NCBI GenBank assembly: GCA_027021365.1
Contig: JALUUM010000008.1
Span: 2,804-66,803, forward strand
DNA: 64,000 nt
Direction: 5' to 3'
DNA from: Spirochaetales bacterium
Lineage (GTDB): Bacteria > Spirochaetota > Spirochaetia > SZUA-6
A model generated the notes under the pieces. It was given only the letters and a program-made list of their open reading frames with translations, ran no database searches and was not told the DNA's origin. Both the position numbers and the translations under genes were made by a program. Numbering within the stretch: the first letter of the stretch is position 1; every line of letters starts with the position of its first letter. Positions 1-64,000 of this stretch are shown piece by piece.

Positions 1-1580
1 TGTGGATCCAGTCTTGATAAGAGAAAAACTAACTTATGTAATACCCCCATAGGGAAAGCACCAGAACCCACAGCAGGGTCCAATACCTTTAAATTATTAA
101 TGGATTCAATAACTAAATCAGTTTCCTCATCGGTAAAAGGATTAAGCTCGCTATTAGATGAAAATAAATCCTCTAACTTCTCATTGAAATTAACTATCTT
201 ATTATCAAGCTTTGCTCTAAAATATTCTTTCAAAGATTGTTCAACCATATAATTTACAATAGGCCGAGGTGTGTAATAACTCCCTGTCGTCTTTCTCGCT
301 GTAGTTGCTGTTTCAGGGTTATAACTGGCTAGTAGGTTTTCAAAAACTCTCCCTAACAGTTCAGGATCTAGTGCAACCTCTTCGTCATCCGGTGTATTTT
401 CATCAATTGTAAAATTATAAGAGCTTAAAATTGTTATTAATCCCCTTACGCGATATTTTTTCTCCTTTGTACCGTAATCGGAATTTAGATCTTCCTTTCT
501 CTCATCTGAAAAAAACAAATAATTAGGCACATTCGGTTGTTTAGAAGGGACATCAGAAAATCCATCAATCCTAATTTCTCTTCCTGTCTCATTTGATGGA
601 TCCTTTTTCGCTTTATCCAAACATTCGAATAAACCACCATTCAAGAAAGGGATATCCTTAAAAAGCAAAACCATGTCATCCGGATTTTTAAAAAGAGAAG
701 AGTATCTGTAATAGCTATGATTCATATAATCATCATTATAAAAATTATTTTTCCGTTCTTCAGTTCTAAACTTTCTCTCTTTTATGGGTATATTCAAAGT
801 AGCAAAGAAAAGATTCTGCAGTATAGCTTTATAGTAATTATTATCTTCATCAGAGAAGGATTTTAAATATTTAGAAATTTTACTTTTATTAAAAAGCTCA
901 TCTCCAATTAATCCCTTTTGCTTCATAAACCAAACAAATATCAGTCTTGTAATCAATCTTATAACTGCTATATTTCTGCCATTCTGTTCTTTTTCTGCAT
1001 CCCTGGGAAACTTTACTTTTTTTAATGCCCAAAAATACCAGTTAGCTATCTCTCTATAAAACGCTTCTGTTACTTTTTCTACACTAAAAGCTTCTTTTAA
1101 ACTATCCAGACTGGAAAAATCAGCTTCTTCAATCTGATGAATAAATGTTTTATTTGTCTCATTCCTACTAACATAATAAGTATACCTTTTAAAATTGCTC
1201 CAATCTCTTTTGCCGCCCTCTTTGGGAATATCATAAATTAATGAAAAACGAAAACTTCCTTCATCATCATAAAAAATAAATATTCCACCGGAATATTCAA
1301 TTTTATCTTTAAGTATACTTTTACCAATTTTGTATTGCTTCTTTTTACCAGAGCGCTCAGTAAGTTTTCTATTAACTTTAAAGGCATATATGCAAATCTT
1401 TTCATCAATCGATAAATCTATTTCACCTACATTTAGTCCATTACCAAAATCCTCATCTTCACCAATCTGAATCTCTTCGTTAATTGGTCGGAACCTGCGA
1501 CTTTTAATTCTAAAAAGATTGCTTAACTTTTCAGTTTCAAAATCTTGTATTAAATCCTCAATCACCTCTCGCACAGACAT
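1..1580 (-). CDS. N6-adenine DNA methyltransferase, PglX / type IIG (Eco57I-like) family; N-terminal ~526 aa only, 3' end lies beyond the window start
   Basis: Minus-strand ATG at 1578-1580 overlaps the TAA stop of the upstream helicase gene (TAATG). My translation of the reverse complement is open to position 1. It contains RLITRLIFVWFMKQKGLI (the RLIFxxFxExGLL-type helix of type IIG/PglX enzymes), TGSYYTPRPIV (motif X, YTP) and, about 65 aa later, LDPAVGSGAFPMG (motif I, DPAxGSG). Order X then I fits a gamma-class N6A methyltransferase. Not in the ORF track because it is incomplete. Confidence 0.6.
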   Translation of the reverse strand, partial: MSVREVIEDLIQDFETEKLSNLFRIKSRRFRPINEEIQIGEDEDFGNGLNVGEIDLSIDEKICIYAFKVNRKLTERSGKKKQYKIGKSILKDKIEYSGGIFIFYDDEGSFRFSLIYDIPKEGGKRDWSNFKRYTYYVSRNETNKTFIHQIEEADFSSLDSLKEAFSVEKVTEAFYREIANWYFWALKKVKFPRDAEKEQNGRNIAVIRLITRLIFVWFMKQKGLIGDELFNKSKISKYLKSFSDEDNNYYKAILQNLFFATLNIPIKERKFRTEERKNNFYNDDYMNHSYYRYSSLFKNPDDMVLLFKDIPFLNGGLFECLDKAKKDPSNETGREIRIDGFSDVPSKQPNVPNYLFFSDERKEDLNSDYGTKEKKYRVRGLITILSSYNFTIDENTPDDEEVALDPELLGRVFENLLASYNPETATTARKTTGSYYTPRPIVNYMVEQSLKEYFRAKLDNKIVNFNEKLEDLFSSNSELNPFTDEETDLVIESINNLKVLDPAVGSGAFPMGVLHKLVFLLSRLDP

Positions 1581-4500
1581 TACAATTCTCCTGCTTCATT
1601 TTTATTTCTATTCTCAATAGCAATTATTATTTCTTTTTTAAGCTCTTTGATCCTTGATTTTTCTTTCTCAAGATAATTTTCTCCAAGCTCATCCATTAAA
1701 CTTTTAAGTTCGTTTACAACTTTTTCCAAATTATCAGTTTTGATGTTTGCAATCCTTCGGAGAGTATAATCTGAGAGGGTTCCATATTCGACAATATCCT
1801 CTCTAAGACTTCTTAAAAATCTTTTAAACCTAAGCAACTCGTTATCGTTGTTTACTCTTATTAGATACTGGAGATTATTTAATGCTTTTCTCTCTAAGCT
1901 TTGTTCACTGATAGCTATTGAGACATTTTCTTTATAATCCTTAATCAATTTATAGTTTTTCCAGAAATAACTGCTAAGCGGAATTGCTTTTTCCTCTGGT
2001 CCACATTCTATATTTTCAATTACATCTTCAAGTGTTACATCTTTAGGTTTTTTATCCTTCTCTCCCAGTTCCACTATATACATACGACTTTTCCTAAAAA
2101 ATACCAGCAATTTATTTTTATCAAAATATTTTGCTACTTTTATACGTGGCGGAAAACTGTTAAGGCCTTTAATCAAATTAGGATATTCTTTCTTTATATT
2201 TTCAAATATATTCAGAATTTTTGTATACAAACTTTCCATCTCAAGATTATCTGGATTTTCCTGCAGCCGTTGATATAAACCGGATGGAGTTGGTTCCTCA
2301 TCTATATCAAATATCTTAGAATCCTCACCAAGAGCATTATGAATGAGGAACATTTTGTTCTGAGCAATTTCCCTCGACTTAACTATTTCAGCCCCCTCTT
2401 CAGTGGGAAAGAAATTAACAATATAAAGTTCGTCGAATATTTTCTTACTTATCCTGTTAATGCGGCCAAGCCTTTGAATAACTCGTACAGGATTCCACGG
2501 TATATCGTAGTTTACTATTATTCCTGCCCTATTAAGATTAAAACCTTCAGAAATCTTATCAGTACATAAGAGAATATCATGATCATTTTCCTGCTCTGGA
2601 TAAGAAGCATCAAAGTTTTTATATATCTTTTCCGCTTTTGAAGTACTTAAATCTGAGCTTATAACAAGTAATCTATCACCAAAAGCTTTTCTAAGCTTAT
2701 TTTCTAAATATTTTACTGTATCTAAATATTCAGAAAAAATAATTACTTTTCTATCTGGTTCTTCTCTTCGCAATTTGTTTAATTTTTCTATTAAACATTT
2801 GCTTTTCGGATCATTATTTACAAGAGCTAAACTGGAAAGTTTCTTTAAAATTTTTTCAAATAATTCTATATCGGATTTTATATCCTGGACAAATTTTTCT
2901 TTATATCTAAATTTCTCAATTTTATAACGCTTATGCTTCTTTGGATAAACACCATTCCTTATCTGTTCCTCATAATCTAAAAGATATTTTTCTATTTCAT
3001 CCGTATCCAATTGGTATATTTTCTCTAGCAGTGTACGATCTAAAATATATTCACCTTTATACGGGTTACCATCTCCTGTCTTTATTATAAAATCCAAAGC
3101 ATCTTCATATATTTTTTTAAAATTTCTTATGCTCTGCTCAAAGGCACCAAAGGAACTTTCAAATCTCTTGACAATCAGTCTCCTCATGAAATCAAAAAGG
3201 TTTCTTTGCTGATAGAACTCACGATTTTTTTCTAATTTGGAAATTCCTTTGTTATTATTTATTACATCATCATTATAATTCTGCGCCCCCTCTTCATATT
3301 CAAAGGGTCTATAAATTGCTCCCTTGAATTTTCCTCCATTATCAGGATCCCCAAAATATTCCTTAATAATATCATCGTAAAAATAAGATTGTTCTCTTGT
3401 TAATTCAAAAAACCATTCCTTAGGATCTGCAACTTTTGACAGATTATCAACTTCATCCTTGTAATATGGATTGTATAGTAAATCAAGGCGATTTCTTCTA
3501 ATCGTAATTGGCTCTATTACATCTCTTATTTGCTTAGCAAGATAGTGTGTTCTAGCCTTTACTTTTTTTAAATCAATTTTCTTTTCACCAAATAAGGCAA
3601 AATAATATGATTCAGCTTTTTTTCTTTTCTTTAGGTCTTTAGAATTCCAATTCTTATAAATATAACCTAATTTATAGAATATAGTCTTAAATATTCTAAA
3701 TTTATTTACAATATCATCAGTTAGAGAAATCGAAGACTTTTTAGGAACTATAAAAAGTGAAATTAACGAGAGGATATCTGCTGGGCGATTATTGAAAGGA
3801 GTAGCTGTTAGGAGAATAACTATTCTACCTCGGCAAATATTTTTTAAGATTTCATAACTTTGTGTGTCCTGGTTTCTAAATCTATGTGCCTCATCTATAA
3901 TTATGACTTCTATTTCATCGTGAGCTTTTACAAATTCAAGAGTACTTTCTAAATCACCTAAAGATCTTACCTCCCAATCATGCAGACCAAATTCTTCCAT
4001 ATATTTCATCCACCCGGTTTTCTTATTTTTATCCCCAATAATACCAGGAGGACAGATTACAATTCCTCGTTTTCTTAATTGTTTTGCAATAGCACTGGCA
4101 ATTACAGATTTTCCTAACCCAACAACATCAGCAATAACAACACCATTATGGTTATCTATAACTGCTAATGCTTGTTGAACAGCATCAAGTTGATACCTAT
4201 ATGGTTTATAACCATTCTTCTCTAATAAATTTATTAATGTTTCACCAATTTCTTTTTGCTGAAAAGAATCTAAATAGCTTTTTAACACTAAACAGTAAGC
4301 TTCAAAGGGGGTAATCTCTTTTATTATGGTTTCATTTTCAATTAGTTTTATTAATCTTTTTTTTACTTCATTATCTTCTGTTATTTGGACTCCTTTTTCC
4401 CAAAGATCATCAAAATAATCCTCTGCATCTTCAAACCCATAATCAGAAATCTCAACATTAAATTCATCCTGTATTGTCAAACCTAATTTTGTTAAATTAC

Positions 4501-4969
4501 TGCTACCTGTAATGAAAAGGTTTCTTCTTCCAATCTGCTGAGATTCCAGTTTAAATAAATACAATTTAGCATGATTAGGATTATATGTTTTCCTTATTAT
4601 TAATCTATCTTCTTTGATAAGGTTTATAAAATATTTTATCTGTTCATAAAATTCTTCATTGTCAACATCATCAGAATTCAGTGTTTTTTTAACTGAGTTA
4701 AAAAAGAATTCTAACCTCTCCTCATCTGATAAATTATTTGTTTTCTCCCCATACTCTATTAATCCCAGATTAGTATTATCAACATTAAGACCAACCAATA
4801 CTTTTAAAATAACATTAGGATTATTTCTTAAACCTCTGTATAACTCCCGAATTCCAGAAAAGTAGAAAAAACCTACAAGAAATTTAAGTTCTTCACTTCC
4901 TCCAATTAATTCTAAAAGGCGTTTTTTTAGGTTCTTATTTGTACTATTATTTGTAATAAAATTTGGCAT
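1580..4969 (-). CDS. PLD-family nuclease fused to an SNF2-family helicase (1129 aa)
   Basis: N-terminus has NPNHAKLYLF...ITGSSNLT (HxK...GSxN PLD/HKD motif). Helicase motifs DVVGLGKSV (I), IIIDEAHRFRN (II, DEAH), LLTATPFNN (SNF2 motif III) and QRLGRINRIS (VI). Start ATG lies 3 nt after the stop of the upstream gene; stop overlaps the start of the methyltransferase gene. Confidence 0.85.
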   Translation of the reverse strand: MPNFITNNSTNKNLKKRLLELIGGSEELKFLVGFFYFSGIRELYRGLRNNPNVILKVLVGLNVDNTNLGLIEYGEKTNNLSDEERLEFFFNSVKKTLNSDDVDNEEFYEQIKYFINLIKEDRLIIRKTYNPNHAKLYLFKLESQQIGRRNLFITGSSNLTKLGLTIQDEFNVEISDYGFEDAEDYFDDLWEKGVQITEDNEVKKRLIKLIENETIIKEITPFEAYCLVLKSYLDSFQQKEIGETLINLLEKNGYKPYRYQLDAVQQALAVIDNHNGVVIADVVGLGKSVIASAIAKQLRKRGIVICPPGIIGDKNKKTGWMKYMEEFGLHDWEVRSLGDLESTLEFVKAHDEIEVIIIDEAHRFRNQDTQSYEILKNICRGRIVILLTATPFNNRPADILSLISLFIVPKKSSISLTDDIVNKFRIFKTIFYKLGYIYKNWNSKDLKKRKKAESYYFALFGEKKIDLKKVKARTHYLAKQIRDVIEPITIRRNRLDLLYNPYYKDEVDNLSKVADPKEWFFELTREQSYFYDDIIKEYFGDPDNGGKFKGAIYRPFEYEEGAQNYNDDVINNNKGISKLEKNREFYQQRNLFDFMRRLIVKRFESSFGAFEQSIRNFKKIYEDALDFIIKTGDGNPYKGEYILDRTLLEKIYQLDTDEIEKYLLDYEEQIRNGVYPKKHKRYKIEKFRYKEKFVQDIKSDIELFEKILKKLSSLALVNNDPKSKCLIEKLNKLRREEPDRKVIIFSEYLDTVKYLENKLRKAFGDRLLVISSDLSTSKAEKIYKNFDASYPEQENDHDILLCTDKISEGFNLNRAGIIVNYDIPWNPVRVIQRLGRINRISKKIFDELYIVNFFPTEEGAEIVKSREIAQNKMFLIHNALGEDSKIFDIDEEPTPSGLYQRLQENPDNLEMESLYTKILNIFENIKKEYPNLIKGLNSFPPRIKVAKYFDKNKLLVFFRKSRMYIVELGEKDKKPKDVTLEDVIENIECGPEEKAIPLSSYFWKNYKLIKDYKENVSIAISEQSLERKALNNLQYLIRVNNDNELLRFKRFLRSLREDIVEYGTLSDYTLRRIANIKTDNLEKVVNELKSLMDELGENYLEKEKSRIKELKKEIIIAIENRNKNEAGEL

Positions 4970-4971
4970 AT

Positions 4972-5766
4972 TTATTTCCTCTTAATAAAATCTATATCCG
5001 TTTCTTTGCACTTTCTCTTTGTCTGGTCAAAGGTTACAGGGGAATAGTAGGTGCCCGGGTCCTGATATATATCCAGGCCACGGCCAGGAATAATCCTCCA
5101 GCCTTTATCAGTTTCTATCGAACGGTCATGAAGCTTGTCATCGAACTCATATTTAAAATTTATGTTGAGCTCATCCAGGGCCTTTTTTAGCTCTTCAAGC
5201 TTGTGTATCTGTTTCTCTTTTTCTTCTTCTGTAGATTCGTGCCCTGTAACCAGAGTAACCTCTATTCTTTCTTCACCAGGTTTCTTATCCGGTAAGATAC
5301 TACAGAAGGCAACAAGATTTTTTATCTGGTACTCTTTTCTAATGTAGGCATCTCTTATAATAATTCTACACGCATCCTTAATGTATGGATAAAAGAGGTT
5401 CTTATAGGAGTATCCTGTTTCATTCTCACTAATTCTAATTGTCATCTCCTCCGGCTCCCTGTAAGGATCAAGTTTTCCCTCCAATGGTTTTTCAGGTTGG
5501 CTTTTAGGTCTTTCGCCGCTTTCTTCTAAGGTTTTCCCTTTTTCTGTTAAGTTGTCACCTGCTTTCCCTACTATCTCTTTTACCCTGCCTATTTTCCCAT
5601 CTTCAAGTTTAACCATTATCCCATACGGATGAAATTGAGCTTTTGTAAGTATCTCGCTAACCACTCCTTCGAAGGTATTGCCGCTTCTATAGTCTCCCTT
5701 TAAAGCAATTCTAACTTTAAGCCCAGGCGAGATGTTGTCTCTGTAATTGCCCCGATCGTCAGGCAT
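4972..5766 (-). CDS. YwbE/DUF2196-like N-terminal domain fused to an uncharacterised C-terminal domain (264 aa); first gene of the defence-like operon
   Basis: Residues ~15-65, KVRIALKGDYRSGNTFEGVVSEILTKAQFHPYGIMVKLEDGKIGRVKEI, match the small YwbE (TIGR03833-like) fold as I remember it. The C-terminal half contains HDRSIETDKGWRIIPGRGLDIY, reminiscent of an MIT_C / degenerate PLD-like fold; uncertain. Followed by an AT-rich promoter-like region at 5767-5876. Confidence 0.45.
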   Translation of the reverse strand: MPDDRGNYRDNISPGLKVRIALKGDYRSGNTFEGVVSEILTKAQFHPYGIMVKLEDGKIGRVKEIVGKAGDNLTEKGKTLEESGERPKSQPEKPLEGKLDPYREPEEMTIRISENETGYSYKNLFYPYIKDACRIIIRDAYIRKEYQIKNLVAFCSILPDKKPGEERIEVTLVTGHESTEEEKEKQIHKLEELKKALDELNINFKYEFDDKLHDRSIETDKGWRIIPGRGLDIYQDPGTYYSPVTFDQTKRKCKETDIDFIKRK

Positions 5767-5876
5767 AGTTATACATTCTCTCCAACATCTCTAATAATAC
5801 TTATTAAGAGAGAATTATCAATTAAGTTTTATATATAGTCTTCATATGGAGCTTCATCTTTCCCTCACTTCCGCCC

Positions 5877-6497
5877 TTACTTCCACACAAGGTCGAGAAA
5901 GAGCGATGTGGCTGCTACAGATTCACCTTCTATAAACATATAATTGGCAGCGATGCCGATATCCAGGCCAAAGCCGGTGTATTTGTTCAAAAGGTCGTAA
6001 GCTGCAAAGAGCTTTACCCCGTAACCGAAAGAACTTACTGTAGATGTTCCGACATTGGAGACCGCGACTATTCTTGAAAGCCCTGCACAACTTCCCAGGG
6101 AAAGGCCTCTGCCAAAGGGATAGTACTTTATACCGGGGGCAAAGAGATAAGTATTTAACTGCATGTAATAACCGTAAACGTCTTCTAAACGATCACCGAT
6201 TCCAGTTGCAGACAGTAAAAAATAGGCGTTACCAGTAATGTACCAGCCTAAATTGACATTCAGCATAAGAGAGCCCCTTTGAAGGCCATAAGAGGCTATG
6301 TAAGCAAGGTATGCATCTGTATCCGATCCATAACTTAGCCCCACCATGCCTCCGCCAATCTCAAAGAGGAAACCCCGCTTTTTCTCGATTGACTCTGGTG
6401 AGTCCAATGGGTCTGACAATTGGTCGGAACTAACGTATTCGCTCCCGCCCACCAGTAACAGCGAGAGAACAATCACCACTAAATTAAACCTCTTCAT
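5877..6497 (-). CDS. putative outer-membrane beta-barrel protein with signal peptide (206 aa)
   Basis: N-terminal hydrophobic signal (MKRFNLVVIVLSLLLVGGS). Gly/Tyr/aromatic-rich alternating pattern typical of small OM barrels. No specific family recognised. Confidence 0.4.
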   Translation of the reverse strand: MKRFNLVVIVLSLLLVGGSEYVSSDQLSDPLDSPESIEKKRGFLFEIGGGMVGLSYGSDTDAYLAYIASYGLQRGSLMLNVNLGWYITGNAYFLLSATGIGDRLEDVYGYYMQLNTYLFAPGIKYYPFGRGLSLGSCAGLSRIVAVSNVGTSTVSSFGYGVKLFAAYDLLNKYTGFGLDIGIAANYMFIEGESVAATSLFLDLVWK

Positions 6498-6955
6498 TAT
6501 AAAACCTCCTATTCTAACAAATCCGAAATACGTAAACTGAACTGCAAAATCTGTACCAGGGCATTAAGGATGGCTCAAACCGGTGTTATCGAGGATAAGA
6601 GATATTTTGCTTATAAAAAAATGAAACTTTAGTTTCTCCGGAAGTAACTGAAGTTATTTTAAATAGTTGAAAAAGGTTGTAACTTTAAAAGAATAAAGAT
6701 TGGTTGTATTAATCCCAGGATTCTAAGCTCACCTTTTCCCACTCATCATTTATAATTTTATCTTCATTAGAAGTGTATTTGTAGCCTTCAATGAGAATCT
6801 TATCTAATTTCCGAAGATCTTCATTAGTCATAATTTAATATACATACTCTGCTCATAAGATACCATCGGTTTCTTGATCAACCCAACAATTATTGTTAAT
6901 ATTTCAATCCCTACAAATTATAGTTCACTCTAAAATATTTAAGAGGAGTTTTCTT

Positions 6956-7363
6956 ATGTCACAGGAAAAGGTAAGAGAGATAATTAGCGATTCCCAGTTT
7001 GCAGTTCTTGCAACCTCAGTAGATGGGCAGCCCAGGGTAAGGCCCATGAAGTTTGTTGTAACCGATGACTTTAAGTTCTGGTGTTCAACAGTCAACATAA
7101 GCGGGAAGGTTAAAGAGTTAAAACAGAACAACAGGGTGGAAATATGCTGGGTGGACAGTAAAAAGAATCAAGTTAGAGTAGAGGGAATAGTCGATATAAG
7201 CGGCGGTGCAGATAAAAAGAGAAAGCTCTTCGAACTGCATCCCGGGATGCGGAGGCTGTTCAAGGACGAGTACGATCCCAAGCTTGTTCACGTGGAGGTC
7301 GTTCCTACCAATGTAAGATGGAAGGAACCGGGCTTCTGCGAATATCACAAGGTTGATATTTAG
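6956..7363 (+). CDS. pyridoxamine 5'-phosphate oxidase-like FMN-binding protein (general stress protein 26 type)
   Basis: MSQEKVREIISDSQFAVLATSVDGQPRVRPMKF... matches the PNPOx-like split-barrel pattern. AGGAG RBS 8 nt upstream of the ATG at 6956; the ORF-track start at 6893 lacks an RBS. Confidence 0.6.
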   Translation: MSQEKVREIISDSQFAVLATSVDGQPRVRPMKFVVTDDFKFWCSTVNISGKVKELKQNNRVEICWVDSKKNQVRVEGIVDISGGADKKRKLFELHPGMRRLFKDEYDPKLVHVEVVPTNVRWKEPGFCEYHKVDI

Positions 7364-7415
7364 AACGGCAAAAGCTGTAACCCGATAAGCAACCATCTCA
7401 ATAAACAATAATAGA

Positions 7416-7850
7416 TTGCAAAAGCCACTTCTTTATCTTAAAGTAATTAAAGTGAAGGATACAATCGACATAGTAAAGGAAATAATCAACTCGAAAAGAG
7501 GGATAACTTTAGCCATTCTCTATGGCTCGTTTGCCACAGGAAGAATCACTCCCGGCAGTGATATCGATATTGCAGTAGCGGCCAAAAACCCTATGTCTCC
7601 GGAAGAACTTGCAGAGATCAACCTGGAAATATCTGAAAAAACAGGAAGAAATACCGATGTAGTGGATTTAAACAGGGCAGAAGGAATTCTACTGAAAGAG
7701 ATTCTAACCAAGGGTAAACTTTTAAAAAAAGAAGACAGTAATCAGTATGCCAAGTTTATCATAAAGATGTTGGATTATCAGGAAGACATGGCTCCAAATG
7801 TAAGGCACATACTCAATACGAAAGTAAAAAGGTTTCTAAAAAATGGATGA
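7416..7850 (+). CDS. minimal nucleotidyltransferase (MNT, MntA-like antitoxin of HEPN/MNT modules)
   Basis: GSFATGRITPGSDIDIAV is the Pol-beta-type GS...DxD NTase signature. The gene overlaps the downstream HEPN gene by 8 nt. Confidence 0.75.
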   Translation: MQKPLLYLKVIKVKDTIDIVKEIINSKRGITLAILYGSFATGRITPGSDIDIAVAAKNPMSPEELAEINLEISEKTGRNTDVVDLNRAEGILLKEILTKGKLLKKEDSNQYAKFIIKMLDYQEDMAPNVRHILNTKVKRFLKNG

Positions 7851-8085
7851 TGTAGTTTTAAATAAACTGGAATCTCTTACACGTTGTATAGGGAGGATAG
7901 AATCAAAACAACCTTTTTCCGTAGAACAATTAAAAAATAATTATGACTTGCAAGATATCATTTCCATAAACTTAGAAAGAGCAATTCAACTGTGTGTGGA
8001 TATTGGTTCTCACATTCTGGCTATAAAAAACTTGCCTGCTCCAAATTCCTTAAGAACCACCTTTAAAACCCACGTGGAAACATAA
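7843..8085 (+). CDS. HEPN (HepT/DUF86-like) protein, apparently C-terminally truncated (80 aa)
   Basis: NLERAIQLCVDIGSHILA aligns with the central helix of HepT. The protein stops before the expected RNxxxHxY (Rx4-6H) catalytic motif, and no frame downstream restores it. Confidence 0.55.
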   Translation: MDDVVLNKLESLTRCIGRIESKQPFSVEQLKNNYDLQDIISINLERAIQLCVDIGSHILAIKNLPAPNSLRTTFKTHVET

Positions 8086-8171
8086 GTAACTTCGGTTACT
8101 TTTCTCGTAACCGGAGTTATGAAGAAAACGGCAATAGATATGTAATCAGGCATTACAAGGGCATTTCAAGT

Positions 8172-10034
8172 ATGCTTTCGCTGTGGCACGTATCATGCTT
8201 ACAGATTTGTGTCATGACATCCACCGGAATCACAGAAAAGCCAGTATCAATGGGAAACCAAATTTCAAAGCTCACAGAAAAGCTAAAGCAAATCCCAAGG
8301 GAGGAGCTCCTGGCTTCGCCGGGCTTATGGATAAGAATTGGGAGTTTTTATATCCTCAACTATGAAGATTCCAAAGGGAATCGATCGAAGAGGCTTGTAA
8401 AGGCATACGGTGTAAGCAACAACTGGAAGGGTATCGGGTCCGGAGGCTCTTATTACGGGAAAACCAGTTATTACGGCGGCAAGAATCAACTTTATTTGAA
8501 GACCTACTGTTACCTGAAAGAGGATAACAGAACCTTCAGGTTGGACAGAATTGTCTCTATATACAAGGCAGACTCGCTTTTGGCCTCCGGGTACCAGGCC
8601 TGGGAAGTCCAGGCGGCTTTGAACTTGAACAGGGGAGCGACCGCAGAGGCCGGGTATGCGCCGGCCAGTAAGAGGCATCCGCCTGTACAGCAGGATACGC
8701 CTGCCAGCGAGAAGGTATCGGCAGGCAAGGACTACCTGCCGGCACAGCAGGTAACGGCACAGCAGGATACGTTGGCCCGAAAGAGATACCTGCCGGCACA
8801 TCGGGGTAAATTCGTCTGCAAGCGCTATATACCCAAAATGGCTGACACGGTGAAGGCGGTTTCTGCCTACCTGGATGAGAGTGACCCGGACATACCAAAT
8901 ATAAAGGAACAAAAACGTAGAGAGAAGGCTGCCAAAAGGGCCGAGAGAAGAAACAAGATTTTCAACTTTATTATTGGCCTTTCTGCCTTTCTGCTGTTCA
9001 TGAACTGGGGATACTTCCAGGAACTCTTTACAGGTATCGTGGAGTTAGTAATCGACGAAGTCACGCCACCCTACAACCATAGCGTAAAACCACCGGTCGA
9101 TAGCACGAATCAAAATCAAATCTCCTACGAGAAGATAGAAAAAATCATAGAGGAGCTGGAGAAGGAGAGGCAGAAAAGCCTGAACAATAACAATAAAAAG
9201 GTAAAACCATTCAGTTTGGAAGATATTCCCGATATAGACCCGGAAACCATAGCATCGTACAGAGAGGTGGTGGCAAGTATCAACAAGTCTGTCGGGAAAA
9301 TCCAGCACCAGGAAAATAAGAAAAATCAACAAAATCGGAAGGGGAAGCAGAAGAGGCCAAGGGCATTAAGGGTGGTAAGAGAAATCGAGTACAGGGGTAT
9401 TACCATACAGGAGGTCGATACCGAATATGGAAAAAGATATTTGGCACCGGAACTGTCGATGGAGAACTTTTCACTCGATTACATGAAAGAAGAAATAAAC
9501 GATTACCTCTTTAGGGAAAAAACCGGAATAGACGATTTAAGTGTTCTTATCCTCTACAAGAGTGCCGATGAGAACGGGGACTTCCGATTATCGTGGGACG
9601 AAATACAGGATTTTCAAAATGAACTTTACCGAAACTACAAGTACAAGTCGAATCCAATTGCACTGCGGCCGGACCAGTTTATAGAACAGGATGGCGGCGA
9701 CTGTGAAGATTGGGCATTAATGACCGCCGGGCTTCTTAGATACTGGGGTTACACACCGTATATCGGAACACTTGCATATTATCAAAGGGCGAATCCTGGC
9801 CATGCCCTCTGTCTCTTATACTCTACGACTCCGCCCCCTTCAGGCATGGACTACCTGCATATAAGGGAGAATGATCCCCTGCGCACTTTTAATTCTGATG
9901 TAAAGCCAGGTTACTATGTGCCAATTGATTACACTGTGGTAGGTGGATACTCAAGGGTAATAACAGCTTCAGGTTACAAATGGTACTATGACATGATATA
10001 CGTACCGGAAAAAATCTATGGAATGGTGATGTAA
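8172..10034 (+). CDS. multidomain membrane protein: N-terminal WYL-like domain, one TM helix, coiled-coil, EF-hand-like loop, C-terminal transglutaminase-like cysteine-protease core
   Basis: LYLKTYCYLKEDNRTFRLDRIVSI matches the WYL...R.FRLDRI signature. A single hydrophobic helix IFNFIIGLSAFLLFMNWGYF is preceded by a K/R-rich stretch (N-in). DENGDFRLSWDE is an imperfect EF-hand loop. GGDCEDWAL...LLRYWGYTPYIG...GHALCLL matches the GxCxxFA...R..G.P.R...H transglutaminase-like triad. The true start may be the Met at 8250. Confidence 0.6.
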   Translation: MLSLWHVSCLQICVMTSTGITEKPVSMGNQISKLTEKLKQIPREELLASPGLWIRIGSFYILNYEDSKGNRSKRLVKAYGVSNNWKGIGSGGSYYGKTSYYGGKNQLYLKTYCYLKEDNRTFRLDRIVSIYKADSLLASGYQAWEVQAALNLNRGATAEAGYAPASKRHPPVQQDTPASEKVSAGKDYLPAQQVTAQQDTLARKRYLPAHRGKFVCKRYIPKMADTVKAVSAYLDESDPDIPNIKEQKRREKAAKRAERRNKIFNFIIGLSAFLLFMNWGYFQELFTGIVELVIDEVTPPYNHSVKPPVDSTNQNQISYEKIEKIIEELEKERQKSLNNNNKKVKPFSLEDIPDIDPETIASYREVVASINKSVGKIQHQENKKNQQNRKGKQKRPRALRVVREIEYRGITIQEVDTEYGKRYLAPELSMENFSLDYMKEEINDYLFREKTGIDDLSVLILYKSADENGDFRLSWDEIQDFQNELYRNYKYKSNPIALRPDQFIEQDGGDCEDWALMTAGLLRYWGYTPYIGTLAYYQRANPGHALCLLYSTTPPPSGMDYLHIRENDPLRTFNSDVKPGYYVPIDYTVVGGYSRVITASGYKWYYDMIYVPEKIYGMVM

Positions 10035-10090
10035 GCCATTAATCCAATTCGAAAACGCTCTTTGCCAATCGGCTACGACTGGCAGTTTAC

Positions 10091-10249
10091 CTATTCCTCA
10101 TCCTGCTTGTTCAGGTATTTTTCCGGCTCCTTTTCAAAGGCCTTCATGCAGCCGGGAGCGCAGAAATAGTAGGTTACGCCGTTGTACTCGGTTTTGAACT
10201 TAGCCGTTTTTTCATCCACTTCCATCAGGCATACCGGATCTATCGCCAT
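10091..10249 (-). CDS. YHS-domain metal-binding protein (52 aa)
   Basis: MAIDPVCLMEVDE...YYFCAPGCMKAFEKEP is the YHS/TRASH motif. AGGAGG RBS upstream of the ATG. The ORF-track start at 10351 is probably too long. Confidence 0.65.
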   Translation of the reverse strand: MAIDPVCLMEVDEKTAKFKTEYNGVTYYFCAPGCMKAFEKEPEKYLNKQDEE

Positions 10250-10380
10250 CTTAAAACCTCCTAAGAATATTATATCATTTATTATAATAATAAAACATTT
10301 ATAGTCAACCATAACTTTTGCTGATGTAATAATATTGACTATTATTATCATATTTATTAAATTGCCCTTGAGGTTTGATT

Positions 10381-10491
10381 ATGAAGGATTTCTGCAAGCC
10401 AGGATCATCGGAACCAGGACCATCAATGACAGAATCATCAGCGCAAGACTCTTCAAGGCCAGGATCCCCAGAGCCAGGGGTTGAACTATGA
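10381..10491 (+). CDS. possible 36-aa leader ORF overlapping the FTR1 start (ATGA overlap)
   Basis: ATG...TGA frame ends at 10489-10491 and overlaps the ATG at 10488. Encodes MKDFCKPGSSEPGPSMTESSAQDSSRPGSPEPGVEL with internal KPGSSEPG/RPGSPEPG repeats. Too short to verify. Confidence 0.2.
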   Translation: MKDFCKPGSSEPGPSMTESSAQDSSRPGSPEPGVEL

Positions 10492-11333
10492 TAGAAGGTT
10501 TCATAATACTTTTCCGGGAAACACTGGAAGCTTCTCTTGTAATAGGAATAGTCATAGCAACTTTCAAACGCCAGGGGATAAAGGACTTTCACGGCACGGT
10601 CTATTCAGCCATTCTTCTTGCCATCCTTTCAAGCATAGCGGGAGCTTTCCTCTTTGACAGGCTGGCAGGCGGCTTTACAGGTAAGGGCGAACAGATATTC
10701 GAAGGCCTGGTAATGATAGTTAGCGCCGTGCTTTTGACAACGATGATAATCTGGATGCTGAAGAATAGCAATCAAGGTAGGGAACTCCGGAGAAAGCTCA
10801 ATGAAAGGATATCCTCCACCTACAAGCTCGGCGTGTTCTTTCTTGTTTTTACGGCTATCTTGAGAGAGGGAATCGAGGCAGTACTCTTTCTTTCCGCTGC
10901 AAATTTCGCAACCGGAAATAACAACCTCACGGGTGCCCTCCTTGGCATGGCTGCTGCAGTCGCCTTTTCCATACTGTTCCTAGCAGGAACATGGCGTCTC
11001 AATATAAGAGTATTCTTTACCGTTATCAATATTACCCTGATACTCTTTGCATCGGGCCTTTTCTCCAGCGGGATACACGAGCTCCAGGAAGCGGGCTGGA
11101 TTCCCGTACTCCGCGAAGATGTTTTCAATATAAATCCGCCCGTCCTGCCAGACGGAAGCTATCCACTCCTCCACGAGAAGGGATACATAGGCAGTATCGC
11201 CAAGGGCCTCTTTGGATACAACGGTAACCCCAGCCTGCTCGAACTTGCCGGGTACGCCTTCTACATAGTCTCAGCTTCATTTGCATGGCTAAAGATATCA
11301 AGAATCGAGAAAAAGAGACTTTCCGGTTCCTGA
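10488..11333 (+). CDS. FTR1/EfeU-family high-affinity iron permease
   Basis: Two RExxE motifs (FRETLEAS and LREGIEAV) in a 7-TM protein of 281 aa. Confidence 0.75.
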   Translation: MIEGFIILFRETLEASLVIGIVIATFKRQGIKDFHGTVYSAILLAILSSIAGAFLFDRLAGGFTGKGEQIFEGLVMIVSAVLLTTMIIWMLKNSNQGRELRRKLNERISSTYKLGVFFLVFTAILREGIEAVLFLSAANFATGNNNLTGALLGMAAAVAFSILFLAGTWRLNIRVFFTVINITLILFASGLFSSGIHELQEAGWIPVLREDVFNINPPVLPDGSYPLLHEKGYIGSIAKGLFGYNGNPSLLELAGYAFYIVSASFAWLKISRIEKKRLSGS

Positions 11334-11457
11334 TTCGAATGGCAGGATGGGAAGGCTCTCCCACATCCTATGTGAGTTACACGGGCGGCAAGTATCAACT
11401 TTTATGGAGACCGGATGGCGAGAATATCGAGATAGCAATCATGGTTGAATCCGGAGG

Positions 11458-11823
11458 ATGGGCTGCAATAGGGTCCAGGCGAAGGATTCAGCTTCGGTTT
11501 TTGCCGAGTACAACAGGGACCTTGTAAGGCAGGTAATGAGAAACAATGCAATGCTGCCCGGAAAAATCAAGACTGCGGCAAAGAACAAGGATTTCTACGG
11601 TGCTGCTTTCGCACTAATAGACATGGCCCACGGTATGTACAAGATAAAAGATTTCACACCGCGTAAGGGTTATCCTTCCCGGTGGACAGATGCTATCGAA
11701 AGGTTCATCGATACCGCCCTCATGGGAATCGGTGCATGCGGTGAAAAAGACATCGATGGATTGAACAAGGCAATAGCCGGGCTCGTTGCCCTGAACAGGG
11801 AAGGCCACAGGACATTCAGATAA
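11458..11823 (+). CDS. hypothetical protein; possibly the 3' part of a frameshifted gene beginning at 11339
   Basis: ORF of 121 aa. An upstream frame starting at ATG 11339 (MAGWEGSPTSYVSYTGGKYQLLWRPDGENIEIAIMVESGG...) terminates inside it in another frame around 11480-11527. Confidence 0.35.
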   Translation: MGCNRVQAKDSASVFAEYNRDLVRQVMRNNAMLPGKIKTAAKNKDFYGAAFALIDMAHGMYKIKDFTPRKGYPSRWTDAIERFIDTALMGIGACGEKDIDGLNKAIAGLVALNREGHRTFR

Positions 11824-11977
11824 ACCCGGAAATAGACTTAAAAAGACTTAAAGATAGAGGGACCGATCATGGCACATCTTACACGCCGGTGTCATAAATT
11901 GATTCCCTTTTTTGATAATTTTTTTTGTAATTTTTTTTGAAATTCCATATTTTTTATCTTGACTTAGCGCTATATTT

Positions 11978-12721
11978 TTGAACATACAGCATATCATGGA
12001 AAACAAGAAAAAGGATGGCATGATAACCTCAGCCCCCCTGGGATTCTTCACGGGCCACGTTCAGGGTATAGCCTTAACAGAATCCTACCTCTTCCTGACC
12101 GCTGTCGAGGAAGAGGAAAAAACCGGTTACCTATTCAAAGCGGACAAGAACACCTACCAGTTACTGGCACAGGTAAAGTTCAGGGTTGGAAATATCTACC
12201 ATCCGGGCGGCATATCTTACCACAACGGATACATCCTCCTCCCCCTCGCAGCATACAAGGCCCAGACGGTATCAATTATTTTCAAGATCGACCCCGAGAA
12301 CCTTCAGCCGGCGCAGGCCTTTATTGCCACTGACCACATTGGTGCGGTAACTTCCAACGGGGACTACATCTTTGGCATGAACTGGGATGCAAAGGATATC
12401 TATATCTGGGATTCCCGGGGAAAACTCCTTAAGAAGATAAGGAACAGAAGGCATACCGCCTACCAGGACATAGAGTACCACAACGGGAAACTGTACTGTT
12501 CCGGAATAAGGAGGGGAACTTCCAAGCATGGCAAGATCGATGTTTACAGGTTCCACAAGGAGAACCTGGAACTGTCGCTGGAAAAGAGCATCGCCATGCC
12601 GGAAATAAACGATAAGCACAGTATCGCCAAGGAGGGAATGACACTTCAGAATGGTTACCTCTACTTCGTTCCGGAGGATTTCCCGAGCACACGCCTTTAC
12701 AGGGTCAAGATAGAGGAGTAG
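11978..12721 (+). CDS. hypothetical protein (beta-propeller-like; 247 aa)
   Basis: ORF with repeated hydrophobic/Gly/Asp blade-like segments. Weak resemblance to plant-type glutaminyl cyclase propellers; not confirmed. Confidence 0.35.
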   Translation: MNIQHIMENKKKDGMITSAPLGFFTGHVQGIALTESYLFLTAVEEEEKTGYLFKADKNTYQLLAQVKFRVGNIYHPGGISYHNGYILLPLAAYKAQTVSIIFKIDPENLQPAQAFIATDHIGAVTSNGDYIFGMNWDAKDIYIWDSRGKLLKKIRNRRHTAYQDIEYHNGKLYCSGIRRGTSKHGKIDVYRFHKENLELSLEKSIAMPEINDKHSIAKEGMTLQNGYLYFVPEDFPSTRLYRVKIEE

Positions 12722-12764
12722 TGTTTTTAAGGGATTCAAGAGAGTATAGGCGAGCCCGGAGATT

Positions 12765-12798
12765 TAACAAAGTATCTAAAATAACAAAGTATCTAAAA
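12765..12798. promoter_or_regulatory. perfect 17-bp tandem direct repeat (TAACAAAGTATCTAAAA x2) immediately upstream of the Gfo/Idh gene
   Basis: Read directly: copies at 12765-12781 and 12782-12798, followed by GGGGG and a GTG start at 12812. Confidence 0.4.
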
Positions 12799-12811
12799 GG
12801 GGGCAAAAATC

Positions 12812-13960
12812 GTGAACAGAAAACTAAGGATGGGTATGGTAGGCGGCGGGCCCGGCGGCTTTATAGGCGAAATTCACAGGAAGGCTGCAAACTTAACAGG
12901 TGAAATCGAGCTTGTCTGCGGGGCATTTTCTTCCAGTCCCCAAAAATCGCAGGAAATGGGGAAACTCCTTTTCCTCGACCCGAAGAGGGTTTACGCTTCA
13001 TACGAGGAAATGATAAAAACGGAATCCACCCTCCCCCGGGGGGAAAGAATGGATTTCGTAAGCATCGTCACCCCAAACTACCTGCACTACCCCGTTGCAA
13101 AGCTTGCCCTGGAGCATGGTTTTCCCGTTGTAAGCGATAAACCGCTTACAATTAAATACAACGAGGCAAAGGAACTAAAGGAACTTGCAGAGGCCAAAGC
13201 CCTTCCCTTTGCCGTGACCTATGTCTATTCGGGCTACCCCATGGCAAGAGAGGCAAGAAAAAGGATCCTCCGTGGTGATCTTGGAAAGATTAAAAGGATT
13301 ATTGTTTCATACGTTCAGGGTGGCCTTGCAAGACCGCGCAAGAGAAAAATCTGGCGTCTGGAACCGGAGAAGGGTGGCATTGCAGGTTCAATCGGTGACA
13401 TCGGAACACATGCAGAGCATATCGCAAGGTACTTTACCGGCCTCAAGATAGGGGAGCTCTATGCCGACCTCCGGATTTCGGCAAAGGGCAGAAAGATATA
13501 TGACGACGGCGACATACTCGTCCACTTCGAAAACGGGGTAATGGGTGTTATTACATTAAGCCAGATAGCAAGCGGCGAAGAGAACAACCTTACAATTTCC
13601 GTCTACGGCGAGAAGGGCGGACTGATATGGAAGCAACAGGAACCAAATAGCCTGATAGTTAAGTGGAACAATGCCCCCACACAAATCATAAGAACGGGTA
13701 GAAACGCCCCCGAGCTCGAAAGGGAGGCTCTTAAGGCAGCATTCCTCCCGATGGGACACCCAGAGGGTTTCATAGAGGCATTTACAAATATATACAGGGG
13801 TTTTGCATGCAGGCTCAAAAAGATAATCTTTAAAGAGAATATCGATTGCAATGAACTCGATTATCCCGACATCCAAGATGGCGTCCTCGGTATGGCCTTT
13901 GTGGAAGCTGCACTAAAAAGCTCGGAGGAACATAGGTGGGTATCGCCGGGGGAGTTATAA
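12812..13960 (+). CDS. Gfo/Idh/MocA-family NAD(P)-dependent oxidoreductase
   Basis: N-terminal Rossmann motif MGMVGGGPGGFIGEIH, 382 aa, GTG start. Confidence 0.8.
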   Translation: MNRKLRMGMVGGGPGGFIGEIHRKAANLTGEIELVCGAFSSSPQKSQEMGKLLFLDPKRVYASYEEMIKTESTLPRGERMDFVSIVTPNYLHYPVAKLALEHGFPVVSDKPLTIKYNEAKELKELAEAKALPFAVTYVYSGYPMAREARKRILRGDLGKIKRIIVSYVQGGLARPRKRKIWRLEPEKGGIAGSIGDIGTHAEHIARYFTGLKIGELYADLRISAKGRKIYDDGDILVHFENGVMGVITLSQIASGEENNLTISVYGEKGGLIWKQQEPNSLIVKWNNAPTQIIRTGRNAPELEREALKAAFLPMGHPEGFIEAFTNIYRGFACRLKKIIFKENIDCNELDYPDIQDGVLGMAFVEAALKSSEEHRWVSPGEL

Positions 13961-14031
13961 AGCAGGAAGTTATAAAGCTCAAATTCAAGGCCCAATTCTA
14001 AGACCCCACAGGCCCCTTAAACAGGTTTTTC

Positions 14032-16368
14032 TTAAGCCTTAAAGTCCACTGCCGGCGGTGGGAGCATCGTTACCCCTCCCCTCCCTTTGAATGCCTTAAG
14101 CACCTCGTCCTTTGCAGACAGGTAAAGTATCTGCCAGCCAGAGCCTGCCAGGTCGAAGAGCATACCCATCTGCCTTTCAAACCTCTTCCTGTCGGACTTC
14201 AAAAAAGGATCATCCAGTATGAAGAATCCCTTCTCCTCCCCGAAAAGGCTCTCTGCAAATGCCAGGCGTATCGCAAAGTAAAGCTGATCGTAGGCACCAC
14301 CCGAAAGCTGCCCTGGCTCGAGCTTCACCCCGTCCCGCCTCCAGACACGTATCTTCTGATCCTCCCTTCCCGCATCGTAATCGACTTCCCTGTAAAGCCC
14401 GCCCGAGATGCCGGCAAAAAACCTGCTAACGGCACTCTCCCTTCCGAATAGCTTCCTTATCTTGTCCTCGTCCTCCCTCGCAATATCTTCCAACAGGTTG
14501 ATACTTTCCACCGCCGCCTTCCTCCTCCTGATGGCAGCAGAGCGGAAGTCTGCAACCGCTTCCCTTGCATGAACCAGATCTTCAAGTGCCTCAACCGCAA
14601 ATTGCTTACTGTCGAGCAGAATTTCATTAGCCCTCCTGTCGAAATAATTCAACCTGCCACTGTAACCTTTAAGCTCTCTCTCCGTCTCCTCTATCTCTCT
14701 CTCTGTCTCCGAAAGCTTCCTCTTGGCTTCCTCGAAGGTCGACTCGGAAAACCTTATGCCGGTTTCACTTTCATCCTCCCCTTCGGTTTCTTTCTCTATG
14801 GCCTTTCTAATTGCAGTAAGCCTTTCCTCCCAGGTTGAAAGGGCTTCATCCGTGGTGGCCCCGCCGGTACCAAGCTCCGTTTCCAGGGTGCGGCGATAGC
14901 TCCTCACCTCAGCCTCCAGGCCTCTCTTTTCTTTAAGCCTCTCTTCGTAGTCCTCTATGCTCCCAACCCCTCTCTCCTTAAGGACTGCCTCTATCATCCT
15001 CATATCCCTCCGGATACTCTCCTCGAGCCCGGATATCTCCTCCTCCATATTTTTAAGCCGGTAACTTTCACCTGTTATCCTTTTTTCAAGGCCATCCCTG
15101 AACTCACCCTGTTTCTTCACTTCACTTTCGAAGCTATCTATAACAGACTGAAGCTTGTTCACATCACTCACTATAAAACCAAGCTCGGCTGCGGCATTCA
15201 AAAGAGCTGCCTCAGATTTCTTTAACCGGGAACGGGGAAAGGCTACCCAAAACAAATACACCAGTAACGAGGCAACGGCAAGGACAGCAAAGCCCACCGC
15301 CAGAAGCGTAAGTGCCGACACAAACTGGAACAGGGCTCCGAGGCCGGTAAATATCAATATGGAGATCATTAGAATCCCGGAGAGTGTCTCACCGACGCTC
15401 TTTCTCTCTACCAGTCCGTGGTACTTTCTTACAGGCTCTTTCAGGTTATCCTCGACCTTTTTGAGTTTATCCTCCGATACCTTCAGTTCGACATTCCTGC
15501 TTTCAAGGTCAGAGCGGTATTTCTCTATCCGTTCCGACTGCATGGCCTTCGTGGACTTTAGGCTTGCTATTCGAGCCTTCGACTCATCTATCCTTTCAAC
15601 CGCCCTTTTAAGCTTGTTCAACTCGTCGTCATTGTAAGATTTAAGTTCCTCCAACCTTGAACTATCAGATTTCAGTTTCAGCAGGGCATCCATGTTTTTC
15701 CGGTAGTGTTCCCTCTTTCTTGCCTCCTCCAAAAGTATTATCTGCCGGGAGAAGTTGTCCCTTTCCTCCCTTAAGGCGACGAGTTTTTCTTCGAGCCTGT
15801 CATAACCCTTGCTTCTCGCTTCACCTATGAAATCCTCCGCTTCTTTCAGAAACTCTTCGGCCTTCTCGAACCTCTTCCTTAAGTATGCGGTATCCTCGGT
15901 ATTCTGGAAATCACCTTTCGGGGTAATCTTTCCTATTACCCTGATATTCTTGACTATCTCGTCTATCCTCTGCCTGTTCAGCCCGGTAAGCCTCTCGCTT
16001 ATGCTCCTGTAGAACATGGCCTCCTCGGGAATCACCAGGTCACTGTTGGTTATTACGAAGAGGTCCCTGAACATCTCAGGGCTCACATCGATATGGTCGG
16101 TAATGCTTCCCGAAGAGGGGAAAACGAGCAGTTCTCCGTTCCTCTCCACCGTTATCCTACCAACGGGATTCTCCTCCACCCTCTGCAGTTCTCTCCAGTT
16201 CTTCAGCCTCTTGAACTTCTTTCCCAGAAGCAGTTTCAGTATAGCCTCTATTGTAAGAGTCTTTCCGTCCTCATTCTCTCCCCACAGGAGGGATATGTTT
16301 CCCGGCTTCAAGGGCTCCCCGTAGGAGATCGGGCCGTAGCTGTTTATCAGTATTTCCCTAAGCTTCAT
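14032..16368 (-). CDS. SbcC/Rad50-like SMC-type ATPase with a central two-helix transmembrane hairpin (YhaN/SbcE-like)
   Basis: Walker A GENEDGKT at the N-terminus. Long coiled-coil regions. Two consecutive hydrophobic helices mid-protein (ILMISILIFTGLGALFQFV / LTLLAVGFAVLAVASLLVYLFWV). C-terminal signature QLSGGAYDQL and Walker B FFILDDPF. Confidence 0.8.
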   Translation of the reverse strand: MKLREILINSYGPISYGEPLKPGNISLLWGENEDGKTLTIEAILKLLLGKKFKRLKNWRELQRVEENPVGRITVERNGELLVFPSSGSITDHIDVSPEMFRDLFVITNSDLVIPEEAMFYRSISERLTGLNRQRIDEIVKNIRVIGKITPKGDFQNTEDTAYLRKRFEKAEEFLKEAEDFIGEARSKGYDRLEEKLVALREERDNFSRQIILLEEARKREHYRKNMDALLKLKSDSSRLEELKSYNDDELNKLKRAVERIDESKARIASLKSTKAMQSERIEKYRSDLESRNVELKVSEDKLKKVEDNLKEPVRKYHGLVERKSVGETLSGILMISILIFTGLGALFQFVSALTLLAVGFAVLAVASLLVYLFWVAFPRSRLKKSEAALLNAAAELGFIVSDVNKLQSVIDSFESEVKKQGEFRDGLEKRITGESYRLKNMEEEISGLEESIRRDMRMIEAVLKERGVGSIEDYEERLKEKRGLEAEVRSYRRTLETELGTGGATTDEALSTWEERLTAIRKAIEKETEGEDESETGIRFSESTFEEAKRKLSETEREIEETERELKGYSGRLNYFDRRANEILLDSKQFAVEALEDLVHAREAVADFRSAAIRRRKAAVESINLLEDIAREDEDKIRKLFGRESAVSRFFAGISGGLYREVDYDAGREDQKIRVWRRDGVKLEPGQLSGGAYDQLYFAIRLAFAESLFGEEKGFFILDDPFLKSDRKRFERQMGMLFDLAGSGWQILYLSAKDEVLKAFKGRGGVTMLPPPAVDFKA

Positions 16369-17543
16369 CTTGTCACCCTCATAATTGCCCTCATAAGGAT
16401 ACGCTGCATAAGGAACCTTGTATCATCATCGACCTGCATCGCTTTCAACTTTTTCATAAAGCGGACATAGATTTCATCGGAGAGGATCTTTCCAACATCG
16501 TGAAACTCGAGAGCGGGAACCTCCATTTCAGGAATTTCAAGGGCCCTGCCCAGCTTCTCTATCTCTTTTGCAAGCCTCTCCTCGGAGACCTTCCACCTCT
16601 CCCCGTCGAAATAGCCTCCTACTCGTAGAAGCAGAGAGGCGCCTTTCGGTGCCGCTTTCAGTGCCGCTTCAACCCTGGCTACCGGCGACTGCCTGTCGAA
16701 GGGTGAAAGCTCCACATCTACCTCCTCGTAGTGGAAAGTATCAAGTTCAAGTTCTTTGGGCTCCCCACCCGGCTCCAGGACATTCACCTTGCGTATTCCT
16801 GTCTCCTTGCTGGTAATCGATACAGGGGAACCCGGGTAAACGAAAAAGCCTGTGCTGGTTTTCCCGGCTTCAGTGCTTTTGCGGCTCTCCCCACCGGCAC
16901 CGGAGCCTCCGCTCTGGCGAACCTGTTTGCCCCCTCTTTTTTCCCACCCGAAGGTGCTCACTGAAAAATTCGTATGGAAGTGGCCTGCAAGTATGTAGCG
17001 CCAGGGAAGTTTCTCGAAGTAGGAGAGTTTCACGGGGTGGTACCTCTTCTGACCTTCGTCCCCGTAACTTGTCCAGTCACCGGAAACATCTAACAGCTCC
17101 CCGTGAAAGAGGAGAATAGAGTTTTCACCCATCCCGACTCCCTGCGAAAGGGATTTCAGCGTCGCAAGGGTATCTTCCTTCTGCATCCCGGAAAAGGGAA
17201 GGCCCCAAACTTCGGGAAAGCCTTCGGCCTTAAAGGGTTCACCCGGGTTCCTTATTACATGCACATTGGCTCCGAAATAGGCCCCCTTAGGGAAAGCTTC
17301 CGCATCGTGGTTACCGGGAATAATTACCACCCTCCCTTTGAATCTCTCGAAGAGAGCCCTTATCTCGTTACGAAGTTCCTCCGCTGCCCTAAGAGAATCA
17401 AAGAGGTCACCGCTTATCGTAATCATCCCGGCCCCGGTTTCATTGGCCTTTTCTATAACCCTTTCCAGGGCCTTCCACCTGTATGAGTGAAACCTATTCT
17501 TCTTTTCGGTTAAGTGGATATCTGCCGTATGGATTATTTTCAT
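16365..17543 (-). CDS. SbcD/Mre11-like calcineurin-type phosphoesterase nuclease (YhaO/SbcF-like)
   Basis: MKIIHTADIHL, GDLFD and GNHD metallophosphatase motifs. Start overlaps the SbcC-like gene by 4 nt. Confidence 0.85.
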   Translation of the reverse strand: MKIIHTADIHLTEKKNRFHSYRWKALERVIEKANETGAGMITISGDLFDSLRAAEELRNEIRALFERFKGRVVIIPGNHDAEAFPKGAYFGANVHVIRNPGEPFKAEGFPEVWGLPFSGMQKEDTLATLKSLSQGVGMGENSILLFHGELLDVSGDWTSYGDEGQKRYHPVKLSYFEKLPWRYILAGHFHTNFSVSTFGWEKRGGKQVRQSGGSGAGGESRKSTEAGKTSTGFFVYPGSPVSITSKETGIRKVNVLEPGGEPKELELDTFHYEEVDVELSPFDRQSPVARVEAALKAAPKGASLLLRVGGYFDGERWKVSEERLAKEIEKLGRALEIPEMEVPALEFHDVGKILSDEIYVRFMKKLKAMQVDDDTRFLMQRILMRAIMRVTR

Positions 17544-17685
17544 GCCAGTATTCTACAGTAGATCAATTGTAAAAAAAAGTATATCAAAGTCAATAAATTA
17601 CAACGGCACTAGATTATCATTAATGGTTTATTCACCTATCATTAAGTAACCATTCAAATAGTACACCTGAATATCATTGCTTCTT

Positions 17686-19800
17686 CTATCGTTCCACAAG
17701 AACCTTTAATGATCGCCTTTTGACTGTGAGACTGCCAGAACATATCTTAACAGAATCGTTCTCTATATCATACATATCAAAATTATGAATGCCATTATCG
17801 AGCAAGAGTCTTACATCTAAATCATTTTCGTGATCCTGATTTGCAATCACAACGGCCCGTTTATTATTTTTTCTGTTTTCGAATACAGAATAGAGGCAGG
17901 CGGAATTTTTACCATCGTACGATAACTCTACACCAATGGTATCCTTAAAGATACCATCCCATATATAATCCCAAAGCCTTCTCCTGAGTCTTTGTGCTTT
18001 CATACCATAAGCAACAGTATCAGGAAAATCGGAAAGCTTGCCTTTAAAGTTATAGGGTTCATAGTTTATTATGTAGCCGTTAACCAAGCATTGGTTTATC
18101 ATTTCACGGTCATCCCATCCCGTTATACAAGTAGCAAATCTCATTTGGGGATTCAGGTACTTCCAGGCTGCTATATAATTCTCTTCATTCAGACCACCCC
18201 ATTCTCCGTTCCACGTACGAACATAACTAACAAGATAATACTGGGATAAATGATCATTAGGTCCTTCGCCGGCCAGTAAGAAATCTTTTCGTGTATCCAG
18301 AGCTGTCTCGTAAAATTCCTTCGCCAGCATTAAAGAACCCTTAAAATTACTTTCCCCCCATTTGTGGTCATGAGAAGTATCAAAACATAGAAGCATGTTG
18401 CTTGCAAGTTCATCATACAGAATACCACTGGAACCAAGTTCTAGAATCTTTTTAAACTCTCTTAGAGCAATTTTTCTGTATTCTTCGGAGAGATGGCACA
18501 ACCCGGCACCGGTTCTTCTACTTCCACCTGTCAATTGTTGTGTCATTGTTTCATATGCATAACCTTCGAATTGAACATAATTCCCATACATATCTCTTAA
18601 AGTACATGAAAGCAGTTCTTCTTTGAATTCCGGGATAGATATATCTGCCCATTTAAATTTACACATCAAGAGAATCCTTACGCCCATGGATTCTGCTTTC
18701 CTTATTGCTTCTTTTAATTCTTCTCGTGTTCCGAGTCTCGGATCGATATCCTGATACGGTTCTGCACCGTCCTGTCCGTCACGAGCCCATCCTATGAGCT
18801 GAATTGCACCCACACCTTTGTCTCTTGCTTCTCCTGCTATTTCTACAAGATCGGTGTATCGGTACCTACAATCTCCTTCAGGGGTATTCATTTGTAAGGT
18901 AAACCAGCAGTCTATCTCCTTAAGCCACTCAGGTTCTGGCTTAGAGAAGAACCATGTCTTCCGCCATTTTTTATACTGCTCGACACCATTATGCCATGTT
19001 CCCTTAAACAGATTAATTACAATAGGTGCCAGTTTAATAGTTTTTCCCGGCTCTATAAAGGGAAGTCTCACGGCACTTACAACATAACCTATCGGCTTAC
19101 CGCCAATTGTATCGGCTGATGGCACGCGTTTATTCTTGCTATCGAGGTAGCCAGGCTTAAGCTCATGTACAAAGTTTACAATATTTAACTCTTTATCATG
19201 CATGCCCAGATATAGGCCTTGAGTATTGTTGGCTAACAGAATAAAAGAAGTTTGTGCTTCTACATCCGGGAATGTTTTTATAAAGGTTGGGTGTATTGTT
19301 CCATAGTAACCACTCTTCTGGGGAAAACCATCCCCGAGGATTTCTTTGCTCAAGCCGCCACACATATTCACGGACAACGATTCCAGGCATTTTTCTTCTG
19401 CGGGTTCCCGAATTCCGCCGAGGCATGGATTCCATACTTCCTCTATAATGTAAGGCGACCTGTTATCTATGGTCATAATAAAACTTATAGATATTCCGTC
19501 TAACTCGACTAACAGAAAAACAGAAATATCCAGATCCCCGGAATGATTAGCAGTAATCTTATCCCAATAGAGGCCGGCCATAGTTTCTGTTTTTTTATCA
19601 AATGCAGAAAGCTTCTGTATTTTGCTACTCGCCCTGTTATTTCTGTGATCCTTGATCGGCACAAGGAGCTGAATACCCATTGCCAGTCCTGGTTGCCTTA
19701 TTACCTGCCACCCTGTCTCTTTATTTAACAACCCGATAATAGCACCATTCTCTCTATTAAAGGTTATCTTGATTCTTTTATTCTCAAGAAAAAGGTTCAC
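17686..19800 (-). CDS. putative glycoside hydrolase-like protein of unassigned family (704 aa)
   Basis: Large ORF in an operon with GH84, ROK and the GlmU-like gene. Central region looks like a TIM-barrel GH (alternating beta-alpha, conserved acidic and aromatic residues), but I do not recognise a family. Confidence 0.3.
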   Translation of the reverse strand: MNLFLENKRIKITFNRENGAIIGLLNKETGWQVIRQPGLAMGIQLLVPIKDHRNNRASSKIQKLSAFDKKTETMAGLYWDKITANHSGDLDISVFLLVELDGISISFIMTIDNRSPYIIEEVWNPCLGGIREPAEEKCLESLSVNMCGGLSKEILGDGFPQKSGYYGTIHPTFIKTFPDVEAQTSFILLANNTQGLYLGMHDKELNIVNFVHELKPGYLDSKNKRVPSADTIGGKPIGYVVSAVRLPFIEPGKTIKLAPIVINLFKGTWHNGVEQYKKWRKTWFFSKPEPEWLKEIDCWFTLQMNTPEGDCRYRYTDLVEIAGEARDKGVGAIQLIGWARDGQDGAEPYQDIDPRLGTREELKEAIRKAESMGVRILLMCKFKWADISIPEFKEELLSCTLRDMYGNYVQFEGYAYETMTQQLTGGSRRTGAGLCHLSEEYRKIALREFKKILELGSSGILYDELASNMLLCFDTSHDHKWGESNFKGSLMLAKEFYETALDTRKDFLLAGEGPNDHLSQYYLVSYVRTWNGEWGGLNEENYIAAWKYLNPQMRFATCITGWDDREMINQCLVNGYIINYEPYNFKGKLSDFPDTVAYGMKAQRLRRRLWDYIWDGIFKDTIGVELSYDGKNSACLYSVFENRKNNKRAVVIANQDHENDLDVRLLLDNGIHNFDMYDIENDSVKICSGSLTVKRRSLKVLVER

Positions 19801-19801
19801 C

Positions 19802-21169
19802 TTACCATCCGTAACGGTTGGGCCCCCATTCCCTTTTTACAGTTTTCTGCTCTGCCATGACAATTGTGTTATCTGGAACATCCTCGGTTAGAATCACTCC
19901 GGGACCTACTATACTGTACACTCCAATTTTACACCCCGGCATAATTATTGTATTTACACCGGTTCTTGAAAAATCACCCAGGAAAGTAGCATTTGAAAAA
20001 TATTTAGGGTGTTCTTTTCGACCTTTAACCCTGTGGGAAGTCTCTCCGTCATCGAATCTTAAAGTACCGCAAACAGTAGCAGCTCCGAGGTCCGTACTCT
20101 GTCCTATGATGCCGTAAAACTCCATATAATGATACAGATAAACATTTTCCATAATTATACCTTCGAATTCTGCACAGTGATTAATAACACACCTATTACC
20201 AATAGCAGAGTTATTATTTATATAGCAATAATTGCCTATATAGCAGTCACTTCCAATAACCGCATTACCGTTTATTATTGCACCATTTTCTATAATCGTA
20301 TTTTTACCGACTATAATATTGCCTTTAATCTTAACATTCTTTCCTATGTGGCTGTTTTCTCCGAGTCGAACAAAGCCTCGAAGATCAGCAGTACCATCAA
20401 TCGATGCGCCTTTCTCCAAATGATTCTCGGTTAACTCCCCACATCTAAGGTCCACAACATAATAATTAGCCATTAGTATATGCCATGGTTTGTCAATATC
20501 AAAGAATTTCCTCTCCGCTTCTGCAGAGTAGACCACACCGCCATCCTCTATATAATCTTGTAATGACATTTCAATATAACTTTCTTCAGGTGGCATCATC
20601 CCCACCTGAACACTGGTGAAGATTCCTGAATTAACATCAATATATTCTAAAAACCTTTTATTAAAAGCAAAGGCACAGAATCTATGAGTTGCATCGTCCC
20701 TGGGATGTCCCAAGATGTTTTCCACTGTATTTTCGTGTAAGTTACAGCAGATCCAGTCTCTGCTCGGCTCATTCTTTAATGGCTCAACAAGTACCGATAT
20801 TCCTTTTTCTCTATACAGCCTAATTAGCTTTGCTATATCTTCCTTTTCAATATAGGTATCGCCATACAAAACCAAAAAGTCATCATCTTCGATAAACTCT
20901 GAAATCCTTGATAGGGTATCTGCCGTTCCCGATGTACTCCCTGTTTTTATGATCTGTAAAGAACTTTCTAACCGGAAATAATTCTCTATCTGCTCACCAA
21001 GGTTTCCGGCCGCAATTATGATATTTTCAAATCCCATCTCTTTAAGGGTAATTATCAGGTATTCTATTATCGGCTTGTTGGCCAAGGGTATCATAACTTT
21101 GGGTCTTATAACAGAATATGGCCATATCTTCGAGCCTATACCTGCGGCAAGAATAACAGCTGTTTTCAT
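19802..21169 (-). CDS. sugar-1-phosphate nucleotidyltransferase fused to a left-handed beta-helix acyltransferase domain (GlmU-like architecture)
   Basis: N-terminus AILAAGIGSKIWPYSVIRPKVMIPLANKPII carries the GxGxR...K NTP-transferase motif. C-terminus has tandem hexapeptide repeats (IGKNVKIKGNIIVGKNTIIENGAIINGNAVIGSDCYIG...). Confidence 0.7.
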   Translation of the reverse strand: MKTAVILAAGIGSKIWPYSVIRPKVMIPLANKPIIEYLIITLKEMGFENIIIAAGNLGEQIENYFRLESSLQIIKTGSTSGTADTLSRISEFIEDDDFLVLYGDTYIEKEDIAKLIRLYREKGISVLVEPLKNEPSRDWICCNLHENTVENILGHPRDDATHRFCAFAFNKRFLEYIDVNSGIFTSVQVGMMPPEESYIEMSLQDYIEDGGVVYSAEAERKFFDIDKPWHILMANYYVVDLRCGELTENHLEKGASIDGTADLRGFVRLGENSHIGKNVKIKGNIIVGKNTIIENGAIINGNAVIGSDCYIGNYCYINNNSAIGNRCVINHCAEFEGIIMENVYLYHYMEFYGIIGQSTDLGAATVCGTLRFDDGETSHRVKGRKEHPKYFSNATFLGDFSRTGVNTIIMPGCKIGVYSIVGPGVILTEDVPDNTIVMAEQKTVKREWGPNRYGW

Positions 21170-21236
21170 TTCTAATCTCCCGTAAAAATATCATTAAAAT
21201 CCATTTATCTACACCACTTCATCCAAAGGACAGGAT

Positions 21237-22373
21237 CTAGGGATTATCCAGCCAGTAATCTCTCACTATGCTTCCTGCACCAAGGAGAGGTCCGCTTTCA
21301 AGGTGATTGGACAAACGAAAATGTAGGTTTTTCTTAAGATCCTCGATTAGGTATTTTTTCGTTTCTGATTCTAGTGCTTCGATAAATCTTTTACCGAATA
21401 TTTTGTATTTACCTCCTAAAATTACATAATGCGGATTTAAAACACATATTATATTGGCTATCGTTTTACCTGCTATTCTTATAATATTATCAAGCTCACC
21501 CATTAAACGAGGTTCCTTATCATTAAACCTGGATTTAAGTGCATCAGGTTTTATAAGTTCATCGTTATCTTCCTTTACAAGATCAAGACGTGCTAATAAT
21601 GTTTTCCATGATACTAGATTTTCAAATTTCTCATTTCCGATAACCATCTGCCCAATTTCACCTGCAAATTCATCTGCCCCTGAATAAATACCGCCGTTTA
21701 TCGATATTGCACTTCCCACGCCTTCATCAAGGTAAAGATAGAGAATCACCTTATGATTAAAACCGGGTATAAGCTTAACTTCTGATGTTGCTGCTAATTT
21801 AACATCATGATCCAGAAGTATTGGCCCTTTGTAATATTCAGAAATAATTCTACGTGGGTTTATCTTTGTAATTTCAGGGATAAGCTTGCAGGATATCCTA
21901 TCATCTTTTGCGGAATACGGACCCGGCACAGAAACTCCGATTCCAATAGTATTCCGAAGATTTTCATTTGAAAGCACCTTCGCCTTCATAGTTTCCAAAA
22001 ATATTCTAAAATTAGTTTCATAGTTTTTTGTTTTATCAAAATGATATCGGTATGAAAATTCACTACGTAATGAAAGGTCTTTCAAGGAAAAAGAGAAATG
22101 CCGTGTTGCCATATCTATACATATTATTCTTTTGGCTTTTGGCACAAAATTGATTATATTCGGTTTCCTGCCAACGCTGGTCTGGGTATCTTTTTCTTCT
22201 TTAACTACACCTCTATTAATCAATTCCTCTACAACGGTTGTTACTGTTCCCAGACTAAGATGAAGATTTTGTGATATTGAAAGCCTGCTTATAGGAGCGT
22301 TCGTTATAATTTCATAAAAAATATTTCTCCTGTTTTGTTTTTTTATCATGTTTACATTTAATTTTTGCTTCAT
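21237..22373 (-). CDS. ROK-family transcriptional regulator (NagC/Mlc-like)
   Basis: N-terminal HTH (RLSISQNLHLSLGTVTTVVEELINRGVV) plus a ROK sugar-kinase-like domain (GSAISINGGIYSGADEFAGEIGQMVI). Confidence 0.8.
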   Translation of the reverse strand: MKQKLNVNMIKKQNRRNIFYEIITNAPISRLSISQNLHLSLGTVTTVVEELINRGVVKEEKDTQTSVGRKPNIINFVPKAKRIICIDMATRHFSFSLKDLSLRSEFSYRYHFDKTKNYETNFRIFLETMKAKVLSNENLRNTIGIGVSVPGPYSAKDDRISCKLIPEITKINPRRIISEYYKGPILLDHDVKLAATSEVKLIPGFNHKVILYLYLDEGVGSAISINGGIYSGADEFAGEIGQMVIGNEKFENLVSWKTLLARLDLVKEDNDELIKPDALKSRFNDKEPRLMGELDNIIRIAGKTIANIICVLNPHYVILGGKYKIFGKRFIEALESETKKYLIEDLKKNLHFRLSNHLESGPLLGAGSIVRDYWLDNP

Positions 22374-24103
22374 AGATAATTCTCTTGATCCTTGATATGG
22401 AAATCCCCTTCTAATACAGATTCAACAAACGGATAAAGCACATCCGCAAAAACTTTTGTTTTATCTGCCTGATAATTCTTATACAGTTCTTTTAAATTAT
22501 CAATCTTATTTTTATCGTAATCTTTAAGACAATCCACTGTTTTAACAAATAACTCTATTCCCTTTGAAAATTTATTAAGCCATGGTTCTAACTCTTTTGC
22601 AAGTTTGCCATTCTTTATCCCTTTTAGAAGCTTTTCTGAAGCCTTTAAATATTGCGAAATTGCTCTGTCAAATTCATAAAAACCTCTCTCTCTATTGCCA
22701 TAGTAATATTCAAAGATCAGATTTGTAATAATATTTTCAAGTTTAGGTGAATTAGAGGGATATATGGCTGAGTATCTTACATTATCCGCAAAAACAAGAA
22801 AATCTTCACTATCTTCCTCTCCAACGATAGATTTTATGGCATGTTCCCAGCAATTTTGTGGCTTATACTTTTCTGGATTCCATAGATAACACGCAATAGT
22901 AATAAAAGGTATTTTTGACGCTTCGGCATATTGCATACCATTGGAAATAATTCCTCTTGAACATCTGTAAAGATGCATGTCCCGGTTAAGATATGGTCCA
23001 ATATGCATTTCTTCACTCATTTCAAGGTCGTTCACCGGATAATTGTCCCAATAGAGTGGTTTATGATACGTCGATGTTCTAAAAACAGATGCATCATAAA
23101 GATTAAGTTCCCGTGAGCATATTTCAGGACCTGTCCAGAAAATATCGATTAAGGGATCCAAATTCCTGCCAAGTTTGGAGATATAGTATTCATTGCCTTT
23201 ACCGTAATACTGAGTTGGGCATACAACCAGCCTAATCTCAGAATCCATAGTTTTTAGATAGCTAAAAAGCCTGGAAATAATGTCAATGTGGGCAGAAACA
23301 AGATCTTCATATACTTTTTTATCTACTCCATGCTGTAGAATCGGTGGGATATCATCTAGGAAAAAACCAAAATTCTTTATTCCAATACTGTGAATTTGCT
23401 TTATTTTTTCGAGAAGAAGTTCAAAATCCCTTTTATCTGAATACCGGATGGACAAACCGGGACCAATACTATAAAAAAAATCAATCTCCAATACCTGTGC
23501 CCGGTTGAATAATTTTTTTAGTTTTGAAAGCGACTCAGTTGGGTACAGCACTCGCCAGAGCTTTCTGTGGTAAGGATCATCCTTTGGCCCATAAAAATAT
23601 GTGTTCATTTTGTATTGTAAGAGCAGAGAAAAAATGGCTTTTCTATCTTCATCTTTCCATGGTGGACCATAGTAGCCCTCTATTATTCCACGGATATTAA
23701 ATTTCGGATAATCCTCTAAATAGCAGTTGTACAGCTTATCTGCATTTATCATCTGCTGAAGAGTGAATAATGCATACATCAATCCCCGTTTGTGACTGAA
23801 TCTAATGTTAACAAGAGGCTCTCTATTAACAAAACTAACTTCTATTGTATATTTTTCATTTGTAAGTGAATTATTTTCTTCTATATAAGTTATATTTTCA
23901 TCATTTGTCTGATTAAGTATTAATTCTACATCACCATTACTTTCTAGCAGTTGATACCTATTAAACTTACACCATGTTCTAATAATTTTATTATATGTAT
24001 ACTCACGGGATTGATACCTAATTCTGGGTGTCTTATTAAAACGGTATGGTTTTCCCTTTATTTCTATTTTTTGGACTTCCGGATAGACTAATAATTCTTT
24101 CAT
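22370..24103 (-). CDS. GH84-family beta-N-acetylglucosaminidase (O-GlcNAcase/NagJ-like)
   Basis: GIIEGYYGPPWKDEDR and YKMNTYFYGPKDDPYHR match the GH84 signatures (GFYGxPWS, KMNTYxYAPKDD). The catalytic DD pair is present in NFGFFLDDI. Confidence 0.7.
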   Translation of the reverse strand: MKELLVYPEVQKIEIKGKPYRFNKTPRIRYQSREYTYNKIIRTWCKFNRYQLLESNGDVELILNQTNDENITYIEENNSLTNEKYTIEVSFVNREPLVNIRFSHKRGLMYALFTLQQMINADKLYNCYLEDYPKFNIRGIIEGYYGPPWKDEDRKAIFSLLLQYKMNTYFYGPKDDPYHRKLWRVLYPTESLSKLKKLFNRAQVLEIDFFYSIGPGLSIRYSDKRDFELLLEKIKQIHSIGIKNFGFFLDDIPPILQHGVDKKVYEDLVSAHIDIISRLFSYLKTMDSEIRLVVCPTQYYGKGNEYYISKLGRNLDPLIDIFWTGPEICSRELNLYDASVFRTSTYHKPLYWDNYPVNDLEMSEEMHIGPYLNRDMHLYRCSRGIISNGMQYAEASKIPFITIACYLWNPEKYKPQNCWEHAIKSIVGEEDSEDFLVFADNVRYSAIYPSNSPKLENIITNLIFEYYYGNRERGFYEFDRAISQYLKASEKLLKGIKNGKLAKELEPWLNKFSKGIELFVKTVDCLKDYDKNKIDNLKELYKNYQADKTKVFADVLYPFVESVLEGDFHIKDQENYL

Positions 24104-24112
24104 GTAAAAAGC

Positions 24113-25318
24113 CTACAACTCATTACAGTTATTCTGTATTTTTAACACTGCTTTAGCTATTATCTCAATATCCTTTTCCTCACCTAACAAGACATTTTGA
24201 GGTATCCATACTGTTTCACGGCATGCTCTTTCTGTTTCGGGCAATTTTAGAGAGTAATAATTAATATCTTGTGTGAGAATTTGCTTAATCTTGGTATTTT
24301 TAAATATGGGTTGTTTATTAAGCTCTATATATCCGTAACCACAGGGAATACCCTCCGCATTAAGAGCTTCGATGAACCTTTTTTTTGAGATGTTTTTAAA
24401 AAATTTATTCTTAAACCTAAACATGTAAAGATGGCGAGTATGACGGGTTACACGACTATCCATTTTGAAGGTTTCTATTCCATCAATTAGATTCAATAAT
24501 TTATCCAATTTTTCAGCATTTTTCTCACGCTTTTCTATCTGCGAGTTAAGACGCTCAAGTTGAACAAGTAAAATTGCTGCCTGCCACTCTGTCATCCTGG
24601 CATTGGTAGATAATCTGTAATGTCTATACCATTCGTCATCTCGTCTTCGTCCAACATGATGAATAGACCAACAGGCATCTGCTAACTCCTTATTATTGGT
24701 GGTAATTATTCCACCCTCACCACTGGTCATGTTTTTACTTAGCTGGAAACTGAAAGTTCCTACCGTTCCTATACTACCTAATTTTTTACCTTCCCATTCT
24801 GATCCATGCGCCTGTGAAGCATCTTCTATTACATATAGATCATATGCTTCTGCGATTTTCATTATTCTGTCCATATTTGAAGGAGTTCCCGATATATGCA
24901 CAGGAATTATTGCCTTTGTTCTGGGTGTAATCGCTGCTTCTATTTTTTCAGCGTCTATGCAGTTGGTATTCGGATCTATATCTACAAAGATAGGAGTAGC
25001 ATTTACTATTAATACGGCAGTGATTGTTGCCATGAAAGTGTAGGGAGGAACAATTACTTCATCCCCATATCCAATGTTCAAAGCCCTTAACACTATTTCC
25101 AAAGCAGTCGTACCATTGGAAACAGTCTGTGCATGGCTTACATTAATGAATGTTGAAAATTTCTCTTCAAATTCAAGGACCTTTGGTCCAAGGGTCCCCC
25201 AATTTCTGCTATTAAGAACTTCAATTAGCTTCTGCTTCTCTCTATCATCATAGATTGGCCATTCCGGCCAGGGGCTTTTTTTTTCCTTCGGGCCACCATT
25301 TATTGCAAGTTTCGCCAT
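24113..25318 (-). CDS. DegT/DnrJ/EryC1/StrS-family PLP-dependent sugar aminotransferase
   Basis: Family-typical N-terminus and PLP-fold motifs; 401 aa; paralogous to 28644..29903. Confidence 0.85.
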   Translation of the reverse strand: MAKLAINGGPKEKKSPWPEWPIYDDREKQKLIEVLNSRNWGTLGPKVLEFEEKFSTFINVSHAQTVSNGTTALEIVLRALNIGYGDEVIVPPYTFMATITAVLIVNATPIFVDIDPNTNCIDAEKIEAAITPRTKAIIPVHISGTPSNMDRIMKIAEAYDLYVIEDASQAHGSEWEGKKLGSIGTVGTFSFQLSKNMTSGEGGIITTNNKELADACWSIHHVGRRRDDEWYRHYRLSTNARMTEWQAAILLVQLERLNSQIEKREKNAEKLDKLLNLIDGIETFKMDSRVTRHTRHLYMFRFKNKFFKNISKKRFIEALNAEGIPCGYGYIELNKQPIFKNTKIKQILTQDINYYSLKLPETERACRETVWIPQNVLLGEEKDIEIIAKAVLKIQNNCNEL

Positions 25319-25409
25319 TTTAACTCCATAAAAAATTGATAAAATTCCTCATGACTTTACTCCTAAAACAAAATAATGTCAATATATTTAATAAATATTA
25401 ATATAATAC

Positions 25410-25437
25410 TTGACAAAATTACTTTAAAGTTTATAAT
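25410..25437 (+). promoter_or_regulatory. near-consensus sigma70-type promoter TTGACA-16-TATAAT for the ABC importer operon
   Basis: TTGACA at 25410-25415 and TATAAT at 25432-25437. AAGGAGG RBS about 9 nt upstream of the ATG at 25478. Confidence 0.5.
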
Positions 25438-25477
25438 CTCTTTAGTTTAACAAACAAGCTCTTTAAGGAGGTCATTA

Positions 25478-26758
25478 ATGAAAAGAGTATTTCCACTATT
25501 ACTTAGCATACTCCTGGTGTTCTTTGCCGTAGGAAATATTTTTGCAAAAGGTGCACAGGAAAATGCTAAAATTACATTAAGGATAGCATCACCCTCTGAA
25601 GGTCCTGATTCAATAAAAATATACGATGCTATGATGGCTGATTTTGAAAAGAGTCATCCTGGGGTTACAGTTACATGGGATAGATCTTCCGGTGATGACT
25701 ATCAATTTCAGGGTTTGCCCTCCCTCCTCGCAAGCGATACACCACCAGATATATATTTTGAGTGGGGTGGCAATAGGGTAAAGAATCATGCAGAGGATGG
25801 TGAAGCACTAGATATTAGCACATTGGCAAATGAAGTACGTCCTAATCTGGTTTCTTCGGCATGGAGTGGTGCAGTATTTAACAATAAGACATATATGCTA
25901 CCAACAAACCAGGATGTTACAATAATGATGTGGTACAATAAAGATATTTTTTCAAAACTTAGTCTCTCCATACCGAAAACATGGGACCAATTTTTAAGCA
26001 TTTGTGCCAAGATAAAAGGTGCAGGAATTACTCCTATTCTTATGGGGAATTCAGATGCTTGGGTTGCAGGCAACTTTGTTGGGGTTTTTCTTTACCGCAT
26101 AGCAGGAGATGATATTGCGGATGAAGTTTTAAGTCTAAAGAAAGGAACAAGATTCAACAACCCGGGTTTTATTAAGGCTATGGAATACGCTTCGGAATTA
26201 GGAAAAAAAGGTTACATAAACAGGGATTTAAACACCCTTGGTTACGATCCCAGCTTTGCCCGTTTATTTGATAACTCATCTGCAATGTATCCATTAGGAA
26301 CTTGGTTTAAAACAGAAGTCATTCCCGAAAACGCGCCTGATCCTTCAAAAGCAAATTTTGACTTTTTCAATCTCCCTGCATTTCCGGATGGCAAAGGTGA
26401 CCAGACATCATATATGGGTTTAAACAACGGTTTTGTTGCTAATGCAAAAACAAAGTACAAAGAACTAGCTATAGAGTTCTTAAAACTTATGATTGATAAG
26501 AAATACCAAGTTCAATTTGCTAAAATCGGAACTTTCTCTACCGTAAAAGGAACACTGGACAAGTCGGATCCCTATATTAGCAAAGTTCTGGATCTTATGA
26601 ATAGCACCCAAACGCTGGTATCACCTCCGGATACAGGGTATAATCTGGAAATGGCAGAGTCTCTCTATGCAGCGATTGCACAGGTACTGGTGAATGCCAA
26701 GACCCCGGAGGCAGCTCTAAGTGCTGTTGACCAGAAAATAAATCATCTAAGAAAATAA
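25478..26758 (+). CDS. ABC transporter extracellular solute-binding protein (carbohydrate/oligosaccharide family)
   Basis: Signal peptide followed by an SBP family-1-like sequence, 426 aa, upstream of two permease genes. Confidence 0.85.
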   Translation: MKRVFPLLLSILLVFFAVGNIFAKGAQENAKITLRIASPSEGPDSIKIYDAMMADFEKSHPGVTVTWDRSSGDDYQFQGLPSLLASDTPPDIYFEWGGNRVKNHAEDGEALDISTLANEVRPNLVSSAWSGAVFNNKTYMLPTNQDVTIMMWYNKDIFSKLSLSIPKTWDQFLSICAKIKGAGITPILMGNSDAWVAGNFVGVFLYRIAGDDIADEVLSLKKGTRFNNPGFIKAMEYASELGKKGYINRDLNTLGYDPSFARLFDNSSAMYPLGTWFKTEVIPENAPDPSKANFDFFNLPAFPDGKGDQTSYMGLNNGFVANAKTKYKELAIEFLKLMIDKKYQVQFAKIGTFSTVKGTLDKSDPYISKVLDLMNSTQTLVSPPDTGYNLEMAESLYAAIAQVLVNAKTPEAALSAVDQKINHLRK

Positions 26759-26779
26759 ATAACCAAAACTAATTTACGG

Positions 26780-26815
26780 CAGCTCTTTCGATCTGTTAAA
26801 GTTTAGAAAGAGCTG
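26780..26815 (+). other. 10-bp perfect-stem hairpin between the binding-protein gene and the permease genes
   Basis: CAGCTCTTTC (26780-26789) and GAAAGAGCTG (26806-26815) are reverse complements, with a 16-nt loop and no U-tract. Looks like an intra-operon attenuator or RNA-stability element. Confidence 0.4.
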
Positions 26816-26848
26816 TCCAATTTAGTCTGATAGCAAGAGTGGTAATAA

Positions 26849-27718
26849 ATGATAGCTAAAAAGAATAGCTATATCCTATTTGCACTTCCAGCAGTGCTCC
26901 TGTTTTTGATAATCGTCGTTATTCCGTTACTTTTTACTGTACTGTTTAGTTTTACCGAATGGAGGAGATTTAACATTATAAATTTCGGCACCATGGAACA
27001 TTACATCCGCTCTACAAAAGACCCGGTATTGAGAAAAGCTTTTATCCACAATCTTATATATATTCTATTTACAATATTTTTAGAATCCGGGGTTGGCCTT
27101 ATACTTGCGGGAATAGTTATCCACTTACGTCGTTCTATCATATACAGGAGTCTCTTTTTCTCACCTATAATTCTTCCATCTATTGTTGTAGGTGTCTTGT
27201 GGCGGCAGATATATGCATACCATTCTGGGCTCTTAAATAGCATAATTGGTTTATTCGGTGGTAAGGAAATTGATTGGCTAAGCTATCCTTTTACAATGCT
27301 TTCAGTTTCTATTGTATCCGGGTGGTTATTTTCCGGTTTTTTCATGACTATTTTTTATGCCGGACTTGCAAGAATACCAGATTCTATTATTGAGTCTGCC
27401 AAACTCGACGGGGCCTCTTCTTCTAAAATATTTTTAAAAATAGAACTTCCTCTAATTAAAAACCTAATTATGCTTGCTTTGCTCATTGTTACAACCGGAG
27501 GATTTAAAGGATTTGACCTTTTCCAGATCTTGTTACGGAGAGATCCCATGGAGTCAGGTATTGTCATGCCAGTTTTTCTGGTTCGTGTATTTTTTGAAAA
27601 CCAGGATATTGGTTACGGTTCGGCAGTTTCTGTGCTTTTAACGTTTGTGGTAATTGCCATCATTATTATTATTAACTTTATCAATAAAACTTTTGTAGGA
27701 AAGGTGGAAGAATTTTGA
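26849..27718 (+). CDS. ABC transporter permease (MalF/UgpA-like)
   Basis: 6-TM permease with an EAA-like loop region, 289 aa. Confidence 0.85.
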   Translation: MIAKKNSYILFALPAVLLFLIIVVIPLLFTVLFSFTEWRRFNIINFGTMEHYIRSTKDPVLRKAFIHNLIYILFTIFLESGVGLILAGIVIHLRRSIIYRSLFFSPIILPSIVVGVLWRQIYAYHSGLLNSIIGLFGGKEIDWLSYPFTMLSVSIVSGWLFSGFFMTIFYAGLARIPDSIIESAKLDGASSSKIFLKIELPLIKNLIMLALLIVTTGGFKGFDLFQILLRRDPMESGIVMPVFLVRVFFENQDIGYGSAVSVLLTFVVIAIIIIINFINKTFVGKVEEF

Positions 27719-27725
27719 TAGCGCC

Positions 27726-28580
27726 ATGAAGAGAAAGCATTATTTTTATAACAGGGAATTCTCAGGTTTTTACGGAAAGATTTTAAGCATTTTTCTGATA
27801 CTCGCCTTAATTATATATCTATTGCCTATTGTATGGATGTATATTTCTTCTGCTCGAACAAACGCGGATTTTATTAATGCTCCTTTGAAGATTCCTTCGC
27901 ATCTTTACTTTGGCAACTATGTAAAAGCATTTAAAATGGCGAAAATCGGTTACCATTTTATTATATCATCAATTATTACAACAGTTTCTGTATTCATAAT
28001 TATTGCCTTTTCTTCTCTAGCAGCCTTTTCTTTTTCTCGCTTGCAATATAAGGGGCGAGATCTTCTTTATTCATTATTTTTTCTGGGATTAATTCTTCCT
28101 ACTCAGAGTTTTTTAGTTGGTATGTTTGTTATGTTCAGGGTAACTCATATTCTTAATACCCTTTTTTCTGTTATTCTGCCTATCTCTGCTATAGGTCTTC
28201 CGATTGCTATACTTTTAATAAAGGCATTTTTTGATTCCCTACCCTCTTCTCTAGAGGAAAGTGCCCTCATAGAAGGAGCGAATGTTATCCAGATATTCTG
28301 GTATATAAGTCTGCCTATTGCAAACGCAATTATAGCCACTGTAATTGTTTTTAATACAATAAATGCCTGGAACGAATTTATGCTTCCCTTCGTAATGATA
28401 CAAACTGAAAGACTCAAACCCCTTACAACAAGTCTCTATGTTTTCTCCACAAAACACTCTGCAAAATTAACCCTTAAGCTTGCGGCACTTACAATAATTG
28501 CAACTCCCATGTTCATTGTTTATTTCGTTTTCCAAAATCAAATTCAGAAAGGAATAACTGCCGGAGCCATTAAAGATTAA
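27726..28580 (+). CDS. ABC transporter permease (MalG/UgpE-like)
   Basis: 6-TM permease, 284 aa. No ATPase gene is present in the window. Confidence 0.85.
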   Translation: MKRKHYFYNREFSGFYGKILSIFLILALIIYLLPIVWMYISSARTNADFINAPLKIPSHLYFGNYVKAFKMAKIGYHFIISSIITTVSVFIIIAFSSLAAFSFSRLQYKGRDLLYSLFFLGLILPTQSFLVGMFVMFRVTHILNTLFSVILPISAIGLPIAILLIKAFFDSLPSSLEESALIEGANVIQIFWYISLPIANAIIATVIVFNTINAWNEFMLPFVMIQTERLKPLTTSLYVFSTKHSAKLTLKLAALTIIATPMFIVYFVFQNQIQKGITAGAIKD

Positions 28581-28643
28581 TGTTAATACGGAACACAGTA
28601 GGGTCGTAAAGAATGATACCCTATATAGAGAGGAGAGAATTGA

Positions 28644-29903
28644 ATGGCACACCTTGCACTGAAAGGTGGTAAACCTCTGTATAAGGGCCCCTGGCCCACC
28701 TGGCCGATTGCTAGTGAACCTGAAAAGAATATTTTAAGCAGGGTAATCGACTCCAATAAATGGTCATATAACGGAGATATGGAAAAGACCTTTAATAAAG
28801 AATGGTCGGATTTTACGGGTGCAAATTATTCTTTTTTAGTGTCAAACGGCACAGTAGCGCTTCAACTTGCGCTGGAAGCTCTTGGTATCGGATTCGGAGA
28901 TGAAGTTATTGTTCCGGGTTTAACATGGCAAGCAGATGCCGAAGTTGTCATAAATGTGAATGCAGTACCGATCCTTGTTGATATTGAAGAAGATTCCTGG
29001 TGTATAGACCCGAAAAAAGTAGAGAATGCCTTAACACCCAGGACAAAGGCGATTATTGCTGTACATCTCTTCGGAACTATCTGTGATATTGAAAAACTAA
29101 AAAGAATAGCAAACAGTAAAGGTTTATTTTTAATAGAGGATTGCTCACATCAGCATGGATCTGTTTTTAAAGACAGACACGTAGGCACCTTCGGAGATAT
29201 TGGTACATTTTCGCTTCAGAATACAAAGGTTTTAACCTGCGGGGAGGGTGGCATTATCGTTACAAATAACAGTGAAACGGCTGTTAAGCTCGATGCCTTA
29301 AGAAACTGCGGCCGCAAACCAGAGTCCATATCTTCCGACAAGAATGAAGGGTATTCAAATGAAGGAGATTTAATACAATCCGGCAACTACAGGATTACAG
29401 AGTTTCAGGCGGCTATACTATTGGAGCAGTTTAAACGATTTACTGAACAGGTCAGGATAAGGGACCGTAACGCTGCATACCTTAACAGAGAACTTACTTT
29501 AATTGAAGGGATAAAACCAATGTTAAGGCGTACAGGAACAACAGTGCAGTCCTATTATCAGTTTGCATTCAGGTATGATAGAAAGTATTTCCGTAATGTC
29601 AGTGCAGCTCTTTTTAGAAAAGCTTTAGCAAGTGAGATTGCTTTTGAATTTGATAGCCCGTACAAGCCGCTTAATGACTGGGGGCTTTACAGGCCTTTAA
29701 CTAAAAAGCGACATTATTTAAACAAAGAGTATATGAAATTAATAGACCCTTCCCGCTTTAGGCTTCCGGTATGTTCAAAGGTTTACTACGAAAGCGGTAT
29801 AACAGCCCATCATAGTTTATTGTTAGGGACCAAAGAACAGTGCAGCCTTGTTATCGAGGCAGTTAAAAAGATTAAGAAAAATAGCAATGAGCTCTTAGAA
29901 TAA
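28644..29903 (+). CDS. DegT/DnrJ/EryC1/StrS-family PLP-dependent sugar aminotransferase (second copy)
   Basis: N-terminus MAHLALKGGKPLYKGPWPTWPI parallels that of 24113..25318; 419 aa. Confidence 0.85.
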   Translation: MAHLALKGGKPLYKGPWPTWPIASEPEKNILSRVIDSNKWSYNGDMEKTFNKEWSDFTGANYSFLVSNGTVALQLALEALGIGFGDEVIVPGLTWQADAEVVINVNAVPILVDIEEDSWCIDPKKVENALTPRTKAIIAVHLFGTICDIEKLKRIANSKGLFLIEDCSHQHGSVFKDRHVGTFGDIGTFSLQNTKVLTCGEGGIIVTNNSETAVKLDALRNCGRKPESISSDKNEGYSNEGDLIQSGNYRITEFQAAILLEQFKRFTEQVRIRDRNAAYLNRELTLIEGIKPMLRRTGTTVQSYYQFAFRYDRKYFRNVSAALFRKALASEIAFEFDSPYKPLNDWGLYRPLTKKRHYLNKEYMKLIDPSRFRLPVCSKVYYESGITAHHSLLLGTKEQCSLVIEAVKKIKKNSNELLE

Positions 29904-29920
29904 AAAAGAGAGATGTAAGA

Positions 29921-30679
29921 ATGCAGATAAACGAATTAATTCCGATTCCGGTAATAGATAAATGTAAAAAACTTCTATGTATTCAGCCACACCCTGATGA
30001 TATGGATATAAGCGCAGGAGGTATTATTGCTTATCTTGCAGAAAAAGGTACGGAAATAACATATTTAACAATTACAGACGATTCATCCGGCTTTATCACT
30101 TTAAGAATACCCCATAGAAAACGAAAAAATATTAGAAAGCAAGAACAGGTAAGTGCAGGCAGAATACTGGGGGTAAAAACCTATTACTGGCTGGACTATT
30201 GTGATGCACGTGACTGGAGTCTATATAAAGTACGAAACAGAATTATAGAATATATAAGGCTTATTAAACCGGACTTTGTTCTAACTGTAGATCCCTGGCT
30301 TAGCTATGAGGCGCATAGGGATCATGTTAAATGCGGATTAGCAGTTAGTGAAGCAGTAATACTCCAGAGCCTTCCCTATATAAAAACCCACAGGAGGATA
30401 GACAAAAACTATAGCCCCTATGAGATAAAAGGGATTGCATTTTCTTTTACTGCACATCCCAATACTGTAATTAATACCAAGAAATTCAGAGAGAAAAAGT
30501 TCAAAGCTATTGCAGAACATAAATCTCAGTTTAGCAAGAATGACATTGAGTTGTTGTCTAAGTACGATGAAATACACAACAGTAAACTTGCCGAAAATTA
30601 TGACTTTGATTACGGAGAAGGTTTAAAGGTTCTAAATCCTTCCATGCTCCACTGTTTTGCAGAGGCGGAGTTGGTATAA
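29921..30679 (+). CDS. PIG-L/LmbE-family N-acetylglucosaminyl deacetylase
   Basis: HPDDMDISAGG is the PIG-L HPDDE motif; 252 aa. Confidence 0.75.
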   Translation: MQINELIPIPVIDKCKKLLCIQPHPDDMDISAGGIIAYLAEKGTEITYLTITDDSSGFITLRIPHRKRKNIRKQEQVSAGRILGVKTYYWLDYCDARDWSLYKVRNRIIEYIRLIKPDFVLTVDPWLSYEAHRDHVKCGLAVSEAVILQSLPYIKTHRRIDKNYSPYEIKGIAFSFTAHPNTVINTKKFREKKFKAIAEHKSQFSKNDIELLSKYDEIHNSKLAENYDFDYGEGLKVLNPSMLHCFAEAELV

Positions 30680-30717
30680 GCTAAATTTCTTCTCTTTGAA
30701 ATAATATGGAGGTTTAA

Positions 30718-31737
30718 ATGGTCAAAGTAGCTATTGTTGGTTTAGGGTTTATGGGAAAAATGCATCTGGGAATTTATCTTAATAAACTTCAGGATGTCAA
30801 AGTTACTGCAATATGTGATGAAAATATAAATTCTCTAAATATTAAGAACCTTGCCTCAAAAGGAAATATTAAAATAAGTGAAGGAGTTGTCGATCTTTCG
30901 GGAATAGAAAAATATAAAAATTACGAGTTGATGCTTAAAAATGGTGGGTTTGATTTCGTAGATATATGTCTCCCGACATTTCTTCACAAGAATGCGATAA
31001 TCAAGGCACTAGAGGCAAATTATCATGTATTCTGTGAAAAACCTCTTGCACTTACACTCGAAGAGGGAAATAAGATAATGGAAAAAGTAAAAGAAACAGG
31101 AAAGCTTTTTGCAGTAGGACAGTGTTTAAGATATTGGCCGGCTTATTCTGCAATAAAAAAACTTATAGATAAAGGAAAATATGGAAAAGTCAGTTATGCT
31201 GAATTCGCAAGGTTTTCAGCTACCCCAGAATGGGCTTGGAAAAGCTGGCTTTTGGACAATAATAAATCTGGCAATGCGGCCCTAGATCTTCACATACATG
31301 ATGTGGATATGGTTCTCTATCTCTTTGGCAGACCAAAAAGTGTAAGATCAGCAGGAGTTTTCTGGCAAAATGAGAGTATTGCACATATAACAACAATATA
31401 CAGATACAATGATAAATTAGTAAGTTCCACAGGGGGCTGGATATGTACTAAAAGTTATGGATTCAATATGAGAGCATTTTACATATTAAAAGAAGCTACT
31501 ATAGAACTAGATTTCTCAAAAAGTCCCATTGTCAATATATTTCCCAATAAAGGCAAACCATATGCTTTGACTCTTGCGGAAGATGATGGATACTACTATG
31601 AACTTAAAGATTTTGTTAAGAGCATAGCAAAAGGAAGACTATCCGGAATTGTAAACGTGGAAACTGCATTTGAATCCCTTGAGGTTTGTCTATCTGAAAT
31701 AGATTCTGCAAAAACGAAAAAAGAAATATTTTTATAA
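30718..31737 (+). CDS. Gfo/Idh/MocA-family oxidoreductase
   Basis: MVKVAIVGLGFMGKMH Rossmann N-terminus; 339 aa. Confidence 0.8.
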   Translation: MVKVAIVGLGFMGKMHLGIYLNKLQDVKVTAICDENINSLNIKNLASKGNIKISEGVVDLSGIEKYKNYELMLKNGGFDFVDICLPTFLHKNAIIKALEANYHVFCEKPLALTLEEGNKIMEKVKETGKLFAVGQCLRYWPAYSAIKKLIDKGKYGKVSYAEFARFSATPEWAWKSWLLDNNKSGNAALDLHIHDVDMVLYLFGRPKSVRSAGVFWQNESIAHITTIYRYNDKLVSSTGGWICTKSYGFNMRAFYILKEATIELDFSKSPIVNIFPNKGKPYALTLAEDDGYYYELKDFVKSIAKGRLSGIVNVETAFESLEVCLSEIDSAKTKKEIFL

Positions 31738-31952
31738 GTTAAGTATTTACAACTTTAAAATTCTTTTTATAGAATTCCGGAATATCTGTAACGGTATAAA
31801 AGCAACATGGCTTTGAGAATAAAATTGTGATAAATTTTTATCAATAATTTGTAATATAAAAAGCAATTAAAATAATTGTATTTTCCCCCATTCTGTGGTA
31901 ATATCTAATAATAAAACACTAATATTCAATAAAAGTTATCCAAAGGGAAGAA

Positions 31953-33824
31953 ATGTCCATCCTGTTTTTCATTTCATTGGCAATCACTGACTCTCTGTTA
32001 ATCTATCTCAACTTTAACTCAAATACAATTCTATTAGTCTCTGCAATAATTGTAACTAATGTTTCGTATCTTGCAGGAATCTTACTGTATCGTAAGTTGT
32101 CAAAAAAAGCCAACTCACTCGATGATGAACTAAGAACAACGAGAGAAGAATTATCGAAGACTCTCAAAGAAATATATGAATATACCCAAACGTTGGAAGA
32201 GAACAATAGGAAGATAGACGAACTCGAAGCTGGAAATATCAGTGATCAGGAGCAGATAAACGAGATTCTTTCCGAACTTTCTCTTTATACAAATCAACTT
32301 GAAAGTATAGTAAATACCATAGATTCGGGAATATGTACCATCGATAAGAACTACATCATACAGGCTGATTTCAACAGAAGCTTTAAAAAGATATTCGGTG
32401 AGAGGGAATACTGGGAATCCTCGATTTTCGATACTATCTTCTATAACCTCGATCCGGAGAAAAAAAGGGAGTTAAGAGAATTCCTGGAAATTTCTTTTTC
32501 TAACTCTGCAACTTCCGACAGTATGATTAATGCAGCAAACCCAGTTTCTGAGTTCATCTACATATACAATGAAAAAGGCAAAGTAGAAGAAAAACACATA
32601 TCCATGAAGGTCTCAAGAATATTCAACGAAAAAAAACAAGTAGAAAAACTGATGTTCATCTTTACAGATGTGACACTTCAGAAACTAATGGAAGAAAATA
32701 TTAGAGTAAAAGAGAGAAAATATCAAAACGAATTAGAACTCCTTACCAACATATTTCAATATGAAAAAGAGTTCATCGTATCATTTGTCAATGACCTGAA
32801 TGAACGTCTGCATTTGATTAAGGATAAGATAGATTCTCTGAAAGTTGATGAAATAAACGAAGAAACACTCAAAGAAATTCAGCGTGCAATACATTCAATA
32901 AAAGGAGAAGCCTTTTCACTCGGTTTCAAACAGCTGGCTGAAACATCTGCTGAAATGGAAGAATACATAAAAACCAATTTCAAGAAACCGATCTCCACAG
33001 AGCAAAACCTGGTAATATTAACACATTACACGAAAATAAAAGAAAAAGCCGACCAACTGAATGAAGTAGCCAGAAAAATATTCAGCTACAGTAAAGGTGA
33101 AAAATTAGAAAGCAACAAGCTGTATATTTACCGGGACACCTACAATGAGTTCAAATCCGATTTCAAAAATATAATAAGGTTGAGTGAAGGTGGGAAATTG
33201 GATAGAAAAATCCTGGAGGATTATTACAAGAAAATATTGAAGCTCGACTGGGTTAGTCTGGAGAAACTGAAAGAGGAATTGAAAATTGTAACAGAAAAGA
33301 CCGCAACCACTTACGGGAAGGATGTTGAATTCAATTTCATATATGATTTTGACGGGCTTCCTATAACAACATATAAACTGTTAAAAGAAGTTTTTTTACA
33401 CCTAATAAGGAACAGTATTTCACATGGCATAGAAGAGCCGGAAGAACGGGTTGAGAAAGGAAAATCTCGTACCGGAAAGATTAATATACACCTCTACGAA
33501 GAAGACAATGCCTTTATAGCAAGATACTCTGATGATGGGAAAGGCCTCGATACAGACAATATATTAAAACAAGCCATAAAGAAAGGTCTTATATCAGAAG
33601 ATGAAGCCAGGAAAATGGATGAAAAATCGGTAATGAACCTGATATTTGCAGACGGATTTTCAGTTAAGGAAAACAGCGATATGGTTTCGGGAACGGGAGT
33701 GGGAATGTCCATTGTAAAAAACAACGTATTGTATCTTCTTCATGGAAAACTTACATTGAAAAACACCCCATCTCGCGGTGTATCATTTACAATAAAATTT
33801 CCAAAAGGAGAACAGAATGAGTGA
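31953..33824 (+). CDS. membrane-anchored CheA-like histidine kinase (HPt + HATPase) lacking a CheW-like P5 domain
   Basis: N-terminal TM helices. HPt motif RAIHSIKGEAFSLGF, as in the CheA P1 HSIKG box. HATPase N-box HLIRNSISHGIE, G1 box DDGKGLD and G2 box SGTGVGMSIV. The protein ends right after the HATPase domain. Confidence 0.7.
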   Translation: MSILFFISLAITDSLLIYLNFNSNTILLVSAIIVTNVSYLAGILLYRKLSKKANSLDDELRTTREELSKTLKEIYEYTQTLEENNRKIDELEAGNISDQEQINEILSELSLYTNQLESIVNTIDSGICTIDKNYIIQADFNRSFKKIFGEREYWESSIFDTIFYNLDPEKKRELREFLEISFSNSATSDSMINAANPVSEFIYIYNEKGKVEEKHISMKVSRIFNEKKQVEKLMFIFTDVTLQKLMEENIRVKERKYQNELELLTNIFQYEKEFIVSFVNDLNERLHLIKDKIDSLKVDEINEETLKEIQRAIHSIKGEAFSLGFKQLAETSAEMEEYIKTNFKKPISTEQNLVILTHYTKIKEKADQLNEVARKIFSYSKGEKLESNKLYIYRDTYNEFKSDFKNIIRLSEGGKLDRKILEDYYKKILKLDWVSLEKLKEELKIVTEKTATTYGKDVEFNFIYDFDGLPITTYKLLKEVFLHLIRNSISHGIEEPEERVEKGKSRTGKINIHLYEEDNAFIARYSDDGKGLDTDNILKQAIKKGLISEDEARKMDEKSVMNLIFADGFSVKENSDMVSGTGVGMSIVKNNVLYLLHGKLTLKNTPSRGVSFTIKFPKGEQNE

Positions 33825-34539
33825 GAAATATAAAAAGCCGGAAAAATTAGCGGAAGGTAATTACTGGGTTGGATATACTAACACAGACTCCGCCTTTCGT
33901 ACCAATGCTTACATAATTCAATCCGGAGATGAAATCGCTCTTATAGATGCAGGTTCAGCTTGGTTTTTCAAGAACATGTCAGCTCAAATTGAAACCATAG
34001 TAGATGTAAACAAGATAAAGTATTTTATTCAGCACCATCAGGACCCGGATCTCTGTTCAAGCCTCCCTTTCTGGGAAAAGAAAATTGGTCCAAGAAAAAT
34101 TCTTGCTCATTCCAAGGCTAATATTCTTATCTACCATTACGGAGTCAAATCCGAATTGGTTAACGTGGATTTTATTAATTGGGAACTACAGATGCCGGAC
34201 AGACTAATTAAGTTCATATTCATGCCTTATATGCATTCCCCCGGAGAAATAATGACCTATGATACAAAGACAAAGGTCTTATTCAGCGGAGACATTTTTG
34301 GAGGGCTTTCATTCGACTGGCATCTTTATGCAAATGAAGACTATTTTGAGGCCATGGACGCTTTTATGGAACATTATATGCCCTCGAAAGAGATAGTAAA
34401 TATTAATATGAAAAAAATCGAAAACCTTGAAATATCTATGATATGTCCCCAGCACGGCTCAATAATACCGGGTGACAGGGTAAAAGATGCTATTGAAAAT
34501 ATGAAGAATCTCGAGTGCGGCAGCTATCTTTATGAGTAA
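33817..34539 (+). CDS. metallo-beta-lactamase-fold protein resembling the flavodiiron-core / ODP-type di-iron O2/Fe sensor
   Basis: MBL-fold motifs (ALIDAGS; HHQDPD; FMPYMHSPGE; MICPQHGSII). Size of about 240 aa with no flavodoxin domain. Sits in a chemotaxis-like operon as described for spirochaete ODP (established knowledge, from memory). Confidence 0.55.
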   Translation: MSEKYKKPEKLAEGNYWVGYTNTDSAFRTNAYIIQSGDEIALIDAGSAWFFKNMSAQIETIVDVNKIKYFIQHHQDPDLCSSLPFWEKKIGPRKILAHSKANILIYHYGVKSELVNVDFINWELQMPDRLIKFIFMPYMHSPGEIMTYDTKTKVLFSGDIFGGLSFDWHLYANEDYFEAMDAFMEHYMPSKEIVNINMKKIENLEISMICPQHGSIIPGDRVKDAIENMKNLECGSYLYE

Positions 34540-34556
34540 GAAAAAGGAGATTTAGT

Positions 34557-34832
34557 ATGAATGTGTATAAAAACATGATGGATGTTATTGTAAGAAGAGA
34601 GTTTGCTCTGCTCGGCAGATATCAGACCAGGGAAATATTTAAAAACGCCGGTATTAATATAGACGAAAAAGGCAATATAAGAAATCCGGATGATATTGAA
34701 CCGGAAGATATAGATAAAATATTAAATGAATTAAAAAAGCAAATAGGTTTTATTAGCATCCTTGTAGTTAAGCTCCCTTTGCGGAGATTGGCCATACAGA
34801 ACAATGTTAAGCTACCGAAAACAATTTTGTAA
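34557..34832 (+). CDS. hypothetical protein (91 aa)
   Basis: ORF with GGAG RBS in operon context; no recognisable domain. Confidence 0.3.
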   Translation: MNVYKNMMDVIVRREFALLGRYQTREIFKNAGINIDEKGNIRNPDDIEPEDIDKILNELKKQIGFISILVVKLPLRRLAIQNNVKLPKTIL

Positions 34833-34847
34833 TAACAGGTAATCAAA

Positions 34848-35219
34848 ATGAAAATACTGGTAGTCGATGATTCCAGAATAATGCGAAATGTCCTGAAAAA
34901 TATTTTAAAAGAGAAGCAGATAGATGAAAATGCAATACTCGAAGCCGGCAACGGGGTCGAGGCTCTGGAGATGCTTAAAAACAATGAGGTTGATCTCATA
35001 CTTCTTGACTGGAATATGCCTAAATTAAATGGAATAGAACTAGTCAAAATAGTGAGGAACCATGAGAGACTTAAAGAGATTCCCATAATTATGGTAACTT
35101 CTGAAGCAGCCAGATACAATGTAATGGAGGCAATAAAAGCAGGAGTTACCGATTACATCATAAAGCCTATTAGAGGGGAAATAGTACATAAAAAACTCGA
35201 AGAATTACTGGGACAATAG
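34848..35219 (+). CDS. CheY-like single-domain response regulator
   Basis: MKILVVDDSRIMRNVL...DLILLDWNMPKLNG...MVTSE carries the canonical receiver DD/D/T/K residues. Confidence 0.9.
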   Translation: MKILVVDDSRIMRNVLKNILKEKQIDENAILEAGNGVEALEMLKNNEVDLILLDWNMPKLNGIELVKIVRNHERLKEIPIIMVTSEAARYNVMEAIKAGVTDYIIKPIRGEIVHKKLEELLGQ

Positions 35220-35230
35220 AAGGACAGCCA

Positions 35231-35698
35231 ATGAATGTAAAATACATAAATCCTTTTATAAGTGCAACAATTAATACTTTCAAAGGTTTTTTGGGTGCCG
35301 ATTTGAAAACAGAGAAACCATCTCTTTTCGATAGCAATAAAAGTGAAATCAGATACGACATATCAGGTATAATCGGGCTAGCCGGGGAAGTCAGAGGAGC
35401 CGTCGTTATCAGCTTTCCAAAGCTTGTTGCCCTGAAAATCGTATCGGATTTTTTAAAAGAAGATATCAAGATATTCGGTGAAGACGTGATTGATACTGTT
35501 GGCGAATTGGTAAACATTATAGCCGGAAATGCCAAGAGAGATATGGAAGAATTCAGAATCGTCATTTCGCTTCCTTCGGTAGTCAAAGGCCCAAACCACC
35601 AGATAAGTTGGATGCAGGGTGTTCCGGTAATTCTTATACCTTTTAAAAGCAATTATGGACCGGTGTATCTCTTTGTGAGTTTGAAAGATATAATTTAG
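35231..35698 (+). CDS. CheX/CheC-family CheY-P phosphatase
   Basis: 155 aa. ELVNIIAGNA then P about 21 aa downstream matches the E-x2-N-x22-P motif of the CheC/CheX/FliY family. Confidence 0.75.
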   Translation: MNVKYINPFISATINTFKGFLGADLKTEKPSLFDSNKSEIRYDISGIIGLAGEVRGAVVISFPKLVALKIVSDFLKEDIKIFGEDVIDTVGELVNIIAGNAKRDMEEFRIVISLPSVVKGPNHQISWMQGVPVILIPFKSNYGPVYLFVSLKDII

Positions 35699-35744
35699 GA
35701 CAATATAGATGGGTCAATGAATCAACATTTGCTACAACCATCAA

Positions 35745-36326
35745 TTGAATTCAAAACATACTGAGCGGGACTATCGGAAGTTGAGTATCGGTAAGAATGT
35801 ATACAAACAAAAAATAGTGATGCTTGGCGATTTTGCAGTAGGTAAAACCAGCCTTGTAAACAGGTATGTTTACAATATCTTCAGTGAAAAGTATATAGCC
35901 ACTTTGGGAGTCAGAGTTTCGAAAAAAGACGTTACATTGACTTTAAACAATAAAACAATAAATGTAACCATTCTGCTTTGGGATATAAACAGTGAAGACA
36001 GGTTCCAGCGTGTCCTGCCCCAGTACATCATGGGGGCAAATGGCGCTGTTATTGTAGCCGATGTGACAAGACCTGAAACGATAGAGAATCTGAAACATCA
36101 CATTGAATATTTCCGTACATATGCCGGAGGTAAGGGGATCGTATTGAGCCTGAACAAGACAGACTTGATTAATTATGATCAATTTGGATTCCTTAAACAA
36201 AAAATGGAAAGAGATGCGATTTTTTCAAAAATGCAAACTTTTTTTACAAGTGCCAAAGAGAATCAAAACATAGAAGATCTTTTTATCAACCTTGCCCGCT
36301 TATCGATTGTTTCTAAGGAAGGGTGA
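35745..36326 (+). CDS. Ras-like small GTPase with a non-canonical G3 motif
   Basis: G1 GDFAVGKTSL, G2 Thr in YIATLG, G4 NKTD and G5 TSAKE are all present. G3 is WDINSED instead of WDTAGQE, so the DxxG glycine and catalytic Gln are absent. Confidence 0.7.
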   Translation: MNSKHTERDYRKLSIGKNVYKQKIVMLGDFAVGKTSLVNRYVYNIFSEKYIATLGVRVSKKDVTLTLNNKTINVTILLWDINSEDRFQRVLPQYIMGANGAVIVADVTRPETIENLKHHIEYFRTYAGGKGIVLSLNKTDLINYDQFGFLKQKMERDAIFSKMQTFFTSAKENQNIEDLFINLARLSIVSKEG

Positions 36327-36330
36327 ATCG

Positions 36331-37434
36331 ATGTCTGATATTGTTTACAATGCAATAAGAAAGAGAGTTAAAGTTTTTTTTGAATTCATAGATTCTGAGT
36401 TAATGATTCATCCAACGCAGAATGATTTCTGGGAATATCTTAATATTCGAATACCAGAAAATCCGGTTCCGTTAACAGACATAATTTTCGAATTGGTTGG
36501 AAAAGAAATAGAAATAACCCTGTTACTGAAGGGAGAAAAAAAATCTATAAACATACCGGCAATACAGAGGGAAACAGAAAAAGATAGGAATACTTATTTT
36601 GATCTTGAATTAATCACATGTGACAGGAGTGACTATCCGTTAATCGTTATAATAGAAGACAGGACTCGTATTTTTTCCTACCAACAAAAGCTGGTCCAGA
36701 GTCGCAATGAGACCAAACTTTTACAAAAACAATTAGCAGAAAAAAACAAGGCACTGGAAAAGCTAAATACAATAATTCAGAGACAGAACCTCGACCTTGA
36801 AAAACGGGTGAGAGAACGCACACAGGAACTCCAGAGTGCACGAATAGAGATAATAAGGCGCCTTGCTCAGGCGGCTGAATATCGGGATCCGGAAACAGGA
36901 AGTCACATTGTAAGAATGAGTAAAACATGTGTACTCCTTGCACGGGAAATAGGCCTCAGTGAAAAAGATTGTGACCTGATTTATCACGGTGGTTCGATGC
37001 ATGATCTGGGGAAAATTGCAATTCCCGATGCAATTCTATTGAAACCCGGACCTCTTTCTTCGAAAGAGTGGCAAATAATGAAACAACATACTATCAGAGG
37101 AGCTCGATTACTTTCCGATAATGATACGGATCTAATGATAACCGGCAGAATAATAGCCAGGTCTCACCATGAAAGATGGGATGGCAATGGATATCCGGAT
37201 GGAATATCCGGGGAAAACATACATATTTTTGCGAGAATATGTGCTCTTGCCGATGTTTTTGACGCCCTTGTGTCTGACAGGCCGTATAAGAAAGCCTGGC
37301 CATTTGAAAGAGCAATCTCTACAATCGAAGAAGGAAGCGGGACACAGTTTGATCCTGAAATCGTTAAAGCCTTCCTCGATATATCAGACAAGGCCATTAA
37401 ACTTCAGCAAGATTTTAAAGATAAATCAACTTAA
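36331..37434 (+). CDS. HD-GYP domain protein (putative c-di-GMP phosphodiesterase) with an N-terminal domain of unknown function
   Basis: C-terminal HD...HHERWDGNGYPDG matches the HD-GYP signature. ATG at 36331 has a GAAGGG RBS. The ORF-track start at 36292 overlaps the GTPase gene. Confidence 0.85.
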   Translation: MSDIVYNAIRKRVKVFFEFIDSELMIHPTQNDFWEYLNIRIPENPVPLTDIIFELVGKEIEITLLLKGEKKSINIPAIQRETEKDRNTYFDLELITCDRSDYPLIVIIEDRTRIFSYQQKLVQSRNETKLLQKQLAEKNKALEKLNTIIQRQNLDLEKRVRERTQELQSARIEIIRRLAQAAEYRDPETGSHIVRMSKTCVLLAREIGLSEKDCDLIYHGGSMHDLGKIAIPDAILLKPGPLSSKEWQIMKQHTIRGARLLSDNDTDLMITGRIIARSHHERWDGNGYPDGISGENIHIFARICALADVFDALVSDRPYKKAWPFERAISTIEEGSGTQFDPEIVKAFLDISDKAIKLQQDFKDKST

Positions 37435-37436
37435 AA

Positions 37437-38390
37437 ATGATGAGGACTTTATCATTCAAAGATAAAAAAACCATGCTCTCAATTCTTTCTCAACATCAAT
37501 TTCTTTTTGGTTTAGGAGCAATTACATACGACAGTAACACCAGAGAGCAAACAAGTGATTTACTAAGAGCAGTTGAAAATTCACAACTAAATTCCGGAAA
37601 TATATATTCTATAGTTTCCATAATCCGGCAGCATAGTCTAATATTCGGAGAAGGCCTTATTTCTTCGGATCAAAATGTAATATCGGAAGACAAAAAATTG
37701 ATTCAAAAATTATACAAGTTACTTCACAGCGAGGAGAAATATATTCCAACAATTATTCCCAGAGTTAACTACTTGAATTACAAAAGAAATCTTTCTAAAG
37801 AGATAGAAAAAAGAAAATTGATAAAAGAAAAACCAGATCCCGGAGGCTATCCTCTTTTCGGGAAAAAACGTATCGCCCTTAGAAAAATCAGCAAAGGATA
37901 CTTGATTCTTTTTAACCTTCCCAAAAACTACGAAAAACCCTCTATGATTTTTGTTCATATAATTTCAATCAAGCATAGCGAGAGCATTCATTATGAAAAT
38001 GAAAAAGTTGTCATTCTCACCAAGAACTATATTCATACTATCCTAATTTCAAATAAAGATATAAACGAAGAGTGTAAATACAAAAAAATATCTAGAACTG
38101 CATTCAATGTTCCTTTAAGCTCTAACAACCTTCTTGCTATAAGTACAAAAACCAATTTTAATATCTGCATTTCAGGCACGCCACACGATCCTGCTGCAAA
38201 TATACGATTGAAAAGCAATCCCTCTAACAATGAATATTCATACTTCTTTCCTGCTTCAAACAGCTCATTCCCCAAGATTGATCCTTTCTTAACCAATCTT
38301 ATAAAATATATTACAAAGATTTCTCAAAGAGAAGCTGACAATATCTCATATTTTATAACAAGAAAAATATTCCGGGAAAATCAGCTGTAA
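37437..38390 (+). CDS. hypothetical protein (317 aa), last gene of the chemosensory-like operon
   Basis: Starts 3 nt after the HD-GYP stop. AT-rich, with no recognisable motif. Confidence 0.4.
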   Translation: MMRTLSFKDKKTMLSILSQHQFLFGLGAITYDSNTREQTSDLLRAVENSQLNSGNIYSIVSIIRQHSLIFGEGLISSDQNVISEDKKLIQKLYKLLHSEEKYIPTIIPRVNYLNYKRNLSKEIEKRKLIKEKPDPGGYPLFGKKRIALRKISKGYLILFNLPKNYEKPSMIFVHIISIKHSESIHYENEKVVILTKNYIHTILISNKDINEECKYKKISRTAFNVPLSSNNLLAISTKTNFNICISGTPHDPAANIRLKSNPSNNEYSYFFPASNSSFPKIDPFLTNLIKYITKISQREADNISYFITRKIFRENQL

Positions 38391-38424
38391 ATTGATAGAA
38401 CTTACACAATCTTGATTAATAAAC

Positions 38425-40182
38425 TTACTTCAGTTCAATCACAGAAAAAGAAACTCTCCTGTTCTTTCGCATGTCATCTTTAGTTTTTTCAATAACAATA
38501 GGTTCATCCGAACCAACACCTCTGACAATTAATACATTATTGGGAATTCCCAATTCAACCAGTTTTTCCACCACTCTCTTAGCACGATCAATGCTCAAGG
38601 CCAGACTTTGTGCATCGGTGATCTGCCCCGTAGTATGGCCGGTTACCGTGAAGACAAGACTTCCTTTATACATGGCAATAAGCTTTTTTATTATATTTGC
38701 CGCTCTGACAATAGTCTCTTCTTCGCCTTGCATAGCATTTGCAGAACCAGGGGTGAAATATACATTCAATCGCTCGAGTTCCTTGACGGCAGAGTAATAC
38801 TCATTGCTTAACCCTGATATATTAAATTTAAATACCCCTGGTATGGCCCCACTTATTAACCTGCTTCTGTCAATCCATTCCTCCGTAACATTTCCCGTTG
38901 CATATAAGATTCCATCTTTAAAGGAAAGTTCTACGTCATCAGGGGGTTTAAGAATCATTTTAGCCCTTTTTAGTACAAGTTGCGGTTCTAGAGAAACGTA
39001 GGGTTTCATTTCAAAGCTAAATAATTCTAAAGGCAGTCCTGCTTTTATAATGATAGCCAATGGTTTTTCACTCAGCGGGTCTCTCAAACCATTAATATGT
39101 ATTTTCCCTTTCGACTTGTATGTTTCCGTTATAACTATCCCGGGTTGCATAGACAACAAGTCAAGAGCCTTTTTACCATTCATCCCTTCCAGAGCTGAAC
39201 GAGTGACAAAAAAACCTGCAATACCCAAAAAAAGTACAAGAATAGCAACCAGAGCTTTTGGAAACTTCTTTGCCGATCCCTTAAGTTCAACTTCCAAACA
39301 GTCTGTAAGAATGGACTCTGTTCCCTTAAACTTTCCGATCTCCCCATCAAAATTTTCCAGGTAATGGCCAAATTTTAAATGTATGGTTTCCAATACATCC
39401 TGCATTTTCCACCTAAGTTCAGGGGTTGGGGTTCCCTGAATAACCAGTGCCAGTACGGCAAAGGGACTCTGTTCAATCCATATAACAAAATCACCAACTT
39501 CAAAAGAATCAACGGTTTCTCTCTTACTCAGATTGAGGGAATCTTTTATAAAATCCTGGACTGCATTGAGCATGGCGGCAACCATGTCACCATCACTTAC
39601 TGCCGAGTTTTCAGTAACAACGCGGTTCAATAAAATTCCCGATTTCCGATGTATCAGGAATACTTCCTCGACCCTGAAAACAATCGATTCTTTCAAGGCT
39701 ATTTCTGCAAAACTTTTTCCGGTCTTTATCGATTCGATTCTCCACTTGATTGACTTGAAAGACAAGCTTTTTTCGAGGGAACGATTCATCGATTGTATCG
39801 TTTCCCTCATGAATTTGGCCAATGCTTTGCGTATTGCCGGTCCTATTACAGGAAACAGAGCTTCTGCGAGAACATTACTGTCCCTTTCAGTCGATTGCTT
39901 AACAGCTTTCTCTGTAGGTTCCACAAGGGCTTTTGAAAGCTGAGTACCTTCTTTGTCTTTCAGGATGATTGCTTCCGGAAGAACGTCTTTCACTGTTTCC
40001 GGTGTAATCGAGCCTCTGTCAAGGATCTTCAAAAGATCCCCTAACTGCTTCTGTTCTTCTTCCCGAAGGAGAGAACCTGCGTCTTTTAAATTATTCTTAC
40101 TACCTGTTCTGTTCGACTTTCTCATAGAAATAGGATTATAAAAGAAAATCGTAAAAGAATCTAACCGTTTTTTCGGTTGCAT
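38425..40182 (-). CDS. OmpA/MotB-family peptidoglycan-binding protein with a ~300-aa cytoplasmic N-terminal domain and a single TM
   Basis: C-terminus TVTGHTTGQITDAQSLALSIDRAKRVVEKLVELGIPNNVLIVRGVGSDEPI is an OmpA_C-like domain. TM helix ALVAILVLFLGIAGFFV lies around residue 310. Confidence 0.75.
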   Translation of the reverse strand: MQPKKRLDSFTIFFYNPISMRKSNRTGSKNNLKDAGSLLREEEQKQLGDLLKILDRGSITPETVKDVLPEAIILKDKEGTQLSKALVEPTEKAVKQSTERDSNVLAEALFPVIGPAIRKALAKFMRETIQSMNRSLEKSLSFKSIKWRIESIKTGKSFAEIALKESIVFRVEEVFLIHRKSGILLNRVVTENSAVSDGDMVAAMLNAVQDFIKDSLNLSKRETVDSFEVGDFVIWIEQSPFAVLALVIQGTPTPELRWKMQDVLETIHLKFGHYLENFDGEIGKFKGTESILTDCLEVELKGSAKKFPKALVAILVLFLGIAGFFVTRSALEGMNGKKALDLLSMQPGIVITETYKSKGKIHINGLRDPLSEKPLAIIIKAGLPLELFSFEMKPYVSLEPQLVLKRAKMILKPPDDVELSFKDGILYATGNVTEEWIDRSRLISGAIPGVFKFNISGLSNEYYSAVKELERLNVYFTPGSANAMQGEEETIVRAANIIKKLIAMYKGSLVFTVTGHTTGQITDAQSLALSIDRAKRVVEKLVELGIPNNVLIVRGVGSDEPIVIEKTKDDMRKNRRVSFSVIELK

Positions 40183-40555
40183 CAGATGAGGACAGTAAGA
40201 CCCTGTAGGTCTACCTCCCGATGGTGAGTGATAAAATATCCGAAGGAGGTTGTATCTGTCGGGAGGGCAGGAATGAATACTTCCTATAGGGTTCCGGGAA
40301 TCAATAATAGATCATATTACTATAGCCAAAGTCCTAATTAATGGTTAAGAGTGAGGTATTGTAAGCTAAAAGGGTTGATATTCAAAGCTACAAGGTATTA
40401 TAATAGCAGCTAATATCATTTTAGTTTGGGTTATATGATACCGTTAGAGTTTTAAAACGCAAAATTATCTCACCTTGTTTGTCATATAAGCTCATTTCCT
40501 AACGGAATTTTTAACACCAGGCTGACTAATAATATTTAGAAAGGAGGTTATAAAA

Positions 40556-40714
40556 TTGAGTAAGAAAACAGCAAAAAAGAATGTAATAATCTTTGCTATT
40601 CTATTTTTTATTATTGGATTTTTTGTAGGTCAATTTTTGCATATGCCAGCTTTTGATAGATATAATTTGTTAGATGCAATGCGCAGACCAAGATCACATC
40701 ATATTAGGAGATAG
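40556..40714 (+). CDS. possible small single-TM protein (52 aa, TTG start)
   Basis: AGGAGG RBS 7 nt upstream of TTG. Encodes ...NVIIFAILFFIIGFFVGQFL..., ending 3 nt before the next gene. Confidence 0.25.
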   Translation: MSKKTAKKNVIIFAILFFIIGFFVGQFLHMPAFDRYNLLDAMRRPRSHHIRR

Positions 40715-40716
40715 CT

Positions 40717-41172
40717 ATGTATCGTCTTATTCTTTTATTTCTTGCAGGCATTCTTTTATTTGGATGTACCAACAACTATATCAGTAAAACAAAGAACTAC
40801 CTTATTGTGGACCAACCCTCCAATAAAGTAATAAGCGAATATGAGTATAACGAATCAGATAATACATTAAGAAGAACAATAAGCTATGGCAAAGATGGAA
40901 AAGTTAAAAAGATAATCAATTATGAATATGATAGAAGGGGTTATCTAATCAAAACGGTAGAGTCTGTTCCTCTCCAGGAGTCAAAAGAAATTACCTATTA
41001 TACTGAAGAGCATAAGGATAAAAGTGGGAGACTTGTAAAAACAATTCAAATTTCATCAGAAGGAAAAAAAATTGAAACCTATTACGGATACGATGAAGAG
41101 GGTAATTTAAGAGGAGTTGTGGAACAGGTAAATAACAAATCTGTGATTATGAAAGATTATCCGCATGAATAA
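40717..41172 (+). CDS. small lipoprotein with YD/RHS-like repeats
   Basis: Lipobox LLFGC. Repeats YEYDRRGYLIKT, YYTEEHKDKSGRLVKT and YYGYDEEGNLRGV match the YxYDxxGRL pattern. Confidence 0.55.
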   Translation: MYRLILLFLAGILLFGCTNNYISKTKNYLIVDQPSNKVISEYEYNESDNTLRRTISYGKDGKVKKIINYEYDRRGYLIKTVESVPLQESKEITYYTEEHKDKSGRLVKTIQISSEGKKIETYYGYDEEGNLRGVVEQVNNKSVIMKDYPHE

Positions 41173-42601
41173 AAAATATTTATTTCCAGCAATATTTCTT
41201 TTTGTCTTAGGGGTTACTCAGGGTTTATATGCCGATTCTCGTATTCCCTATTCTGAAGTAATACTGAATAAAAATGTAATAGACTTGCGTGCAAACATGC
41301 AGTTGAAGTCGTCGATTAATAACCGACCGGTAAGGTATTCAACCCCGGAAGATCTTAGAATAGGGTCGATCTTTTTAACTGCGGACAATGAGGCGAGAAA
41401 AGTTGTAAATATCTATGAAAGAAATGGTAAAACAGTCATAGAAACAGTTAAACCAAGACCAGAAGAGGTTTTTATAGATGCTTATGTCCCGGATTTTAAC
41501 GTTAAGCTCGACCGATCCGATATTGATTTGTCCTCTCTCGGGAAGGGAGTTACATTACTACCACCTGGAACCCCAGAAAAGGATATGCTTTTTTCAGGTT
41601 TTAATCAAACATCTACAACATTTAAAACCGAAAGTGTAAACTGGCTGGAAACAGACCCTGATAATGCGGGGCTCGATATAATAGCGCTTAATATAGATAC
41701 GCCTCTATTTAAGAGCTCTCTCTCCACAGATGATATGGAATTATTAGAGAAGATAAAAACCTCAGGGAAAAAGGCAAAGAAAAAAAAGGGAAAAACTACA
41801 GAAACAAGTGTAGGTGGCACACCCGAAGTTTCTTTCGGTACTTCCGGGGAGATTCATCTCCTTGGCACGTTACGTTTAAGAAAACCAACAATATCGGGCG
41901 GACTTAAAATGCCGAGTATCACTGTTACATGGGTTCATGACTGGTGGATAGTCTATCACCCTGAATTCCGTCATAACAAAGGCTATCTAAAAGCAAATTT
42001 CACGGCTGCTCAGCAATTTGATTTTCGGTTAACAGGAACTGTTAAACTGGAATCCGAAATAATAATTCCAATCTTTGAAATAATTGTAGAGGATCCTGAT
42101 ACTACTCTTTTCATGAAAGTGGGTTTTTACGCTAAAATAGGTCTTACGGGAACTATTTCGATTATAATCGAAGCATCTGAGTACACAAAACTTTCAGCCG
42201 GTGTAACATGCGACCTTGCATGGCCCTTTATTCCTTATAAGTATAGCGGGCATCAGAACAACTATGGAAACTTTGCTTTTCGACCAATTCTTGCAGCACA
42301 GGCAAGGCTCCAGGCCGGTCTTTATTTGGGTGGTAGTTTTGGTATGGCTTCTATTGACTTTGCAGGGGTGGAAGCCGGAGGAGGAGGTTATATACAGGCT
42401 GAGGGCTACATGGAACCTATGGGTATTATGGGCTACGATACAGAGCTTGGTGGCTACGGCAATTTTGACAATTGGATACTCGATCTCACTGCAGAGGCAG
42501 GTGCATATGTGGAGGTAGGAGCAAGTATTCTTACCATAGGAATACCAATATATTCACATGACTGGCCCTTCTGGGAATGGAACCAGAGCTGGGAGTTATA
42601 G
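41165..42601 (+). CDS. secreted protein with a Gly/aromatic-rich C-terminal region (possible beta-barrel)
   Basis: Signal peptide MNKKYLFPAIFLFVLGVTQGLYA; 478 aa; no family recognised. Confidence 0.45.
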   Translation: MNKKYLFPAIFLFVLGVTQGLYADSRIPYSEVILNKNVIDLRANMQLKSSINNRPVRYSTPEDLRIGSIFLTADNEARKVVNIYERNGKTVIETVKPRPEEVFIDAYVPDFNVKLDRSDIDLSSLGKGVTLLPPGTPEKDMLFSGFNQTSTTFKTESVNWLETDPDNAGLDIIALNIDTPLFKSSLSTDDMELLEKIKTSGKKAKKKKGKTTETSVGGTPEVSFGTSGEIHLLGTLRLRKPTISGGLKMPSITVTWVHDWWIVYHPEFRHNKGYLKANFTAAQQFDFRLTGTVKLESEIIIPIFEIIVEDPDTTLFMKVGFYAKIGLTGTISIIIEASEYTKLSAGVTCDLAWPFIPYKYSGHQNNYGNFAFRPILAAQARLQAGLYLGGSFGMASIDFAGVEAGGGGYIQAEGYMEPMGIMGYDTELGGYGNFDNWILDLTAEAGAYVEVGASILTIGIPIYSHDWPFWEWNQSWEL

Positions 42602-42604
42602 CAA

Positions 42605-43888
42605 ATGAAATTGATTAAATGTTTATTAATAAGCATTACTGCTTTTCCATTTCTGCTATTAGCAAACTGCAATCTTTTGAACTTATCCGGCAACAATATG
42701 GAAACAGAAAAAATCAATTACTATTCAAAAGAAGTTGAAGTAAGCAGATATGTAGATCCGGGTGAATCTGACCTGGAACCTGTAGAGAGCTATATCTACG
42801 ATGATACCGGTAAACTGAGTGCTGTATTTATTAACCTCTATGAGGATGTTAATGGAGATGGATATTACTTAAACACCAGAACCAATATCTATCAGGTAGA
42901 TGAAAACGGCAATAAAACTCTTATTCAATACTATAAATATACATATAGGAAGGATATCTATGAATATTTAGACGATGAAGGTATTACACAATCCGATTTT
43001 GTTTATGAGCTTCTTACAGGAGAAGTCTGGAGTACCAATAATACTCCGGATGATGAAACGGATGATATAAAAGAACACTATTATATTGTTACATATACGA
43101 CGAATGATGACACGATCTATGAAGATTATCTATCAATAATAGATTATGATAAAGATAATAATATTACCAATCGGCAAGATGATACTTATCAAGTAGATGG
43201 GGATGGCAATCGAAGATATAGAACGGAAAAATTCTATAGCTTAAGTGATCCGGCTGATCCTAATACGCTTTCCCTCTCATCTGAATATGCCGCATGGTTA
43301 GATACTTCTGCTCCCTATGACATACTCTATGAACTCTACCATTCTGTGCGAAGCAGTAATGGCACTGACGAATTTTATTTCTATACGAAATATGAAAGAA
43401 ACGACTCAGGAGATATTTACCAGCAAACAGATTATGTATACGACGATCCCTCTATGCCAAAATTGAATAATGGTGATTACCAAGACGGATCATTGGATGA
43501 CAGTGGACCTTATACCATCAGTTTTGACGCTATCGGTAAAATGGCCACAGTATTACAATCGGAATATGACAGTAAAGGAAATGTAATAAAAGATGAGCGA
43601 TTCTTAGATGGACAGCTAAAAGAATACACAATTTATAGGTACAATGAATCTTCCGAATTAATAGATAAAATTAGATATACAAATGGTGGGAGCTTTATCC
43701 ACGACCGTACTTCCATAAGGTATCATGATGAAATCCGTGACGGAGTTTATAATCGTATAAAAGAAACATTCATTTATAAGTACTATGATTATGAAAGTAC
43801 CGGAGAAGGTCAAAAGGTTATTAGGGAACTTAATAATAACGATTCAAACTGCCGCTTAAAAAAACCAGAAAATAACCATATTCATTAA
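42605..43888 (+). CDS. lipoprotein with YD/RHS-like repeats (427 aa)
   Basis: Lipobox LLANC. Repeats YIYDDTGKLSAV, YVYDDPSMPK and EYDSKGNVIKDERF. Confidence 0.5.
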   Translation: MKLIKCLLISITAFPFLLLANCNLLNLSGNNMETEKINYYSKEVEVSRYVDPGESDLEPVESYIYDDTGKLSAVFINLYEDVNGDGYYLNTRTNIYQVDENGNKTLIQYYKYTYRKDIYEYLDDEGITQSDFVYELLTGEVWSTNNTPDDETDDIKEHYYIVTYTTNDDTIYEDYLSIIDYDKDNNITNRQDDTYQVDGDGNRRYRTEKFYSLSDPADPNTLSLSSEYAAWLDTSAPYDILYELYHSVRSSNGTDEFYFYTKYERNDSGDIYQQTDYVYDDPSMPKLNNGDYQDGSLDDSGPYTISFDAIGKMATVLQSEYDSKGNVIKDERFLDGQLKEYTIYRYNESSELIDKIRYTNGGSFIHDRTSIRYHDEIRDGVYNRIKETFIYKYYDYESTGEGQKVIRELNNNDSNCRLKKPENNHIH

Positions 43889-43900
43889 GGTTGACAGCAT

Positions 43901-45595
43901 ATGAAAGGGGAAAAAAGTATGAAGAGGGTAATTATAACTTTAAGCATTTTATTTTTTTTAAGTATATCTGTTTATTCAAAAGGAAATACAGAATCCGGAA
44001 GAAATTTTCTATTTAAGGATATAAAGAATGCTTATCTATACCCGGAAATTTCCTATTCAAATAATCCGGTAGTTTTGAATAGATTAAACAAAGCTTTAAT
44101 TTACAATAATACAAATTTTGCTTTAAATATAGATACAGTTCAGAACACACGTACAGATGATTCCATTGGTTCCAAAGGGGGAACGGGTACTGTTACTGGT
44201 ATAGATTTAAAACCCGTGGCCGATCTCATCTCTTTTTTCCCATTCAAAAAATCTGTTGTTGGTTTTGGTGCCAACTATAGTATGGATTATAGCAGAAATG
44301 ACATTTTGTTCAGCAATTATAATGCACCAACGGAAAATAAAACGGAAATTACTGAAAACGATAAAATCGAAACAGGGGGTGATTTATACCTTGCTCTTAA
44401 AAACACGGGCAGTTTTAACCTTGGCTTTTCTGCCGGTTATAGCTTCATGGAGATTCCAAAAAGCTTTAGCTGGATAACAGATAGTTCGGTGAATCCTGCA
44501 CTTCATTATGTGGATCCTGCGGCTTATCCCAATCCTATTGATAGCATTACTCATACGGCAAAAGCTTCCATAGGAATCGAATTCCCTCTTTTGGAAACAG
44601 ACATTCTATTAAGTGTAAACTATGTTGGAGATTTCACCAAACGTTCGGATGATTTTATTGCAGTTGATACAGATGGAGACGGATATAAAGAGACATTGAT
44701 GTCTTATAAGGATTATATGTCGCGAACGGGAGAGGGAGGGCCTCCTGAAACTGCAACTAGCTATAATCATGAAGATAATACGATCTCAACAAGGATAGAT
44801 ATTTATCCTGTAATAAAAAAAGAACTTGGTGAAAATGTAACTTTCATTCTTAGTGGGAAATACAGAGCAGTAGATTACAGAGTAAACAACTATAAAAAAC
44901 AGATTACAACAGCATCAATTTTAAAAGATGAAAGCTGGACAAAGAAAATATATGATTCCGGCCTGACAACTTTCGATGCTTTAGCAGCTCTTTCTTTTAA
45001 AAACCCGAAAAACAAAAATGAATTTAGGTTTGGAATAGGCTATTCAAGAGTGAATGAAATCTATTCTCAGGACGGTGACTCTGCAGAAGGAAACAGCCTG
45101 TATAGCAGCTTAAATACCAATAATTATACAGAGCTTAGTCTTGGAGACAATCCTGAAAATGACAGCATTGTTAATAATGATGTTTATCCTTCAAATACCT
45201 TAACTCAGAAACTGCTCCTGATAGCCGGATATCAATGGTCTCTGCTAAAGCAGGTTTCTTTATATATAAATATGGATATTACAGGTTCGATTGTGACAAA
45301 AACATACGATGCCTTTAACCTGGATACACGTACCGTATGGGAAGAAAGCCATACATCTTCTACTTTAATATGGGATATGGATCCTCTTATCGGGATTGCT
45401 TTTCCTATTGGTAAGAAGGTTATGTGCATTATAAATATGCACAGGCTTAATACAAAAGGTGATATTTCAATAAGCGATGAAACTGCACCATACGATATCA
45501 TCTTGGGAAGGGCTTCCAGTAACAGTAATAGCGATCTGTTTTCCGACAGCGGATATAGTTTTGAAATTAATCTAGGATTTATTATCACATGGTGA
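43901..45595 (+). CDS. putative outer-membrane beta-barrel protein
   Basis: Signal peptide. C-terminus ...SFEINLGFIITW has the alternating-hydrophobic, terminal-aromatic OMP signature. Confidence 0.55.
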   Translation: MKGEKSMKRVIITLSILFFLSISVYSKGNTESGRNFLFKDIKNAYLYPEISYSNNPVVLNRLNKALIYNNTNFALNIDTVQNTRTDDSIGSKGGTGTVTGIDLKPVADLISFFPFKKSVVGFGANYSMDYSRNDILFSNYNAPTENKTEITENDKIETGGDLYLALKNTGSFNLGFSAGYSFMEIPKSFSWITDSSVNPALHYVDPAAYPNPIDSITHTAKASIGIEFPLLETDILLSVNYVGDFTKRSDDFIAVDTDGDGYKETLMSYKDYMSRTGEGGPPETATSYNHEDNTISTRIDIYPVIKKELGENVTFILSGKYRAVDYRVNNYKKQITTASILKDESWTKKIYDSGLTTFDALAALSFKNPKNKNEFRFGIGYSRVNEIYSQDGDSAEGNSLYSSLNTNNYTELSLGDNPENDSIVNNDVYPSNTLTQKLLLIAGYQWSLLKQVSLYINMDITGSIVTKTYDAFNLDTRTVWEESHTSSTLIWDMDPLIGIAFPIGKKVMCIINMHRLNTKGDISISDETAPYDIILGRASSNSNSDLFSDSGYSFEINLGFIITW

Positions 45596-46347
45596 AAATA
45601 GTAAAAGAGAAAAAAACCGCATTACAAATTCTTATAATGATTACAGCAATTATCTATTCTATTTGGGTACTTCTCTATCTAGCAAGTTTCTTTTTATATT
45701 CTGATTTTTTTAACAAATTGCATGCTAGTCTTTATGTTTCAATCGGATTTACTGTAATTGGTGTAGTATCTGTGTCAATTACAGCAACCATGATAGTTAA
45801 GCTCAAGCGAGATCCCTTTGCAATTTTTTCTGTTTTTATAATAGGTGGAAGACTTATCAATTTTATTGCAGCTTACCTTTTCTCTAAATTAACAAAGAAT
45901 TCATTTTTTATGCTTCCCTTCGGCAACCCTGATTTTTTTATCTTCTATTTTCTTTTAATAGGTTCTTATACCTTTATACGTAAGTCTGTTCTCCCAGAAA
46001 AAAAGTATGGTTTTCAAGCTCTATCCCTCTTTTCCTTGTTGTTTCTCGCATCCCCTATATTTTTCCATGTAATAGGAAAAGAAATAACTGTTATTTCAGT
46101 TTATTCCATTTTTTATACTCTCATTCCTATAGCGGCTATACTGGTAGCACCTTATAATACAAATCTTAGGAGCTTAAGGTTAATAATAATTTCTGTAATT
46201 ACTGCTGCATTCTTTGATATGCTTATTTATCTTAAGTTTACAGAATGGGATATTCCTCCTGATCTAAATTACCTTCTGCTTCCCTATTCCTTGCTAATTC
46301 TGACTGCCAGTGTAATACGTAGAGAAGAGGAGATTGCTAATGGTTGA
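45589..46347 (+). CDS. polytopic membrane protein (about 7 TM), hypothetical
   Basis: Hydrophobic helices throughout; overlaps both neighbouring genes. Confidence 0.5.
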   Translation: MVKIVKEKKTALQILIMITAIIYSIWVLLYLASFFLYSDFFNKLHASLYVSIGFTVIGVVSVSITATMIVKLKRDPFAIFSVFIIGGRLINFIAAYLFSKLTKNSFFMLPFGNPDFFIFYFLLIGSYTFIRKSVLPEKKYGFQALSLFSLLFLASPIFFHVIGKEITVISVYSIFYTLIPIAAILVAPYNTNLRSLRLIIISVITAAFFDMLIYLKFTEWDIPPDLNYLLLPYSLLILTASVIRREEEIANG

Positions 46348-47032
46348 GGCCGTGTATTTTGGAACATTAATCCCCCTTCTTTTTCTCGTTGTAGTGATAC
46401 ACGGGGAATATCGTAAGCTGATACTGTTCTTTGTATGGGGTTTAACTTCTGCAATTATTATTTATCTAATCAATACTCTGATAGACATATACATTGTACC
46501 GGATGAAACACTTCTTTTAACACAGATAATACCACTAATGGAAGAATTTTTAAAAATATTCCCGATCTTTTTCTTGATAAGGAAGAAAGGAAAGGTATAT
46601 CGGTACAATATCATACGTTTTGCAATGGCATCGGGAATAGGCTTTTCTATATTGGAAAACTATCTTTATCTTTCTATCTCTGCTTTTCCAGGAGTGAGAG
46701 GAAGCATTGTTTTTATAATCACCAGAAGTTTAACAGCCAGTCTACTTCATGGTTCAACTACAGCTTTAATCGGTTATGCAGTTCAGATAATGCATAATTA
46801 CAATTTCTTCTCATTTTTTCTTTTACTAGGTATATATCTTTTGGCAGTCTCAATACATTCAACCTATAATCTATTAGGATTAACAAAAGGATTGCAAGTT
46901 GCGGCAATTCTAATTCCAATTGTCCTTTTTATGTTAGAATATTATCTGTTCAATTTTTTTGGTCGGAAAGGTGTTCGACAAAACAGTTTGAGTATTCCTG
47001 TAAAGTCGGAAATTAAAGGCGGTATTAAATGA
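46334..47032 (+). CDS. PrsW-family intramembrane protease-like protein
   Basis: EEFLK (EExxK), GIGFSILENYLY (GFxxxEN) and LLHGSTTALIG motifs within a polytopic membrane protein. Confidence 0.55.
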   Translation: MLMVEAVYFGTLIPLLFLVVVIHGEYRKLILFFVWGLTSAIIIYLINTLIDIYIVPDETLLLTQIIPLMEEFLKIFPIFFLIRKKGKVYRYNIIRFAMASGIGFSILENYLYLSISAFPGVRGSIVFIITRSLTASLLHGSTTALIGYAVQIMHNYNFFSFFLLLGIYLLAVSIHSTYNLLGLTKGLQVAAILIPIVLFMLEYYLFNFFGRKGVRQNSLSIPVKSEIKGGIK

Positions 47033-48864
47033 GCGAGGATTATTATTTTAAAAAAATATTTTATTTGCTCACGGTAGTAATGGGAGCCGTATTATCACTA
47101 TCACTTTCCGGGTGTAAAGAATTGAGTATTGGCATAGAAAAGGTAGAACAGGGTAATATTGTTTTTGTAGATTTTATTAATGCAACGAAAATACGAGGCG
47201 GAAATGAAGGTTTGATAGATTTCGGAGGAAAAACTATCGGAATGGGTGAGAAAGACGTGCAGATTTTAAGAATAAAGAATTCAGGTGCCGGGAATCTTGC
47301 AATTAATAATATGTTTTTTAGAGGGGAAATGTTTAATTTTGTGGAAGGTATCAATCCTGATTTTCCAATTACTATTCCCCCCGGTAAAACTATTGATATT
47401 TATTTAGAGTTCAATCCCCAAAAAGGGGGGGAGGAAAAAGGCCAGTTTTTTATTGACACAGGATCTGCTATCCATGACTTTGATCTTGTCGGCATCGGGC
47501 TGTGGGTGCTTACAATATCGATCCCGAATACCGGAGCTGATAGTAATTGTACAATTGAATCTCCAGGTACAATCAATCCCGGTGAAACAAAAGTTTTTAC
47601 ATCCGAGACAGGTGTTTTTACGCTTAAATGTGTTCCGGACATGCTTTACGAGTTCGTTCAGTGGACAATAGATGGCACTCCGGATGCTTCGCCTGTATTT
47701 GAAAATGTAAATGCAAAAGAAACCACAGTTGTTTTATACAGTCATACTTCGATACACGCTACGATAAACAGTCCTTTCGTTAGGGTGCCGGATGACGAGG
47801 CAAATATCAATACCGCAATATCGACTGCAAGCAGTGCAGGACAATCAGTAGTAATAAGAGCCGGTACTTATGATGTTAACTATGACATAAACCTGCTTCC
47901 CGGAGTACCTGTTTATGGGGGATACAATACCACAGGTACACCCTGGACAGAGAGAAACTACAAAACAGCAGCAGACAGAACAGATTCAACCTACGCAACA
48001 ATTATAAACTTTACTGATACCACATCAAACATAAAATCCGGTGCAGGAATTAACAATGACGTAGTATTCGAAGGGTTTACTGTTCAGCGAAGTTCTGGAA
48101 GCAGCACCCCTCTTATCTCTTTAACTTCTGATACAAAAACTGTTGTCCGATACAATACACTTTTAGGAAATGGCGCCGGTGCCGCTGTAGAATTCAATGG
48201 AGCTTCCGCTTTAATCTCGGATAATGTGATAACAGGCGGAACAGGAGCTGCAGTTTATATTACCAACTATTCTTCTCCCCGTGTTGAAAACAATACCATA
48301 ACAGGCGGAACTAATTCCACCGATTATGAGCTTACTTATGGAATTAAAATATCAGAAAACAGCAACCCTGTAATCTATAAGAATACTGTCTCCGGAGGGA
48401 CTTCCTCCGGGACAGGGGGTCAGGCATACGGGATATCTGCAGATTTTGAATGCGAGCCAGAAATAATTGGCAATACAATAAGTGGCGGTTCAGCAACGGG
48501 GAATGACAGCAAAACGTATGGGATTTATTTGATCAACAATGGGAATGGGACAATCGGATACAACGATATCAACGGAAGCAATGGAAAATCTATGGCCTTC
48601 GCTGTATACGTTGCCTACGGCGGAAATCTCTATCTTGACTACAACAATATTTACACGACAGGCGGTTCTGACAGATACGGTATTTATATTGCTCAGGGGG
48701 GAAGAGTAAGGAGATTACTAAATAATGGGATGTACGATGCTTCTACAGCTCTGGTATTCGATTTTTTTAACGGGTCTTTTGATACGATAGATGATGTAAA
48801 TAACTATTTTCGTACCGACACAAATCTGGGTTATAGAATTGATATAACAATCCCTGTTTATTAA
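47029..48864 (+). CDS. lipoprotein with right-handed parallel beta-helix (pectate-lyase-like PbH1) repeats
   Basis: Lipobox LSLSGC. Many repeats of the type NNxITGGTxxA / VSGGTSSG / ISGGSATG. Confidence 0.6.
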   Translation: MSEDYYFKKIFYLLTVVMGAVLSLSLSGCKELSIGIEKVEQGNIVFVDFINATKIRGGNEGLIDFGGKTIGMGEKDVQILRIKNSGAGNLAINNMFFRGEMFNFVEGINPDFPITIPPGKTIDIYLEFNPQKGGEEKGQFFIDTGSAIHDFDLVGIGLWVLTISIPNTGADSNCTIESPGTINPGETKVFTSETGVFTLKCVPDMLYEFVQWTIDGTPDASPVFENVNAKETTVVLYSHTSIHATINSPFVRVPDDEANINTAISTASSAGQSVVIRAGTYDVNYDINLLPGVPVYGGYNTTGTPWTERNYKTAADRTDSTYATIINFTDTTSNIKSGAGINNDVVFEGFTVQRSSGSSTPLISLTSDTKTVVRYNTLLGNGAGAAVEFNGASALISDNVITGGTGAAVYITNYSSPRVENNTITGGTNSTDYELTYGIKISENSNPVIYKNTVSGGTSSGTGGQAYGISADFECEPEIIGNTISGGSATGNDSKTYGIYLINNGNGTIGYNDINGSNGKSMAFAVYVAYGGNLYLDYNNIYTTGGSDRYGIYIAQGGRVRRLLNNGMYDASTALVFDFFNGSFDTIDDVNNYFRTDTNLGYRIDITIPVY

Positions 48865-48895
48865 TGTGTATTAAGAAAATTATGAAGGTAAATAG

Positions 48896-49903
48896 ATGAA
48901 GAATAAAAAAAATAAAAAACTCCTTTATATATCTTTATTTTCAGCAATTATCATTCTTATCTTAAGTGGATGCCCGAATACTTCTTTCAACGGCCCAATC
49001 CTGGATGGGCCGAGAAATATAATAATTGATGTCGATAACAGGGTTTTTAATTCCCAGGATGCAGCAAATGAGTGGGAAAAAGGCCTTGGGCTGGATAAGA
49101 TTACTTTTACAGTAAATCTTGAAGGTGGGAGTGGGAATGTGGAACAGGAGATGCTGCCTACAGATATAGATTCAACTTATAATTTTACCCAAGTTTCCAT
49201 ACCTATTGAGGGTAAACTCTTAAGCATAAATGCAGTGGGATCTCATGGTACAGATACATTTACTGCCATGATTAATGATGAAAGCATATTTGATGATTAT
49301 GCCGGGTGGGAAGTTTTTGCAAATGTTCTTAAATTTAAGCTCGGTTTTCAGATCAGCGATGATATAGCAAATTCATATTTAGCGTTTTCTATTTGTCCAC
49401 GTGGCGGAAATTCTGTTGTACTTAAATACGACTCGGGTGTTACGGCACCTGCAGATCAACAAACAGATTGGGGAGGCACAGCCCTGTCAAGTAAGCAGAT
49501 TGCCATTGAACCGGTTTTTAATGAGAATCCAACAGGGTTAACATTTGACGTTTATACGCTTGTTGTGGATAAAAACTTGCGTGATCTCTATTTCGGACCA
49601 TTAAACCCGGATAAAGACGGCGGCTACTACCAACACCACCCGTGGAAAGAGATTTGGGAGTACAATGAAATCACCAAGACAGGATTGCAGATTGGTAATA
49701 AAATTTATAGGTTAAAGAAGTACAATACAGATCCGTTATCTGCTGTAGAACCTATGGGGGATGGAGTTGGATATAACTCTTATCTCATCGATCTGACAGC
49801 AGAAACGACAGACCCTGTGGGTAAGTATCTATTAATTGCACTTATCCTAACTTATGAAGGACTTTCTATACCAACAAAGACTGATATTATAGAAATAAAA
49901 TAA
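48896..49903 (+). CDS. lipoprotein, hypothetical (335 aa)
   Basis: Lipobox ILILSGC; no recognised domain. Confidence 0.5.
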   Translation: MKNKKNKKLLYISLFSAIIILILSGCPNTSFNGPILDGPRNIIIDVDNRVFNSQDAANEWEKGLGLDKITFTVNLEGGSGNVEQEMLPTDIDSTYNFTQVSIPIEGKLLSINAVGSHGTDTFTAMINDESIFDDYAGWEVFANVLKFKLGFQISDDIANSYLAFSICPRGGNSVVLKYDSGVTAPADQQTDWGGTALSSKQIAIEPVFNENPTGLTFDVYTLVVDKNLRDLYFGPLNPDKDGGYYQHHPWKEIWEYNEITKTGLQIGNKIYRLKKYNTDPLSAVEPMGDGVGYNSYLIDLTAETTDPVGKYLLIALILTYEGLSIPTKTDIIEIK

Positions 49904-50389
49904 ATAAACTTGTCTGATTCATTGTTACTTGCCAGCTATAGATTCTAATTCTTTGCAAATTAGCCAAAGTTTATTACAATAATCCGCCCAAGAATGTTTC
50001 CTGATACCCTTCCATTCCTGCCAAACACCGTAAGTATGGTGTCTCTTTTATTTGCTCTACCACTTCCTCGTCACTTAATCCTAATTTCTCCTTTATGATC
50101 AATGCTCCCAATGCCATCCGAAATGGCTTGGCAGGTGTCCCCGTAAGATTCTTTTCTGTACATTCTCCTCTACCTGGTGCAAGGTTTTTTTACCATTTTT
50201 CCCCATTTTCCTTGCACTTCAGGGTTAATATTTGTCATATATCTCTTTATCTTGTAAAGCATTGTTGCTTTTTCAGGAAACCCTAGTTAGATTTGAAATG
50301 ACACATCTCTTCTTCGGATCAGATTTCCGATGATTCAACGATAACTCTTTCCTTTAAAGATTGTTTAAATTATCATATAGAAAGCAATC

Positions 50390-51382
50390 ATGAAACGTAG
50401 CATTATCCTGCCAGCTTTCATACTGTCTTACGTCCTCTTCTTAACAATAAACTTCCAGTTAAACGGAGAAGTCCTCGCACCACCCCCCGTTTCAACCTTT
50501 CCCGAAGTACCGGGAACCGGGTTTTTCCCATCGGTAGCAGCCTGGACATATGTAAACCATTACTTTCCAGAATACAGCGACCCGTATCACAACTGGAAAT
50601 ACGAGATTGGAAGCTTTTTCACCTTCTACAGCATGGACTTTGGTAAAAGCCCACCTTCACCTGCAGACGGGAAAAATACTCCAATGACACTGGGAATAGG
50701 CGGTACAGGCAGAGCCATCATAAGGACCCGACTTGCAGAGGATAAGGGACAGTGGTTCTTCTGGCCATATATAATTGTAAACGACCTTAAACTTGTAAGC
50801 TTTTTAAAAGCAGATTTTGCCACATTCAGTCTCTACTTCAGGCACGACTGTAAGCATGACCTGGACACTTCCAGGGTAAGACTGATAATTCATGACATCT
50901 TAGGGGCAGAAATCCGAACATCAACGGCAAGGCTATTCTGGGGAAACTCGCCCGGCAGGATAAGGGCAAAACCCATCCAAGACAAAAGACTTTCCAGCGG
51001 TATTTCAGGCAATCTCATGGCAGAATACACTGTAAGACCGGTCTTCCAGGAGTATCCCAGAGAGATAGACGACTTCACCCTTGCAGGCTCCATGGAACTG
51101 GAGCTCCTTAGAATCCCCAATACGGTTACTATCTTTGCAGAGGGAAGAATTGCAGGAATACTTCGCGAGAGGAACGTGTCCACAGGGGAAAGAGGCTGGG
51201 ATACGGACTGGCTTTTGAGGCTCGGTGTAAGACTACCGACCGCTATAAAAGGCTTTACAATTTACCTGGAAAGGGAACATTTAACCGACGACTGGGTATC
51301 ACAGGGAAGGCAGCCCGTAGACCTCTTTTCCTTCGGACTTGCTGCCAAAATAGAAGCATTTAGCAAAAAAACAGGCCAATAA
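50390..51382 (+). CDS. secreted hypothetical protein (330 aa)
   Basis: Signal-peptide-like N-terminus; aromatic-rich. Confidence 0.45.
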   Translation: MKRSIILPAFILSYVLFLTINFQLNGEVLAPPPVSTFPEVPGTGFFPSVAAWTYVNHYFPEYSDPYHNWKYEIGSFFTFYSMDFGKSPPSPADGKNTPMTLGIGGTGRAIIRTRLAEDKGQWFFWPYIIVNDLKLVSFLKADFATFSLYFRHDCKHDLDTSRVRLIIHDILGAEIRTSTARLFWGNSPGRIRAKPIQDKRLSSGISGNLMAEYTVRPVFQEYPREIDDFTLAGSMELELLRIPNTVTIFAEGRIAGILRERNVSTGERGWDTDWLLRLGVRLPTAIKGFTIYLEREHLTDDWVSQGRQPVDLFSFGLAAKIEAFSKKTGQ

Positions 51383-51391
51383 AATAAATCC

Positions 51392-52567
51392 CTATTTATC
51401 CATGTGAACATCGAGCTGGGGAAAGGGTATCACCACGCCGTTTTCCTTGAAACTTCTCCATATCTCCATATTAATGGCAGACAGTGCATCGAGTTTCTTT
51501 ACAGAATCCGGAATCCAGCTCCACAGTTCAACAAGTATGCCTGAATCCTGAAACTCGGCAATCCTTACACCCGGTTCCGGCCGTTTAAGTACATAATCTG
51601 ATTTCTCTGCAATTTCCAGAAGAAGCTTCTCCACCAGCTCCAGGTCAGCACCGTATGAAACCTGAACCTTATTTACAATTATTATGCGTCTGTCCTTGTA
51701 TGAATAGTTATGTATATTGTTACCCACGAGTTTGCTGTTGGGGACGACTATCGTTTCATTCGTAAGGGTATTTATGATCGTGGATCGCAACCTTATCTGA
51801 ACGACATCCCCCTCCAAACCCGCAACCAGGACCCTGTCTCCCTCCTTAAGGGGGCGCTCGAATATTATCACGAGGCCGGCAAAGAAATTGGCAACGGTAT
51901 CCTGCAGGCCGAAACCGACACCTATACCGAGCACACCGAAAATCACGGCAAGAGAGGAGAGGTTGATCCCTATCAGGGAAAGCCCCACTATCACAACGAT
52001 GGCGAGAACGGTGTAACGCACAAGGGTTGAAATGGAAAACTTCGTCGATTCATCTATCGTTATCCTGTTCAGGAGGGATGAATCGACGAAGTTCTTCGTG
52101 GCACGGGCCATCCATGATGCAATGTAGAATACGGGGACGGCAAGAATCAATGTTACTATGGATATGCTTGTTCCGCCGGAGGAGAAAAAGGGCTGTTTCA
52201 GTACGTTCCATATGCCAAGGAGGTACTTCTGTATCTCCGTTTCGAAGAAGTTTCCTATAAGTATTGCAAGCACGAGCAGCAGGACGAGCCTGAAGAAGAG
52301 CCGGGTATAATGATATATGATACCCTTCGTTTCTTCCTTCAGTTTCTCCGGTTTGTAGATGAGTTTCTTTGAAAAAAACAGTATCAGCTTGTAAGCGAAA
52401 AGTATCCCTACGAGCGGCAGAATAAAGCGCAGGAGAGCCTGAAGCGGTGAAAAGGAAAGTTCTATGTTTCCTACCCTTAGAGGGAGGGTTATCCAGTTCA
52501 TTATACTATCTACCACACTCCTCTTTTCGGCATAATATGGGATAAACTTGTTATTGATATCATGCAT
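51392..52567 (-). CDS. MscS-family small-conductance mechanosensitive channel
   Basis: LGIGVGFGLQDTVANFFAGLVIIFERPLKEGDRV is the MscS TM3/beta-domain signature. Confidence 0.85.
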   Translation of the reverse strand: MHDINNKFIPYYAEKRSVVDSIMNWITLPLRVGNIELSFSPLQALLRFILPLVGILFAYKLILFFSKKLIYKPEKLKEETKGIIYHYTRLFFRLVLLLVLAILIGNFFETEIQKYLLGIWNVLKQPFFSSGGTSISIVTLILAVPVFYIASWMARATKNFVDSSLLNRITIDESTKFSISTLVRYTVLAIVVIVGLSLIGINLSSLAVIFGVLGIGVGFGLQDTVANFFAGLVIIFERPLKEGDRVLVAGLEGDVVQIRLRSTIINTLTNETIVVPNSKLVGNNIHNYSYKDRRIIIVNKVQVSYGADLELVEKLLLEIAEKSDYVLKRPEPGVRIAEFQDSGILVELWSWIPDSVKKLDALSAINMEIWRSFKENGVVIPFPQLDVHMDK

Positions 52568-52714
52568 GTATATCGTGTTATATCACGTTATATCAACGCT
52601 GAGCTTCTCTTTCGGTAACTCCTGTGAAAAATCACCGGGAAAAGATTTTTTAACTTGTTATTCCAAGCAAGAATTGATTATATTTAACTAACCAAAAAAC
52701 AGGAGAGAGACCAG

Positions 52715-53167
52715 ATGGCTATAAACTTGATCGATTATATGAGCCCCAGCAGAGTCATTTTTCCCAAAGCAAAAACAAAAGAGGGCGTTATAGAAGAGCT
52801 CATAGAAGTGGCGGAAAAGGACGGGAAGGTAGAAGACGCTTCGAAAATGAAGAAATACCTCCTCCAGAGGGAAGAAATAGTAAGCACCGGAATCGGATTT
52901 GGTGTAGCCATTCCCCACGTGAAAGTACCGGAGGTGAATGACTTTTTCATAACAATCGGTATCCACAAGGAGGGCGTGGACTGGGGCTCGCTGGACAACA
53001 AGCCGGCTTATATCATCTTCATGATAATAGGCCCCGACAACCAGCAGGAAAAGTACCTGAGGATACTTGCCAAGCTCACCCTTGTAATAAGAAACCCGAA
53101 CAGGCGGGAAAAATTGCAAAAAAGCAATTCACCTGAAGAGGTTCTGGCAATATTCAAAGACCTTTAA
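52715..53167 (+). CDS. PTS EIIA type-2 domain protein (PtsN / EIIA-Ntr-like)
   Basis: 150 aa with GIGFGVAIPHVKV; the His is in the position of the phospho-acceptor. Confidence 0.75.
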   Translation: MAINLIDYMSPSRVIFPKAKTKEGVIEELIEVAEKDGKVEDASKMKKYLLQREEIVSTGIGFGVAIPHVKVPEVNDFFITIGIHKEGVDWGSLDNKPAYIIFMIIGPDNQQEKYLRILAKLTLVIRNPNRREKLQKSNSPEEVLAIFKDL

Positions 53168-53295
53168 TATGATTACGGTATAATTAAGGGATATAATTCG
53201 GACAATTACGGAGCTGATATCGATTCCCGGTAAGAGAGAGACGGGAACAGCCCCGACCAACTATCAATAAAGAAAGAACTCGTGAGGGTATCGTT

Positions 53296-54513
53296 ATGGA
53301 AATAGGGACCCTTGGTTACCTCGCACTTTCCTTAATAGTGATATACGCCACAAAGAAGTTCGTCGACAGGGCATACCTCCCTGCCGTTACAGGCTACGTA
53401 ATAGTGGGAGTCCTTGCCGGAGCTTCGGTTCTCAATTTCATTTCCAAGGACGTGATAGATGATTTCAGCATAGTTTCAGATATAGCTCTTGGCATAATAG
53501 CATTCAGCATAGGAATAGAGCTGAACAGGGAAACACTCTCCAAGCTGGGTAAATCAATAATGTTCATTGCCTTCTTCGAGGGCTTCGGAGCCTTCGTTGT
53601 GGTTACAACGGTTACATACCTCATAGATCCTACAGCCCTATATAGGGCGTTTATCTTCGGCTCCATAGCCTCTGCAACGGCACCGGCGGCAACAGTTTAC
53701 GTAATCCAGCAGTACAAGGCCAGGGGCCCCCTTACCTCCACCATCCTTGCCGTAGTCGGTATAGACGACGCCATAGCCCTTACAATTTACGTCTTTGCAT
53801 CGCTATTCGCATCCAGCATGCTATCCAACGCCGAGCTCTCCGTGGCGAAGCTTATCCTTACGCCGGTAATCAAGATCTCTCTCTCGCTCCTCCTCGGCGG
53901 AGTCGTGGGGTTCTTATACTACGCCATCTTTCGAAAGATCAGGCATACAGACGAACTCTCCATAGGCATTGCGGCTTCCATTCTCCTGGTAATGGCAGTA
54001 GCCGAGCGCTTCGACTTATCCGAGCTCCTCTCCGTTATGACATTGGGAGCATTTCTCGCAAACACCAATCCGATGCTTGCAAACAGGTCACACAAAACGG
54101 TGGAGAATTTCTCGCCAATCTTCCTTCCCCTATTCTTCATGCTTGCCGGTGCAAGGCTCGATGTCACATTGATAGGTAAGATAGGAATCTTAGGATTGAT
54201 ATATACCGCGGCGAGGTTTGCCGGAAAAATCGGAGGGGCCTCACTCGGTGCCATGCTGGGCGGCGCCCCGAGGGTTGTAAAGAAATATGTGGGCTTTTCT
54301 CTTCTTCCGCAGGTGGGGGTTGCAATCGCCCTCTCCCTCGCTGTACAGAAGAAGTTCGGCTCAGGCAAGTACGGACAGGCAGGGATCGAGATGGCAGGTA
54401 TCGTCATAAACCTTCTACTGTTCACCACCATCATCACAGAAATAGTAGGCCCCATTCTAACGAGGATAAGCCTAAGCAGGGCGGGAGAAATAAACCAAGG
54501 AGAGAAAAGATAA
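53296..54513 (+). CDS. cation:proton antiporter (CPA/Kef-type membrane domain)
   Basis: About 12 TM, Gly/Ala-rich helices, 405 aa, no KTN domain. Confidence 0.7.
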   Translation: MEIGTLGYLALSLIVIYATKKFVDRAYLPAVTGYVIVGVLAGASVLNFISKDVIDDFSIVSDIALGIIAFSIGIELNRETLSKLGKSIMFIAFFEGFGAFVVVTTVTYLIDPTALYRAFIFGSIASATAPAATVYVIQQYKARGPLTSTILAVVGIDDAIALTIYVFASLFASSMLSNAELSVAKLILTPVIKISLSLLLGGVVGFLYYAIFRKIRHTDELSIGIAASILLVMAVAERFDLSELLSVMTLGAFLANTNPMLANRSHKTVENFSPIFLPLFFMLAGARLDVTLIGKIGILGLIYTAARFAGKIGGASLGAMLGGAPRVVKKYVGFSLLPQVGVAIALSLAVQKKFGSGKYGQAGIEMAGIVINLLLFTTIITEIVGPILTRISLSRAGEINQGEKR

Positions 54514-54529
54514 GTCAGAGGAGGAAATT

Positions 54530-54874
54530 ATGTATCTGCTTATAATTCAACTGTTCAAGAGCGAGTACAAGGATGATATTTTCCTCGCATTCACAAGTTG
54601 CGGAATCAAGAGAGCCTCCTTCTTCGAGGGTTTCAACCTGGACAAGGTTCTTCAACAGGAATTTTCCCTATTCAGCGGAATAATAAGGACGAAGGAGCAG
54701 AAGGAACGGTACTCCATGCTCATTACCGGGGTTGTCGACAAGAAAGAGAGAGTGGAAGATTTTATAAACGTTCTCAAAGAGGCTGACATCGATATAAAGA
54801 AGGAAGACATCCTGAGAATCGTGCTCATTCCTGCAGCAGTAGTCATAGACAGTGAGCTCTCATACGAGGAATAA
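54530..54874 (+). CDS. hypothetical small protein, possibly PII-like fold (114 aa)
   Basis: Length and beta-alpha-beta pattern (LLIIQLFK...DDIFLAFTSCGIK.ASFFEGF) resemble PII/DUF190-type proteins. Weak. Confidence 0.3.
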   Translation: MYLLIIQLFKSEYKDDIFLAFTSCGIKRASFFEGFNLDKVLQQEFSLFSGIIRTKEQKERYSMLITGVVDKKERVEDFINVLKEADIDIKKEDILRIVLIPAAVVIDSELSYEE

Positions 54875-54875
54875 C

Positions 54876-55688
54876 ATGAAAGCTTCAGATTCCACAGGCT
54901 CTGCAGACTTACAAGCCCGTATTGCCGAGGCGGCAAGTATCATTCTGAAATCTTCACATTTAACGGCATTCACAGGGGCGGGAATATCCGTAGAGAGCGG
55001 TATTCCGCCTTTTCGTGGAGAGAATGGCCTGTGGAGCAAGTACAACCCACAAATACTTGAGATAAATTACTTTCTAAGGCATCCCGAAGAATCCTGGAAG
55101 GTGATACGCAAGATATTCTACGATCACTTCGAGAGGGCAGAACCCAATCCGGCACACAGGATACTTGCGAAGTGGGAACACTCCGGATTATTGAAGGCCA
55201 CGATAACCCAGAACATCGATAACCTTCACTTTCGGGCGGGAAGCAGAAATGTAATCGAGTATCACGGAAACTCGAGGGAACTGACCTGCCTTGAATGTGG
55301 TAAGATTTTCAACGTAGAGGAGGAAGAGCCTGGCACAATATTTAAGACCATGCCGCCCAGGTGCAGTTGCGGCGGTATTCTAAAGCCGCGCTTTGTCTTC
55401 TTCGGAGAAGGGATACCCCCGGAAGCAGCGGTAGGTGCAGAGAGGGAGTCAAAGAAGAGCGATGTAATGCTTGTAATCGGAAGCACGGGGGAGGTTTACC
55501 CTGCAAGCCTCATACCCGCCATGGCAAAAGAGAGTGGCGCATCCATAGTAGAGATAAACACAGAAGCCTCAAACTATACCAATTCTGTAACCGATATTTT
55601 CATAAGGGCAAGGGCTACGAAGGCAATGCTTGCACTGGACGGAATGATAGCGCACGAAATGAAGCCGGGTAATAAAGAAAGTGAGTAA
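54876..55688 (+). CDS. cobB: Sir2-family NAD-dependent protein deacylase (CobB-like)
   Basis: GAGISVESGIPPFRG, TQNIDNLH and Zn-ribbon cysteines CLECG...CSCGG. ATG at 54876 with RBS; the ORF-track start at 54852 overlaps the upstream gene. Confidence 0.8.
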   Translation: MKASDSTGSADLQARIAEAASIILKSSHLTAFTGAGISVESGIPPFRGENGLWSKYNPQILEINYFLRHPEESWKVIRKIFYDHFERAEPNPAHRILAKWEHSGLLKATITQNIDNLHFRAGSRNVIEYHGNSRELTCLECGKIFNVEEEEPGTIFKTMPPRCSCGGILKPRFVFFGEGIPPEAAVGAERESKKSDVMLVIGSTGEVYPASLIPAMAKESGASIVEINTEASNYTNSVTDIFIRARATKAMLALDGMIAHEMKPGNKESE

Positions 55689-55739
55689 TAAAGAAGGCGA
55701 GGGCCCTGGAAAACGAGTCAGAGGAGCAGAGGAGTTAAA

Positions 55740-56759
55740 ATGAAGATATATGACTTAAGAAGCGATACGATAACAAAACCCGATGAGGGAATGCGAAAAG
55801 CCATGTACACAGCCGAAGTAGGAGACGATGTTTACCACGAGGATCCTACCGTGAACAGGTTGGAAGAAATGGCTGCCGAAATAACAGGCAAGGAGAAGGC
55901 CATTTTCGTCACATCGGGCTCCATGGGAAACCTCATCCCTGCAATAATAAACTGCGGAAGAGGAAACGAACTGCTCATCGACTACAGGGGACACATGATT
56001 CACTACGAACTCGCCTCTGTTTCCTCCATTGCAGGAGCTCTTCCGGTGAGCATCGTTACGGATGACGGTATCCTTACCCCCGAACTCCTCAAGGGAAAAG
56101 TTCAGCCCGACATCTATTACATGGCACGTACAAGAATGATAGTTGTGGAGAACACTCACAACCTGGCCGGGGGCACCTTTTATGAGAGGCAAAACCTTGC
56201 ACAAATAGCCTCCTTTGCAGAGGAACATTCCCTTAAAGTTCACATGGATGGCGCCAGGCTCTTCAATGCAGTTGTAGCCTCAGACATGAAGGCATCGGAG
56301 ATTGCAAGTTACGTGGATACCGTTACCTTCTGCCTTTCCAAGGGGCTTGGAGCTCCCGTTGGTGCAGTCCTCTGCGGTGAATCAGCCTTCATAGACGAGG
56401 CAAGGAGGGTTAGAAAGATGCTCGGAGGCGGAATGCGGCAGGCGGGAGTTCTTGCCGCTGCCGGCATTTACGCACTGGAAAACAACATCGATAGGATAAA
56501 GGAAGATCATGAAAAGGCATCGATGATAGCGGCTTCTCTTTCCCAAACAGAATGGGCAGAGATAGATACCAAAGCGGTAAAGACAAACATCGTATATTTC
56601 AAGACAGAAAATCCTGACAACATAGTGAATCTTTTAAGAGAAAATGGTATACTCTGTGGCAAGGCAGGAGACGATTCGATTCGAATGGTAACACATTTGA
56701 ATATTTCCATTGAAGATACCAAAGAGGTTTGCGGGATAATAGAAAATATCAGAGTCTAA
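55740..56759 (+). CDS. ltaE: low-specificity L-threonine aldolase (PLP-dependent)
   Basis: MKIYDLRSDTITKPDEGMRKAMYTAEVGDDVYHEDPTVNRLEE matches the LtaE N-terminus closely. Confidence 0.8.
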   Translation: MKIYDLRSDTITKPDEGMRKAMYTAEVGDDVYHEDPTVNRLEEMAAEITGKEKAIFVTSGSMGNLIPAIINCGRGNELLIDYRGHMIHYELASVSSIAGALPVSIVTDDGILTPELLKGKVQPDIYYMARTRMIVVENTHNLAGGTFYERQNLAQIASFAEEHSLKVHMDGARLFNAVVASDMKASEIASYVDTVTFCLSKGLGAPVGAVLCGESAFIDEARRVRKMLGGGMRQAGVLAAAGIYALENNIDRIKEDHEKASMIAASLSQTEWAEIDTKAVKTNIVYFKTENPDNIVNLLRENGILCGKAGDDSIRMVTHLNISIEDTKEVCGIIENIRV

Positions 56760-56776
56760 ATTTATAATTTTATAAC

Positions 56777-56804
56777 TTGAAAATTCAATATTTTATTCTA
56801 TAAT
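56777..56804 (+). promoter_or_regulatory. sigma70-like promoter TTGAAA-16-TATAAT upstream of the GntR gene
   Basis: TTGAAA at 56777-56782 and TATAAT at 56799-56804, in an AT-rich spacer region. Confidence 0.45.
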
Positions 56805-56832
56805 TATAGATAAAGTATCTGAAAGAATTTTA

Positions 56833-57543
56833 ATGGAGATCGACATGAATGACGACTTTTTGACTCCTCTATTCGAGAAAACAAGCAGGGCAGAAAATGT
56901 ATATGAAGCAATAAAGGAGGGCATAATCTCCGGGTACTGGAAGGCCGGCGAAAGAATAAACGACCAGGAACTGGCAGAGAAGTACCAGGTAAGCAGGTTG
57001 TCCGTACGAGAAGCCCTCTCAAAGCTTGTAGAGGCCAGAATACTGGAAAAGGTTCACTGGAAGGGCTACTACGTAAGAAAGATTACCTGGCAGGAGCTCG
57101 AATCAATTTTCGAGATAAGGGAAGCCCTTGAAGAACTTGCCATAAAACATGTCATGGAAAAGTTAAATGATGATATCCTCAAAGAACTCAAAAAGGCCAT
57201 AGACACATCGGAGAAGGATCTCAAGGCAAAGGACTTCGATTCGTTTCTGAAAACCGATTTTTACTTTCATGAAATCCTCTACAAGGAATCGGGCAACCCA
57301 TGGATCCCCTACATTCTCTCCGTTGCAAAGATTCTTATCGATATTCTCAGAAAGATAGAGAAGGGCCAGGATTGGGTCGATGTCGGCAGGGCAAGCATTT
57401 CAGAGCACAGGGAACTTCTGGAAGCAATGGCCGGCAGAAACAAGACGGAAGCTTTAAAAGTCCTTAAGAAACACCTTCAGCACCACAGGAAGAGGGTGAT
57501 GGATGAGTATAGGAGAATAGAAAAAGAGTCGGTTACCGGATAA
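56833..57543 (+). CDS. GntR-family transcriptional regulator (FadR/FCD subfamily)
   Basis: HTH RLSVREALSKL plus a C-terminal all-helical FCD-like domain. Confidence 0.8.
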   Translation: MEIDMNDDFLTPLFEKTSRAENVYEAIKEGIISGYWKAGERINDQELAEKYQVSRLSVREALSKLVEARILEKVHWKGYYVRKITWQELESIFEIREALEELAIKHVMEKLNDDILKELKKAIDTSEKDLKAKDFDSFLKTDFYFHEILYKESGNPWIPYILSVAKILIDILRKIEKGQDWVDVGRASISEHRELLEAMAGRNKTEALKVLKKHLQHHRKRVMDEYRRIEKESVTG

Positions 57544-57594
57544 AAGGCAACCGACTCCTTCATTTACTCGTTATTTATTAGAATCTTGTAAAAA

Positions 57595-58995
57595 CTAGAA
57601 TCCCGTAAAGGGAGCACGTTTTACGAATTTTCCCCACCCGGGCTCACCTACGAATTCTACGTGATCATTCCTCCACTCGGCAACCTTCTTTCCTCTGGAG
57701 AAGACGACGGAAGGCATACCTCTCATCTCCATTCCCTCATAGGGAGTATAGTCCACATTCATGTGGAGCTTCGACTGGGTAATGGTAAACTTCTGCTCCG
57801 GATCGAAGACAACGATATCGGCATCCTTACCCGGGGCAATCTCCCCCTTATCCTTAAGGCCAAACATCCTGGCGGTGCTGGTGGAAAGTACATCCACCAT
57901 CCTTTCAAGGCTTATTCGACCCTTTACGACTCCCTCTGTATGGAGAAGCATAAGGAGTGTCTCTATTCCGGGAGCGCCATTGGGAATCTTCTTGTAGTCG
58001 TCCTTTCCGAACATGTCCTTTCCGCCCTTGAAGTCGAAGGGGCAGTGGTCTGTGGATACGACCTGGAGATCCCCCATCTTCAATCCAACCCAGAGCTCAT
58101 CGAGGTTCTCCTTGGACCTTATGGGAGGAGACATAACATACTTGGCTCCTCCGAAATCGGGCTCCTTGTACCTCTCCTCATCCAGAAGGAGGTACTGTGG
58201 GCATGTCTCTGCGAATACGTCGAGACCCTGGTCCCGCGCCTCTTTTACCCTGTACAATCCCCTTCCCGACGAAAGGTGAACTATGTAGATTCTAGAATCT
58301 GTCAGTTCAACCATCTTCACCGCACGGGCAATTGCCTCTTCTTCTGCCAGAACAGGCCTGCTCACAGCATGGTAATACGGCTCGAGTTTACCCTCCTTCT
58401 CCAGAATCTCGTTCATATACTGGATGACATAGAAATTCTCCGCATGAACCTGAACGAGGCCACCATACTTCTTGGTCTCCTTTAACAACTTTATCATCGT
58501 GGCATCGTCTACTCTGAAATCGTAAACCATGAATATCTTGAAACTCGGTGTCCCGTACTCCAGTACGGCATCCTTTACCTCTTCTATTATCTCAGGCCTC
58601 GGGTCAGTTATTCCCGGGTGAAGGGAGAAATCTACTGCTACCTTCCCGCTGGCCCATTCCTTCTTTCTCTCTATGCAGTCATGTATTGATTCTCCCTTCT
58701 TCTGAAGATCGAAATCGACGACTGTTGTCACACCTCCGCAAGCAGCAGCAATGGTGCCTGTCTTGTAATCGTCCTTGGCCGTTGTTCCCATGAATGGCAT
58801 TTCGAGGTGAGTGTGGGGATCGATTACACCGGGAAGTACATACTTTCCGGAAGCATCTACGACTTCATCGGCCTTGAAATCGAGATCGCGGCCTATGGCC
58901 TTGATCTTCTCACCTTCTACATATACGTCTCCCACCGTTCTGCCGGTAGAAGATACGATAAGACCATTTTTGATAAGCAGACTCATTCTATACAC
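57595..58995 (-). CDS. dihydropyrimidinase / D-hydantoinase (cyclic amidohydrolase)
   Basis: GVIDPHTHLEMPFMGT metal-binding motif; 466 aa. Confidence 0.85.
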   Translation of the reverse strand: MYRMSLLIKNGLIVSSTGRTVGDVYVEGEKIKAIGRDLDFKADEVVDASGKYVLPGVIDPHTHLEMPFMGTTAKDDYKTGTIAAACGGVTTVVDFDLQKKGESIHDCIERKKEWASGKVAVDFSLHPGITDPRPEIIEEVKDAVLEYGTPSFKIFMVYDFRVDDATMIKLLKETKKYGGLVQVHAENFYVIQYMNEILEKEGKLEPYYHAVSRPVLAEEEAIARAVKMVELTDSRIYIVHLSSGRGLYRVKEARDQGLDVFAETCPQYLLLDEERYKEPDFGGAKYVMSPPIRSKENLDELWVGLKMGDLQVVSTDHCPFDFKGGKDMFGKDDYKKIPNGAPGIETLLMLLHTEGVVKGRISLERMVDVLSTSTARMFGLKDKGEIAPGKDADIVVFDPEQKFTITQSKLHMNVDYTPYEGMEMRGMPSVVFSRGKKVAEWRNDHVEFVGEPGWGKFVKRAPFTGF

Positions 58996-59024
58996 CTCCT
59001 ATTAAAATCCTATATCTAAAGATA

Positions 59025-60314
59025 CTAGAGCTTCAACTGGCTCTCAAGTTCCTTCCCAAGGGTAACCGTCTCCTGTCTCTTCCATCCCTTAGGCATCGGC
59101 TTGTAGGTGATGAGTCCTTCAACGGGACACACGAAACTACATACCATGCAGCTCAGGCACTTGTCTTCGATAAGCCTGGGCCGCCTGTTCTCCTCATCCC
59201 ATTCGAGGGCCTGTCCCGCCGAATCATTACACACGATGTAACACTGCCCACAACCTACACACCTGTCGAGATCGTAATTGGTAATTCCCTGGCTTTCCAA
59301 ATCGAACTCATCCGTCTCTACCAAATGGGGAAGTGCCTTCCCTACGAGTTCCTCTACCCTGCTGATTCCCCTGGATACCATGTAATCAGAGAGTCCTTCA
59401 ATCATGTCCTCCACTATCCTGTAACCATAGTGGATAATTCCCGTTGTAACCTGGATTGTCGTTGCCCCTACGAGAAAATATTCCAGTGCATCTATCCATG
59501 TCTCTATACCACCGATACCGGAGAGGGGAAGCCCCAGCTCTTCATTCAACGCCATCTCTGCAATAAATCGAAGCCCGATAGGCTTTACGGCAGGCCCCGA
59601 ATACCCGCTAATGGCACCCTTGCCATAGACATTTGGCCTCGGAACCCAGTCGTCCAGGCCTATCTCCGAGATTCCCCTTACCGTGTTAATGGCAGATATT
59701 CCGTCTGCACCACCCATTTTTGCATACATTGCAGGTTCATTCATGTCGGTGATATTTGGTGTCATCTTCGCAACAAGGGGAAGGTTACTTGCCTTCCTTG
59801 CCGTTTCCGTGAATTTCTGAACGAGCTCCTGCACCTGGCCTACCTTTGCACCGGAGCCCTCTACCGTCATGTGCGGGCAGGAGAAATTGAGCTCTATCAT
59901 ATCGGCACCTGCATCGGTCACGGCTTTTGCAAGGTCGTACCACTCCTGGTTAGAAAATCCCATAATACTGGCCATTACCACATGCTTGGGGTAATGTTTT
60001 TTAAGATACATTATATCCAGAAGGTTTGCCTTTAATCCTCTGTCCGATGTCTGTTCGACATTCTGAAGCCCTACGAGCCTCTTGTCACCGTAATGATAGC
60101 CATGCATTCTCGGAGAAGGGTGAATAATGGGAATCCTGTCCGTTACGATGGTCTTGTAAGCAACACCACCCCAGCCTGCTTCAAAGGCCCTGGCCACCAT
60201 TTCAGCACTGTTTGAAACAGGTGATGAGGAGAGCATAAAGGGATTAATGAATTTCACACCACAAAAATCTACTGATAAATCTACCTTACCTGACATCTTA
60301 CTATTCCTCCTCAT
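59025..60314 (-). CDS. preA: dihydropyrimidine dehydrogenase PreA-like subunit (DHOD-like domain plus 2x[4Fe-4S] ferredoxin)
   Basis: DHOD-family TIM-barrel motifs plus C-terminal CVGCGQCYIVC...CLSCMVCSFVCP. Confidence 0.75.
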   Translation of the reverse strand: MRRNSKMSGKVDLSVDFCGVKFINPFMLSSSPVSNSAEMVARAFEAGWGGVAYKTIVTDRIPIIHPSPRMHGYHYGDKRLVGLQNVEQTSDRGLKANLLDIMYLKKHYPKHVVMASIMGFSNQEWYDLAKAVTDAGADMIELNFSCPHMTVEGSGAKVGQVQELVQKFTETARKASNLPLVAKMTPNITDMNEPAMYAKMGGADGISAINTVRGISEIGLDDWVPRPNVYGKGAISGYSGPAVKPIGLRFIAEMALNEELGLPLSGIGGIETWIDALEYFLVGATTIQVTTGIIHYGYRIVEDMIEGLSDYMVSRGISRVEELVGKALPHLVETDEFDLESQGITNYDLDRCVGCGQCYIVCNDSAGQALEWDEENRRPRLIEDKCLSCMVCSFVCPVEGLITYKPMPKGWKRQETVTLGKELESQLKL

Positions 60315-60315
60315 T

Positions 60316-61653
60316 CTACTTGCTTAAGTATTCTTTTATAGCCCTGGCTGCAAGTTTTCCGTCCTGTACAGCCTCCACAACCAGAGCCGGTCCTCTAACG
60401 ATATCGCCGCCGGCAAAGATTCCATCTACATTTGTTTTCCTCGTTTCCTCGTCAGCAACAATCAGGCCCTTCTCGTTGGTTTTCACCGAAGGATACCATT
60501 CCTTCGAATCGGATGCAGGCTTCGAACCTATCGCTTCTATTACCACTCCGACATCCAAAACCCATTCCGAACCCGGTATCTCAACGGGGCGTCGTCTTCC
60601 CGAGGCATCCTCTTCACCAAGCTTCGTCCTCACAAGTTTTAGCCCCTTTAAGGAGCCATCGGACTCAACGTAATCCACAGGCTGGTTCAACAGGAGAAAG
60701 TGGATCCCCGTCTGTAAGGCCTCGATCCGCTCTCTCTCCTCCGCTGGCATCTGGGCAAAGGATCGTCTGTAAACGAGATATACATCACTTGCTCCGAGCC
60801 TCTTTGCCGCCTCGACACAGTCGATTGCAACGGAACCTCCTCCGATCACGGCAACAGCCCTGCCATCTATCTCTTTCCCAAGCTCATCATGCTTTCCCTC
60901 TCTAAGTGACGCTAGAAAATCCGTGGCTGTGAAGAGCCCCTTTAATTCTTTGCCCTCTCTCTTCAGCCGCATGGGCTCCCAGAGGCCGGGAGCAACGAAA
61001 ATAGCACTGTAACCCTCCTTCAGAAGTTTTTCGGCACCTTCCCTGCCTGAAATGGGATGGTTACACTGTATTTCCACTCCGAGAGACTTCACATCCTCAA
61101 TCTCCCTGTCGAGGAATTCCTCGGAAAACCGGTAAGAGGGCACACCGTACCTCAGAACTCCGCCGGGTTTCGGCTTTGCCTCGAATATGGTAACCTGGTA
61201 CCCATCCTTGGCCAATTCTGCCGCGCAACTCAAGCCGGCTGGTCCAGAACCTACGACGGCGACCTTCTCCTTCTTCTTTTCCCCTGCCCTTTCAAGTGGT
61301 TGGAAACCCAGCTCCCATGAGTGCTCAATGAGAAATCTCTGAATTCTCCCTATCTGTATTGGCCTGTCTATCTCCGTGGCGCTGCATTCTTTCTCGCAGA
61401 GTAACGGAGTAGGACATAGTACTCCGCATGCTCCACCCAGTATGTTGTTTGTCTTTACCGTGCGAATCGCGCCGGTAACATTCCTTAACCGCAGTTTACG
61501 GATAAACGTTCCCGGGTCAGTTTCTGCAGGGCAACCCTTCGAACATGGTGGATCGTAACAGAGAAGACAACGGTTTGCTTCGGCTACCGCCTGCCCGATA
61601 TCGAAACCCTTGTCTTCCATCTCTTTGAAGCTATCAGCATATTTCACTGCCAT
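60316..61653 (-). CDS. preT: dihydropyrimidine dehydrogenase PreT-like subunit (GltD-like NAD(P)H-dependent oxidoreductase)
   Basis: N-terminal Cys cluster CLLCYDPPCSKGCP and dinucleotide-binding VAVVGSGPAGLSCAAELAKDGYQVTIFE. Confidence 0.75.
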   Translation of the reverse strand: MAVKYADSFKEMEDKGFDIGQAVAEANRCLLCYDPPCSKGCPAETDPGTFIRKLRLRNVTGAIRTVKTNNILGGACGVLCPTPLLCEKECSATEIDRPIQIGRIQRFLIEHSWELGFQPLERAGEKKKEKVAVVGSGPAGLSCAAELAKDGYQVTIFEAKPKPGGVLRYGVPSYRFSEEFLDREIEDVKSLGVEIQCNHPISGREGAEKLLKEGYSAIFVAPGLWEPMRLKREGKELKGLFTATDFLASLREGKHDELGKEIDGRAVAVIGGGSVAIDCVEAAKRLGASDVYLVYRRSFAQMPAEERERIEALQTGIHFLLLNQPVDYVESDGSLKGLKLVRTKLGEEDASGRRRPVEIPGSEWVLDVGVVIEAIGSKPASDSKEWYPSVKTNEKGLIVADEETRKTNVDGIFAGGDIVRGPALVVEAVQDGKLAARAIKEYLSK

Positions 61654-61677
61654 CCTCCTTGAAATTATTATATGCTC

Positions 61678-62709
61678 TCATATTGTATGCTTTAGAGTAT
61701 GCTTTATGGTTTCCTCACTTATATTTCTTACCTCTACGCTTTCCTGAATCTCCTCTCCGGAGGCCTTCGAAACCTTACCCTTTAAAGTTTCCCTCCCCCC
61801 TTTCACAACTGGTGGCTTCTGTATAAAGTATATGGAAGCTATAACTATTACGGCACCTGTAACGTAGTAGATATCAGGCTTCTCTCCCAGCATCAAAATC
61901 GAAAACAACACTCCGAAGAGAGGTATCATCAACTTGAAACCGGTGGAGCGCACCACACCGACCGCACCAAGTGCCCTGTTGAAGATCAGGTAAACGATGG
62001 CCGTACCAATTATTCCAACGTACAGAAGCGCAAGCCAGTTTAGAGGCGCTATTCGTGTGAGACCACTGAAATCGCCGTGAAATATCAATATTGAAATTAC
62101 AAGGAAAAAGGAACCGGAAAGCATAGTAATGAATGTCGGAATCAAACCTCCGTACTTCCTGACAAAACCTTTGAGAAAAATCGAGTATATGCTTATGGAA
62201 ATTGCAGAACCTACGAGGAGAAGGTTTCCCAGAAAATGGGCACTGGAAAAGGTAAGGAATTGTGCCAGATTACCGTCCGTAACAATAACAGCTATGCCAA
62301 CCACACCTGCAAAGGCACCGATGATCCTTGATACGGAGAATTTTTCACTTATAAGAAGAGGGGCAAAGAGCGTGGTGAATATCGGTTGGGTATTGGCAAG
62401 AAGTGAACCATTGGATGCCGTTGAAAATTTGATACCGTAAAACAGGAAGAGTGCAAAGAAGGTTACCCCAAGAATTCCAAGAAAGGACATCTTTAACATG
62501 TCTCCCGGCCCTGGCGAAGCATCTCTCTTTCTGATCTCTACGATGAAGAAGGGTACCATGGGAACTACGCCTATCACATACCTCAGCAATGATATTATTA
62601 GCGGGTCCACGTCTCTTACCACTATTTTGGTAACAGGATAAACGGTAGCCCATACTACCATGACAAAGGTGAGTCCGAGATACCAGTAAGAGATTCGTTT
62701 CATCAACAT
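61678..62709 (-). CDS. EamA/DMT-superfamily transporter
   Basis: 10-TM protein with two EamA-like halves and a hydrophilic C-terminal tail. Confidence 0.7.
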   Translation of the reverse strand: MLMKRISYWYLGLTFVMVVWATVYPVTKIVVRDVDPLIISLLRYVIGVVPMVPFFIVEIRKRDASPGPGDMLKMSFLGILGVTFFALFLFYGIKFSTASNGSLLANTQPIFTTLFAPLLISEKFSVSRIIGAFAGVVGIAVIVTDGNLAQFLTFSSAHFLGNLLLVGSAISISIYSIFLKGFVRKYGGLIPTFITMLSGSFFLVISILIFHGDFSGLTRIAPLNWLALLYVGIIGTAIVYLIFNRALGAVGVVRSTGFKLMIPLFGVLFSILMLGEKPDIYYVTGAVIVIASIYFIQKPPVVKGGRETLKGKVSKASGEEIQESVEVRNISEETIKHTLKHTI

Positions 62710-62861
62710 GCATATTATTACGGTAGGTGAAAAAAATCAAGATGAATTTCAATCAAATTTGAAATTCAATTTTAAAGCAGTTTTTATTCCAAGAAATTCT
62801 GCTTATATCAGAAAGAGATATCACTTGATTTATGCTGAAACTGTGGTAATATTGTAACTGG

Positions 62862-64000
62862 ATGAAAAAAACACTTTTTTTCCTCATAGCAACTTCCGTA
62901 ATAATCCTGATATCCTCGTGCAGTGATACCTCTCTGCTCTCACCAACGAATAGTACAGGAGTCAGTGTAGATATACAATCTGTAAAGGACGGTGATTTCC
63001 TTAAGCCGGGCAATTCCGTTACTTTCAAGGTACTCTACCCCCCTTCGGAGGAACAGGCAGACGGCACTGTAAGTCTTTCCATAAGTCTGGAGAACCTGGA
63101 AACGGGCGAGGTGAATAACAAAACGGTAGAATCACCTCTCTTCAATGAACCGATGGAACTCGATCTCGGAGAACTGGAGAGCGGACAGTACAGGCTCACC
63201 ATCGATGTACTTAGAGACGGGGCCACGATAAGTGAATCGTCCACCACCTTCTTCTATGTATCGGGAAACTACAAAGTTACCGATATCCAGTCCTTCCCTC
63301 CTGTAATCTTTCCTGAGGCCGAGGTACACCTCGAGGCATTGCTCGATATCCCGGAGGGATCAGATCCGTACCTGAGGTGGACAAGGGACGGTTCTCTTAT
63401 TGCAAAGGGAAGCTTGAGCGAGGGCTTGAACAGTATTACAATTGACGCTCCAAAGAAGCCGGGCGTTTATTCCATAAAGGTAGAGCTCTTTCCCTACAAA
63501 CCTGTGGAAGGAGAGGATTTCAACTTTGCATCTCCAGTTTACTTGACTTCAGAGATGTACGTGTCTCAGAGGGAACATGAAACGAGTTATTACAGCAGGA
63601 TATTCTTTACCTCGGAACCGGTAGATTACGGTAGCGCTGCGAAACTTTCCGGCACATCTTCTCCCGCCTCCGACACTGCCAACTCAGGAGGCGAAGAAGG
63701 GGACGCTGCAACCGTCAGTGAGGGAGGTGGCGGAATCACCAAGATCGGAAACCCGTTACCACCGGAGGAGGGAAGGCAAACAGGCTACACCCTCGAAAAG
63801 GGTTCGGGATTCAAGCTCAACTATGGCATAATTCCGGTATCCGGTGGAAAATATCAACCTTTTACCATTACTTTTGACCTCTCCGGTGTAAGGCAAGAGA
63901 AAAATGCAAGCCTTGTAACGGTCTATGAGAATGATCCCGATTCCCAGTCGTCCAAGAGCATTATCAGAGTCTTTTTCGGCGAAGACGGAACACCTTCTGT
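62862..64000 (+). CDS. lipoprotein, hypothetical; 5' partial, continues beyond the window end
   Basis: ATG at 62862. MKKTLFFLIATSVIILISSC lipobox. I translated the frame to position 64000 without a stop. Not in the ORF track because it is incomplete. Confidence 0.5.
   Translation, partial: MKKTLFFLIATSVIILISSCSDTSLLSPTNSTGVSVDIQSVKDGDFLKPGNSVTFKVLYPPSEEQADGTVSLSISLENLETGEVNNKTVESPLFNEPMELDLGELESGQYRLTIDVLRDGATISESSTTFFYVSGNYKVTDIQSFPPVIFPEAEVHLEALLDIPEGSDPYLRWTRDGSLIAKGSLSEGLNSITIDAPKKPGVYSIKVELFPYKPVEGEDFNFASPVYLTSEMYVSQREHETSYYSRIFFTSEPVDYGSAAKLSGTSSPASDTANSGGEEGDAATVSEGGGGITKIGNPLPPEEGRQTGYTLEKGSGFKLNYGIIPVSGGKYQPFTITFDLSGVRQEKNASLVTVYENDPDSQSSKSIIRVFFGEDGTPS

Follow-up and report, generated by a model that had tools for sequence, protein, structure and literature searches.

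Envelope gene cassette in a Spirochaetales genome

A stretch of 64,000 nucleotides from a Spirochaetales bacterium (contig JALUUM010000008.1; hereafter, the window) contains a block of adjacent genes predicted to encode envelope proteins. The locus raises two questions: whether these genes constitute a functional unit, and what such a unit might do. The initial annotation, made from the window sequence alone, described nine co-directional genes that overlap or are closely spaced. Indeed, nine tightly packed ORFs occupy positions 40556-49903 of the + strand, with spacings of -14 to +31 nt. They encode four lipoproteins, an outer-membrane barrel, a secreted β-rich protein, a 52-residue and an eight-helix membrane protein, and a PrsW-type protease:

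40375-40404, +: candidate operon promoter, TTGATA-18-TATAAT (11/12, a consensus match only), ~150 nt 5' of A
40556-40714, +: A, 52-aa single-pass micro-protein with a TTG start
40717-41172, +: B, 151-aa lipoprotein with YD/RHS-type β-hairpin repeats
41165-42601, +: C, 478-aa secreted protein, the signature of the cassette
42605-43888, +: D, 427-aa Tyr/Asp-rich lipoprotein
43901-45595, +: E, 564-aa predicted outer-membrane β-barrel
45589-46347, +: F, 252-aa polytopic membrane protein
46334 (TTG, ORF list) or 46340 (ATG) to 47032, +: G, PrsW-family protease by sequence, 230 aa from the ATG
47029-48864, +: H, 611-aa lipoprotein with an Ig domain and a β-helix
48896-49903, +: I, 335-aa lipoprotein
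50025-50042, +: candidate operon end, a terminator-like hairpin ACACCGTAAGTATGGTGT with a T-rich run behind it (a consensus match only), 120 nt 3' of I

From A to I, the gaps are 2, -8, 3, 12, -7, -14, -4 and 31 nt; that between F and G becomes -8 instead of -14 if G starts at ATG 46340. Because the genes overlap or almost touch, with one good promoter-like site 5' and one terminator-like hairpin 3' of them, the single transcript proposed initially is plausible. Neither class of site is enriched in the region (42 promoter-like sites versus 38.9 expected in shuffles; 7 terminator-like sites versus 6.7). No upstream element common to the cassette loci that were compared was seen, and no Rfam match was obtained. 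The GC content of the cassette (0.364) is close to that of the 20 kb upstream (0.363) and below that of the downstream flank (0.466). Therefore, the block, which had been called AT-rich relative to its flanks, is AT-rich against one flank only.

Conservation in Spirochaetota

The gene order A-B-C-D-E-F-G-H-I was found again in ~10 distinct Spirochaetota metagenome lineages, and the flanking genes are unrelated in every cassette locus. All nine genes occur in this order in the window and in loci L001, L004, L006 (= L010), L007 (= L020) and L011. One lineage (L003 (= L014) and L013) has only A to H and is missing I; in L012, A to H are seen on a contig that ends inside H. Because the same order is found in ~10 lineages with unrelated flanks, the cassette is a conserved unit and not a product of chance proximity. 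The co-conservation on which the initial annotation had made its proposal depend is thus present.

All cassette loci come from metagenome-assembled genomes of Spirochaetota, and they are found in 8 of 185,579 species representatives. C, E and F have relatives in 21, 15 and 10 protein clusters, respectively, of a database holding 5.8 billion proteins, and those of the 21 close relatives of C that are named are all from Spirochaetes. The cassette appears to be specific to a subset of Spirochaetota and matches no described system. All of its hosts are uncultured.

A second type of locus (n = 3: L008 (= L016), L025 and L026) has the order B-C-D-E-H-I, without A, F and G, and its D protein ends ~40 residues early. 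In the alignment, the corresponding C-terminal extension of D, which carries a basic His/Asn tail, is found only in cassettes having A, F and G. The tree of C places the type-2 clade as sister to L004, which retains A, F and G. Therefore, A, F, G and the D extension were lost jointly from a nine-gene ancestor and, because type-2 loci lack all four, they appear to behave as one module. This loss is a single evolutionary event and thus has small statistical weight. The idea that surface lipoproteins are matured by a co-encoded protease nevertheless draws some indirect support from it, in that the clade lacking protease G also lacks A, F and the D extension.

Inner-membrane proteins A, F and G

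G matches the Pfam PrsW-protease family (PF13367) with E = 1.6e-21 (77 bits versus a cut-off of 23.5). The motifs EExxK, FSILEN, H139 and HSxYN are preserved in all six orthologues (42-66% identity), in which E70, E71, K74, F104, E108, N109, H139, H175 and N179 are invariant. Judged by its sequence, G is a glutamic-type intramembrane protease of the PrsW family with all catalytic motifs intact, as annotated initially. Because of the Pfam match and the invariance of all motif residues, it is probably active. Public collections record the 230-aa form.

F always lies directly 5' of G and is lost along with it. It has ~8 hydrophobic segments (hydropathy gives 5-8 across orthologues) and invariant residues Y23, A94, L109-P110-F111, P156, D210 and E247. 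F had been taken for a divergent PrsW paralogue. This assignment is not supported, as comparison of F with G gives a BLASTP E-value of 0.49 and an hhalign probability of 0.2%.

The TTG start of A is preceded by a ribosome-binding site, AAAGGAGG. A consists of a basic N-terminus, one hydrophobic segment (residues 10-28) forming a predicted transmembrane helix with GFxxGQ, and a conserved tail of ~24 residues, PAFDDYNLLDAMRRPGSxxHRR. It matches no family, and it is kept in at least nine loci at 35-63% identity, with G21, F22, G25, Q26, P31, R44, P45, R51 and R52 invariant; A is a real conserved gene. The basic N-terminus predicts an N-in topology with the tail outside, as in known PrsW substrates, and the invariant helix-breaking residues G21, G25, Q26 and P31 sit at the outer end of the helix. 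A is a candidate substrate or precursor for G.

Outer-membrane and secreted proteins

The lipobox cysteine is invariant among orthologues of all four proposed lipoproteins (C17 in B, C22 in D, C29 in H and C26 in I). Products C, D, E, F and I have no Pfam, NCBIfam or PDB family match; for D, this holds in each of 13 orthologues.

Two of the lipoproteins, B and D, were initially reported to carry YD repeats. By profile comparison, those in B are genuine: RHS_repeat matches all 13 orthologues (best E = 3.2e-7), and the B profile matches the solved Rhs, TccC and YenC proteins (best E = 2.2e-7). The window copy itself scores above the cut-off for DUF2963 (E = 1e-5) and below it for RHS_repeat (19.1 bits versus 22). 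Some B orthologues are weakly matched by DUF4595 (7/13) and DUF3836 (4/13), small lipoprotein families of Bacteroidota to which B is closer than to the YD-repeat shells of Rhs proteins, Tc-toxin BC components and teneurins. With ~5-6 hairpins in 151 aa and a lipid anchor, B is too small to form a closed shell, as had been noted, and it lacks an RHS core, an autoprotease and a toxin domain. D is rich in Tyr (11%) and Asp (11.5%) and lacks a detectable YD profile. Its YD-like character is limited to one BLASTP match (E = 1e-4) and a few YxYD-like strings, and a comparison of B and D profiles aligned signal peptides only.

C, previously described as a secreted Gly-rich protein, has a signal-peptidase-I-type signal peptide, a conserved N-terminal domain (~30-185), a charged variable linker and a Gly-rich, all-β C-terminal domain (~215-478) with very long strands. 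Gly makes up 12.5% of the C-terminal domain and 22.5% of residues 380-450. In an AlphaFold2 model (pLDDT 74, overall pTM 0.53), strands of 20-39 residues are joined via tight turns; this fold has no significant match in PDB or BFVD. A full HMM search with C retrieved 125 clusters. Because the C-like module of remote relatives is followed by lectin, LRR or fn3 domains, C may be an extracellular module.

E has a signal-peptidase-I-type signal peptide, ~16-18 predicted strands, a loop of the DxDxDG type (AVDTDGDGY) and the C-terminal β-signal GFIITW noted in its initial assignment as an outer-membrane protein. Its AlphaFold2 model, a confidently predicted barrel (pLDDT 78, pTM 0.75), gives 206 Foldseek matches in PDB at E <= 1e-3, all of them outer-membrane barrels (best E = 1.1e-8) and including FadL, TodX, TonB-dependent receptors and BcsC, with TM-scores of only ~0.3-0.4. 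E is therefore predicted to be an outer-membrane barrel, and the 15 clusters are its only relatives.

H, described initially as a β-helix lipoprotein, matches Beta_helix (E = 5.5e-14), NosD (E = 1.9e-6), HYDIN Ig (E = 0.0017), choice_anch_D (E = 1.2e-4) and FAP74 (E = 4.7e-5). It has an ASH/HYDIN-type Ig domain (~60-150), a second β domain and a right-handed parallel β-helix (~345-490 or beyond). G28 is invariant along with the lipobox cysteine, and a search of H for a catalytic signature found none.

The B-C-D core

In a Rectinemataceae locus (L028), B (hhalign 97.6%), C (HMM E = 1.8e-33) and D (hhalign 94.7%, E = 5.6e-8) each have a remote homologue, without E or H, and B-C-D appears to be the older core of the cassette. 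In L028, the three genes are preceded by a 52-aa ORF with a canonical double-glycine leader (ELSAEELDKVSGG|GMPQPKHHAQKP), and this set lies directly 3' of NHLP-type export genes encoding HlyD, a C39-peptidase ABC transporter and a second ABC transporter. By this arrangement, a peptide precursor and a processing machine fill the position of A, F and G in the window, a parallel to the small precursor and protease found there. The window differs in that it has no double-glycine leader, C39 domain or ABC transporter, its protease is of a different class (PrsW) and A is membrane-anchored. No match was found when A was compared with the L028 peptide by hhalign. The A tail, the D tail and the L028 core peptide share a basic character, Pro and His-His, a likeness that is not significant in Smith-Waterman comparisons with shuffles (p < 0.05 in 2 of 10 loci, median p 0.2). 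The L028 peptide could belong to the adjacent exporter and be unrelated to B-C-D.

A two-layer model

Our preferred explanation, to which we assign a probability of only about 40%, is that the cassette encodes an outer-membrane or periplasmic lipoprotein-barrel complex together with a dispensable inner-membrane maturation module. The structural layer would be centered on the ancient triad of B, C and D, located at the outer membrane or in the periplasm, to which E, H and I would have been added in this lineage, with H the likely ligand-binding or enzymatic subunit. These six proteins presumably exit the cytoplasm via Sec, and their assembly at the outer membrane is an assumption of the model. 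A, F and G would form the maturation layer. The most likely substrate of G would be the co-encoded type-II micro-protein A, whose conserved periplasmic tail could be clipped off or trimmed in the manner of RsiW site-1 cleavage by PrsW. The clade-specific extension of D is perhaps also trimmed by G, and F would be an obligate partner. The freed peptide or processed tail might then act on the B-C-D complex.

Functional-amyloid operons include those for curli (Csg) and for Pseudomonas Fap, the latter with a C39-type protease (FapD) and a barrel (FapF). Their organization is reminiscent of the cassette, in that a Gly-rich β protein destined for secretion is encoded with an outer-membrane channel, accessory factors and a protease. 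However, C lacks imperfect amyloid repeats, and no similarity in sequence or fold was found between Csg or Fap proteins and those of the cassette.

Alternative explanations

The cassette might instead specify a surface complex that captures or takes up glycans or other polymers. H would bind or cleave an extracellular polysaccharide and E would serve as the uptake channel, with B, C, D and I as accessory binding proteins and the PrsW protease confined to quality control. The Beta_helix and NosD matches of H fit this reading, as parallel β-helix (PbH1) domains typically occur in polysaccharide lyases and hydrolases. Also, the best structural matches of E are substrate channels, and fusions to discoidin (F5/8 type C), ConA-like and Flg_new domains are seen among remote homologues of C. 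A large barrel encoded with several lipoproteins, one of which (H) has binding-type domains, resembles SusCD and other complexes in which a TonB-dependent receptor has a lipoprotein lid. However, E lacks a plug, a TonB box and any signature of the SusC/FadL families, its TM-scores to channels are low, and none of the lipoproteins is related to SusD or proteins like it. Neither in the cassette nor conserved beside it was there a glycoside hydrolase or lyase family, an inner-membrane transporter or a regulator. Moreover, the B-C-D triad can occur without any barrel gene or H, and A, F and G are left unexplained. We regard polymer uptake as rather unlikely.

C could also be a toxin of the β-pore-forming type within a secreted, bacteriocin-like weapon, with the lipoproteins and barrel serving export and self-protection and a small peptide (A, or the double-glycine peptide of L028) acting as co-factor or bacteriocin. 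The long strands and tight turns of the C model fit such a role, as do its top PDB matches, pore-state pleurotolysin and MACPF hairpins, which are not significant (best E = 0.013, TM 0.17). Target-binding-type domains (lectins, BspA-type LRRs) occur on remote C homologues, and the L028 cassette adjoins a bacteriocin exporter of the NHLP type. Several observations make this role doubtful. The cassette contains no known toxin or immunity family, PADLOC matches none, and C shows strong conservation (mean column identity 55%) and not diversification. A search for relatives in viral contigs or plasmids found none, and thus nothing indicates that phages or plasmids carry the cassette.

The one function for which PrsW has been characterized is to cleave anti-sigma factors, RsiW among them (Zhang et al. 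2012, PMC3482391). Site-1 cleavage of A by G might therefore start regulated intramembrane proteolysis that controls the neighboring envelope genes in response to stress. G belongs to the same family as the protease of the Bacillus subtilis sigma-W pathway, and A, encoded in the same operon, has the single-pass, N-in, C-out topology of anti-sigma substrates. However, the ~9 cytoplasmic residues of A are too few to accommodate an anti-sigma domain, and none of the loci has a sigma factor, site-2 protease or transcription factor, either within the cassette or conserved beside it. The cassette protease also differs in its setting among outer-membrane and lipoprotein genes and in its constant association with the unrelated eight-helix protein F. 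In addition, one clade without A, F and G retains the other genes. A signaling role is, in our judgment, quite improbable.

Zhang et al. (2012, PMC3482391) list architectures in which PrsW is combined with RHS-tethered toxins and include spirochaetes among the lineages with the PrsW system. Release of such a toxin could be imagined here, where an operon encodes both a protein with YD/RHS repeats and a PrsW protease. The gene and protein architecture largely refutes this scenario, which we consider very improbable: in those systems PrsW is N-terminally fused to the toxin, whereas G stands alone at 230 aa, and B has its own lipoprotein signal, a conserved rather than polymorphic C-terminus (GYDExGxLRGVVE...MKDY), and no autoproteolytic motif or C-terminal toxin domain. 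The cassette also has no immunity gene.

That the nine are unrelated neighbors merely resembling an operon has a chance close to nil and is rejected by synteny: five of the nine products lack a recognizable family, so functional linkage is unreadable from annotation, but the genes overlap or almost abut, and their order and content are conserved among lineages whose C proteins are only 39-58% identical and whose flanks differ completely.

A conserved nine-gene cassette in uncultured Spirochaetota

Nine co-directional ORFs, termed A to I, occupy positions 40556-49903 of the window, all on the + strand.

Cassette genes and candidate flanking signals
40375-40404: promoter-like site, TTGATA-18-TATAAT, 11/12 consensus (candidate)
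40556-40714, +: gene A, 52 aa, putative membrane-anchored micro-protein
40717-41172, +: gene B, 151 aa, predicted lipoprotein
41165-42601, +: gene C, 478 aa, signal-peptide protein
42605-43888, +: gene D, 427 aa, predicted lipoprotein
43901-45595, +: gene E, 564 aa, predicted outer-membrane barrel
45589-46347, +: gene F, 252 aa, hydrophobic protein
46334 or 46340-47032, +: gene G, 232 or 230 aa, PrsW-family protein
47029-48864, +: gene H, 611 aa, predicted lipoprotein
48896-49903, +: gene I, 335 aa, predicted lipoprotein
50025-50042: terminator-like hairpin (candidate)

The intergenic gaps from A to I are, in order, 2, -8, 3, 12, -7, -14 (or -8), -4 and 31 nt. Gene A starts with a TTG codon preceded by AAAGGAGG, and public gene calls record G as the 230-aa form that begins at ATG 46340. 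Because neither promoter-like nor terminator-like sites are commoner than in shuffled sequences, both are listed only as candidates.

Searches with C, E and F among 5.8 billion proteins recovered 21, 15 and 10 clusters, respectively, and all the named matches belong to Spirochaetes MAGs. A scan covering 185,579 species representatives produced eight loci, all in Spirochaetota MAGs, and a metagenome scan added eight further short contigs; the hosts are uncultured throughout. With orthologues assigned by HMMs at all loci, the full order A-B-C-D-E-F-G-H-I is found in the window and in loci L001, L004, L006 (=L010), L007 (=L020) and L011. L003 (=L014) and L013 lack I alone, and in L012, L015 and L021 the cassette runs past the contig end. 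The flanking genes are wholly different from locus to locus. The same order in different surroundings therefore marks a conserved cassette, and the alternative of unrelated neighbours, which the initial annotation named as a refuting condition, does not hold. We place the probability of a conserved envelope cassette with the protein classes described below at roughly 0.9.

The cassette as a whole corresponds to no described system, and the kinds of component are known (PrsW, outer-membrane barrel, lipoproteins, beta-helix, YD repeats). A literature search on PrsW in spirochaetes and on comparable gene neighbourhoods yielded nothing relevant besides a survey of polymorphic toxins. By sequence search, C, D, E, F and I, five of the nine products, are without relatives in Pfam, NCBIfam or the PDB, and would represent new protein families. 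How spirochaetes build their outer membrane and display surface lipoproteins is poorly understood, and a conserved operon of a dedicated barrel and four lipoproteins offers a tractable entry to the biology of this envelope.

At L001:18532-20175 and L006:10526-12181, which represent two separate lineages, I is followed at most 8 nt later on the same strand by a gene of about 550 aa. Its product is a secreted Peptidase_C11 (clostripain-like) protein with Flg_new_2, and the gene may be a tenth, optional member of the cassette. It is absent from the window.

Predicted lipoproteins and outer-membrane barrel

Genes B, D, H and I encode lipoboxes (LFGC, LANC, LSGC and LSGC, respectively) in which the cysteine is invariant in all orthologue alignments. 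Together with the signal peptides, this predicts four lipoproteins, in agreement with the initial annotation. That annotation also assigned YD repeats to two of them, and at the profile level the assignment stands for B and fails for D. All 13 B orthologues match RHS_repeat (best E = 3.2e-7), the window copy scoring 19.1 bits, under the cut-off of 22, and the B profile matches solved Rhs, TccC and YenC proteins in the PDB (best E = 2.2e-7). None of 13 D orthologues matches any Pfam repeat family, and a PDB profile search with D returned nothing at E<=10. D is Tyr/Asp-rich; its sole link to B is one BLASTP match (E = 1e-4), and hhalign of the two aligns the signal peptide alone. B shares its repeats with RHS/YD proteins but differs from them in having no shell-length array, no RHS core with autoproteolytic motif and no variable C-terminal toxin domain. 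At 151 aa, and with an NCBIfam RHS_core score of 14 bits against a cut-off of 2000, it is indeed too small for a shell and lacks a toxin domain, as had been remarked. Its C terminus is conserved.

H combines an ASH/HYDIN-type Ig domain with a right-handed parallel beta-helix (PbH1). It scores 52.5 bits against Beta_helix (threshold 25.9) and 27.9 against NosD (23.6), and matches no catalytic family. Thus, the beta-helix lipoprotein recognized earlier is confirmed.

E, first noted as an outer-membrane protein ending in GFIITW, is predicted to be an outer-membrane beta-barrel with a signal peptide and a beta-signal. Its model has about 18 strands (pLDDT 78, pTM 0.75), and orthologues end in ...GFIITW, ...FTAAW, ...MVFSF and similar sequences typical of beta-signals. 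Foldseek gave 206 PDB matches at E<=1e-3, every one an outer-membrane barrel, but with TM-scores of about 0.3-0.4; the matches therefore establish the class of fold but not the family. Sequence searches found no family for E. Membership of the FadL/TodX family, judged by a family profile match, a 14-strand barrel and an N-terminal hatch, was rejected: no Pfam match occurs in 15 orthologues, TM-scores are 0.29-0.43, and E is about 140 residues longer than FadL.

A loop in E, AVDTDGDGY (44660-44690, residues about 253-262), is a candidate calcium-binding motif of the DxDxDG, thrombospondin-type-3-like kind. Fifteen orthologues all share D256, D260 and G261, and two of them give weak TSP3_bac matches.

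A surface-protein module represented by C

The model of C (pLDDT 74) starts with a small beta domain at the N terminus, followed by a helix, a charged linker and an all-beta C-terminal domain in which strands of 20-39 residues are joined by tight turns. Fold comparison with the PDB and BFVD gave nothing significant; pore-state pleurotolysin and MACPF hairpins came closest (E = 0.013, TM 0.17). The sole Pfam hint is OMP_b-brl (E = 0.026).

A full HMM search with C recovered 125 clusters, of which 32 reach E<=1e-30. Remote homologues of 600-1200 aa (P0073, P0109, P0114, P0124 and P0125) carry the C-like module in fusions, with F5/8 type C (discoidin) and Flg_new, fn3, ConA-like lectin or BspA-type LRR domains as partners. 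Extra domains around the module argue that C is extracellular or surface-located and not a terminal membrane barrel. A classical C-terminal outer-membrane barrel or autotransporter is doubtful, since in these relatives further domains follow the module and no barrel match is significant. These fusions suggest that the C-like module is an undescribed surface-protein module distributed more widely than the cassette.

PrsW protease, its membrane partner and a micro-protein

The expected PrsW-family protease is G. It matches Pfam PF13367 with 77.2 bits (cut-off 23.5, E = 1.6e-21) over profile positions 4-193 of 196, and has four to seven clear hydrophobic segments. The motifs EExxK/R, FxxxE(N), H and HxxxN/D correspond to E70, E71, K74; F104, E108, N109; H139; and H175, N179. 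All nine residues are invariant in six orthologues of 42-66% identity. By these sequence criteria, G is a bona fide PrsW family intramembrane protease. It is a stand-alone protein of 230 aa in the window and in five of six aligned copies.

At L004:15153-17655 the reading frame of the PrsW gene continues into the beginning of H, taking in the lipobox of H itself, and the product has 443 aa; the remainder of H is a separate 282-aa ORF. A true G-H fusion was rejected because H is split there and the read-through contains its lipobox; a frameshift, assembly error or pseudogene is the probable cause.

F, previously described as a divergent paralogue of the protease, is not one by comparison with G (BLASTP E = 0.49, hhalign probability 0.2%). 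It has about eight hydrophobic segments and a few invariant residues, an LPF motif among them, and six orthologues gave no Pfam or PDB match.

Judging by its conservation, A is a real gene. Nine orthologues of 35-63% identity share an invariant GFxxGQ...P...RP...RR pattern, and the protein has about nine cytoplasmic residues. On a UBA9216 Spirochaeta contig (L015:5589-5666), A is in frame only over its C-terminal half (MRIPAVDDYNLLDAMKRPRSASHRR). The break is probably an assembly frameshift, so A is taken to be present there even though no full ORF was called.

Variant cassettes

Three loci of one clade (L008 =L016, L025 and L026) have the order B-C-D-E-H-I, termed type 2. They lack A, F and G, as well as any small ORF upstream of B. 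In these loci D ends about 40 residues early, without the variable linker and basic His/Asn tail of all other D proteins; the extension is missing exactly where A, F and G are missing. In a neighbour-joining tree of C, the type 2 clade groups as the sister of L004, where A, F and G are retained. Therefore, A, F, G and D's extension were lost jointly from a nine-gene ancestor. This joint loss, a single event, marks them as one dispensable module.

In the window, the D extension lies at the C terminus (43770-43888) and ends in KKPENNHIH; tails elsewhere include YRKISNHHYR and YKKVSHQHIR. The tail of A (40640-40714), MRRPRSHHIRR, is loosely similar. A matrix built from A tails placed D tails in the top roughly 10% of 430 ORF C termini, with mostly negative scores. 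A C-terminal sorting tag shared by A and D was rejected (shuffle test, median p = 0.2, not significant), and the likeness is therefore treated as compositional only.

A more remote variant is present in a Rectinemataceae MAG.

Remote cassette variant
L028:3270-12378, contig Ga0307376_10000017: NHLP-type HlyD, C39-peptidase ABC transporter, second ABC transporter, promoter-like site, 52-aa ORF, B, C, D

The transport proteins score above the cut-offs of the NHLM_micro_HlyD, ABC1 and ABC2 models, and the cassette homologues are clear (B, hhalign 97.6%; C, HMM E = 1.8e-33; D, hhalign 94.7%). The barrel, PrsW, F, H and I are absent. The 52-aa ORF has a textbook double-glycine leader, ELSAEELDKVSGG, and a 12-residue core, GMPQPKHHAQKP. 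The window contains neither such a precursor nor a C39-ABC exporter; both occur only in L028. A second remote contig, L027, has B-C-D too. Retention of B-C-D in both indicates an ancient core, to which E, H and I were added in particular lineages. The first cassette position holds either a membrane-anchored micro-protein, accompanied by PrsW and F, or a GG-leader peptide, accompanied by a C39 exporter. The A tail, the D tail and the L028 core are alike in being basic and having Pro and His-His, but not to a statistically significant degree, and no homology of A with the GG-leader peptide was found.

Possible functions

The best-supported reading has two parts, an envelope complex and an optional maturation module. 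B, C, D, E, H and I would form an outer-membrane-associated complex of lipoproteins and barrel. In an optional inner-membrane module, G, acting with F, would cut the periplasmic tail of A, and G may also cut the C-terminal extension of D. PrsW proteases can cut extracytoplasmic regions of single-pass proteins. This activity points to a maturation module, as do the joint loss of A, F, G and the D extension, the analogous position of the GG-leader peptide with its exporter, and the substrate-like topology of A, whose TM helix carries helix-breaking residues towards its outer end. Such cleavage is also treated by Zhang et al. 2012 (PMC3482391). We regard the processing mechanism as tentative, at somewhat less than even odds.

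A bolder, and unlikely, extension would make the B-C-D triad a machine of an undescribed kind, extracellular or periplasmic, under the control of a short exported peptide. The peptide would come from A, cut by PrsW with its 8-TM partner F, in cassettes of the window type, and from a double-glycine precursor cut by the C39 ABC exporter in Rectinemataceae.

On this extension, C would found a new and widespread surface-protein module, with frequent fusions to lectin or LRR domains, and might form rings or pores, in view of the long hairpins in its model. PrsW proteases would gain a second, sigma-independent role in peptide release or lipoprotein-tail processing. As rival functions for the cassette, capture or uptake of glycans by a complex is improbable, and a weapon of the pore-forming or bacteriocin-like kind is quite unlikely.

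PrsW proteases are very widespread and, to our knowledge, cleavage of anti-sigma factors is essentially their sole characterized role. Stress signalling of this sigma type is very unlikely here: in contrast to the PrsW/RsiW pathway, no sigma or anti-sigma domain and no S2P is found in the cassette or conserved beside it, and A has only about nine cytoplasmic residues. The cassette is thus a genetically delimited PrsW case without a sigma factor, with A and D's tail as candidate substrates and F as obligate partner. Together, these features make further PrsW substrates directly testable by co-expression.

In PrsW-dependent toxin systems, the PrsW domain is N-terminal to the toxin, with or without an RHS linker, and an immunity gene is adjacent (Zhang et al. 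2012, PMC3482391). G in the window, in contrast, stands alone, and no fusion, toxin domain or immunity gene was found; we give a polymorphic RHS toxin almost no credence. A search with PADLOC likewise gave no match for a defence system or toxin. Chance neighbours, refuted by synteny, are the least credible reading of all.

Upstream region, base composition and flanking genes

The 370-nt gap upstream of the cassette gave no Rfam match to a riboswitch or leader RNA (gathering threshold or E<=1), and comparison of upstream DNA across ten loci revealed no conserved element. The GC content of the cassette is 0.364, compared with 0.363 for the 20 kb upstream, 0.466 for the downstream flank and 0.402 for the whole window. 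Therefore, the block is AT-rich relative to its downstream flank only, and not relative to both flanks as originally described. A horizontally acquired or specifically AT-rich island gained no support, given this similarity to the upstream DNA and the ordinary chromosomal genes on either side: upstream, a CheA-like kinase, a Ras-like GTPase, an HD-domain (HD_5) protein and an OmpA-family protein, and downstream, MscS, PTS EIIA and an Na/H exchanger. No relative was found in viral contigs or plasmids.

GC content is very uneven along the window, from 0.28-0.32 in the first 5 kb (1-5000), which contain a minus-strand ORF of 1129 aa (1580-4969), to about 0.52 at 14-17 kb (14000-17000). Low GC also prevails from 20 to 50 kb, a stretch far longer than the cassette. 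Two nearby ORFs without a Pfam family, at 37437-38390 (317 aa, GC 0.32) and at 50390-51382 (330 aa, signal peptide, GC 0.47), are not kept beside the cassette in other loci. The region 35745-37434 includes a small Ras/Roc-type GTPase (193 aa, Ras E = 1e-27), with the CheA-like Hpt/HATPase kinase upstream and the HD_5 protein directly downstream; this group is a signalling cluster unrelated to the cassette.
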